Shown here: positions 1 through 64,000 of the stretch, one piece after another
How positions within the stretch are numbered: position 1 is the stretch's first letter
Layout: each line of letters starts with the position of its first letter
Assembly (NCBI GenBank): GCA_964016885.1
Contig: OZ024740.1
Location: 95,418,001-95,482,000, forward strand
Length of the DNA: 64,000 bases
Direction of reading: 5' to 3'
DNA from: Eledone cirrhosa
Lineage: Eukaryota
Notes under the pieces: generated by a model
Seen by the model: only the letters and a program-made list of their open reading frames with translations
Database searches by the model: none
What the model was told of the DNA's origin: nothing
Made by a program: the position numbers and the translations under genes

Positions 1-560
1 ACGCACACATAAGCTCACACACGCGCAAACACACACGTACACGCATACAAAGACACACATCGGCGTTCGGGCACATATGCACATATATACACAAACACTC
101 ACAGACACATACATAGATACACACACGCACATACACGCATATCCTTATGGATAGGAATCAAGGACAGACACACTTCCAAAGACATAAACACACATACACA
201 CACCTGTACATATATCTACACACAAGTACATATACCCGCGTATAAACACATAGACAAACCCTGTCTTTTGTGGGTGTACGTACGCATCCACACACACACA
301 CACCCACTGACAGATACACACACCATATATATATGTGTGCGTGGTTTGCATGTGGGTGTGGGTTGCTTGGGTATATGTAAGAGAGGTAGATTGCATGTGT
401 GTATATATGTGCATGGGGATATATGTGTCTACACCTGTAAAGGCGTACATATGTATAAGCATACTTGTGTGTGTGCCTGCGCCCGTGTATGTGTGTGTGT
501 GCATATGTGGGTACATACTAGAGAGTGTGAACAGACGTGTGAGATACCAAACCCAGCATG
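1..560. repeat. Degenerate (CA)n/(TG)n low-complexity tract
   Basis: CA-rich 1-325 switching to TG-rich 330-545; overlapping ORFs are HT/VC-repeat artefacts. Confidence 0.8.
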
Positions 561-2143
561 GCTCCATTGCAGTGTGTCTGACGGAAAATCGCTGATGACC
601 AGTGTAGCAGTAAATAGTGACAAGAATTTATGATCACGTAGAAAAACAACAGCCAATGGCATGACACAAGTGGAAGATGTTTTTGAAGGTGTTTTTTTGT
701 GATAATACCCCAGTGAGTAAATTTGGCCCGATAGAATTGCATGTGTCCGAAGGAACCTGCAGCCGTAGAATCAGCCAGATCCATACAGTGATCATGTCTC
801 GAGCTGCCTGCCGGCGAAACAATTGTTACACGCAATAAACTGAGTCCAAATCTATCACTTATTTTTCGTTTCTTATACTATTCACACTCTGCCCTGTAAG
901 AATAGTGAGTGCTAATTTTGGCATACCGCCTATGGTAGCACCATAGCTACCATTATACACACGTATATATATATATATATTGTAGGAGGTGAGTGTTATT
1001 GTAGCACAATAAAGCAAGGCAAATATCGAATAAGTAGCACTCAACAGTTTATAAAACTGGAGTATAAATAATATAAGATCAAAAGATGTTTAAACAATTT
1101 CCATGTATTTTATTATGCGCATTTCAAAAACAAATATCATCATGGGATGATATTTGCGTTCTGATCGGATAAAATAGGAAGATAAGATATGAAGCTTAAA
1201 AAACATTTACGAGCAGTGAAGTGTTAAATCAACATATGAACAGTAAAATAAGATGGATATATGAGATTGGGAAAAAAAGGAGACAGGAGGAAGGAAAATG
1301 TAAGGAAGAGGAAGAAAGAAAATAATAATAAAAAATATATATATAATATTAAGGAAAGGATGACGGAGGAGGAGTATAAGAAGGAAGGATGAGGGAGGAG
1401 GAGAAATGAGTGAGATAGAGAGAGAGATAACCTTTAATACTGAGAAACACTGTCTCACAGAGAGAAATTTAAAAAACCGTGGTAAGATAATACATAATAA
1501 AAAAAAATTGAAATTAAAATTTAATGAGGTTTATGAATGGTGATGTTTATGATTAAAGAAAAAGGAATTAAGAATAGTATTTATTTAAGGTTTATATATT
1601 GAAGGGTTTAATAATATGTGCGAAAATATGTATTATTAAAATAAAAAAAATATTAAAGAGATAATGTGAATGAAGAAAAGGTTAAATGTCTTATGAACTT
1701 AGAGGAATTGGTTAGGGTCTAAGTATGTTTCTATGTATTGTAATAGGAAAAAGTAAATAATAGGTTTAATACGAGCACGGAACGAGAGAAGAAAGAAGAA
1801 CATTTAATAAAGAAAAATATATAACGTCAAAAAAAATATATGTTTACAAAATGTATTAATTGTAATATTAGTATATATTAAAAATATAGTTCGTATGGCC
1901 AAGAATATAAGGAAAATGCTATATTGAGTTATAATATGAATTAAGAAATAATTGAGAAATAAAAGTTATAGATTAAAGATTAGAAATTAAAAAAGAAAAA
2001 AATGATAAAAATAAGAAAAATAGGGGACCGTTAACGACATAGAATGAGTAAACTGTATAATATAATATACTGAAAAAAGGTAGACAGATGGGTATATTTG
2101 TAAAAGATATAAAAGCGTTTGAGAAAAGAAGAGTTTAAACTAA

Positions 2144-4020
2144 TTAGGTAGTAATATATGAGCTGTATACTTTATGGAAAGTTCTATGGGATTTATGCAA
2201 GCAGAGCGAAAATAAATCCGTACGTCTATTTATTATAGAATTAAAATTGGAGATAATGGTAAATTTCCCAGCTAGGCAGGGATTACATGTTCTGGATAGG
2301 GAAGAATTCCGGTAAGGAGAGGCGTTAGAAACCTTCCTCCAAGAAATGTTGTAGTTAATATTTTTGTCTTTTAAGGACCATATGAGTTCTGAGAGTGCCG
2401 AGTTAGTTCTTTTAAGTTGGTATTTAAAAGACGAATTGTGATTATAAAATCTTGCTTTAAAGGAAGTGGAAGTGGAACCAAAATAGGTAAAAGAATTAGT
2501 ACCAGTTATAACCTTACATTCATACACTAAATGTTTATCAAGACATTGGTTACTAAGATGATCTTTAGTTCTAACAGGGCAATTACAATTCGGATTAGAG
2601 AAATTACCAGAGTTATTAACAAGTGACCTAGTATTATTTATAGAAGGAATTGGATTGGATAAGTTATTTACGATAGGTGCTAAAGTTTCCTGATTTAGAT
2701 TGGTGCTATGAATATTCGACAAATTTACGTTTGACGTCGTATTTAAATTTACGGAATCTAGCCAAGAGTTAACATTGACGTCCGGTTTACTATTGCTATT
2801 ATTATGACGCTCAGTGTTGGATGGATATTATTTATTATTTTAATATTTTATAATTATGTTTAGAGATAATGTTATAGATGTTGGAAATGGTAGAATAAGA
2901 GAATGTGATTGTATGTTTGTTAAAGATCTTACTATAGATATGCGAGGGAGGGAAGCATTTATCTAAGGCTCTAAACAATAGTTTAGGAATATTACTAGTA
3001 ATAGATAGAGAAAAAGAATCGTGTACCAAATCATAGTTTTGTATGTAGGTCTTTTCTTTAAATTATTGGAATGTTCATAACTAACTATTTTACTATAAGT
3101 ACCTCGATGATTGGTTTCGTTACTGCATTTAATTTTATCAGGATAACCGGCTTTGGAAAGCGCATTATTATAATAATTGGCTTTAGCGTCGAAGATAAAT
3201 TTATTAGAGGATAGATTGGATATTATTTTTTCAACATTACTAACTATAGCATTTTTAACGTTAATGGGGTGTTTAGATTTAAAATTAACATAATTTAGAT
3301 TCTCATTGTCTTTATGGTAAGAGTAATAAAGGCCGGTGTAAATATTAAGGGATATATCCAGGAAGTTAGATAGTTTGACGTTGTTTTCAAATTCAATTTT
3401 TAAGTTATGGTGCTTAAATAGATCAAGTATATTATTCTTTAATAATATTAAGGTTAACAAAGTTACAGTTAAAGACAGTAAAAAGGGCATCGTCCCGATA
3501 AATTCCACCGCGAAGTTGAGGAATATTCCGATTTAAAGAATTCAAAATAAAGATACCAATCAAGTACGTCAATTGCGCTGAATCCGATGAACCCATTGTG
3601 ATATCAAAATTGTTGGAATTATCAGCTCTAGTCCAATATTCGTTGTTAAATTCCAGGATAGTTTTCTCGCGGTGACAATGATGTAAAGTTGATCTGTGGT
3701 AATGTCAGAATATTTAAATGCGAAAGATAGAGCGTTGTTGAGGAGTGAAGGCGAAATAGAAGAATAGTAACTGGCAATGTCAAACTGAATACATTTTTGT
3801 TTGTTTTTATTATTCAGGTCATTGAACCAGTTAATTACATCAGATGTACCAATCCATAAATTTAAGTTAGAAATAGAGCAATTAGAACGAACCTGTGGGA
3901 TTATTCTATCCAAGAGGGATTTACTAAACGCCCCCAGATCTGATTTAGCGGTGGCGATATGTCCAGAATAATATAGTTGGCGGTTAATTTTCAAAATATT
4001 TAATTTAAGTTATTTCAGGG
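2144..4020 (-). mobile_element. Penelope-like element remnant (RT + GIY-YIG), frameshifted
   Basis: ORF 3569-3994 has FDIASYYSSIS (RT motif A); MGSSDSAQ near 3590; YRDDA readable at ~3490; thumb FLDISL in 2963-3508; ORF 2144-2722 has VYECKV..YFGSTSTSFKARFYNHNSSF..LSELIWSLK..CNPCLAGK (GIY-YIG with C-terminal Cys/His motif). Confidence 0.9.
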
Positions 4021-5175
4021 TAAATAATCATATTGTAGGTTTTACAAGTTAATAGGTATTTTTATTAATATTATAATATAATTATATTTAATTTCTAAAA
4101 TTCGAATTTAAAATTTTATGAAAACAAATTTAAGCGATTTACGAAACACGAGAAAGAAAATATATATATATAATTTTTTATATCCTCACGAAGGTTATCT
4201 AGACCAACATTACTTATAATATTGACAACAGTTTCTATAATATAATGTATAAGATAATTATAGTTATAATTATTAAATAATTTATTGTTAAATAGTTAGA
4301 GTGCCTAAAGTATCAACCGGCCTTATAATTAAACTTAAAAAAGTCAGAATGTTTAACTATATATATATGTATTGATCATAAAATACCAAGATTATAGTTT
4401 ATTATTTGTTCACAGTTGAGGTGAGACTTCTCAAATATAAATAATATGTTACAGTAATGCAATATTGCAATATAGTAAATAATTTCCTGAAGATATTGTT
4501 CAAAAATATATATAGATAAGAATATTGTTAAAGAATTAATGTTTTATATCAATTATTTTCATTTAGATATAAGTCAAAACGATATGAGTTCTAATGATAG
4601 GGGCTAGATACAAAATAAATATACAAATAAAAGATAATGAATTATTTGTGAAATTTAAAGTTGCCCAATATTAGAAATAAATGCAATAGCGTTTTAGTAG
4701 AGTATAGAAAAGATATCTCTAAAATATTTTAGCGAATCTAAATTTAATTAAAATCTAATCTAAATTTAATTAAAATAAAATAAAACAAAATAAGTTAAAT
4801 TAAATTATATTATATAAGTAAATGATTATATAAGTTCGACCTTATAGGGAATACCAAATACCTATAATAATATAAAGTCATTTGAGTGTCTAAACTATTT
4901 ATAAATGTAACTACGATTACGTTATTACACTAGATAAAGATATTTGTACAACTATATATAGATATAATTATAGGTATTAATGAAAAGCTATACATTTAAT
5001 AAAAAAATAATAATTATAATCATTGTTAATATTGTAGTTTTACCTCCAGTTCAGTGGAGAGATAGACCAATATTTGTCAGCTATTATGGTTTGTTAAATT
5101 TATACCTAGATATACATAAACAAAAACAAGTGCAAATCTAACTTTCTGAGTCTCCAAAATATACTCAAAATGAGT

Positions 5176-5211
<36 letters not shown>

Positions 5212-5589
5212 GCAAACGCATGACTGATCCACATTTCAAATTATAATCAGTAAATTTACAAGTTAAATATCCAAACTATATATTTAAAACAGAAACAGAT
5301 AAATAAAGATCTAAATCAAAGTTATAGATATCCAAAAAATCATAGGGTATGTATATCCATCAAGTAAACAAGTTAAACGATTTTCCTTCGTTCAAACATT
5401 AATTCTATTATAAATGATTAGAAGATAAAGCATTATTAATGTTGTATAAACCGTATGACTTTTATGTTCAACAGATGATAATAGATGTCAAAAATGCGGG
5501 CTGATTGTTTACTGTTTTTTCCGGATTTTTGCGAGGCTTGGAATGTATACAAAGCTTTATGAAGGCATTTTGAGAATAATCCACTTTTT

Positions 5590-6240
5590 TTGTTAATTAA
5601 ATTTTCAAATTATTAATTATTAATAGGGTCTCTTTTGTACAGAGGCCGCAGTTAATTGATATTGATGAGTTGGTATAAATTCCACTATTACAAAGCTTCG
5701 TCCAAAAGATCGAGTATTTAAAAGTTTTGTCTTTTAATGATCATATAAGCTGGGATAAAGAAGTCGAAGGCTTCCTATTAATATTCGAAAATGAGCATTT
5801 GTGATTCGCAAATCTCGATTTAAACGTTGAATAAGTTGCTCCTATGTAGTTGTATGTGTTGTTATTTGTTTTTACGGTGCATTTATACACCAGATTTCTA
5901 TCCAGACAATTAATTTCCAGAGGGCAATCTGGTTTATATCTACAATTACATTTTGATTTATTATTATTTATATTAACACTATTATTAATATCATTATGTT
6001 GATTTTGATTTAGAATTACACTGTTTATTTTAGCGATGTTTTAGGCCATATTCCTAGTTGTATAATATGAGAGTTTAATTGTGTGTCTATGAAATATAGA
6101 GTGGTATTTATGTTGACTAGGGAATGAACTAATTAAAGCTTTAAAAAATAGATTAGCTATAGGTGTTCTCACTGCTATAGAAGCAGGAGGGGAGAGGGGG
6201 GAACAATATAACTGATTTAGTTCTGGTTCTTTACCTGGAT
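5590..6240 (-). mobile_element. Penelope-like GIY-YIG fragment
   Basis: Minus-strand reading CPLEINCLDRNLVYKC..YIGATYSTFKSR; homologous to 2144-2722. Confidence 0.75.
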
Positions 6241-6318
6241 TTATTCACAGTACAGGTGTTTGAATTACAATTATTAGAATTTATAGAATTTCATTTATAT
6301 ATAGTATAATTTTTATCA

Positions 6319-6377
<59 letters not shown>

Positions 6378-6846
6378 ATTAGAACACATTAATGCTTATA
6401 TATGTGTTTATCTCGCTCATATATTCAACCATACTGCACAGCTCGGAACAATTTCTTTCTTGGAGGTATTTAATTTTAAAATACTATTTTGAGTTTCTAA
6501 CTCAATGTATGATATGTATATATTCTCTTTTTCACTTTTACCTGTTCCACCTATCCGGCTGAGGCCATGCTGAGGCACCGCCCTTGTTGCTACATATTTA
6601 TCAACATCCTGTATTAGTTTGCCACTGGTGCAAGTAGGAGTGTGTTGCTGCTGCCCTTAGGTTTCCCTCGTGCTTTGCGCTGGGCTCATTCGGGATCCTG
6701 GATAGCAAGGTCTCGAGATGTTTCTTGAAGATATCCGCCTCCACAACATGCATATCTTTCACATCCCTCGGCAGCTATATATATATATATAGTATATATA
6801 TATATATATATTTTGAGTTTATGTTGGTTGTATACCAACACCTCGT

Positions 6847-6930
6847 GTTCCTTGTTGGGTTGTTAATTCACTGGGGAACTGGAGTCATATGACTCCAGTT
6901 CCCCAGTGAATTAACAACCCAACAAGGAAC
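6847..6930. repeat. Perfect 84-bp palindrome (fold-back at the 5' end of a PLE terminal fragment)
   Basis: 42-bp arms with no spacer, centred on CAT|ATG (6888/6889); right arm continues as the PLE terminal repeat also seen at 60170-60395. Confidence 0.9.
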
Positions 6931-7003
6931 TGGGCATATCAGAGTATTGACAATATCATACACCTAAATAACATATGTAGTTGTCTATACCATACTAATT
7001 CAA

Positions 7004-7058
7004 ACTGCCTGAAGAGGTCACAGCCAAAGATGGCTGTCACTGAAATATATATAGCAGT
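7004..7058 (+). ncRNA. Type I hammerhead ribozyme (PLE family 1 terminus)
   Basis: actgc-CTGAAGA-ggtcacagcc/ggctgtcact-GAAA-tatata-TA-gcagt; stem I actgc/gcagt; palindromic stem III. Confidence 0.85.
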
Positions 7059-7102
7059 AATAAACGAAGCTAAATTTTAATCATTTGACTTTTATTTAAC
7101 TT

Positions 7103-7252
<150 letters not shown>

Positions 7253-7353
7253 CAGTTTAGTAGTCAATTACAAATATTAAGCTCTAAGAAAATACTTCTG
7301 AGCATTACATTACAATTTAAAAAGATATGATCAATGTACATTTTTATATATAT

Positions 7354-7505
<152 letters not shown>

Positions 7506-7506
7506 T

Positions 7507-7669
7507 TAGTAATAATAATATATTTGAAGACTAAAATACAAAGAGATCTCGATAATGATAAATATATAACAAATATATGACAACCCTAGAGCAAATATTT
7601 ATTAAAAAAACAGATTAAAGTTTTAGCAAATAATCGCTGCTTTCAACCTTAACGGAATCTTCAGAAGAA
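7507..7669 (-). mobile_element. PLE terminal repeat with hammerhead motif (7619-7669)
   Basis: Minus: CTGAAGA-ttccgttaaggtt-GAAA-gcagcgattatttgc-TA-aaact; related sequence at 9985-10135, 17640-17715 and (without HHR) 35190-35280. Confidence 0.65.
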
Positions 7670-9110
7670 ATGTTGTAACTTCTGTCTATTATAGACCCAT
7701 ACTATTATCTACTCAAACCATAACCTCCTTAATAAAAAAAATGGAAGTGTTCGAATCATGCCAGCACCGCTTCCGACACTCCTTCCAAACCTTTAAACTC
7801 GATATATAGCAATGTCAGGTTTGAACCCATCGCCACTTCTAGCAATACACCTCAAGGGCGCACCTTACACCACAACTCCACACTCAATGATCCACCCTAT
7901 CTTAACACAATTCGTTCCATCTATCTAAAATATTTTTACCCTAGAAATATCCCCATGTACACCTACTTTTAGTATAATTACTTTCAATTACTTAGACTGT
8001 ATTATATCACTATATAATTATATGTAAACTTTAAACACCGAATTCAGCAATGAATTATTTGTGCACACGTTGTTGTATGCATGGATTACTATCATTAGAT
8101 ATATAGAGGATTAATTTATTAACATAAGAGAACTGTATAACCTATATGTTGAGTACAATGAGTTATGTACAAGTGGTATGTGAGTTATATATGCATGTAT
8201 AACTTGATAGTTAGATTTATGACATTATAAGTGAGACATGTTTTTGGTCTACCCTAGAGATATTTAACTTTGCCATGCAATCAGCCATACGCTGACCCAG
8301 AGCTTACCAGGGGTTATATAGACGGGGTTCTAATAGGGCCCCTGATAGGTTCTGTGAGTAGACTACATTTACAAAGAACTTTGATATGTAGATCTGACTC
8401 TTCGTGTGGAATATTCAGTTGTAGCATTATGATAGGGTGTAATCATCCTAATATAGATACCTTTAGTACTTCATGATAAAGTAGACTGTAATTAAAGATA
8501 GGATACTTAAATTTGGAAACTGTATATAACCTATATATAAGGGACTCAAATGGGACACCTTTTAATGTATGTTGGAATAATAAATTTAGTTATAAAAATC
8601 AGCTAGTTACCTCCCCTCACGCATTAGCTCCCCTTAACCACACACATACTTCCGGATAATAAAACGATGTAAATTCTCGCAACAGAAACAACCTGCTCCA
8701 TAAAATTGGATTAAAGAAAACTGAGCCGCAACAAGCTATACTAATTTAACTTAATACATCAAACATCCAATACGGAATCATCGTTACTTATGTGAAGGAC
8801 ATATAAACTATATATTACGTTTCCTGAATGTGAAAATGGTGGTGTATACAAAAACCATAACATTATTTTGCTTCTCATTTATACTATTTTTCTGCACACA
8901 AGCTTCTTTATCATATACAAAACATACCTTACCACAACAACCTCCACAATACTCTTCATTACCCGCTTAAAGTGCTTGTATTACATATAACACCCTACCG
9001 CACAATAATCATATATAAATAATACACACGTGCATGCCCCACGTGTAACTAATGCATACAATAACTACTACAACTGACTAACAAACTATCCTCTTACATC
9101 ATATACGTTA
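7670..9110. mobile_element. Highly degenerate PLE-like sequence
   Basis: Short residual motifs only: YIDGVL (~8315), ILATETT (~8673), CENGGVYK (~8830); adjacent to HHR-bearing terminus. Confidence 0.3.
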
Positions 9111-9566
9111 ACTGCCGATTATATTTTAAATTTGCATTGATGTATTTTAATTTTAATTTTGCTTTGATTCTGTTTTAATGTGATTTTAATATTTGAATTT
9201 AAATTGCCATTCAGAAATAATATAATATATGCCAACCCATTGTACATCAATATATACATATGCATCTGTATGTCTCTTGCGTTGGAAAGGGGGTCATGTA
9301 TGTATACAAACATTGTAAAATGCTCCGAAGAATCCAAGCGTCGGTTTGGATGAAACAATTGTAAGCTAATAATGCTTTGAACATAGCTTTGATTCCTGCA
9401 AATTCTATATATCTGCTCTGTAGAACAACTGATGCTATTACATTGAGCTAATTATCTTACTGGTAATAAGGTAGTAATACATTACTGTCTTTCACTGTTT
9501 AGGGTTTAAAATACATATAACTATAAAATATTTTAGTATATACATAACCATGAATAGTATCCTTAA

Positions 9567-9658
<92 letters not shown>

Positions 9659-9682
9659 TTATATATATATATATACTATTTA

Positions 9683-9748
<66 letters not shown>

Positions 9749-9832
9749 CATATATTATATATATATATGTATATATGAATATATATATGTGGACATTTAT
9801 ATATGTATATATATACACACACAGACACACAC

Positions 9833-9895
<63 letters not shown>

Positions 9896-9965
9896 TGTTT
9901 CTACTTTAGGCACAAGGCCAGCAATACCCAGTACATTACTGGTACTTTATTTTATCGACCCCGTA
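9896..9965 (-). mobile_element. 3' fragment of tRNA-derived SINE
   Basis: Near-identical to 53960-54030. Confidence 0.7.
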
Positions 9966-10070
9966 TTATGTATATATATATACTAATAATACATTTGAAG
10001 ACTAAAATATGAAGAGGTCTCGATCATGATAAATATATATCAAATATATAGGAACCCTAGAGCAAATGTT

Positions 10071-10197
10071 TATTAAAATAACAGATTAAAGTTTAAGCAC
10101 AGAATCTTTGCTTTCACCCTTAACGGAATCTTCAGAAGATCCCGTTAATGGTGAAAGCAGCGATTCTTTGTCGAAACTTTAATCAGTTATTTGAATA
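10071..10197. repeat. Imperfect palindrome made of two opposed hammerhead motifs
   Basis: ~63-bp arms centred on TCTTC-A-GAAGA (10134). Confidence 0.8.
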
Positions 10198-10473
10198 TAT
10201 ATATATATATATATACACATTTTGATTTCATTTTGAGTTAAGATTGTAGTATGCACTTTTTCCACTTGACTTGTTTTGAATTAAGATCGTATTACTTATA
10301 CCACATCTTTCGTGAAAAAGTTTTCAACTTCATGTAATAGACACTTATATGTCTGAATTATTGTTGTCTTTTTGCTTACATTAATTTCTCTATTTTCATT
10401 TATATATTTTTACTCGGAGGTTAACCTGAGTGCTTATTAATATTTGCGACTAGTTCCAGTTTAAAAACGTTAC

Positions 10474-10517
<44 letters not shown>

Positions 10518-10524
<7 letters not shown>

Positions 10525-13318
10525 ACCTACATTCCGCGGGCTCACATACATTCTCTGTGCGTGATTTGGCTCAGCTCAGCCAATCAGCGCCAGTAGAAGA
10601 GGATGTATCTTTAGGCGTTCTGAGGGAGAAATAGCCCGCAAAGATTTGAGGACGCTATCACTTCAGGCTAGACCGAGCTAAGGTAAACACCACTTGTTCT
10701 TTTGCTCCGCCAGCACAAACAATATGTAACGACACAACAATTTTACTACGGAATTGGCTAAACGCCTCAGCCAGTCGACCGTATTTTCTCTTGTAAACTT
10801 AATTGAATTATTTCATTTCTCTTGGCATGCCAACTCAACCTCTGTTAATAAATAATGTAAAACCAAGCTAAAGTCGTTGAGGATATTCCTACCATATCTT
10901 TCTACCAAACCTGGTTCCTCGTGGCACCATTACAACTCCCTAAATACTTCTGTGCTAAATTGGTGACAACACTCTATCTACCAAATTGGTGACTAACTCT
11001 TGAAATATAAATACTGTCAAATTGGCGTTCCTCGACGATTAAGTATGAGAACGCAGCCTATTTGAATTCACCATTCGTTTTAATGGCTATTTGGAGTGTT
11101 CGAATCGGGTAGCTAGACTCACTTAGCGTAAGTCCATAACATTCATAATATTCCATTTGTTGAAGCACGCGGCCTGCACAATATTTATGTCATAACTTTC
11201 ATGGTAACACTAGTAACTCACGCATACAGACGAACACAAAAATACAACACAAACAAAAATTAGTTTAAAAAAAAGGATTTCTCTGAATGTGGAATTTTGC
11301 TTTCGGCGTTCTGTTGAAATTACAAATGGAGACTCAGAAATTTTGTTTTCCCGCGTACAGCTTGTCTTCTCCAATCCCAGCCGTCTGATTGGCGGCATCG
11401 TGCCACATGACGGCTTCTTCATCACGGACACATTTTTAAATCAGCCATCTTGGATTTTCTTACCATATAATTTTCATGGAAAATGATTTTTTTTATTATT
11501 CAAATTTTCTTTAGAATATTTTTTTAAAGAAAAAAAATTAGCAGTATTTCAAAAACTTTACGCCACGAGGAAATTTCAAAACGGCTACCACCAAGTACCG
11601 CCCATCAGCATCAACACATGGCTAACTATTAACCAACACCAGGGAACGGCTTGTAACTTTACCGACGCAACCACCATACTTCTGTCTCGTTACCACAAGG
11701 ACTCGAGAAATTAAGACATTAGTTTTCTCACCATTATGGCGTCAGACGTGGCTGCCATATTGGTGGCGCTAGGTTCTTCAACGCTCGACTTCTACTCTAC
11801 AGAAGATTCATTGTGACTTTGCTTTAACAACAACTCTACTAGCTCCCTAGCAAGAGCGTTCCCAAAGAAAAAAGAAGCGAACTTTTTGTTAAAAGAAAAG
11901 AAACAACTCTTTCTTTCTTCCCTTTTTTTTCAGGCATTTATTTTGGACATTTATTTTTTTTAAACTGTATTATATGAAAATCATTTCTCTCTATCATTGT
12001 ATATGTGACCACACGCACACATTTTCTTTGCTGTATTACATGCCTGCATATATACACACACCAACATGTTGTTGTCTATACTATATGATCTTCAAACGTC
12101 GTAATATTCTGCGAGATCCCTTTTCACCTTCTGGAGGTACCAAAACATGCTATCGACACTTGCAGCTTAATTCACCTGCACCGCAATACGAGTATGCTAA
12201 TTGCAGCTGAACTCAAACAGTTTCGCATCTCGTTGTACACTCATCGTCCATAACAACCTATCTTGTTATCTTACCCAGCTCACCGGGAAAACAACAAATA
12301 GAACTGGACTTGTCAGCATTTTCAACACTTCTGGGGATTCGCCCGAATTATTGAACTGCAAACCCCCTACAGATTCAACTTGCTTTTTTTCTTTTCAAAG
12401 CAACCAGCCATTTTTTTTCCTGGTTCCCTAGCACATTCGGCAATACATCTAGGAGGCCAACATTTTCTCGCCTACCCATTATCTTCTTGCCAGCACTGGT
12501 ACACTACCATAATAGCTTCGTCCACAGCTACTGGTACAACACTTACCATTAACATTTAATGCAAGAACAGCAACTTCGCCCATGTCAGACTTTATCTGTT
12601 TTCTGGTAGACCTTTGGTGGTTACGTATAAACTACAAAACAGCTAGTCATTTGACAGCGGCTCAACACGGCCCGTCGCGCCTCATTTTCTTTTTCTTGCA
12701 TGCATCATTCTGTTGAATTATTTTTTCACTGATGTGCTCTTTCAGCATTAGTTCTTGCTGATTCAATAATCTGTGGGTCCTCGGCTTCATCGTTAACGAT
12801 TTTCGGATAAACATCTGCTCGGAGGTGATGCAGTGACCTACATTCCGCGGGCTCACATATTCTCTGTGCTCAGCTCAGCCAATCAGCGCCAGTAGAAGAG
12901 GATGTATCCCTACGCGTTATGAGGGAGAAATAGCCCGCAAAGATTTCAGGACGCTATCACTTCAGGCTAGACCGTGCTAAGTTAAACACCACTTGTTCTT
13001 TTGCTCCGCCAGCACAAACAATATGTAACGGCACAACAATTTTACTACGGAATTGGCTAAACGCCTCAGCCAGTCGACCGTATTTTCTCTTGTAATCTTA
13101 ATTGAATCATTTCATTTCTCTTGGCATGCCAGCTCAACCTTTGTTAATAAATAATGTAAAACCAAGCTAAAGTCGTTGTCGATATTCCTATCATATGTTT
13201 CTACCAAACCTGGATCCTCGTGGCATCATTACTACTCTCTAAATACTACTCCGCTAAATTAGTGACAACACTCTATCTACCAAATTGGTGACTAACTTTC
13301 GAAATATAAATACTGTTA
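10518..13318 (+). mobile_element. Non-coding (non-autonomous) LTR retroelement
   Basis: Direct repeats 10518-11019 (TG..CA) and 12829-13318 (TG..TA); PBS-like TGGCGTTCCTCG at 11023; purine tract GGAGGTGA before the 3' LTR; no gag/pol ORF inside; flanked by TA-rich sequence. Confidence 0.8.
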
Positions 13319-13599
13319 AATATATATAATAATTAAGTATCGAGAGGTGATGATGTAGGCAATACATGTATTTATTTGCCAATAGCATATGCAAAGGATG
13401 TTCAACTCTTGTGCCTGCAGTGTGAAATATTAAAAGTGTTAATATCTCGTGGGCGAGAAAATCAGCAGAGCGGATTTACGTGGAGAAATGTATAAAGGAG
13501 AACAAACCGTTAAAACATGTTTATTTAAAATACCAGATACGTACGTTTAGGGGTCAAGTAAGGAACGCTTTTTAATTGTTTATTCCCTAGTGCATGGAT

Positions 13600-13730
13600 A
13601 ATTTGAAATCTTTTTTCTAATAACACTCACAGGACCATAAATATTACATGTGTAAAGTTTGAAAACAGTCGGTTGAGTGGCTCTCGAGTTTTAGTGAGCG
13701 GACAAACAGACATTCTCTGTTTTAGATATT
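13600..13730 (+). mobile_element. Helitron/HINE-like repeat end (similar copy at ~14230-14365)
   Basis: Two similar blocks (gtttgaaaa..cgg..ctcgagttttag..cagacat); resembles ends of non-autonomous rolling-circle elements. Confidence 0.3.
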
Positions 13731-14398
13731 TAGTTTTTTTTATATTATGTGAGGTAAATCCTTTACCATGAAAATAATATTGTATATATAGAGTAATGTA
13801 AATGCTAAAGTGTTAATTCCATCAAACCATGTGAGAGAGTTTATAATCACTCACGCACACATACACACTCACGCATACAAGCGCACACACACTCACACGC
13901 ACATGTCCGCACGTACACGCACACGCAATAGTTATTCCAATGTCATGTATCTTTGACTCATACAACTCTCAAAAGACGGCGTATGTCACTCTCTCTCTCT
14001 ATCCCACTATCCCCCTCTTTTAGTCTGTCTGTTTCCTTCACTCTCAGTCTTTCTCTGTGTAACTCGTTCACATTTCTTCCCTGTATCGAAAAATGCTCTG
14101 ACGAATGGGGAGAAGGTGGAGGAGGAGTAGAGAGCCACTTCTTTACTTCGCCTCTCCGTTTCTTTCTCTCCCCTCTCACTCCTCATTATGTACAGTCATT
14201 GGCCACTTCATTAATTCGATCCCTATGTCAGAATAATTTCAAATTTGTTTTTGCTCAAAACACTTCCGGGGTTATACAAGTTACATGTGTATAGTTTGAA
14301 AAAAAAACGGCTGTGTACTTCTCGAGTTTTAGGAAAACAGACACACAGACAGACATCCTCTGTTTTATATATATATATTATTATTATTATTATTATAT

Positions 14399-16245
14399 TT
14401 GTTCTTTGAGACTTAGTCATTGATGTTATTTAACTGGAAAGTTTGTTGACATTAATATCAAGCCACTGCCAGCAGCCTCAGATATACAGGACGTATCGGA
14501 GGGTTATTGCTGTTCCCAGCAAGCATGCCTTTTGAAGTGTTCCAAAAAGCGGGGCGGGGCCAATTTTCTTTAACCATCCTTGGAAACTCTTTGAGATAGT
14601 ACCTAGTGCACCTATGACAATCGGGGCCACTTTGACTTCATGGCAATTCCAAATCCTTTTTAACCCCCACTTTAAGTCCTGGTGTCGGTTAATTTTCTCC
14701 CTCTCCTTCTCTTGCACTATTGTGTCGAATGGGCAGGCCACATCTACAATCAGGCACGATCTTTTTTCCTTGTCCACAACCACCAGGTCAGGTCTATTGT
14801 GTTCCAGTTTCTTGTCCGTCTGTATCCTAATATCCCACAGCATCTTCACCTGATCCTTTTATATCACCGACTCTGGCTTATGCTCATACCACTTCTCAGA
14901 ATGTGGTAAATTGTTTACTTTGCATAGGTGCCAGTGGATCTACCTGCCCTTCAAATCATGTCTCCAGCCTTTATAGTGATTATGGGTTGGTGTATACACT
15001 CGGATACAATGTGAGCCACAGTCTCAACTCTCTCTCCACATATCCTACACAGTGGACTGGCCTCTTCCTCCTTGTAAATATTGTATTTTAGCTACTTCGT
15101 TTTGAGGGCCTGCTCTTGCGCAGACATTAGCATTCCTTCTGTAGCCTTTTTAAGGTCTCCTTTTTCAACCAGTTTCATGTCTGTGGATCTCTAAATTCAG
15201 TTTTCTCAAAGAAGGCATTATGAAGGGATTTTTCATAAATGTTGCTCTTTCTCCTTGATGTTATTTCTGCCTTGGACATCCCCTGGTCTATTGTCCTCTC
15301 CTTCAGTACAATCCTGATCATTGGATTCCTACTATCAGTCACGTAATTGTGTAGGTTGTTTTTCTCCATCTGAACACAGTCCTCTATGCTGATAAGACCT
15401 CTTCCACCTTCAGATCTCCTTAAAAAGAGTCTATAGACATTACTCATCTTGTGTAACATGTTGTATATAGTCAATAGCTTCCTAGTCTTCCTATTCATTT
15501 CTTATGTTCAGCAACATTCCATCTCATAATTCCCGCACTGTACTTAATAATAGACAGAGCTCGGGAATTTACTGCACTTATGACATTCCTACTGTTCAGA
15601 TGTGATTTTAATACGCTCCTTATTCTCCGAATGTATTCAGATCTTATCAATTCCTTAATTTTTTTGTTCTTGATGTCATCAGCCTCTAGAACACCTAAAT
15701 GTTTGTATACTTAAGTGTCAATTTACTTTACCATCTCACCTGTTGGTACTTGGATTCCGTTGCTTCTGCTCAAATTACCCCTCCTCATCAGAAGGACACC
15801 ACAGTTATCAATACCAAATCACATACATATATCATTGCTGAAAATACGGACAGTGTCAACAAGCACGTCCAGCTCCTTCTCACTCTTCCCGAAGAGCTTA
15901 AGATCGTCCATGAAAAGGAGGTGATTGATGGTAAGCACTCCGTTTCCCAACTTGTATCCTGCTCTCACTTTTCGCAGTATAATGGTCTGGGGTATCAGGG
16001 CAAGGACAAACAACAGAGGGGCCAGACTATCTCCCTGGAAGATATCTCTCTTGATCTTCACGCCTCCCAATAATTCTCCAGCCGATGTTAACTCTGTTTT
16101 CCAGGACTTTATACTATTGCTCAACACTGTCTGATTTTATCTGCCGCCTTGAAGGTCACAAGGCTCTTAGCGATCCAAGAATGAGGCATCATGTCAAATG
16201 CCTTTTTCTAATCTATCCATCCAATGCCAAGACCAGTGTGTCTCC
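14399..16245 (-). mobile_element. Dong/R4-like non-LTR retrotransposon (RT + CCHC + restriction-like endonuclease), 5'-truncated
   Basis: FQGDSLAPLLF and HLLFMDDLKLF (RT); RRSEGGRGL; WDIRIQTDKKLEHNRPDL..IVDVACP..KI..QDL..PIVIGALGTI (RLE); (TAA)n at both ends. Confidence 0.9.
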
Positions 16246-16268
16246 ATTATTATTATTATTATTATTAT

Positions 16269-17210
16269 TGTTCTTTGCGTCTCAGTCATGGATGTTAGTT
16301 AACTGGAAAGTTTTTTTAAATGAATATCAAGCCATTACTTGCAACCTCAGATGTTCAGTACGTATCGGAGGGTTCTTACTGTTCCCAGCAAGCATGCCTT
16401 TTGAAGCGTTCCAAAATGCGTGCCGGGGTCAGTTTTCTTTAACCATCTTTGGAAACCTTTTGAGATAGTACCTAGTGCGCCTATGACAATCGGGACCACT
16501 TTGACTTCTTGGCAGTTCCAAATCCTTTTTACCTCCCACTTTAAGTCCTGGTATCGGTTAATTTCCTCCCTCTCCTTCTCTTGCACGATCGTGTCGAATG
16601 GGCAGGCCACATCCACAATCAGGCACGATTTTTTTTCTTTGTCCAAAAGCACCAGGTCAGGTCTATTGTGTTCCAGTTTCTTGTCCGTCTGTATCCTAAA
16701 ATCCCACAGCACCTTCACCTGATCGTTTTCTATCACCGACTCTGGCTTATGCTCATACCACTTCTCACAATGTGGTAAATTGTTTACTTTGCATAGGTGC
16801 CAGTGGATCTACCTGCCCATCACATCATGTCTCCAGCCCTTATAGTGAGTCTGGGCTAGGTGTTTACACTCGGATACAACGTGAGTCACAGTCTCCTCTC
16901 TCTCTCCACAGATCCTGCACAGTGGGCTAGCCTCCTCCTTGTAAATATGGTGTTTCAACCACTTCGTTTTGAGGGCCTGCTCTTGCGCAGCCATTAGCAT
17001 TCCTTCTGTAGCCTTTTTAAGGTCTCCACTTTTCAACCAGTTCCATGTCTGTGCATCTCTGAATTCAGCTTTCTCAAAGAAGGTACTATGAAGGGATTTT
17101 TCATGAAGGCTGCTCTTTCTCCTTGTTGTTATTTCCTCCCTGGACATCCCCTGGTTTATTATCTTCTAATTCAGTACAGTTCTTAACATTGGCTCCTTAC
17201 TATCAGTCAC

Positions 17211-17211
<1 letters not shown>
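16269..17211 (-). mobile_element. Second Dong/R4-like LINE copy, 5'-truncated
   Basis: CRICGEREETVTHVVSEC zinc knuckle; RLE domain ORF 16347-16736; (TAA)n at both ends. Confidence 0.9.
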
Positions 17212-17272
<61 letters not shown>

Positions 17273-17464
17273 ATTACTATTATTATATATATATATTTTT
17301 AACATGTTGTATTTATATATTTATATATATATTTATAACCAAGGAATTGTCGTAAGGAAACAGAAGGACCATAACGCACCAACGTACTCGATACTTAGTG
17401 TAGTAGAGTGGCTAATAGGAAGAAGTTGACCCTGACGGCGGAGCTCTTATATTGATATATATAT

Positions 17465-17503
<39 letters not shown>

Positions 17504-17547
17504 TATGTATATATATTTATATATATATATATATATATATAAGTATG

Positions 17548-17582
<35 letters not shown>

Positions 17583-17646
17583 CGTCTTACTCCAGTTGCA
17601 ACTTTTTTTGAAATATTCACTCCTGCGTTCACAGCTTGACTTTGTT

Positions 17647-17698
17647 AGTTTCAGAAGATCCCGTTAAGTGTGAAAGCACCCGATTCTTTGCTTAACCT
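17647..17698 (+). ncRNA. Degenerate hammerhead motif
   Basis: agttt-CAGAAGA-tcccgttaagtgt-GAAA-gca..tgc-TT-aacct; core U4 replaced by A. Confidence 0.5.
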
Positions 17699-17709
17699 TT
17701 AATCTGTTA

Positions 17710-21350
<3,641 letters not shown>

Positions 21351-21354
21351 AATA

Positions 21355-21477
<123 letters not shown>

Positions 21478-21488
21478 GTATATACATG

Positions 21489-21534
<46 letters not shown>

Positions 21535-21544
21535 TATATATATG

Positions 21545-22188
21545 GTTGCTGCCAACTCGTTTTCGAGTACGGCCTCTACTTTATATCTACGTAGGAGAAA
21601 CCCTACCGATGCGTTCAACTAGTGTGACTTTAAATCCACCCAGCGACTTGAAAACTCTGGTACAAACACTACACTTGTGACAATTATTGTCACATAGTGC
21701 TGGGCCCATGATACCATGTGGCAACAAGTGCAGGGTGATATCCGGATATAAAGCAATGCCGGTGCGGTGAAGCTTTTATAGTGAGCAAAGGCACTGCACA
21801 AAGCCAGTCCCATTCTCTTGACCAAGATTATATTTACCAAAAAGAAGAACAAGTCAATATCATTGGATACCATCAGGGTTGCAGGTGTTATATCTGAGTG
21901 TTCCTTCTCCTAGAATTCTGCCTTGACAAAGGCTGAGGGGTCATCTCTCCCGGTGATTTTGGATGGCAATTGACTCTTAAGAGGTCCTTTGCCATTTGAC
22001 CTGTTTTGTTTTTAGTCCTGCAGAATGTCCAAAGACACTCTCCTCACCAAGAAAATCTTGGTGGGGTTGACAGTTTAGTCGCCAACGACCCGCCCATGAG
22101 ACAGGTTGTACTGGGATACAAATATATATATACATACATATATATAGATATATATGTATATATGTATATATATGTATATATATGTATG

Positions 22189-22287
<99 letters not shown>

Positions 22288-22600
22288 CCAGCAATGCTTT
22301 TTGTGAAAATCAGTCATATGGAACAATTGTCATCTTGCCTGACGGTTTGAACTTTACAAAACCACCTGCCTCTTTGAGGTCAAATACCAAGCCTACTACC
22401 ATCTACAAAATGACCGATGAGAATCAAGACTATTCCTGCTCACAACATTAACTTATTCCTAACAAGATCATATGTCCCAAGGCTCTGATACCGTCAACAC
22501 TATAAACACAGAGGTGGCATATCTAAGAACTGATTAACTGCCTGATGAGGTCATAGCCTTTCAATGTCTATCATCTAAATATATATAGCAGGAAATAAAG
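21545..22600. mobile_element. Degenerate PLE fragments split by (TA)n; degenerate HHR 22537-22591 (+)
   Basis: LYIYVGET motif; actgc-CTGATGA-..-TAAA-tatata-TA-gcag homologous to 7004-7058. Confidence 0.45.
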
Positions 22601-22634
22601 GGATACTGAGTTCATGCAATTGACTTATGTTTCG

Positions 22635-22711
<77 letters not shown>

Positions 22712-22736
22712 TATTTATATATATATATATATAGAT

Positions 22737-22854
<118 letters not shown>

Positions 22855-23203
22855 GTAATACGGCCGGAAATGTCCGGGAAATAAGAGTGCTCTAAGTAGG
22901 TTACAGAGCTTAATAGTTATGTAGTAAACAACATAAGATAATTATTACATTTCCAGTAGTTTCTTGAAAGCAAAATGTGCTTTCAGTAATCAGAATGAAA
23001 AAATCCTGCTGTAATTATTGACAGTGGATTTTAAAAACAAAAATATTATCTATATGAAAGTGAGATGGAAAAGGAAGAAGGAAAGGAAGCAGAATAAATA
23101 TAAAAGTAGATAAACACACATGTACACACACACACACACACACAAACACACGCATATACATATATACATACACACATATATACATATATAAATATATATA
23201 TAC

Positions 23204-23235
<32 letters not shown>

Positions 23236-23285
23236 ATATAAGTATATATATATATATATATATACATACACACATATATACATAT

Positions 23286-23384
<99 letters not shown>

Positions 23385-23423
23385 CATATCCATACATACA
23401 CATACACACAAACACACATGTAT

Positions 23424-23516
<93 letters not shown>

Positions 23517-23518
<2 letters not shown>

Positions 23519-24004
23519 CAGACCTAGAAAAACCTGGGATGAGCTGATAAACTCTGACCTCACACACTTACACCTCTCCAAGACAATGTCACTGTACCGA
23601 GACCTTTGGCGGTACTCAGTAACAGAGAAGACCCAGTAGGCATCTCTAACAAAATACACCCCGTCCCGCCACCACCCCCACCCCATCCACACCACCCCGT
23701 TCTATGTAAAGTTATGTTGGTGCCGCGCCATCCAGGCCGAAACAAATGAGATCGTGTAGGTGTCACGACAAAAAAACACACAGTCCACGCTGTAACGTGG
23801 CCGTGTAGGCAACACGGTAAGAACCTTCCAGACCCACACTGTAAGTGTGGTTGGTGTTAGGAAGGGCATCCAACTGTAGAAAACCTGCCAGACAGTCCTA
23901 TGCGAGCAAGACAATCACTCTTGCCTCAAGTGGGACTACCCCCGTCCAAACCCATGCAAGCATGGAACACGGACGTTAGACGTTGATGATGATGATGATG
24001 ATGA

Positions 24005-24008
<4 letters not shown>
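23517..24008 (+). mobile_element. RTE-type LINE 3' fragment plus SINE-like tail ending in (GAT)n
   Basis: [21 protein letters not shown]-terminal motif; gttaggaagggcatcc..ccatgcaagcatgga..ggacgtt-(gat)n tail recalled from octopus repeats. Confidence 0.65.
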
Positions 24009-24059
<51 letters not shown>

Positions 24060-24207
24060 TACTTTGGGAGGGTCATGTTGCCAATAAGAAACACACGCAC
24101 CAGTGCTTTCACTTCAATTTATTATATATTTATAAATTTACAAATTTATAAATTTATAAATTTCTGGTTGGTTGGTTGGTTCCACAACCAGATAGTTGTT
24201 TATATAT

Positions 24208-24252
24208 AGTCATAGTCCTTTCGTCACACACTCTGTGACCTCTTCAGTGACT
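24208..24252 (-). ncRNA. Minimal type I hammerhead ribozyme
   Basis: agtca-CTGAAGA-g-gtcaca/tgtgac-GAAA-ggac-TA-tgact. Confidence 0.8.
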
Positions 24253-27200
24253 GGGGATTCCTTCCTTTGTTTCTGTGCCTCTCCTTTGTTCTGTCCTACG
24301 CCATTTTGTTTCTGTGTGTGTGTTGTGTGCTCGGTTTGCGCATGCGCCACATCCGGGTGTCTGTGTGTCTTTATGTTCATTTATCTATTTGTTTATTTAT
24401 TTATTTATTTACATGTTATTGGTTGGTTGTTTGTTCTATGTGTGTGTGTGTTTTCATTTTGTCCTTAATTGTAAGTTGTGATGTTGCTGTTCCACTCATA
24501 TTTTCTATTTAATTTTGGTTGTAATTCTTTTATGTTTATTGCCTCTGTAATTTGTCTAAACATTGCATCTTTTCTGTGTGTAGATTCTATTTTTTTTCTA
24601 TGTTCTCTAATTTAACATTGTGTTCTATCTTAGCATGTTGGTAGAGTACAGATGATTCTTTATTACCTTGAAAGTCTCGCCAGTGTTCATTTATCAGTTC
24701 CCCTATACTACGAGATGTCTCACCTATGTACACTATATTTTTGTTTCTACATTGTCCTTCAGTACATCTTATGCTATACAATACATTTCTAGTTTTACAG
24801 TTAATATGGGGGCTTATTTTACAGGTTATACATTTCTTATCTATACATGAGGGTCTTTGAAAAGGGTATGTCTTGCTAATAAGTGTTTTTACAGAGGTAC
24901 CTGGTCTTTCTACTATCTTAATATTGAGTTTATGTTTATTTAGGTCCCTTCTAAATGTGTAGGCTAGTTCGCCTCTAGGGGTTGTATCGATGAACATTAC
25001 ACTCTGGTATTTATTGCTATCATACCATGAGTTTATTCTATTAGCCTTGTTCCTAGTTCTTTCTATTCTATTCCAAAATGCGCTCCTATACAAGGGGCAG
25101 GTCCCATTTATGTCATTATTTACCATTTTTTCACATTTGGTTCTGGCTCCTCTATACACTCTGATTCTATCTCTCTGATTGTAGCCAGAGAACTGCATAC
25201 GGTAGATGAAGTGTTGTATGTGTCTCTCTAGTTCTTCGGGGTTGCACATGCGGGACACATTTCTCATCACCCGTACCAAATCCGCAATCAGTATGTTGAT
25301 TTTGGTATGGTCCGAAATGGCCGAGTTTCGGTGGATCAGATGTTTGGAAGTCATGGGTTTGGCATAATGGGAATGGAGGATTTGTTTTTAATGGTATCTA
25401 ACCAGAGCTCTGTGTCTAGTACAGGTAATCGATGGTTGGGGTGTCTACTTGGGTAGTCTATAGTAACTCTAATGCTCTGGTGGATGGGGTTTGCTATTTG
25501 CTGGATGCTTTCGATTGTGTTTTTCTCTAGTTACTGACAGTTCTCTAGTGATGGTGTCTTAACTACGATGTGTATATCATCTGCGTAGCGGGAGTACATT
25601 ATCAGTGTTAAGCTGTCTTCTAATTGTTCTTTAAGTTTAAGTTTAAGTCTACTGTCCCACCATACCATGAATAAGTTAGCTATGTCGCCTGCAATGCTAA
25701 CACCAATGGCTGCTCCTTCCTCTTGGGCATATGTTTTTCCATTAAATTTGAACATAAGTTCCTTAAGGGTTCGTTTTATGCTGGCCCCTACCGCATGTGC
25801 AATCATTTTCTTCAGTTCATCGTGGATTTCGGGTGTCCATATGGGCTCTGGTCCACCCGTTCCATCTATCTGTGTGGGTTTTCTTGGCCATTGAGGAAAT
25901 GGTAGGTGGTCTGCCTCTTGCTGGTCTAGTAGGGCACAGGTTGCTAAGGTCATATGTGTCTAGGTAACTATTACTATAGGTAAGCTTAAGTAGAAGTCCC
26001 AGCTCACTGGTATCAATCCCACGGAAGTCAACCTTGCTCTCACTGATCATTTCTACGCATTTCTCCACAGCAAAATCCACGTCAATAGATGGATACAGGG
26101 ACACAACATCCATACTGCCTATTATGCAGTTTGTTAGGTCCCCAGATCGGTTACTCACGCCGATTCTGCTGAGGAGGTCCTCCGTGCTGTCACATACATC
26201 TGGGGACATTTCAATGATGGGGCGTATGATCAGGGAGAGGAAGTAGGACAGTCTGTAGTTACTAGCAATGTTGCAATGTTAGCCCCACAGACTGGCCGTT
26301 TTGGTGGTCCCGCGACATTTTATGGTCTTTTCGAAGCCCATACAACGCCGGCACGTCATTGTTCCAGGCCTGGAAGTTGTTGGCAGTCCTTTTGTTGGGC
26401 TGCATTATATTCGTCCACATCACCATATGGGCATTGAGGGCTTTTTCTCTATCCTCATGCTCCTGTGGTGTTACGTCTTTTGTGTTAGTGATGTGGGGTT
26501 GCATTGCCTGGATGTAGTTTGGCAGGCTGTCATCGACATTCTGCCAGAGTTGTCTGTTGGAAAGCATGCTATCTCTCCATTACGTGAGCGCTGCATGAGC
26601 TTACGCAAGCCATTTGCAGATTTTTCTTCCAGTTGCTGGGCCTCCATTCCATTATGCTTCTTGCTATACTGTTCTATAATATTTCTAAGTTCGGATCTAG
26701 CTATACTAAATTGTGCTTCTGTTTGTTCATCGACCTGCGACGGCAATTGCGTGCGTTTGTTAAATGGTAGAGTCGTGGCGTTGACTCGTCGCATGTCGAA
26801 TGATTTATCGGAGGGATTATAAAACGGAGAGTTCCAGGCTGCTGCTTTATGTGTACTAGTGCTATTGTTATTGTTAGTTGTGTTGTTTCTATTTCTATTT
26901 CCACCAACAGCCTCATGGTTGTTTCTATGTCTCTCATAATTACTCCTGTCTCTTTCCACTGGCTCATTGTTGTTATCTACCCTATTTTGTGTGTCTGTGT
27001 GTTCGTCTTGGTTATTCTCTTTGTCCTTAGTCTCCCTACTCCTTTTAATCCTATTACTTTCCCTTATCTCTGTGATTTCTGTGCTACTGTCATTACTTGT
27101 TTTCTGTGTCTGTGTGTTTGTTAAGATTGTGGTGGTGCTGAGAGGCATTGAATGCGTGTGTGTTGTTGTTGTTGATGTGCGCTGTTGTTGATGTGTGTTG

Positions 27201-28287
27201 TTGTTGTCTCCGTGTGTGTTATTGTTGTTGTGTGTGTTGTTATTGTTGTTTGTGTCTGCGTGCCTGTTGCTGTTGTTTCTGGGTATGTTGTTATTGTTGT
27301 TGTTGTTGATGTGTGTGTTGTTGTTATTGTTGTTTGTGTCTGTGTGTCTGTTGTTGTTGGGATATGTGTTGTATATGTTTGTGCGTATATTGTTGCTTTT
27401 GTTTTTGTTTTTGTTTTTGATGCACCAGCGTAGTTTTGTAAATGATTTTTTCTATTTCTGACAGACAACTAATCATATTTACCTTCTTGAATGTCGCAAA
27501 TTTCGGGGGCAAACACAACACAGACATCTCGTCATTATCTATTCTTGCGTTCCCATATATATTGGTGTTTTTGTTGTTGAACTCTTCTGTTAATGAGGTG
27601 TCGGCCATGTTTATACCGTCAATTTTGTCGGGATATCTATTGGTATTCTCTATAGTATCCTGATTTATCTTTATCTGTTCAAGCCACTTTAGTTTCCTGT
27701 TAAAGTGCTTACCACATTCTTGAGTAATGTACTGTTGTTCAGGGCGTATAAGGCTTATAAATATTAGTTTCTTTCTTGGTGTGGTGATCCTAGCTATTTC
27801 TTGTATTAGGTTACGCTTTTGTTTTTCTTGATGACTTAATTCTCTATAGATCTTCTTTTTTATGTTTAGAATTAATGTTCGTTTCAGCCTATCTGCTTGT
27901 TTTTTGGTGAGTTGTAATCTTCTAACATCGGTATTGATGGTGTTGGTGTAGATTCTGGATGAGGCACACTGCTTTATGAAGTGTAGTTGTCGAGATTTTA
28001 TGGTTTTTCGTAGACAACAGAACATGGTGGTTTTCAGTATCTTGTTAGCCTGGCTAAGGCTTACGATATTTCGTATCTGAATTTGTTTAGCAAGATACTT
28101 TATCTGAAATCGTGTGTTGAAACCGATATTGTTATACTTTGGGAGGCTCATGTAGTCAATAAGAAACACACGCACCAGTTGCTTTCACTTCAATTTATTA
28201 TATATTTATAAATTTACAAAGTTATAAATTCATAAATTTCTGGTTGGTTGGTTGGTTGGTTCCACAACCAGATAGTTGTTTATATAT

Positions 28288-28332
28288 AGTCATAGTCCTT
28301 TCGTCACACACTATGTGACTTCTTCAGTGACT
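28288..28332 (-). ncRNA. Minimal type I hammerhead ribozyme, ~110 nt upstream of the PLE ORF start
   Basis: agtca-CTGAAGA-a-gtcaca/tgtgac-GAAA-ggac-TA-tgact. Confidence 0.8.
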
Positions 28333-29470
28333 GGGGATTCCTTTCTTTGTTTCTGTGCCTCTGCTTTGTTCTGTCCTACGCCATTTTGTTTCTGTGTGTG
28401 TGTTGTGTGCTCAGTTTGCGCATGCGCCACATCCGGGTGTCTGTGTGTCTTTATGTTCATTTATCTATTTGTTTATTTATTTATTTATTTACATGTTATT
28501 GGTTGGTTGTTTGTTTTATGTGTGTGTGTGTTTTCATTTTGTCCTTAATTGTAAGTTGTGATGTTGCTGTTCCACTCATATTTTCGATTTAATTTTGGTT
28601 CTAATTCTTTTATGTTTATTGCCTCTGTAATTTGTCTAAACATTGCATCTTTTCTGTGTGTAGATTCTATTTTTATTTCTATGTTCTCTAATTTACCCTT
28701 GTGTTCTATCTTAGCATGTTGGTAGAGTACAGATGATTCTTTATTATCTTGAAGGTCTCGCCAGTGTTCATTTATCCGTTCCCCTATACTACGAGCTGTC
28801 TCACCTATGTACACTATATTTTTGTTTCTACATTGTCCTTCAGTACATCTTATTCTATACACTACATTTCTAGTTTTACAGTTAATATGGGGGCTTATTT
28901 TACAGGTTATACATTTCTTATCTATACATGAGGGTCTTTGAAAAGGGTATGTCTTGCTAATAAGTGTTTTTACGGAGGTACCTGGTCTTTCTACTATCTT
29001 AATATTGAGTTTATGTTTATTTAGGGCCCTTCTAAATTTGTAGGCTAGTTCGCCTCTAGGGGTTGTATCGATGAACATTACACTCTGGTATTTATTGCTA
29101 TCATACCATGAGTTTATTCTATTAGCCTTGTTCCTAGTTCTTTCTATTCTATTCCAAAATTTGCTCCTATACATGGGACAGGTCCCATTTATGTCAATAT
29201 TTACCATTTTTTCCCATTTGGTGCTGGCTCCTCTATACACTCTGATTCTATCTCTCTGATTGTAGCCAGAGAACTGCATACGGTGGATGAAGTGTTGTAT
29301 GTGTCTCTCTAGTTCTTCGGGGTTGCACATGCGGGACACATTTCTCATCACCCGTACCAAATCCGCAATCAGTATGTTGATTTTGGTATGATCCGAAATG
29401 GCCGAGTTTCGGTGGATCAGATGTTTGGAAGTCATGGGTTTGGCATAATGGGAATGGAGGATTTGTTTTT

Positions 29471-32249
29471 ACCATTTAACAAACGCACGCAATTGCCGTC
29501 GCAGGTCGATGAACAAACAGAAGCACAATTTAGTATAGCTACATCCGAACTTAGAAATATTATAGAACAGTATAGCAAGAAGCATAATAAAATGGAGGCC
29601 CAGCAACTGGGAGAAAAATCTGCAAATGGCTTGCATATGCTCATGCAGCGCTCACGTAATGGAGAGATAGCATGCTTTCCAACAGATAAGTCTGGCAGAA
29701 TGTCGGTTGCCAGCCTGCCAAACTACATCCTGGCAATGCAACCCCACATCACTAACACAAAAGACGTAACACCACAGGAGCATGAGGATAGAGAAAAATC
29801 CCTCAATGCCCATATGGTGATGTGGACGAATATAATGCAGCCCAACAAAAGGACTGCCAACAACTTCGAGGCCTGGAACAATGACATGCCGGCGTTGTAG
29901 TGGCTTCGAAAAGACCATAAAATGGGCTGTGACCCTGTCGCGGGACCACCAACACGGCCAGTCTGTGGGGCTAACATTGCAACATTGCTAGTAACTACAT
30001 ACTGTCGTACTTCCTTTCCCTGATCATACGCCCCATCATTGAAATGTACCCAGATGTATGTGACAGCACGGAGGACCTGCTCAGCAGAATCGGCGTGAGT
30101 AACCGATCTGGGGACCTAATAAACTGCATAATAGGCAGTATGGATGTTGTGTCCCTGTATCCATCTATTGACGTGGATTTTGCTGTGGAGAAATGCGTAG
30201 AAATGATCAGTGAGAGCAATGTTGACTTCCGTGGGATTGATACCAGTGAGCTGGGACTTCTACTTAAGCTTACCTATAGTAATAGTTACCTAGACACATA
30301 TGACCTTAGCGACCTGTGCCCTACTAGACCACAAGAGGCAGACCACCTACCATTACCTCAATGGCCAAGAAAACCCACACAGATAGATGGAACGGGTGGA
30401 CAAGAGCCATACGGACACCCGAAAACCACGATGAACTGAAGAAAATGATTGCACATGCGGTAGGGGCCAGCATAAAACTGTCCCTTAAGGAACATATATT
30501 CAAATTTAATGGAAAAACATATGCCCAAGAGGAAGGAGCAGCCATTGGTGTTAGCATTGCAGGCGACATAGCTAACATATTCATGGTATGGTGAGACTTA
30601 AACTTAAACTTAAAGAACAATTAGAAGACAGCTTAACCCTGATAATGTACTCCCGCTACGTAGATGATATAAACATCGTAGTTAAGACACCCCCACTAGA
30701 GAACAGCCAGGAACTAGAGAAAAACACAATGGAAAGCATCCAGCAAATAGAAAACTCCATCCACCAGAGCATTAGAGTTACTATAGACTACCCAAGTAGA
30801 CACCCCAACCATCGATTACCTGTACTAGACACAGATCTCTGGTTAGATACCATTAAAAACAAATCCTCCATTCCCATTATGCCAAACCCATGACTTCCAA
30901 ACATCTGATCCACCGAAACTCGGCCATTTCGGACCATACCAAAATCAACATACTGATTGCGGATTTGGTACGGGTGATGAGAAATGTGTCCCGCATGTGC
31001 AACCCCGAAGAACTAGAGAGACACATAAAACACTTCATCCACCGTATTCAGTTCTCTGGCTACAATCAGAGAGATAGAATCAGAGTGTATAGAGGAGCCA
31101 GAACCAAATAGGAAAAAATGGTAAATAATGACATAAATGGGACCTGCCCCTTGTATAGGAGCGCATTTTGGAATAGAATAGAAAGAACTAGGAACAAGGC
31201 TAATAGAATAAACTCATGGTATGATAGCAATACATACCAGAGTGTAATGTTCATCGATACAACCCCTAGAGGCGAACTAGCCTACAAATTTAGAAGGGCC
31301 CTAAAGAAACATAAACTCAATATTAAGATAGTAGAAAGACCGGGTACCTCCGTAAAAACACTTATTAGCAAGACATACCCTTTTCAAAGACCCTCATGTA
31401 TAGATAAGAAATGTATAACCTGTAAAATAAGCCCCCATATTAACTGTAAAACTAGAAATGTAGTGTATAGCATAAGATGTACTGAAGGACAATGTAGAAA
31501 CAAAAATATAGTGTACATAGGTGAGACAGCTCGTAGTATAGGGGAACGGATAAATGAACACTGGCGAGACCTTCAAGATAATAAAGAATCATCTGTACTC
31601 TAACAACATGCTAAGATAGAACACAAGGGTTAATTAGAGACCATAGAAATAAAAATAGAATCTACACACAGAAAAGATGCAATGTTTAGACAAATTACAG
31701 AGGCAATAAACATAAAAGAATTACAACCAAAATTAAATAGAAAATATGAGTGGAACAGCAACATCACAACTTACAATTAAGGACAAAATGAAAACACACA
31801 CACACATAGAACAAACAACCAACCAATAACATGTAAATAAATAAATAAATAAACAAATATATAAATGAATATAAACACACACAGACACCCGAATGTGGCG
31901 CATGCGCAAACTGAGCACACAACACACACACAGAAACAAAATGGCGTAGGACAGAACAAAGGAGAGGCACAGAAACAAAGAAAGGAATCCCCAGTCACTG
32001 AAGAGGTCACAGAGTGTGTGACGAAAGGACTATGACTATATATAAACAACTATCTGGTTGTGGAACCAACCAACCAACCAGAAATTTATAAATTTATAAA
32101 TTTGTAAATTTATAAATATATAATAAATTGAAGTGAAAGCATCTGGTGCGTGTGTTTCTTATTGGCAACATGACCCTCCCAAAGTATAAGAATATCGGTT
32201 TCAACACACGATTTCAGATAAAGAATCTTGCTAAACAAATTCAGAAACG

Positions 32250-32250
<1 letters not shown>
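29471..32250 (+). mobile_element. Inverted, 5'-truncated copy of the family 2 PLE
   Basis: Reverse complement of ~24055-26768; ORF pieces 30044-31603 with YSRYVDDI and YIGETARS; runs into the ORF-start tail and then (TA)n. Confidence 0.95.
31993..32037 (+). ncRNA. Minimal type I hammerhead ribozyme
   Basis: agtca-CTGAAGA-ggtcacagagtgtgtgac-GAAA-ggac-TA-tgact. Confidence 0.8.
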
Positions 32251-32304
<54 letters not shown>

Positions 32305-32693
32305 TACAATCATACATATATGCACACGTACATACACACATGCATACACACACATATATACTCGCATACATATGCACACATACATATATATATGTACACA
32401 CACATACATACGCACACGCACAATTTATTATAAGAAAACATAATAATAAAAAATAAAAATAAAAACAATGGACAACCGTATGGTGCAAAAGTTTGTCACG
32501 TCAAAATAAAAATAAAAAATAAAAAATATAGGACTTAAGAAAATAAAAATAATAATTATTATAAATTTCACAGCAATATAGGAAAGCACGCAAATAAATA
32601 AACAAACACACGTGGTAAACAATACCCACATTTACACATACACATACATACATATAAATATATACATACACACACACACACATACACACACGT

Positions 32694-32730
<37 letters not shown>

Positions 32731-33303
32731 TATATACACACACATATATATATTTATATATACACACACACATACATACATATATATATATATACATATA
32801 GATATATATATATATAAGAAAATACATATATATTATATATATATAAAAATAAAAAGGTGGAAGGGGTAAACAAATAGTTGGGAATACGTCAAATAATAAA
32901 TAAATTAATAGATAAAGGTATAAATGTTTATAGCTGATTTAGAGCACTCAATAATTTCCTAGAGCAAATAACTAATGAAAATAAACATTAAATCACTATG
33001 TATGTAATTATGCATACATATATATATATTTGTATACGCACACACACACACACATATATATATATACACATACACATATACACAACACATACATGCACAC
33101 ATAAAGATATATCTATAAATAAAAATGGTGGGTATGTAAAGGATAAAGTAGAAAGTAGGGGAAATAAGGAAAACATATAACATAGGAAAAAGTGTAAATA
33201 TAAGGGGAGATAAGGTTGAAAAAGAATATAAGAGTACAGAAAGTGAGTTCAGAGAGTAATAAAAATCGTAGTGGATGTAAGGCGTAGAGAGCAGAGAAGA
33301 AGT

Positions 33304-33580
33304 TCAACGTGGTTGAATCATTGTAGGATTGCCAATCCAGTTACAGATCAGATGTGATTTCAGGTGTTGACAACATCTTAAGATCACGGTCTTTGAATTC
33401 AGGCAATTTGAAGTGGCTTTCAAATCTTGTAGAATCCAAAATGTTTCAGTGGTACACAAAGAACAATTATTTGTGCCCCTTCGGTAACCCCTCGAATGGT
33501 CTAAAATAGACCAATCGATAGAGTACGCGATGATTTTATCTTTGAATTCCCACACCTTATTTGCGAGTGCAGGTTCAAAA
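33304..33580 (-). mobile_element. PLE GIY-YIG C-terminal fragment
   Basis: ALANKVWEFK..IDWSIL..CSLCTTE..LNSK..CCQH. Confidence 0.75.
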
Positions 33581-33639
33581 CCATTTTTTATGAAAATGTC
33601 GCTTCTTTTAAACACTCTGATAAAAGAACAGCAACGGTT

Positions 33640-34030
33640 CTGTAAATAAACAAATAAATAAACAAATATAACACAGACATACACCCGGATGTAATACATG
33701 CGCAGACTAAGCACACAACACACAATTTGGCGTAGAACAGAACAGAGGAGAGGCATAAAACAAAGAAAAAAATCCCCAGTATGTGTGATGAAAGAACTTT
33801 GACAATATATAAACAACGTTCCGGTTATGGAACCAACCAAACAACCGGAAATTTATAAATCTTTTTAATTAAAAAAAATGTGTTTTTATTTCTAAATTTA
33901 TAATAAATTGGAGTGAAAGCTTGGGTGCGTGTGTTTCTTATTGGCAACATGACCCTCCCAATGTATAACAATATCGGTTTCAACACACGTTTTAAGATAA
34001 AGAATCTTGCTAAACAAATTCAGAAACGAA
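33640..34030 (+). mobile_element. Solo family 2 terminal repeat (HHR core deleted) with ORF-start tail
   Basis: Homologous to 31830-32250 and ends at the same CAGAAACGAA|(TA)n position. Confidence 0.8.
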
Positions 34031-34043
34031 ATATATATATATA

Positions 34044-34880
34044 TAGACTCCCTGATGACGCAATTAATTCTCGACAGTTAGATTACGTAACTGTCTTTAT
34101 CCCATTGCAGAAACTAATTAGTTGGAGTGAAAATTTAAGTAAGTAAGTAAAAAGTTAAAAAAACATTTTTTTAAAAAAGATTTTCTTATTTTACGTCTTT
34201 TATATTATTGTTCTGCATCCTCCTGCATTGAACCACCTAGGTACTATGACATAACCTGTGTATTTGCTGGCATAGGCGTGCATCTGTGCGCTTATGTTAG
34301 TTGATATATTAAATTATCTATATTTATCTCCAAATCACTGATTTGTCGAGCAAACCTGCCAAAACCACTTCTAAAAAAAATTTTTTTGGGGTGTGTTAGT
34401 AGGCATCTGTCATCTTACCATCCCATTCCTTCTGACTAGCCTCTGTGTCACGTGATTGATTCTTTAGAATCGGCCATTTGACTAGAGGCAGTGAGGATTT
34501 CAGTGCATGGAATTCAGTCCTCGCTAGCTGTTCCATCTACCGAATTATTATTATTTTTATATGAGCCGCCAGTGTCCGCGCATTGCCTGGAGACTTAGCT
34601 GAGAATAGACTCCCTGATGACGCAATGAATTCTCGACAGTTAGATTACGTAACTGTCTTTATCCCATTGCAGAAACTAATTAGTTGGAGTGAAAATTTAA
34701 GTAAGTAAGTAAAAATTAAAAAAATAATTTTTTTTTAAATATTTTCTTACTTTACGTCTTTTATATTATTGTTCTGCATCCTCCTGCATTGAACCACCTA
34801 GGTACTATGACATAACCTGTGTATTTGCTGGCATAGGCGTGCATCTGTGCGCTTATGTGAGTTGATATATTAAATCATCT
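34044..34880 (+). mobile_element. 562-bp tandem repeat (~1.5 units), one hammerhead per unit; retrozyme-like
   Basis: CTGATGA at 34052 and 34614; no ORF; flanked by (TA)n. Confidence 0.85.
34047..34128 (+). ncRNA. Type I hammerhead with extended stem II (second copy 34609-34690)
   Basis: actcc-CTGATGA-c-gcaat..[gacagtta/taactgtc]..attgc-a-GAAA-ctaattag-TT-ggagt. Confidence 0.85.
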
Positions 34881-34894
34881 CTCTCTCTCTCTCT

Positions 34895-34941
<47 letters not shown>

Positions 34942-35103
34942 TTTTATATATACATATATATTTACATATATATGTATATATATATATAGTCTTGTTGAGC
35001 CAAACTAAGCCACACGTTAATACTATCCACTACACGAAATACTCCAACTGGCTACATCTAAGTGGATTGCCTATAACGATAACCTGTTATCCCGTATATA
35101 TAT

Positions 35104-35195
<92 letters not shown>

Positions 35196-35274
35196 ATAAT
35201 AATAAAATTGAAGACTAAAATCCAAAGAGGGCTCGATAAGGAAAATATATATCAAATATATAAGAACCGTAGAG

Positions 35275-35353
<79 letters not shown>

Positions 35354-36470
35354 ATATATATATAACTATATTTATATTTATACATGTATTTTCATATATA
35401 CATATATATTTACATATATATATATATAAGAGAGTATTGAAGTTTGCTTGAAGCATTGTGGGATAATAATACAAAATTGGGAACGATTGAGGACCCTCCC
35501 CAATGCAGCTGGGTTAACAGAATCTGGTCGTGAAGAGAGAGATGTAACAGAAAATGTAGAATGAGATGTATAGTGTGTAGGGGAACGTAGCAAAGAGCGT
35601 AAAAATAAAAAAAATAATCACATGGTGTTACCTTGGGAGAGATTTAATTGTCCTTATATTTCAGATTTCGCATCCATCAACTGGTCGGTTTTTCCGAAGG
35701 GGAAAGTTATCCGTCGTAGAGGAACGGTACGTGGTCTCTCTTGTCCGCCGTTTGTGTGTAACTGAGATAATCTGTAGAGCGCGCGTGTGCGCGGAAAAGG
35801 TGCGGTCAAGAAAGGGTCGAGACAGTTCCTCTTTATTGTGGGAGAGGGATGGTGCTAGCTGTGAATCCATTATACTACCTATATTCAGTATTTGATACTC
35901 CTAGTGTTGCTAGTCTGCCTGATCGTCGCTTGTTGGCCGCTAGATGGTGTGGGCGCTATACACACAATAACAATCGTTTGAATGCCACTGTGTGTGCTTA
36001 TGCTGTTGTTTAGTTTGTTTACACCAGCCACCTCGTCTCACTTCTCTCAGATTGGTTATTTATTTGTGGTCCTAGGCCTTTGATCCAAAGTGCTTCTTTG
36101 ATTCGTAACGTGCCGATTTTGCATTATGTCGCTAGCAGTGTGAAATTAACCTTCCGTCTTTCTCTCCTCATTTGGTTATGTGCTTTCGGAAAGATGAGGC
36201 CCGGGTGTTGATGTGCTCTTGAGTGCCTTGAGCTCGAGGCCGTCCATGTACGAGATCGCCAGCACAACCGACAGGTTTGAGCCCATGGGCAGTTCTGAGG
36301 TTTAGAGGTATGTTTGGTCGAGAAAACCAAAATACGTTGTGTCAACGACAACTGATAAGAACTGGTGGATGTCAGAGGGGGTGAGCCCGAAGCAGTGTAG
36401 GTCGGTAGATTGAACGCATCCCATCAGTATATCAAGGGCCGGGAGCGCCGGGAGTGCCGGGACCGAGGTG

Positions 36471-36599
<129 letters not shown>

Positions 36600-37261
36600 T
36601 ATGCGTCTCTTTTTTCGTGCGATTGCGCGTGATTCCATGTTGTGTATGTTGGTTCAATGCTTTCTTTGCATTACTTAATCATCTCTCAACAACGATATCC
36701 CTTATATGTCTTAACATTCTAACCCCCCCCCCCCGCTTCGTCTCTTCGTTTTTCTGCTGTATCCCATCTCGTATATAGATCAGCAGATGTTGACATTTCA
36801 TTGTGCTTCAATAAATCTGTATTTCCTAAATGTCTTGTTTCTGACCACACATTATATATAAAATATATTCAGCTATTGGTTTGTGTTTTACAGAAATCTT
36901 TTTTCGAATTCTTTGAAATTATTCGTGAAATTCCACGTATTCAAATATCGGTTTACATTTGTATTTCCATTTCCAATTTCTGTTATCTAAAACGTAATTT
37001 TTTGCCTGATTCGTTCGTCCTCATTAAACAAAGATGTCATTAATTAATTATGTATATATAACCTATACTGCAACAATTTCCAAACACTCTTTTAATTCGA
37101 ATTTAAGGTACAACATTTGATTTTTACAATAGAATAGAAAAGGATTTTGAAATATGTTGATCTTATTGATTTCGGGTAATCTGATATGACATTGTATTGT
37201 CATTCTTCAATATAAAGCACTCATATTAAACATATGTATGAAAGAGTTAACGTGTCCTTAA

Positions 37262-37262
<1 letters not shown>

Positions 37263-37292
<30 letters not shown>

Positions 37293-37389
37293 CTTCTTCT
37301 TCTTCTTCTTCTTCTTCTTCTTCTTCTTCTTCTTCTTCTTCTTCTTCTTCTTCTTCTTCTTCTTCTTCTTCTTCTTCTTCTTCTTCTTC
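37263..37389. repeat. (TTC)n microsatellite, probable tail of the adjacent RTE element
   Basis: Pure triplet run of ~42 units. Confidence 0.95.
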
Positions 37390-38450
37390 ACATTAGACAT
37401 GTTTTTTCCGTTCTGTGTAAACAATTTCCATACTGCTTAGAGCAGCTTCGATTTCTCTGATCTCCGGACTGCGCACTTTATTGGACAACATTACCCGTAA
37501 GACCCTTCGGAGGAACCCCATTTCTCCCGCTTGTATTTGCCATCGTATTATTTCGGTCATTACCCAATATCCCTGAACTGAAAATGCTGGCACGAATACT
37601 GAATTGAAGATAGCGAGTTAGACTTGTACGCCCACTCCCATCTTCTGATTACTGCATGTTGAAGCTGGCGCATTACTGCTCCAGCTCCTGCAATTCTTGA
37701 ACTTAATCAGCATGCTGACTTCCATCGCTCGTGAATAAAGCGTCGATATACTTTAACATCTCTACCTGCTTCACTAGAAATCCATTTACATGTAGGGTGC
37801 ACAGTGCGCAGTGTTCCTTGAGAGGACAAATATCTCATTTTTCACAGCACTGACTTTCATTGCAGACATGCAGCACTCTGCAATAAAACTATCGACTGCA
37901 AGTCGGAGATCAAATTCTATTGACTTAGTTAACAGCATGCCATCTGCAAGTTCCAGCAGACTGTTTCTATACCCATCAGTAAAAACACCACTTCCATCCC
38001 TGCTGCGCATGTCAATCTTGTTTGTCGGATTTCATCATAACACCGAAGGCCTCCCATGTCTTAAATTTGGACTCTGCGATTCTGCTTGTCTACTTCTACC
38101 AGAAGTGTAAATAGGGGGACTTATTTATAAATAAAGTTTTGTAAGCCTCGTTCTATACTCGGATGGCATATGTGATCTCTTGATTAAACCAAGCAGTCAC
38201 CCTGCCATCCCGTGCCACAGCAAGTCTCTTTATCTACATGTAACGCTACAGTGACTTCATCAAAGAAGGACTGATATTCGGACATTGTTGAACAAATCCC
38301 GACTATTTCAATCCGGTAGAATCCAGCTACCTCCACTCATTCCTGTTCCTTACCTGTAAGGTTCGTGATGTACCAGTTTCCAACAGTTAAGCTTTGCTCC
38401 CTGTCGGACGTTGTTTTGGGTCATGGGATGCAAACTATTCGTGCGTCCAT
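37390..38450 (-). mobile_element. Internally deleted RTE-clade LINE
   Basis: APE N-terminus LTVGNWYITNLTGKEQE (~38340-38390); RT remnants (LADGMLL, MKVSAVKNE); IQAGEMGFLRRVLRVMLSNKVRSPEIRE. Confidence 0.75.
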
Positions 38451-39475
38451 CCAACACCTCCCTGGATAGGTTGCATGCGCATCACTAGTTTTTGCAGCAT
38501 GAAATGGAGACTAAAATACAGGTTTTGAACAGGCCCCTCTCATTAAGGTCTGAATGCGTCTTTTGTTTACCGACACGAAAGACGAAGCTGTATAGTGGTT
38601 TCCGGTTTTCCTCATCATAGTGAAGTTTCAGTTATAATGGCCTCATTAACGAAGACTACATTTTTTTTAGAAATGGCTGTTTCTCGCCTCGTCATAGTTT
38701 CGTCAGTGTGTTGTGAGAGTTTACTTTGGAGTTAGAAGTGTCTCCCATTGCTACATCACCCCTATTAATATACCACTTTTGGCCAGGGCCGGCTTATTCG
38801 TCCGGCAGTGCTCTCTTATATCGCAACTAGCCGTTCATATCTGGTGGGTGTATTGCTATCCGCCAGCTGCAAACCGTTCTCTATCACAACTGCTCTGCCG
38901 AGAAGAGTAGATATATGGAAAAGATGTTTCTATGTTGCAAAGTATTGAGTGAATGAGGAAAATCATGGGTCAACTTAAGAGTAATCGGTCATAGATGCAA
39001 TTGAAAGCTTGTTGACATGTCAAACATGATCTATTAGGTATTTCTTACTTTGTAAACAACCAAAAGTTAGTGTAAACTCAGATTTTCCTCGTAGACCAAG
39101 AAATAATAATAAAGATCTTCCATTTAATATTTCAATATATCCTCAATGACATTTGATTACGTCTGAGGAAATTCAATTTTCCCCAAGAAATGACCCCACT
39201 GGAACACTAAGTATTTATTTTTTTTATTTGTATTTATTACAACACCGAAAATTAAAATGTTGAGGGTAAATCTTCAGTTGACCTTTCCAACAGCAACTAG
39301 AAGATGTGAAAAATAATGTGTTGACATTGAATTAAAAGAAATAATATATCGTTTTAAAAAATCGAATTGATCTGGACGACACTGAGAAAGTGATGTAACG
39401 TTATATAAGAACTAACAAAAAAGAAGACAGTAGAATATATGTATATATATATATGTGTGTGCGTGCGTGCGTGTG

Positions 39476-39506
<31 letters not shown>

Positions 39507-40284
39507 TTGTGTGTGTGTGTGCGCGTGTGTTTGTCTTTGTGTGTGCGTTGGGTGTTTGTGTATATCCCTTGTGTCAGTGCTGCTATATATAATGTGTATA
39601 TATACAAATCGACAAGGTGTAACTTTGTAATTCTGATCATAATAATACTATTTAGTTTTCAAGCTACACGTCAAGATTCAATAGAGTTATTCACCTTCAC
39701 ATGTTTCCTGATAGATGTCAAATGTCCACTGTGTATCACAGGGTATAAAAGGCGACTAATGGAAGAGCCGTGTATTTCATCTTATTGCATCGTTCTTTTA
39801 TTATATCTATATAACTGTGTTACAGTCTCCCTAACATCTTCGTAATTTAGAGTAGAAATCTATATATATACCTTAATATAACTTCCGTTTATTTAGTATG
39901 CTCTCTATATACCACACTAGTTCTTTCTATCTATCCACCTCCGATTGTATATGTCCACATACATCTAATATGTCGATATCCATATATCTATCTATTTAAC
40001 TATCTATCTATCTATAAATCTGTCTCACACCGGCTCTCTAAATCTCAATATATGCTCTCAATATACATCATTATTCGCGTGTGTTTTTTTCCCATTTCTA
40101 TTCAGGTTTATCCTTTTCTGACTCTCTATCTCTCAATTGCATCTTCTATTTCTCATGACATCTTCCGATTAAGGGCTCGCGCCCGACAGGTAGGGGTTAT
40201 TTTGTTACTATATTAAGCGTTAAAATAACGAACGCACTGTGTCGTTTACTTTTCTTTGTTTCTGTTTATCTTTTACATACATAG

Positions 40285-40348
<64 letters not shown>

Positions 40349-40379
40349 CTATATATATATATATATATAATAACATAAA

Positions 40380-43300
40380 ATAAAATAGAATAAATAAGTC
40401 AAATGTACAAAAGTTTGCTTCGTTTATTACTGCTATATATATTTCGGTGACAGCCATATTTGGCTGGGACCTCTTCAGGCTGTCCGAATTAGTGTGGTAG
40501 AGAAGAGTACACATGTTATTGAGGTGTTTAACTTTGTCAATACTCTGATATGCCCAGTTCCTGGTTGGGGTGTTATTTCACTGAGGAACTGGAATCATAT
40601 GAATTTAAACAAACAAATTTCAGCGTCAAAGGACATCTTCTCCTCCCATTGGTCAGTTGTGAGAACATTCCTCAGTCAAAAGTCTATAGAAATTCATTCT
40701 TAGGAGAGGCAATCTGTAGTGGTTGTTCTTGGTATTGTGAAGTACATCTGACATCTACTCTTATGTTGGTAGTGGTGTTGTTGTTGGAGTCAGCTCAAAC
40801 AATGATAAAGTGGTAGAAGTAATAATATTGTAAAGGAACAAAATAAAATAAGATCATCAAATAAAATGTGCGTGTGTGTTATACCCACTCTCAATGTATG
40901 AAAGATGTGTAAGGTCACTCCTCCCATTCGACAGTTGTGAGAGCATTCCTCAGTCAAAAGTCTATATAATTTCTTTCTGGGGTGAGGCTACCTGTAGTGT
41001 TTGTTTTTGCTATTGTTAAGTACATCTGACCTCTACCCTTATTTTGGTAGTGGTGTTGTCATCTGTGGTCAGCCTAGGTTATGCTGCTGCTGACATTTAG
41101 AAGTATATGTGTGTGTTTCTTCATCCATCCTGCCACCATTTCTCGTGGTGGTGGTGTGTGTTTTGGGGTGGGGGTGGGCTGTGCCATGCATATGAAGAAA
41201 TAGAAGGCAATAAAATGAAGAAAACAGAAAATAAATTATATATAGAAAATAAATGAAAAATTAATGAAAAATGAAAAATGAAAAATAAAAATGAAGATTC
41301 AAATAAAATAAAATAAGTGTGTGCTATAACCAATCTCAAAGTCAGAAATATGTCCGATAAAGTGGGAGGAGGAACAAGATGGTAAAAAAATAAAACAAAA
41401 TAAGATAATCAAATAAAATGTGTGTGTGTTACAACCAATCTCAACGTTAGAAAGATTTGCAAGTTCACTCCTCCCATTGGTCAGTTTTGAGAGCATTTCT
41501 CAGTCAAAAATTTATAGAAATTCTTTCTGGGGTGAGGCTACCTGTAGTGTTTGTTTTTTCTATTGTTAAGTGCATCTGATCTCTACCCTTATTATGGTAG
41601 TGGTGTTGGTGCTGCGGTCAGCCTAGGTCTTGCTGCTGCTGACATTAAGAAGTATCTATTTGTGTTTTTTCATCCATCCTGCTACCATTTCTCGTGGTGG
41701 TGCCGGTTGAGGTGGTATTGGGTGTATGTGTGTTGGTGTCGTGCCATGCATATGAAGAAATCGAAGGCAATAAAATGAAGAAAACAGAAAACAAATGAAA
41801 CATAAAAAAATGAAGATTCAAGTAAAATAAAATGTGTGTTATAAAGATTTTGGCCAAATTAGAAAGGCTGTGTCAGAATCAATCTCTAGGCTATCATGGG
41901 GTCTGCTCAGCCTGGGTAGGTCCCTATGGCTTGAGGGCAGTTCCCAACCTATGCTGTTGTTACTGCCCATATAGCTTGAGGGAGGCACGGCCAAGAGGTG
42001 TCTACATGTTCTGGAAAAGTCCTTCTAGTTTGAGGGGTGTTCACATCTCAGTGTGTTGTTACTGTCCATATAGCTTGAGGAAGGTCCCGGCCCTGAGGTG
42101 TCTGCATGTCCCGAAGAAGTTGGTTCTGAGGTTTATCAGGCGGCTTCCACCACTTAGTATCTCGAGGGTCTCGTTCAGGTCTAGTTTGCATATGCCAGAT
42201 CGCCCTTTATCGGGTGGTACTTTCCTGATTATGGACCAGGCCAGAGAGTATGGGGTCCTGTCCAGCTTAAGCTTCCAGATCAGGTCGGAAAGAGATGAAC
42301 TTTTCGTTTCGGCCTCCTTATTGAAGGAATGGTGATGGTTATACCAACGGTCTTTAAAGCTCGTTGAAGTGGCTCCTATGTATAGGTGTTCGGAGTTGGG
42401 GGTTTAACCCTACATCCGTATATTAGGTTCTTCTTAAGGCATTGATTACTAAGGGGGCATGATTCGGGGTTTCTGCAGTTGCAGAGGGTGGTCGACCCCT
42501 GCGTGGCTAGTGTGGGGTTCCCGTTACGTCTTACATGGTGGTCTTCCTGCGGGCACGTGGGGGTCCCCGGGGTTGTTTGAGTTTCTTGGGTGGGCGCTGG
42601 TTGTCCCCTTCTCTCCTTCCACATGGCTCTGCTGGGTGCTTATATTGCCATCTTCTGGTTGTGTGTGGTTTTTAAGCCTACTCCTGTTGATGCTAGCTAT
42701 GTGTTGGGCCAGATTTCTCGCGGTGGAATAAGGGAATCATTTATCAAGTGCTCCAAAGAATGACCGGATAAAGCTCTTCGTTAGGGCCGCTGAGTAGGGT
42801 GGGTTGTACCACGTGATTTTTCTGCGTCTACTCCTATATGGGTGTGCTGGGGGCGTCGTGAGTTGTTGGAGAGTTGTTGGGTTGCTGGTGGTTCCCACAT
42901 TGTTGCTTCCTCTTTGGGCGCTATGAGTTTTGCTATCTTCACGGCTCGAATCTGTGGGGTGATTGTTTCCCGCGCTGGTGGATTCATTGTGGAGTGGTCC
43001 CCCGTTACAACCCCCACCCCTACGTGTCCTGCGGTTGGGGTTGTCGGGCCCGTGGTGGTTAGTATCACCCCTGAGACAGCTACTTTTGTTGGGTTTCTTC
43101 TCATGGTTAAACGTACTCGTCACCATCGCCAGTGTGGTGGTGTCGGGCTCATGGTGCTTAATTGTTCCTGTTCTGCCTGTTTTGTTAGGGTTCGCCCTCT
43201 CCCTGACAACGCGGGTGTGGGAGTCCGTTGGGCCATCCCCATCCCAGCGCCTCGGACTATATGTTATATGTTGTCCATGTGCCGCCTTATTTAGAGGTGC

Positions 43301-43450
43301 GTTGTAATATTCCGTGTTGTTATCGAAGATTTCATTATTTGCCGACAGACTGGAGATCCTGTCCGAGACACTCTTCACCACGGCCTTGGTTATGGATCTA
43401 GGGTGGTTTGACTGGGCGTTAACATACACAGGTTTCTTGCTGGGCTTGTG
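40380..43450 (-). mobile_element. Penelope-like element (family 1), 5'-truncated, with long sub-repeated 3' region
   Basis: YVNAQSNHPRSI..RISSLSAN; ITWYNPPYS; CNCRNPESCPLSNQCLKKNLIYGCRV..YIGATSTSFKDRWYNH; HHR at 40429-40483. Confidence 0.9.
40429..40483 (-). ncRNA. Type I hammerhead ribozyme (family 1)
   Basis: acagc-CTGAAGA-ggtcccagcc/ggctgtcacc-GAAA-tatata-TA-gcagt. Confidence 0.8.
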
Positions 43451-43466
43451 GTATGTATGGGCTTGT

Positions 43467-43512
<46 letters not shown>

Positions 43513-43534
43513 TATATTTATATATATATATATG

Positions 43535-44556
43535 TATAAAGATTTAGTATATCTAGTAACATATATATACACAGATGCATATTTATGTTAGTAAATATAT
43601 AGGTTTTGTCTTAGTAACTATGTGGTTCAATGCATGGGGTAGCAGAACAATAATATGAGAGACGTAAAATAAGAAAATTATAAAATTAACTTACTTACTT
43701 AAATTTCACTCCCAACTAATTAGTTTCTGAGATGGATTAAACGTACTATCCGAAGAGAGCACGGAGAAGCCTTTCGTCATCAGGGAAGTCTATTCTCAGC
43801 TAAGTTTCCAGGCAATACGTGGACACAGGGAACTTATACAAAAATAATTCAGTGGATGGAAAAAGCAAAGCGAGGACTAATTCCAAGCCATTGATAAAAT
43901 CACTGCCTACTGCGTCGGTGGCAAATTCAAAAGAATCAATCACGTGATATCGAGGTCAATCAGTGGATAGTGCTTTGTTAGTAAGACAGCAGCCGAAATG
44001 TTACTATAGCAGCAGTTTTGGCCATTTTTACTCGACAAATAATTTTGGAGATAATTATAAAGAATTAGTATATCTAGTAACATATATATACACAGATGCA
44101 TACTTATGTTAGTAAATATATAGGTTTTGTCTTAGTAACTATGTGGTTCAATGCATGGGGTAGCAGAACAATAATATGAGAGACGTAAAATAAGAAAATT
44201 ATAAAATTAATTTACTTACTTAAATTTCACTCCCAACTAATTAATTCTGAAAGGGATTAAACGTACTATCCGAAGAGAGCACGGAGAAGCCTTTCGTCAT
44301 CAGGGAAGTCTATTATCAGCTAGGTTTCCAGGCAATACGTGGACACAGGGAACTTATACAAAAATAATTCAATGGATGAAAAAAGCAAAGCGAGGACTAA
44401 TTCCAAGCCATTGATAAAATCACTGCCTACTGCGTCGGTGGCAAATTCAAAACAATCAATCACGTGACATCGAGGTCAATCAGTGGATAGTGTTTTGTTA
44501 GTAAGACAGCAGCCGAAATGTTACTATAGCAGCAGTTTTGGCCATTTTTGCTCGAC
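43535..44556 (-). mobile_element. 520-bp tandem repeat (~2 units), one hammerhead per unit; diverged homolog of 34044-34880
   Basis: TCATCAG at 43777 and 44297 (period 520); shares blocks gcattgaaccac, cacgtgattgattcttt, agtcctcgct, cttagctgagaatagact with the 34-kb unit. Confidence 0.85.
43708..43789 (-). ncRNA. Type I hammerhead with extended stem II (second copy ~44229-44309)
   Basis: Two-copy consensus acttcc-CTGATGA-c-gaaagg..[cgtgct..cttcgg..agtacg]..cctttc-a-GAAA-ctaattag-TT-gggagt; copy 1 has stem II mismatches, copy 2 has GAAT. Confidence 0.8.
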
Positions 44557-45079
44557 TGAGCCTTTTGAATATTAATAATAACATTTGATTCTTTTGCAGT
44601 TATGCAAACAAGCCTCAATGTTATAGCCACGTGATGAGAATGAACACTTTATTCTCGCTCATATGTTGGCACACGAACAGAACTGCAGTAACTAATGTTT
44701 CTGGGTATCACCCTTCATCAGTACAGTTCACTGTTCACCTGCCAAACTGTCAGTGCTAGTGAAAATATATGCTATTTTCAAAAATACACAGTGACTGCTC
44801 AGCCTGACCCGCTTATTAGCAGACTGGCTGATCAGTCAGATCTGCATATTAGCAGATCCACTGATCAGCCATATTTACATCTCAGCAGACTGGCCAGTCT
44901 GTTTCCTGTGTAGGATCGATAAATGACCGGCTTTGCCAAATTCAAATATAAAATAAAATGTCGCTCTACATGGCTGAACACAATAAATGTAACCTGAAAT
45001 TGTGTTTTTTTATTTTAATTTGGCAAAGCCGGCCATGCTTTTCCTCTTTTACGTTTTTTACCCTTTACAGCTACCAGCT

Positions 45080-48000
45080 GACGCCATTCGGGAGCAACGC
45101 CCTTGTAGTTAAACGTTGTAACCTCAGCTTGTGTTGTATACCACTTCGTGTCTCTCCAGTCTTCCTCCGAATATGAAAAGTTTATGCTCTTTTAGCCTCT
45201 CCCTAAAACTCATATCCTTCATCGTGGCAATCCTCTGGTGTAGCTTCGTTGGAAGCTGAATAGTTAGTTTCATAATATGGGTTGAGCACATTTGGGAGCA
45301 CTAGCCCATTTGGTTTAGGAAAAATGTCCTCCATAATATCAACATGGTCTTGCAGTCCCCTGTCCGGAAAGTCTTTAGGATCCAGCCCACGAGTCGTCTG
45401 CACATTGTCATCAGCATCATGATGTGGAAAGAAACAGATGCATCGTTGATCATATCTAACCCCAAGTCTCGTATCAATTTTGACACCGGGATTCCATCCC
45501 TTTTCGTCCGGTGGCGATGTGTTGCACTGTCCTTGTGTTAGCATGTTGATATTGTAGGGTTTGAAATGTTCCAGCATTAAACTGTGTGTTGTTTTCCTCA
45601 GCCCATTTCTATATGGAATTCACATCTTGTTAAAGGGCACCATTAGTCTGGTTCTGGATTGACTGCGCCATACTTGTGTTATCGGCATAGCTAGTGAGTT
45701 GGGTTGTATGTACTACAGAGACATGTCTGGAAGAGCCACCAGAAACAGTTGTAATCCCACGACTATGTCCTGGGTCACCCTACGTTTTATTGATGTTTTC
45801 TTTGAGCGGGCTCCACTAGCTGCAACTCTCTGGCTTCTGTCTTTTAAGAAAACATCCAGCTACTCGCCTACATTTATAATCATATCGAGTCCGTGTAGTT
45901 TGTGTCATATCATTACGTGGTCGACCTTGTCAAAAGCTTTTGCAAAGATAAATCACATCCGTATGTGATCTGTTCAAATTGTTTCAGTTCCCAGTCATAG
46001 TGTTGTAACAGCTGTGAAAGCTATGCTTTGTGCTAGTTAGGCAGTCATTTTCCTCAAAGAAAGTTATGAGTTTCTTTCTGATAATTCGTTCCGTGTCCTT
46101 ACTGATATGTGACGTCAGGGAGACTGTACCTTTGCCTTTTCTTGGCCTCCTCTCTGCTTCCTTCATTAAGGATATGGCATAGTGTATCTTCTTTTAGCTC
46201 TCTGGATTGTTTGCCGCTAGCCAAACAACTTCTGAAGAGGATCGTCAATGGTCTTGCTAGGGCAAGCTTACATGTTTGTATGAGGACTGCTGGGAATCCA
46301 TTACGTCCAGCAGCTCAATTTTTTTTCTAACTTCTACTATTGCGGATATCACATCTTCCTCCGTTATTTCTATGTGGTTCGTGGTTAGCATTACTTGGTG
46401 GAGTGTTGTGACATCAAATAAAATATCTGCCTTGTTATTTGCATGTGACTGAATGGGGGTGTGAACACACCTTGTTACTGTTAATTAAATATTTGACCTA
46501 ATCTTTGCAACTCTTTGACCTAATTCTTTGCAAATTTAAAGAAGTCCTTAGGATTTTTAAAATATTTCTTATGAACCTGGCTTCTCTAACCTCTCCTTCC
46601 CGTGAGAAAGTTAGCTTGCAGTTTCAATGTCAAGTAGTGCCTGTTTCAGAAGGTTTCCTTCTTGTTCTTCTGTTGTGCATGTATCAGGTTTGAGAGCTTA
46701 ATCCTTCGTCTCATAATTATTTTTCTGTTTCGGGTAATAAGATTTGTGTGTCCGTTATCCTTTTTCTCCGAGACAAACCTATGGCATCTAGTTTTTATCG
46801 TTGTCATGAAGTGTCGGAAATGTGTGTTAATGTCTTATGTGCTGAAATTGCCACTCCAGTTTTGTTTCAGGATATATTTCTTGATATTTACCCAGTTAGC
46901 CTTGTGAAAGTTTAGACTGGATAAATTCCCAGTGCTTCATAACAGTTGGGTCTCCGCCGGTTCCCGCTAACCATATTGCATTAGTTCTACTAAGTTTTGA
47001 TCCGAGAATATCGTTGTCGTCACATTTACCTTGTGCATAAAAACTGCGTTACTTTTAAAGCAGAGATCCAGGACATGCTCGCCTTTTGTTGGGAGGAATA
47101 ATGCTTCTTCCATGAACATCCTGTGTGTGACGGCCAGCAGGGACTCCGTCTGTCACTGTTCGAGTAATGTCATTCCATAGAGGAGTTGGCCCTCTGGCCA
47201 TTTGACCTTTGTTAGGTAAAATTCTCCCACCAGCAGAATATTGATACTCTAGTCTTCTATCTTTCTATATTCAAACTTACCCTCATGACTAAGGTGGTTC
47301 TGGTGGCCGATATGTCACATACATTACCATTTTCAGTTGCTTCATATGTACTATCAGTGTGCCACAGACGGATTTGGAATGTGTACACATTACAATGTGT
47401 GTGACATCTTCGTGGATGTACAAGGCAACACCACCATGAATTCTCTCTTTCCTCTCCGTATGAAATAGAACATATTTTGGTATATGTATTTCCGCATAAC
47501 CTATACTGCTTGTCAGGTGTGTTTCAGTTAGTGACATACATATTGCTTGATTGCTTATGTCTAAATAGGTACGGAATTGTATTCACGTTGGTTAGTTTCA
47601 CCAGGACACTGACATTCAACTGCAGCGCTGGTGAGATATTCAGGGTGTCAGCAGTGGCTGTCGGTGTGGTGCCCAGAATCGTATCAGAAGTGATCACTCT
47701 GTGTCCATTGATTGTGGTGGTCTCGAGTGCTGGTTTGAGTGATCCTATCTCTGAAAATGATGTAGCACGTCATTTGTCCCACAAACTTCTCCGCCATTTC
47801 TAAAATGTGTATTTTGCGCCACCGCTGCTGCCGTATGTATTGCCGTTTCATCTTTGTTGGGGCGGCGCGCGCAAAATCATCATACATCTGGGGCCGATTG
47901 TATCGGTTCTTGCTTTGGCTGGGGAATGTTCAATTAGTAGATTGGGTGTAGCTCACCGGTGGCATGGGGTGAGCGAACCTACAGCCTATCCCTCATGATC

Positions 48001-48150
48001 CATGCCAGCAGGTCCCGTTCCTGGTGAAGTTGCATTTTACATGGGGTTTCTTACTTGTTATTTTTCGTTGTACATGACCAAGAAAACTGAGTTGATTAAA
48101 TATCGCTGCACATTTTACAACTTTCTCCGCTATCTATTGATTCGTATATA
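45080..48150 (-). mobile_element. Degenerate APE-RT LINE (CR1/L2-like)
   Basis: SLTETHL..ERKERIHGGVALYI..YRPP (APE, 47289-47537); LDLCF (~47065); FAKAFDKVDH (~45920-45950); SYADNT (~45625). Confidence 0.8.
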
Positions 48151-48448
48151 GTCGAACTTAAACTTTCTTTTTCCACATCCAATATCATTCTTATCCTTAT
48201 CTTTCGAGAGATAATACAGTTCAGTACGTCGATTTCCAGAGCATTTTTATGTAATATTTCACAATTTTTAATAAATTATTAGTTTATTTTATTGATTTCT
48301 TGATATACGTCAAACGATAATAATTTCATTTATCTCTCTCACTCGCTCACTGGTGATGCTTTCGCAGTCGTGAGTGCGTTTTTGTCTTAGGTGCAAAGTA
48401 ACGTTGTCAGAAATAACACTTTTTCTTAGATGATCCAGTGCATTGAAT

Positions 48449-48492
48449 TTCTTCTTCTTCTTCTTCTTCTTCTTCTTCTTCTTCTTCTTCTT

Positions 48493-48523
<31 letters not shown>

Positions 48524-48845
48524 TTCTTCTTCTTCTTCTTCTTCTTCTTCTTCTTCTTCTTCTTCTTCTTCTTCTTCTTCTTCTTCTTCTTCTTCTTCTT
48601 CTTCTTCTTCTTCCTGTCATGGTCGTGGGGGAGAATCCTCAAATAATCCTTTCAGTGTGTCCTGTAAGAAGCAACCGTCTCCAACTGATTCGGCTGGATC
48701 CCCAAGCGCGATCAGCTACTCATGGATGTTATTCAAACATCTTGCTCGGGATCTGCTCCTGGGTCACTTGACTGTTGTTTTGCCGTGAAATCTGTCCATC
48801 AAGTCTTTCCTGGGACATTCTAACAACATGCCCATAGTATCGGAG
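48449..48845 (-). mobile_element. RTE-like LINE 3' fragment with (GAA)n tail (48449-48612)
   Basis: YGHVVRMSQERL on the minus strand; long (TTC)n as at 37263. Confidence 0.6.
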
Positions 48846-48980
48846 CTGTGATATTACACAGTAGTATTGCATTTCAATATATAATTATTTTATCAACCCA
48901 CCAATGTACATATTCAAATCTGCTGGAGTGTGTTGCTCATGTGTGTGTTTCTGGGCTCGTATTAATATCAACATTTAAGA

Positions 48981-49064
<84 letters not shown>

Positions 49065-49121
49065 ACACACACGCACACACAGGCACACCCACACATACAC
49101 AAACATACATATATATATGTT

Positions 49122-49191
<70 letters not shown>

Positions 49192-51599
49192 ATGTATTAC
49201 AATGTTAATGACTATGTATCTATTGTATAACTATGTATTTATTCATGTATTACACCGGGATATATCGGAAACCTCATAGAATTAAATGATATAAACAACT
49301 ATCAACTTCTGTAATTATTGCGGTTATATCCGCAAAATTGATTACAGTTCAATTGTATAATTCGGTGCATGTAATATACAAGTAAATGTGGGTACATAAA
49401 ACAACAGGCTATAGCAAAGGCATTAATTAATCACTGGCGGAGATCTAATCGAAAATATAAGCACAATTATGAAAGGCAGACGTTATGTTACGGCGTTTAA
49501 ATACTCTTTTTGCTCTACAATAAAATAAATTGAATGTACAAAATCTCATATTATGTTCACCTAATACATATGAACCCTAATTATTCGGGTTATTGTGCTA
49601 CATAAAATATAGTGCATGTACAAATTAATAACCACTAGCTCACTAATTTCCGTGTACTAATATTTACAACAAAGCATTACAACGAAACATTACGTAGTCA
49701 TATATGTTTCACTAAAGGTTAAATATGAGCCAACCAATAAGGTGTGTTACGCAATATGTTATGCTATCTCTGTTTCATTATCTACCTCATATGTTAATTG
49801 TTGCACTGCAATACAATAAACTAAGTAACGCTATATATTAACCCCACTATTCTTACGAACATGTCTAATGAATCATCAAACAATACATGAGAATAATGTC
49901 ATATAAAAATATTGGCAATTCCTACAGATGCTAGGTAATTACTTAACGTTCAAGTAAACTTTTAAGTTGGTTCGCAGTGCCCTAAACTATTATTCATATT
50001 AAGACGCAATACTTTGCAGGTTTTTTTAGTATTTGAAGTGGAGTATAGAAACCTAGCTCTCTATAAACAACCTCAATTAATTAGAAAGTAATATACTGCA
50101 TCATACTACATAAAGCAAAAGCATAATGTTAACTGTACATAGAATATGCATTATTTAACGAGAGTAGCATAGAGTAATCATAACTGCGGGCCTTTCGTAA
50201 TAATATTATTCCAAAAAAAAACAAATATTTATCCCGGACGAAGTAGCTTGCAGAGATTTAACGGATGAATTGCTGGTAGATATTTACACTTCAGCACAAG
50301 GGTTAATCATTCGGATTTCAATGCGTGTAAGATGGCACAGATCACACAGTCAATATATGTACCTGATACATTATACGAATGTGACTTATGGATGGAATAA
50401 ATGTTTATGTGGGTGCATATATTTTCAGCGTGTAATACGCTTGCATTTAGTCTTATTTGTTATTCCATTAATATGTGATCATATCATTGTTACTGATGCA
50501 TTTTACTCTTGTTTCAGTCACTGAGCGTTTTTTTACCTATAAGAATATACCTTCATCCCTGTCTTAGCGTCTGCTCATGAGTGGTGGTAGTTCTGAATTC
50601 TTCCTAACTTAGAATCTTAATAGCGAGATGAAACGTACGTTTATTATATGAAATAATATTGTTTATGAATATATAAACATATTTGGTTTGAATTACATTA
50701 TCATTAAGCCATATGCGAATCTAACCTGAATGTAAATAGAAGGCGTTTAAGAAATATCATGTAAATACAGCCACCTTTTTGTTTGAACTTGACAATATAT
50801 AGCATCAATTAAAGTGTCAACATTATGAAAATGCTTTTGCAAGTATTTTACTCTTACGATCAGTCAGGAAGTTTCTTCAGTAGAATCTGCAATGAAGATA
50901 GGTGTTTTACAACAGTTAAGTAATACATATGATCTCTTAAACGAACCCATCAGTTTCGTCTTTGATATAAGAAATTATTCAGGTTAGAAAGGAAATATTC
51001 CGCAATATTTCGATCTAAATTGATTGCAGGACACAAACTATGTTTTCTTTTATTTTGCAGCATGTAAATTATTACCAATGAAAACTATATTTCATTGCAC
51101 GTGAAAGTAACTACAATAATTATATCAGTGAAAAATAAATACGACAGCTGTAGAAAGGAGTAAAGGATATCATCGAAAAAAAAAATGAAGTGAAAAATAT
51201 ACTTTGAAAATACGCACTTGTAATTATATGGTAGAAGAGAGTATTCAGCGATAAGAACATCTGTATGTATTCCTTTTAAAAAGCAAATCTAATAACGGAA
51301 TTTCTCATTTTCATTTATTTTTCTTTAGATTCTTCCTAGCTATGTATCTTTTTTAATAATACGACTTTAGTTACAAGTGTACAACCAATAAATAAATAAA
51401 TAAATAAACACATGAATAAATAATTTTATATATTGTTCTGGGAATGTTTAACATTGCTGTAGGGATTTTAGAAAAAAAATGTAGAGAATTGTATGTAAAT
51501 CATAATTGTGTTACAATATAGAACACCGTCGTTTGAAGCGTGGTTGAAGACACGTTTACCCCACATTCTCATAATTAAACATACTTCATATATTAAACG

Positions 51600-51870
51600 T
51601 GGAGGACCGTGGCCTAGTGGTAAGGATTTACGACCATAATGTCGTGGGTTTGCTTCCTGGGTTGCGTTTTGTGTTCTTGAGCAAAACACTTCATTTCGCC
51701 TTGCTTCAGTATACTCGGCTTAAAATGAGCACCAGCTCATGCTGGGGGTTTAAACCTGCGATGGAATGGCGTAACGTCCAGTGGGCTATCATGTACTCTC
51801 AGTCGCTTCATGCCATGAAACCAGGATAAGCACCGGCTAAATGAGCCTTCTGGATTAAGACGGACTTTAG
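51600..51870 (+). mobile_element. tRNA-derived SINE
   Basis: A-box TGGCCTAGTGG, degenerate B-box GGTTTGCTTCC, conserved core-like ttgtgttcttgagcaaaacactt. Confidence 0.7.
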
Positions 51871-53037
51871 ACATATATTAAACCATTTGAATTTTACCAA
51901 GTGCGGAAATGTCGCTAACCTAACTAAATATCAGGCTGTAAATATGTATTTTGCCATTTCATAAAGTTTGAGAATCATTTGATTCATATCACTAATTATT
52001 GACGATTTTAACGATGTTGACGATTTTTAGGCTACAATAAAGCTGCCATAATATATAGCTTGCAGCATAAATATTCACTAAATTCAACAACGTTACCTGG
52101 CTAAAAACATGTTAGCCTCCACGATTGCTTCAGATTCGCAGTATCGCACATATATACATAGCATTAATATCAGTAATGCAAACACCTATGCCGAAATTAA
52201 TACGAATGTCATTATGGATAAATCCCCTTCTGGAATGGTAGGGAATTACGCAGAATACATTATATAATTTGCAGGAAAACTCAAACCAAAACATAAAATT
52301 GTATTCAAATATAAGTGTATTGAACATATCCAAATTATCATAATATTATACGGGATGAAATCATTTCCTAATTTAGAAAACGAAAATATTTACTTATCAA
52401 GTCAACGAATCTCATGATACATTAAATATTGAAAAGACAATATGGGTACCACATACTTTAGAATATCTTCATGCTCAAGACACGCGCAAGTATATGTAAT
52501 ATAGATCAAATATGCAATGATGCAGTTCATCACACCTAATAGTTTGTTAATCCTCGAAACCCACCAAAACTGAGAAACACTCGTACCAGCATAGCATCAA
52601 AATATACGTATGCAGCACCATTAAATAGAAAACGAATACTGCCAAAATTGAAAAAAAAATAATAATTGAAAAGGTTGCATGACGTAATGAATATTAGATT
52701 AACATGAGTAAACAAAGCTACAGCAATCAAAGAGACAATTTAATGGAACAAAAGTCAATGTAGTATAGGTGTATGAGTAGATTTAAATAAAAAAAAAAAC
52801 ATTAATCAGAAAAACAGAAAATCTAAATAGTCGTTAGTTGTTTCTTAAATGTGAATAACAATTGTGTTCAAAAGTATATCTTTCAGGATTAAACATGAAT
52901 AACGCTCCTTATATGATGATTTAATTTAGCTCATTAATTATAACATATCCAATGCCCGCTTTCTATATTACACACACACACACACACACATACAACAACC
53001 ACCCACACACACATACATACACACGCACACACATACG

Positions 53038-53077
<40 letters not shown>

Positions 53078-53336
53078 ATTATTCCGGGTCCAATCGTGGA
53101 TAATCACAGTAAGAAAGGTATTCAATACATAGCAGAGTATAAATAGTGCACATAAAAGCCATTTTTATGAATGAATGTATATATATATATATATATATAT
53201 AAAGAAGGAAATGTGGTAAGGAACCAGGTGGACCATAACGCACCAAAGTAATTTTTAGTCCAGAATTAGCAGTCGAAACGGCTTGCTCTCAGCCGTTGGG
53301 GTCCTGCTCGTTCCTATATACATATATATATATATA

Positions 53337-53392
<56 letters not shown>

Positions 53393-53417
53393 TATATGTA
53401 TAATGATAATAATAATA

Positions 53418-53581
<164 letters not shown>

Positions 53582-53637
53582 TATATGTATAATGATAATA
53601 ATAATAAATAATAATAATAATAATAATAATAATATAC

Positions 53638-53681
<44 letters not shown>

Positions 53682-53684
<3 letters not shown>

Positions 53685-54368
53685 AAAATTAGAATTGGAA
53701 CTCTGAAATAGCAATATATATATGAATGTATATATAATGTATTTTGCAATACACTTTATGCTTAATTAAAAGCATTTTGAAGACCGTATGCTATTGGTTT
53801 AGAGTAGTGACAATCTCACATACTTTAATCTCAGCAAACAAGGGGAGATAAGCCGACAAGGCCTTGTTTCGCATTTATTGATGCTTATCAAGGCTAACTA
53901 CTCCCTCTTGTCTACTGAGATCACTGATGTTATATTCTTATAGCATTCTAGTAAATAATTGTTTCTACTTTTGGCACAAGGCCAGCAATTTCCCAGTGTA
54001 TTACTGGTACTTTATTTTATCGACCCCGTAAGGATGAAAGGCAAAGTTAACCTCGGCGGGATTTGAACTCAGAATGGCAAGGGCCGTAACTCTATGCGTC
54101 AAAGCATGGCGTCCGACCCTCTACCGATACTGCCAATTCACCGCCATTCTAGTAAATAATCAGAACTGATTATACAGAGCGGTTGCCGGTCAGGCAGAAA
54201 TAAAAAATTAGAATTGGACCTCTGAAATAGCAATATATATATGAATGTATATATAATGAATTTTTCAATACACATTATGCTTAATTAAAAGCATTTTGAA
54301 GACCGTATGTTATTGTTTTAGAGTAGTGACAAACTCACTTACTTTAATCTCAGCAAACAAGCGGAGAT
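53682..54368 (-). mobile_element. ~318-bp tandem unit (~1.5 copies) with degenerate hammerhead (53851-53895), interrupted by a SINE
   Basis: 53682-53849 repeated at 54201-54368; agcc-TTGATAA-gcat/atgc-GAAA-caaggccttg-TC-ggct. Confidence 0.7.
53960..54145 (-). mobile_element. tRNA-derived SINE with 15-bp target-site duplication
   Basis: A-box TGGCAGTATCGG, B-box GAGTTCAAATCC; TSD attctagtaaataat at 53945-53959 and 54146-54160. Confidence 0.85.
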
Positions 54369-54917
54369 GTACATGTATCTATGCATGTACAAACGATAAC
54401 ATTGTGAGTAATTGAAAGTTTACATATGTTAATATGTTGATGCAAAATTACACTGTAATGACAGCTAAGGGTTCTGTTTGGGAATTTCGTGTTACAATTA
54501 ATATTATGCCTCCAAATGAATTTATTGTGCAAATCGGAAACGGGCAAATGATTTTAAAATTTATATATATATATATGTGTGTTTGTGTATGTGTGTGCGT
54601 ATGCATGTGTGTGTGTATGTGTGTGTGTGGGTGGGTGTGTGGGTGTATGTGTGTGTGTGTGTGTGTATGTGTGTGTGTGTATGTGTGAGTGTGTGTGTGT
54701 GCGTATGTGTGTGTGTGAGTGTGCGTGTTTGTGTGTGTTTGGATGTGTGTGAATTTCGTATAAGAGAAGATATACGGTATGTTCTATAAATAAACATCCA
54801 GGAAGACTGAAGGTGGGGTTATGCGCAGAGACAAGGACAAGAAGAAATGAATAAATAAATAAAATAAAAATAGTGTACATATTACAATACAATGGGAGGA
54901 TAAATAATAATTATAGT

Positions 54918-54959
54918 ACCACTGATGATGTTGCAGTTGTACGACGAATGAAATTTGAT
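54918..54959 (+). ncRNA. Degenerate hammerhead in a solo PLE terminal fragment
   Basis: acca-CTGATGA-tgttgcagttgtacgac-GAAT..TT-tgat; homologous to 18045-18086. Confidence 0.5.
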
Positions 54960-54962
54960 AGA

Positions 54963-54996
<34 letters not shown>

Positions 54997-55063
54997 GTGG
55001 AACACTGAGAGGTAATATACGTAGTGGTAGCGCACTCAGTCCAAGCATCGAGTTAGGTAGAAT

Positions 55064-57259
55064 TGGTTACACAACAGTTAGTTCACCTTACCGAGAACAA
55101 TTGTTTCACCTTCGCGGATCTTCAGCTCGGGATGTGTATGGTTATGGGAACAGGAAGGACAGCCGTACGAACGCGCATGCGCAGAAACTCGGTCACTTCA
55201 CACAGGCAATATTAAACTGCGTGCGGGAGGTGTAAGGGAGATAACTGCGAAAGTCCAGAAATATTTTAGGTTGAAAATAAAAAATAAAAAATTAATTTAA
55301 ACTACACAAATCAGTCCGGAACCTTGTAGTTATGCAATAGATGTTTGGTGACGTGTGGACAACGTGTGAAAAATGCACTTCTCGTGTTTATGCAATCACT
55401 ATTGCGTAATCTGTTTAGGATAGTTATTCGTTCTTCAATACATAAGCCACACGTCGGATTTCCCCTTGCGCATGGCTTGGAATTAGTCATGGATTTCCAT
55501 TGAATGGAGTAGCCTATACTTGAGTTCTTCAGGGACCATACGTGGCTCTCGAGTCTCATGGATGAACGTCTGTCCGGGTATCTGAAGATAGACTGGTGGT
55601 TCAGGAAACACTCCTTGAATCGGCCCTCCGCCATGCCCACATAGGATTTGACCTCTTGTGGTTCGTTACGTCGGTTGGTAGTGACCACAGCTTCATAGAT
55701 TACAGCTGGTGTGTTGCATTGCTGTTGAAGGGGCCAAGTTTCAGGCTTACAGCAACAGCACCCTGGTGGGGTGTTGCTCCTAGTGCTGCTGGTGATGTCG
55801 TCCTTCATGTTCATAACGCAGGAGTAACTAGTTTAAATTTGTGTCGGTTAAAGATGAAGCGGTATGTATGACCTAAGGGGAAGTGTCTATCTACGAGGGC
55901 TAGAAATGTTTTCCTACAGTGGTTTTAACGTTGAGTGAGAAGGTAGGAGAGAACCAGATAGTTTGTCTATTGATGCGCTTACTTTTCTTAATGGTGTTGT
56001 TGCTAGTGGGAGAGTAGGTTATAGGTTGTGAGAAGCCGCTGTTAGCCAACGTCGTGTTATAGTAGCGTGCCGCCCTGTCAAAGATATTAGAGGAGAGGTT
56101 TGAGATTCTAGTACTGATATTATTACCGAAGTTTCTAAGAAGTGTGGGAGGGTGGCATGTGTACTTGTGAATGTAATTAAGTTTCTCGTTTAGCTAATGG
56201 AAGGGTATGTAGGTGTGTGTGCGAAGGTCTAAATTAATGTCTAAGAAATCTACGCTAGTGAGTTTGGTGGCTAGTGTTATGCTAAGGCCTAACTCATTGA
56301 AGGTAGAAGCTAAGTCTTTTTTAAACCGGTCGAGGTGGTGACCACTTTTATGGCTCGATAATGTCAGTCCATCGTCACGGTATATTCCCGTGTGTAAGTC
56401 GGGGAATCTAACACGTAATATGTCTAAGATAAAAAGGCCAACCAAGTCACATACGTCAGCACTGTCAAACGATATTCACTGTCTAGCCCTCTTAGATAGA
56501 CACTTGCCCATAGGTCATAAATATCGCTCCATCTTTAACCAACACAAAGTTAAACTAGGTACTCCTGGGTAAAGAAAATGAAGGCCCACATCACCAACAG
56601 CCCTAGGAGCAACACCCCACCAGGGTGCTCTTGCCGTAAGCTTGAAGCTTGCCCGCTTCAACAGCAATGCACACACCAGCTGTAATCTATGAAGCTGTGG
56701 TCACTTCCAATCGACCAAACAAACCACAGGCGGTCAAATCCTATGTGGGCATGGCGGAGGGCCGTTTCAAGGAGCGTTTCCTGAACCACCAGTCTACCTT
56801 CAGATATCCGCGGACAGATGTTCATCCACGAGACTCGCGAGCCACGTATGGTCCCTCAAGGACTCAAGTATAGGCTACTCCATTCAATGGAAAACCATCA
56901 CTAAGTCCAAGCCATACGCAAGAGGAAATCCGACGTGTGGATTATGTATTGACGAACGAATAACTATCCTAATAGATTACGCAATAGTGATTGCCTAAAC
57001 ACGAGATGTGAATTTTTCACACGTTGCCCACACGTCACCAAACATCAACTACATCACTACACAGCTCTGGACTGATTCTGTGTAGTTTTACGTTTATTTT
57101 TTTTTATTTTTATTTTCAACCTAAAAACTTTCCGGATTTTCCGTATGCGCATTCGTACAGTTGTCCTTCCCCTTCCTATAACCGTACACATCCCTAGCTG
57201 AAGATCCGCAAAAATGAAACAATTGATCTTGGTATGGTGAACTAACTGTTGTGTAACCA
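55064..57259. mobile_element. Inverted pair of PLE (family 3) fragments: minus 55064-56469, plus 56478-57259
   Basis: GIYRDDGL and VDFLDINL (RT); VIYEAVV..YVGMAEGRFKERFLNH..CGLCIEER..CPH (GIY-YIG) in both orientations; HHRs at both outer ends. Confidence 0.92.
55091..55130 (-). ncRNA. Minimal type I hammerhead (degenerate mirror copy 57193-57232, +)
   Basis: ccgag-CTGAAGA-t-cc-gcgaa-gg-t-GAAA-caattg-TT-ctcgg. Confidence 0.85.
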
Positions 57260-57274
57260 CTTCTATATATATAT

Positions 57275-60200
57275 ATATAAAATAAATAAATCAAATGTTT
57301 AAATGTGGCTTCGTTTATTACTGCTATATATATTTCGGTGACAGCCATCTTTGGCTGTGACCTCTTTAGGCAGTCCGAATTAGTGTGGTAGAGACGAGTA
57401 CACATGTTGTTGAGGTGTTTAACTTTGTCAATACTCTGATATGCCCAGTTCCTGGCTGGGCTGTTATTTCACTGAGGAACTGGAATCATATGCATTTAAA
57501 CAAACGAATTTCAGCGTCAAATGACCTCTTCCCCTCTCATTGGTCAGTTGTTAGAACATTCCTCAGTCAAAAGTCTATAGAAATTCGTTCTGAGGCAAGG
57601 CAATATGTAGTGGTTGTTCTTGTTATTGTTAGGTACTTCTGACTTCTACTCATATGTTGGTAGTGGTGTTGTTGTTGGAGTCGGCTCAAAATAATGATAA
57701 AGTGGTAGAAGGAATAAGAGGGTAAAGGAACAAAATAAAATAAAATAATCAAATAAAATGTGTGTCTGTTATACCCATCTCAATGTTATAAAGATTTGTA
57801 AGGTTACTCTTCCCATTGGTCAGTTTTGAGAGCTTCCTCAGTCAAAAGCCGATAGAAATTCTTTCTGGGGTGAGGCTCCCTGTAGTGTTTGTATTTGCTA
57901 TTAAGTACATCTGACCTATACCCTAATTTTGGTAGTGTTGTTGTGGTCAGACTATGTCTTGCTGCTGCTGACATTTAGAAGTATCTGTGTGTGTGTTTCT
58001 TCATCTCTCATGTCACCATCTCTCGTCGTAATGGTGGTGGTGGTGGTGTATATGGTGGTGGTGTATTTGGTGGTGGTACCATGTATATGAAGAAATAGAT
58101 GGCAATAAAATGAAGAAAACAGAAAATAAATAATAAATAGAGAATATATGAAAAATTAATGAAAAAGTAATGAAAAATGAAAATGAAAAATGAAAAATGA
58201 AAAATGAAAAATGAAAAATGAAAATGAAAAGTGAAAAATAGGAATTAAGATTCTAATAAAATAAAATGTGTCTGTACTATAACCAATCTCAAGGTCAGAA
58301 AGATGTTGGATAAAGAGGTAGGAGGAACAAGATGATAAAATAATAAAACGGAGTAGGATAATCAAATAAAATGTGTGTGAGTTATAACCAATCTCAATTT
58401 AAATATAAATATAAGCCGATAAAATGAAGAAAACAGAAAACAAATAACACATGAAAAATGAAAAATCAAGTAAAATAAAATGTGTGTGTGTTATAAAGGT
58501 GTTGGCCAAATTAGAAAGGCTGTGTCAGAATCAATCTCAAGGCTATCATGGTGTCGGCTCAGCCTGGGTTGGCCCCTATGGATTGAGGAGACTTCACAAC
58601 CTATGGTGTTGTTACTGCCCATATCGCTTGACGGAGCTCTGGTCGAGACATGTCTACATATTCTGGAGAAGTCCCCATAGCTTGAGGGGTGTTCAGATCT
58701 TATTGTTTTGCTACTGTCCATATATCTTGAGGAAGGTCCTGGCCATGAGGTGTCTCCATGTCCTGAAGAAGTCGGTTCTGAGATTTATCAGGCGGCTTCC
58801 ACCTCTTAGTATCTCGTGGGTCTCGCTCAGACATAGTTTGCATATGCCAGATCCCAATTTATCGGGTGGCGCTTTCCTGATTATGGACCAGGCCAGAGAG
58901 TACGGGGCCCTATCCAGTTTAAGCTTCCAGATCATGTCGGAGAGAGCCGTACTTTTCCTTTTGGCCTTTTTATTGAAGGAATGGCGATGGTTATACCAGC
59001 GTTCCTTAAGGCTCGTTGATGTGCCTCATATGTAGAGGTGTGCGGAGTTGGGGGTTTTAACCCTACATCCGTATAGTAGCTTCTTCTTAAGGCATTCATC
59101 ACTAAGGGGGCATGATTCTGGGTTCCTGCAGTTGCAGAGGTTGGTCAACCTCTGCGTGCCTAGAGTGGGGTTCCTATTATGTGTTACATTGTAGGTCTTC
59201 CCCCGGGAACGGTCTGTTTGAGTTTCTTGGGTGGGCACTGGGTCTCCCTTCTCTACTTCCACATGGTTCTGCTGGGTGCTTGTATTGCCACTTTTATATT
59301 TATATTAAAGATGAGATTTGTTATACGCACACACATTTTATTTGATTATCCTACTTCGTTTTATTCTTTTACAATCTTGCACCTCCTACCACTTTATCCA
59401 ACATATTTCTGACCTTGAGATTGGTTATAGCACATTTTATTTTATTTGAATCTTCACTTTTATTTTTCACATTTCATTTTCATTTTTTCATTTTTCATTT
59501 TCATTTTTCATGACTTTTTCATTAATTCTTCATTTATTCTCTATTTATTAGTTACTTTCTGTTTTCTTCATTTTATTGCCTTCTATTTCTTCATATACAT
59601 GGCAGAAGCCCCTCCCACCACCACCACCACCACGAGAGATGGTGGCAGGAAGGATGAAGGAACACACAAACAGATACTTCTCAATGTCAGCAGCAGCAAG
59701 ACATAGGCCCACCACAACACCAACAACACTACCAAAATATATGTAGAGGTCAGATGTACTTAACAATAGCAAATACAAACACTACACGGAGCCTCAGCCC
59801 AAAAAGAATTTCTATCAACTTTTGACTGAGGAATGCTCTCAAAAATGACCAATGGGAAGAGTGACCATACAAATCTTTATAACATTGAGATGGGTATAAC
59901 ACACACACATTTTATTTGATTATTTTATTTTATTTTGTTCCTTTGTCCTCTTATTCCTTCTAACACTTTATGATTTTGTTGAGCCGACTCCAACAACAAC
60001 ACCACTACCAACATATGAGTAGAGGTCAGAAGTACCTAACAATAACAAGAACAACCACTAAATATTGCCTTGCCTCAGAACGAATTTCTATAGACTTTTG
60101 ACTGAGGAATGTTCTAACAACTGACCAATGAGAGGAGAAGAGGTCATTTGACGCTGACATTCGTTTGTTTAAATTCATATGATTCCATTTCCTCCGTGAA

Positions 60201-60395
60201 ATAACACCCCAACCAGGAACTGGGCATATCAGAGTATTGACAAAGTTAAACACCTCATCAACTTGTGTACTCGTCTCTACCACACTAATTCGGACTGCCT
60301 GAAGAGGTCACAGCCAAAGTGGCTGTCACGGAAATATATATAGCAGTAATAAACCAAGCCACATTTTAAACATTTGATTATTTATTTTATTTTAT
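57275..60395. mobile_element. Inverted pair of PLE family 1 3' fragments: minus 57275-59290, plus ~59292-60395
   Basis: GIY-YIG pieces 58711-59262; HHRs at 57320-57374 (-, core CTAAAGA) and 60294-60347 (+, intact core). Confidence 0.9.
60294..60347 (+). ncRNA. Type I hammerhead ribozyme (family 1)
   Basis: actgc-CTGAAGA-ggtcacagcc/ggctgtcacg-GAAA-tatata-TA-gcagt. Confidence 0.8.
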
Positions 60396-60503
60396 TTTAC
60401 ATTACACCGGAGTAACCAAAGCAATCTGCGCACCTCGTCGAGTGCTCCAACCTGCATACCAGGTGTTTGTATACAACCAAAACATACTCAAAATGTATAT
60501 ATA

Positions 60504-62029
60504 TTTTTATTACATGTTACCATGTGCTACCTGCAGTATTTTTCTCTATATTTTAATACATATATTTACCACTGCGATTCTGTGTTTTTCTCTCTCTCTC
60601 TTACTGTTCCCCCATTCTCTCTGTTTCTCCCCCTCTGTCTTGTCCGTTAACTCTTCCTCACACTTTCACTCACTCACTGTTTTTCTCCCTCTTCTCTTCA
60701 TTTCATCCTGCACTCACGAACGCTATTTTTTCTCTCTCGGCTCAATAGCCTTCGTTCATGCTGGTACTATTCTCTAAGCGCTCATATATTCACCTAGCTT
60801 ACGCTAAACAGAAACATTTTTGAAGCTTGTTTCTCCCCCACGGTATGCTATATTTTCTGTTGTTCTCCTGTCTCACTCACTTTACGCGTTTTAATTGTCC
60901 TAATAACTTATTTTGGTTATTATTGCACCGAAGTGAGATATATGATTTTTAATGCAATGAAATATCTATGATCTTCGGCAAATCACTGATGAGGGACTTA
61001 TTTTATTACATGTTACCATGTGCTACCTGCAGTACTTTTCTCTATATTTTAATACATATATTTACCACTGCGATTCTGTGTTTTTTTCTCTCTCTCTTAC
61101 TGTTCCCCCATTCTCTCTGTTTCTCCCCCTCTGTCTTGTCCGTTAACTCTTCCTCACACTTTCACTCACTCACTGTTTTTCTCCCTCTTCTCTTCATTTC
61201 ATCCTGCACTCACGAACGCTATTTTTTCTCTCTCTGCTCAATAGCCTTCGTTCGTGCTGGTACTATTCTCTAAGCGCTCATATATTCACCTAGCTTACGC
61301 TAAACAGAATAATTTTTGAAGCTTGTTTCTCCCCCACGGTATGCTATATTTTCTGTTGTTCTCCGGTCTCACTCGCTTTACGCGTTTTAATTGTCCTAAT
61401 AACTTATTTTGGTTATTATTGCACCGAAGTGAGATATATGATTTTTAATGCAATGAAATATCTATGATCTTCGGCAAATCACTGATGAGGGACTTTTTTT
61501 ATTACATGTTACCATGTGCTACCTGCAGTATTTTTCTCTATATTTTAATACATATATTTACCACTGCGATTCTGTGTTTTTTTCTCTCTCTCTTACTGTT
61601 CCCCCATTCTCTCTGTTTCTCCCCCTCTGTCTTGTCCGTTAACTCTTCCTCACACTTTCACTCACTCACTGTTTTTCTCCCTCTTCTCTTCATTTCATCC
61701 TGCACTCACGAACGCTATTTTTTCTCTCTCTGCTCAATAGCCTTCGTTCGTGCTGGTACAATTCTCTAAGCGCTCATATATTCACCTAGCTTACGCTAAA
61801 CAGAATAATTTTTGAAGCTTGTTTCTCCCCCACGGTATGCTATATTTTCTGTTGTTCTCCTGTCTCACTCGCTTTACGCGTTTTAATTGTCCTAATAACT
61901 TATTTTGGTTATTATTTCACCGAAGTGAGATATATGATTTTTAATGCAATGAAATATCTATGATCTTCGGCAAATCACTGATGAGGGACTTATTTTATTA
62001 CATGTTACCATGTGCTACCTGCAGTATTT

Positions 62030-62033
<4 letters not shown>
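60504..62033 (+). repeat. 496-bp tandem repeat, ~3.1 near-identical units, between TA runs
   Basis: Period from matching motifs at 60968/61464/61960; each unit carries GAAA-tatc-TA-tgat..atca-CTGATGA. Confidence 0.92.
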
Positions 62034-62068
<35 letters not shown>

Positions 62069-62942
62069 TAGAAAGGATGAATATAAAATGAAAGTGCTTT
62101 TTTTAAAAAAGGAATTTATTAGATATTTACATATGTCTCTGTAACAGACTGAGTACCTATGTATCGCTGCTTGCGTAATCATATAATGTTAGCAAGTATT
62201 CGATAGCAAATGTATAATCAGTTGTCACTTCTTCAGAGATTTTGGATAAATTGGATAAAATCAGAAAAATTGAAGTATTTATATTAGTAATAGAGGAAGA
62301 AACAGAGGGGATAGTATATGACAGATGGTAAATTAATTTACTGCTAAACAAGTATATAATGGGTTTCTAATGAGAATACCATGAGTAAATCTGAATAAGA
62401 ATTTTGGGAGTGCCAATTTTAATCTCTACTTGACCAACTGGACAGTGGGCAGGGCTGGTCATTTAGTGCAGTAGTATTAATTATAAAGTGTCAATCGAAA
62501 TCTCCCCCTTCCCCAATTGACACTTTATAATTAATACTAATGCACCAAATGACCAGCCCTGTCCACTGTCCAGTTGGTCAAGTAGAGATTAAAATTGGCA
62601 CTCTCAAAATTCTTATTTAGATTTACTCATGGTATTCTCATCAGAAACCCATTATATACTTGTTTAGCAGTAAATTAATTTACCATCTGTCATATACTAT
62701 CCCCTCTATTTCTTCCTCTATTACTAATATAAATACTTCAATTTTTCTGATTTTATCCAATTTATCCAAAATCTCTGAAGAAGTGACAACTGATTATACA
62801 TTTGCTATCGAATACTTGCTAACATTGTATGATTACGCAAGCAGCGATACATAGGTATTCAGTCTGTTACAGAAACATATGTCAATACCTAATAAATTCC
62901 TTTTTTAAAAAAAGCACTTTCATTTTATATTCATCCTTTCTA
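62069..62942. repeat. Long inverted repeat, ~427-bp arms, 20-bp spacer
   Basis: Arms 62069-62495 and 62516-62942, few mismatches; mirror ORFs 62157-62351(-) and 62660-62854(+). Confidence 0.95.
62771..62888 (+). ncRNA. Candidate hammerhead with ~90-nt rod-like stem II (mirror copy 62123-62241, -)
   Basis: CTGAAGA (62775)-a-gtgaca-actga..tcagt-c-tgttac-a-GAAA (62872)-catatg-TC; stem I poorly paired. Confidence 0.55.
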
Positions 62943-63159
62943 CATTTTCTCCGGAATATAATTTATACTCGTTGAGCAAACCTGCACGTACGCTGTTCAT
63001 CTCTAACGTAACGATATATTATAACTACATTATTGATAACCTGAAATTTTATATATATATATATATAAATATATTTATATCTGTATGTTTTATCGCTGTT
63101 CAATCAATGGTAAACATTGATTGCCAAATACGTTAGCTATGGAGATATAAAATATACAG

Positions 63160-63800
63160 ACTAGCCGAATTGCACGCGCCTTGCTGCGTTTCACACATTT
63201 TTTGTAAGAAAATTATGATTAATCTTAAATCAGAGATATTATTTATGGAGAAACACTCTACATTTCCATATTACTCACTCTAAAATGTAATGCATGAAAA
63301 ATTGGAAAACATTATTTTTTGTAATATATCAAATCAAAATTACTTTATTAAATCTTATTCTTATTTTGTTTCTCGTAAATAAAATCTTTTGGTAACAGGC
63401 ATCATATCTTGTCATTTACCTATGGATCAAATATCATAGAAATTGAAGGGACAAACTTTTCAGCGGGTGTGTGTGCTTCCTAGGAATCCTAATAGGGGGT
63501 TTATCCCCCATTAAGGTGTCTTAATATTATTGAAATTTGTTGAAATTTTGTGAATATGCATCATATCTTGTCATTTACCTGAGGGTTACATTTTTAGCGG
63601 GCTTTTTCATTGGGGACTTCTGCCACCGGGTAACCATTTGATTAAAATGAAATATACTTATCCAAGTACCCTGGACAATGTAGTCTCAGAAAATATACGG
63701 TTATGGGGGTATATTTCCAAAACTATAGGAGGCGTTCGTGAACAAACAAACAAACAAGCAAATAATAATCAGACAGGAATACCACTTCATATATATAGAT
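63160..63800 (+). mobile_element. Possible non-autonomous Helitron-like element
   Basis: Starts actagccgaattgcacgcgccttgctgcg; ends with (CAAA)n..atatatagat; internal duplication gcatcatatcttgtcatttacct. Confidence 0.35.
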
Positions 63801-64000
63801 ATACTTTTAAAAGTAAGTAATGTTCTATAAAAAAACAGTGGTTATGGAGAAAAGATGAAGTTGGAAATTGCATGGAAAATATATTTTAGGGTCTGTTTTT
63901 CTCTTTTTTTCCTATCATTGATTCTTCAAAATGACAATATTGAAAAATTGAGTTTTCTAATTTATGTAAAGTATATAATGTATTACCGGTTTCGATGTGT

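What the first reader, a model, noticed from the sequence alone, without database searches (positions are those of the whole stretch)
43535..44556. Diverged 520-bp sister family shows compensatory changes across the extended hammerhead
Seen: homologous to the 34-kb unit, but stem II has a different sequence with the same fold. gcaat/attgc becomes gaaagg/cctttc, and the distal hairpin gacagtta/taactgtc becomes cgtgct/agtacg capped by cUUCGg. Stem I actcc/ggagt becomes acttcc/gggagt. CTGATGA-C, A-GAAA and ctaattag-TT are kept in copy 1. Inference: selection maintains the long stem II as a structure (tertiary contact or protein-binding/RT-recruitment module). The two copies carry different lesions, so the consensus is intact.
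Basis: partly seen in the sequence, partly recalled or inferred. Interest (0 to 1): 0.85.

Follow-up and report, generated by a model that had tools for sequence, protein, structure and literature searches.

The report
Retrozyme hammerhead with a kissing pseudoknot
This is a two-unit copy of a protein-free repeat of about 520 bases, present over ten thousand times in an animal genome and likely copied by a Penelope-type retrotransposon, whose predicted self-cutting hammerhead RNA has an unusually long arm with a loop that stays complementary to a neighbouring strand as both change and so likely braces the active fold.

Summary
The element (43535-44581, minus strand) holds two 521-bp units, each with a type I hammerhead motif. 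It belongs to a dispersed superfamily of 483-570 bp units, with over 12,000 exact motif hits against near-zero controls. The stem II helices covary across subfamilies. The distal hairpin is free in sequence and length; the constrained part is the internal loop. Its 5' strand (UUCUC) is complementary to a strand just upstream of stem I (GAGAA). The two change together (GAAAA/UUUUC, GGAAAA/UUUUCC, GAGAAG/CUUCUC, UGAAAAGA/UCUUUUCA), and blind predictions held in 11 of 12 evaluable loci. The largest F subfamily carries a mismatch there. Helix III is always palindromic, which predicts cleavage as a dimer. Copies end at two fixed sites joined to (TA)n, and 26 of 31 inverted copies use one site per arm, none the same site twice: a Penelope-type tail signature. 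The best reading is a non-autonomous Penelope-type retrozyme, a known class, with a hammerhead architecture I did not find described and that Rfam misses. Cleavage, expression and the autonomous partner are not shown. Both window copies are damaged.

The parts
43535..44581 (-). Whole insertion: 1047 bp, two tandem units, 5'-truncated, with its 3' end at the distal fixed site joined to (TA)n
43714..44234 (-). 521-nt monomer between the two predicted cleavage sites (after 44235 and after 43714)
   Evidence: cleavage positions inferred from the hammerhead consensus
43708..43800 (-). Downstream hammerhead copy: intact core and helix III palindrome, 2 of 6 IIa pairs broken (43729-43734)
43793..43797 (-). 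GAGAA strand 5' of stem I, predicted partner of the stem II internal loop
43764..43768 (-). UUCUC, the 5' strand of the stem II internal loop, covarying with GAGAA
43742..43763 (-). Distal hairpin of stem II (UUCG cap in this subfamily); its sequence and length vary between subfamilies
43735..43741 (-). U-rich 3' strand of the internal loop; possible third strand, untested
43714..43728 (-). GAAA plus the 10-nt palindromic helix III and the UU cleavage site
44229..44320 (-). Upstream hammerhead copy: intact IIa, damaged GAAA/helix III start and a changed kissing strand
43653..43662 (-). Proximal fixed 3' end site, 61 nt after the cut (also 44174-44183); used by inverted arms elsewhere in the genome
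43535..43544 (-). Distal fixed 3' end site, 179 nt after the cut (also 44056-44065); the 118 nt between the two sites is the tail
43991..44023 (-). Second conserved hairpin region downstream of the distal end site (also 44511-44543); candidate RT-binding element, weakened in these two copies
   Evidence: function inferred
43934..43947 (-). Conserved E-box-like motif (also 44454-44467), possible internal promoter element; the label is recalled and untested
43471..43534 (.). (TA)n target tract at the 3' junction
34043..34891 (+). Sister-subfamily insertion (562-bp unit, two hammerheads, ending at its own distal site)

Best explanation
This is a copy of a dispersed, protein-free tandem repeat, likely a non-autonomous Penelope-type retroelement (non-LTR retrozyme), whose units each carry a predicted type I hammerhead in which the internal loop of a long stem II is complementary to, and covaries with, a 5-7 nt strand just upstream of stem I, likely forming a pseudoknot that holds stems I and II side by side in the active fold. 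SHOWN: copy number, tandem and inverted layouts, two fixed 3' ends on (TA)n, scattered 5' ends, covariation in IIa, the distal helix and the kissing helix, and a palindromic helix III in every subfamily seen. INFERRED, in order: (1) read-through or an internal promoter gives multi-unit RNA; (2) two hammerheads pair through the palindrome into a long helix III and cut, while a lone hammerhead would stay off because the 3' half of the palindrome can pair with the CUGAU core; (3) a host ligase would close the monomers into circles; (4) a PLE endonuclease-RT nicks (TA)n and primes at one of two internal AU-rich sites, 61 and 179 nt past the cut, copying round the template to give tandems; (5) priming on both target strands, one at each site, would give the head-to-head copies with a tail on one arm only.
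For: Copy number: 9,351 hits vs 6 control, plus 2,845 vs 0 for the E/F/G clade. No ORF of 120 aa or more lies within the unit. Covariation: IIa and distal helix. Kissing helix among 247 hammerheads: 134 GAGAA(U/C) copies have UUCUC and none UUUUC (6 other), while 13 of 13 GAAAA-type A/B-clade copies have UUUUC. A WC helix of 5 bp or more forms in 70% of copies vs 11% with shuffled loops. Genome-wide, only 142 GAGAA copies have UUUUC, a G.U pair, and at most 113 GAAAA hits have UUCUC against 868 GAAAA copies (the patterns differ slightly). The G-C to A-U change arose once in the A/B clade and again in the E/F clade. Predictions noted before fetching held for the 6-nt core in 11 of 12 evaluable loci of 13. 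Palindrome duplexes are -9.0 to -16.6 kcal/mol against hairpins of 0 to -2, and the monomer MFE sequesters the core. Ends: all 53 distinct elements mapped have an arm ending at a fixed site; 26 of 31 inverted elements use one site per arm and none uses the same site twice. One array has 8 units of 483 nt with 1 variable column. Precedent: pseudoknot-stabilised hammerheads (PMC3088659, passages), palindromic dimer PLE hammerheads (PMC4209133, parts 1-2), two internal RT starts and extension of both strands (PMC11167929, parts 1-2), retrozyme circles closed by RtcB (PMC7229834, parts 2-4).
Against: There is no cleavage or expression evidence. No autonomous partner was found among 155 loci. The commonest F subfamily has an A.G mismatch in the kissing helix (36 of 46 copies with that loop; duplex only -2.3 kcal/mol). 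One blind prediction missed (L259, G.U kept), and the outermost base was right in only 5 of 12. The upstream strand also reaches 5 bp with the 3' loop strand in 40 of 247 copies, so composition contributes. For two subfamilies the MFE uses the same pairing as a core-enclosing hairpin instead. The A/B clade has a C.A pair next to the core and a UU cleavage site, both expected to be slow (recalled). 8 of 9 Xenopus retrozyme dimers did not cleave in vitro (preprint 10.64898/2026.07.22.740005, parts 1-3). Frangieh et al. report priming without homology to the target, whereas both ends here are AT-rich and match the target. The loci were chosen by queries ending at the distal site, which biases the main arm but not the second arm.
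Confidence: 0.7

Rival explanations
1. The covarying pairing is real but is an inhibitory alternative hairpin that encloses the CUGAUGA core during transcription and delays folding; it is not a tertiary brace.
For: The MFE folds of the D1 (L071) and F (L179) copies pair the upstream strand with the loop around the core, in place of stems I and IIa. A retrozyme circle needs some block on cleavage (PMC7229834, discussion).
Against: The loop is unpaired in the consensus fold while IIa and stem I covary, so all three can coexist. The MFE of the A and B copies keeps IIa. The spacing from the core fits parallel stems I and II, as for known pseudoknots (PMC3088659).
Confidence: 0.15
2. The hammerhead does not make the transposition template. 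Copies are reverse-transcribed from uncut multi-unit transcripts, and the ribozyme serves another step, such as trimming, turnover or RNA pairing.
For: 5' ends are scattered with no pile-up at the cut, and arms cross the cut site several times. In L045 both arms share a stem-I-breaking variant only in their last unit. Hammerhead mutants did not affect insertion in vitro for a Poseidon element (PMC11167929).
Against: Near-identical 8-unit arrays, and private variants shared across all units of some elements, fit copying round a circle. L045 is a single case and could be gene conversion. The test overall was inconclusive.
Confidence: 0.35
3. The long stem II is a protein-binding or RT-recruitment module.
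For: The U-rich 3' loop strand is conserved without a known partner. One PLE hammerhead needs its protein to cleave (PMC11167929).
Against: The distal hairpin is free in sequence and length. The loop sequence changes in step with an RNA partner. A separate conserved hairpin sits downstream of the priming sites.
Confidence: 0.1
4. The units are a dead satellite, and the apparent covariation reflects a few ancestors.
For: Related sequences inflate covariation counts, and only 27 of 49 B copies are fully intact.
Against: Copies are dispersed at 93-98% identity with unrelated flanks. Four pair types occur at one IIa position. The kissing change recurs in separate clades.
Confidence: 0.04

Closest known systems
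Metazoan non-LTR retrozymes (Cervera and de la Pena 2020, PMC7229834; Li et al. preprint 10.64898/2026.07.22.740005)
   Same: Short protein-free tandem units, one type I hammerhead per unit, GC below 50% (34-38%), dispersed in thousands, co-occurring with autonomous PLEs.
   Different: The units are longer than the usual 150-450 bp (within the preprint's 51-972 bp). They show a 47-55 nt stem II with an internal loop and a WC kissing contact, in place of the canonical loop 1-loop 2 contact. They also have two fixed 3' ends and frequent inversions, which the parts I read do not describe.
Minimal hammerheads of PLE pseudo-LTRs (Cervera and de la Pena 2014, PMC4209133)
   Same: Type I, an extra nucleotide after position 9, short helix I, palindromic helix III, many subfamilies with compensatory changes.
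   Different: Helix II there is 6-8 bp with a terminal loop, and no tertiary contact is described. Here there is also an extra base before GAAA, a longer palindrome (8-11 nt) and no linked ORF.
Pseudoknot-stabilised hammerheads, including the human C10orf118 type I ribozyme (Perreault et al. 2011, PMC3088659)
   Same: A 5-7 bp Watson-Crick contact between stem I and stem II regions in place of non-canonical loop contacts (about 40% of their set).
   Different: Here the partner is an internal loop closed by a further hairpin, and it is combined with a dimer-type helix III in a high-copy animal retroelement.
PLE insertion anatomy and non-autonomous Chlamys such as MRC1 (Craig et al. 2021, PMC8557442; Frangieh et al. 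2024, PMC11167929)
   Same: 5' truncation, partial tandems, inverted 5' copies, microsatellite targets, a tail at one end only, two RT start sites downstream of the hammerhead.
   Different: The tail is 106-122 nt rather than 30-40 bp, both ends match the (TA)n target, and no autonomous relative was found.
ENE triple helices (PMC12501189, passages)
   Same: A pyrimidine/U-rich internal loop flanked by helices that captures a purine-rich strand.
   Different: The captured strand is a short internal GAGAA/GAAAA 5' of the loop, not poly(A). The third strand shows no covariation here.

Membership tests
Type I hammerhead ribozyme | Core CUGANGA and GAAA with U16.1-H17 | tested here: met
   45 of 49 (core), 41 of 49 (IIa plus GAAA) and 43 of 49 (helix III plus UU) B copies; one of the two window copies has lost GAAA
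Type I hammerhead ribozyme | Three helices, open ends in stem I | tested here: met
   RNAalifold consensus of 36 copies; pair counts
Type I hammerhead ribozyme | G10.1-C11.1 pair directly flanking the core | tested here: inconclusive
   The flanking pair is C.A in 165 of 247 copies (with G-C one step out), G-C in 57, others in the rest
Type I hammerhead ribozyme | Self-cleavage at H17 | not testable with these tools
   needs in vitro transcription or RNA ends
Rfam hammerhead families (RF00163 and clan) | Score against the curated models | tested here: not met
   0 hits at gathering score in the window; no hammerhead-family hit at the known motif positions in 5 loci at E up to 5
Non-LTR retrozyme | Tandem non-coding units, each with a type I hammerhead, dispersed | tested here: met
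Non-LTR retrozyme | Expressed as linear and circular monomer RNA | not testable with these tools
   no RNA holder listed
Non-LTR retrozyme | Highly self-paired monomer circle | tested here: inconclusive
   circular MFE z = -1.2 for this subfamily, -2.2 to -6.4 for four others, 40 shuffles each
Non-LTR retrozyme | Target-site duplications | tested here: inconclusive
   ends lie in (TA)n tracts
Non-autonomous Penelope-like element | 5' truncation, tandem and inverted copies, tail on one end, microsatellite target | tested here: met
   53 elements mapped, 26 of 31 inversions asymmetric, none symmetric; tail longer than published
Non-autonomous Penelope-like element | Homology to the pLTR of an autonomous PLE | tested here: inconclusive
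   not found in 155 loci, in 40 loci of one young Neptune-type family, or by eye in the published Naiad_Ovul consensus; most PLE families of the genome were not examined
PLE minimal hammerhead | Helix II of 6-8 bp with a terminal loop | tested here: not met
   core-to-GAAA span 41-55 nt with an internal loop
PLE minimal hammerhead | Palindromic helix III and an extra base after position 9 | tested here: met
   palindromes differ between clades and stay self-complementary or nearly so
ENE triple helix | U-rich third strand forming triples with the captured purine strand | tested here: inconclusive
   the 3' loop strand is U-rich but does not change when the kissing pair changes

The most novel reading that the evidence does not exclude
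A new hammerhead architecture in which an ENE-like triple helix (kissing pair plus the U-rich loop strand) replaces the loop-loop contact, and the palindromic helix III doubles as an RNA dimerisation signal that delivers two template RNAs to a dimeric Penelope RT, one priming at each fixed site on opposite target strands, which would explain why inverted copies always carry the tail on one arm only.
Probability: 0.15. Interest if true: 0.85.

Novelty: new variant of a known kind. Interest (0 to 1): 0.58.

Why it matters
The class is known, but this family gives what PLE and retrozyme work has lacked: natural compensatory variants that specify a tertiary contact to mutate. PLE-type hammerheads cleave poorly in vitro, and minimal constructs may have left such contacts out; this motif says to include the 15 nt upstream of stem I. 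More than 12,000 motifs in one genome escape Rfam, so ribozyme counts based on short-stem descriptors may miss whole families. The strict one-site-per-arm rule in inverted copies is a genome-scale constraint on how PLE proteins prime both target strands, a question still open after the first in vitro study.

Tried and rejected
(1) The PLE RT fragment next to the element (42740-43468) as part of it: rejected. A (TA)n tract separates them and other copies have unrelated flanks. (2) A Neptune-type PLE as partner, suggested by direct adjacency in L137: rejected. Only 1 of 30 F loci showed it, the related copy in L132 ends before that point, and the young 784-aa family has no such hammerhead. (3) Naiad as partner, prompted by 'HHR_half_core' entries with (TA)n targets in the Craig supplement: two short family motifs were absent from that supplement file, and Naiad_Ovul showed no likeness by eye; the other half-core entries were not read. 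(4) Circle versus linear template from shared private variants: inconclusive. (5) Two separate origins of the A-U kiss within the A/B clade: not supported. They form one clade (98/94), and the significant AU test only reflects one nested copy with a mutated strand. (6) Metagenome pattern scan: 0 hits. (7) Expression: no RNA holder listed. DNA runs of coded organisms A, B and C hold diverged relatives, the last with only 2 contigs. (8) The loose pattern gave fewer hits (102) than its reversed control (497); it was used only to find new subfamilies. (9) The sigma-70 scan was at background and is not relevant to an animal. (10) Earlier scan findings: none returned. (11) Lunse et al. 2017 on PLE hammerhead variants is not held and was seen only through a review (PMC6765202, passages); it could describe a similar variant. 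Supplements of PMC4209133 and PMC7229834 were not opened, and those of the preprint are closed.

Full report
OBSERVATION. The window lies in a 3.0-Gb genome at G000:C1:95418001-95482000 and is rich in microsatellites and PLE fragments. The finding is on the minus strand. It has two tandem units, 95.4% identical, with 71% identity to the unit at 34 kb. The period between predicted cleavage sites is 521 nt, against 562 for the sister, and the insertion spans 43535-44581. The copy cut at 43714 has an intact core but two of six stem IIa pairs broken. The copy cut at 44235 has lost part of GAAA/helix III and has a change in the upstream GAGAA. In 49 B-type copies from other loci each feature is intact in 41-47 and all features in 27, so the family majority is intact and the window copies are decayed. 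Rfam finds nothing at gathering score and no hammerhead at these sites even at E up to 5.

A LARGE FAMILY. DNA searches of the own genome gave 3,058 and 2,633 candidates, with the best copies at 93-98% identity on many contigs. A motif pattern matched 9,351 times against 6 for the reversed control. A pattern excluding the two window subfamilies matched 3,963 times against 0. A more distant clade (families E, F, G; about 484-bp units, different stem I and palindrome) matched 2,845 times against 0. Monomers cut from tandem copies are about 480-570 bp; A/B-clade representatives are 70-90% identical to each other (one disrupted monomer aside) and about 44% identical to F. The unit has no ORF of 120 aa or more. 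Diverged relatives occur in DNA runs of coded organisms A and B, and barely in C.

STRUCTURE. On 36 A/B-clade copies chosen to span subfamilies, RNAalifold recovers stems I, IIa, a distal helix, helix III and an outer stem Ib. With the named structure, 91% of cells pair against 31-52% for slid partners. IIa pairs in 98%, with A-U, U-A, G-C and C-G all seen at one position. All six distal pairs have two-sided changes, but the distal helix pairs in only 80%. Related copies inflate such counts, so they are not probabilities. The distal hairpin varies in sequence and length (core-to-GAAA span 41-55 nt). The pair next to the core is C.A in 165 of 247 copies, G-C in 57, and other combinations in the rest.

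THE KISSING CONTACT. The conserved part of stem II is the internal loop. Its 5' strand UUCUC is complementary to GAGAA, 2-3 nt upstream of stem I. Subfamilies with GAAAA upstream have UUUUC. Among 247 hammerheads with an intact upstream anchor, the class table is almost diagonal: GAGAA(U/C) with UUCUC 134, with UUUUC 0, other 6; GAAAA types with UUUUC 13 of 13. A WC helix of 5 bp or more forms in 70% of copies against 11% with shuffled loops, and in 40 of 247 with the other loop strand. Genome-wide, GAGAA with UUUUC (G.U) occurs 142 times, including small groups of like copies. GAAAA with UUCUC occurs at most 113 times against 868 GAAAA copies, mostly as scattered copies or cases where GAAAA lies inside GAGAAAA. 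A tree built without these columns puts the A-U subfamilies in one clade (98/94), so this is one event in the A/B clade. The E/F clade shows UGAGAAA/UUUCUCA, GAGAAG/CUUCUC and UGAAAAGA/UCUUUUCA, a second origin. I wrote predictions from loop sequences alone before fetching 13 loci. One was truncated, 11 had the predicted 6-nt core (including GGAAAA/UUUUCC in family G), and one missed but kept a G.U pair; the outermost base was right in 5 of 12. Against this reading, the largest F subfamily has an A.G mismatch in the helix (36 copies, with 10 showing U.G there), and two subfamilies fold the same pairing as a core-enclosing hairpin in the MFE. Pseudoknots between stems I and II are known to be needed for fast cleavage in other hammerheads (PMC3088659, passages), so I read this as the same device placed on an internal loop. 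That is inference.

DIMER GATE. Helix III is a palindrome or near-palindrome in all subfamilies seen. As duplexes these give -9.0 to -16.6 kcal/mol, and as hairpins 0 to -2. In the monomer MFE of the A and B families, the 3' half of the palindrome pairs with the CUGAU core, which would keep a lone hammerhead off. This matches published dimer-type PLE hammerheads (PMC4209133, parts 1-2).

INSERTION ANATOMY. Mapping 60 loci (53 distinct elements after removing 7 overlaps) shows two fixed 3' ends, 61 and 179 nt past the cut in B and 82 and 204 in A. They are AT-rich and joined to (TA)n, while the 5' ends are scattered. Family F shows the same two ends 106 nt apart. Of 31 head-to-head elements, 24 have one arm at each site exactly, 2 nearly so, 5 have a short arm ending elsewhere, and none uses the same site twice. 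The queries favour a distal end on the main arm but do not constrain the second arm. This is the PLE tail-at-one-end pattern (PMC8557442, passages). It fits two internal RT starts with extension of both target strands (PMC11167929, parts 1-2), though the tail here is three to four times longer and the ends match the target. Arms cross the cut site repeatedly, so the template is either a ligated circle or an uncut multimer. An 8-unit array with one variable column fits a circle. L045, with a last-unit variant in both arms, fits a multimer or gene conversion. The overall test was inconclusive. A second hairpin downstream of the distal site recurs in all clades and is my candidate for RT binding.

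PARTNER. Not found. Of 155 hammerhead loci, PLE reading frames within range were separated from the hammerhead by a TA run of 14 bp or more, except in two loci that involve different PLE families. The Neptune adjacency in L137 was a single-locus coincidence. The young Neptune-type family (150 scored hits at 94% or more) lacks this motif. The published Naiad_Ovul consensus did not resemble it by eye.

COMPARISON AND VERDICT. It works like a non-LTR retrozyme, a class described with circles and RtcB ligation (PMC7229834, parts 2-4) and recently tied to PLE pLTRs (preprint 10.64898/2026.07.22.740005, parts 1-3). Membership by layout is met; expression and cleavage are untested. Nine full-text searches returned no paper whose listing or read passages describe an internal-loop kissing hammerhead in such elements. 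Lunse et al. 2017 could not be read and several supplements were not seen, so novelty of the architecture is provisional. Verdict: real, selected, a new variant of a known kind; interest 0.58.

Noticed in passing
window 24051-26769, 28066-29471, 29470-32195 and 18387-20642: Several copies of a PLE family (RT and GIY-YIG remnants) with a short hammerhead motif at 24219, 28299 and 31998, in direct and inverted arrangement.
   Followed up: no
window 40376-43468, 57277-60399 and 55058-57265: Further PLE fragments with their own hammerhead motifs (for example 40442-40478, 60299-60334, 55104-55125, 57198-57219). They have palindromic helix III and an extra base on both sides of stem II, like the motif studied.
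   Followed up: partly
L169-L178; G000 hits: A very young, abundant Neptune-type PLE (clade label inferred from a Cys-rich RT-EN linker) with many intact 784-aa frames. Its 3' UTR seems to hold a degenerate U3-A8 hammerhead-like motif, seen by eye in L170 near 6200-6265.
   Followed up: partly
L137 about 7685-7720 (minus) and L132 about 2640-2675: A U3-A8 core-variant minimal hammerhead with a CCGG palindrome in the 3' UTR of an older Neptune-type PLE.
   Followed up: no
window 43689-43699 and 44214-44220, and the homologous place in the E and F families: A conserved AGUAAGU 15-20 nt after the cut resembles a 5' splice site (label recalled). In the A/B clade it pairs with an upstream ACUUA without two-sided changes. 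PLEs retain introns, and its role is unexplained.
   Followed up: partly
window 60505-62055 and 62066-62945: A 496-bp tandem repeat (3.1 copies, 98% identical) followed by an 880-bp near-perfect inverted repeat; no hammerhead core was seen in them by the loose scan.
   Followed up: no
window 14377-15345 and 16246-17213: Two copies of a C-terminal fragment that looks like a restriction-like-endonuclease non-LTR element (label recalled).
   Followed up: no
L138 (G000:C9:18427000-18436500) and L270 (G000:C2:312660300-312667600): Long local arrays of the unit with shared variants in subsets of units, suggesting later DNA-level duplication.
   Followed up: partly
window 7100-7668 and 9562-10139; L121 about 5180-5350: Very short inverted hammerhead-bearing repeats inside TA tracts, possibly another tiny non-autonomous PLE family.
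   Followed up: no
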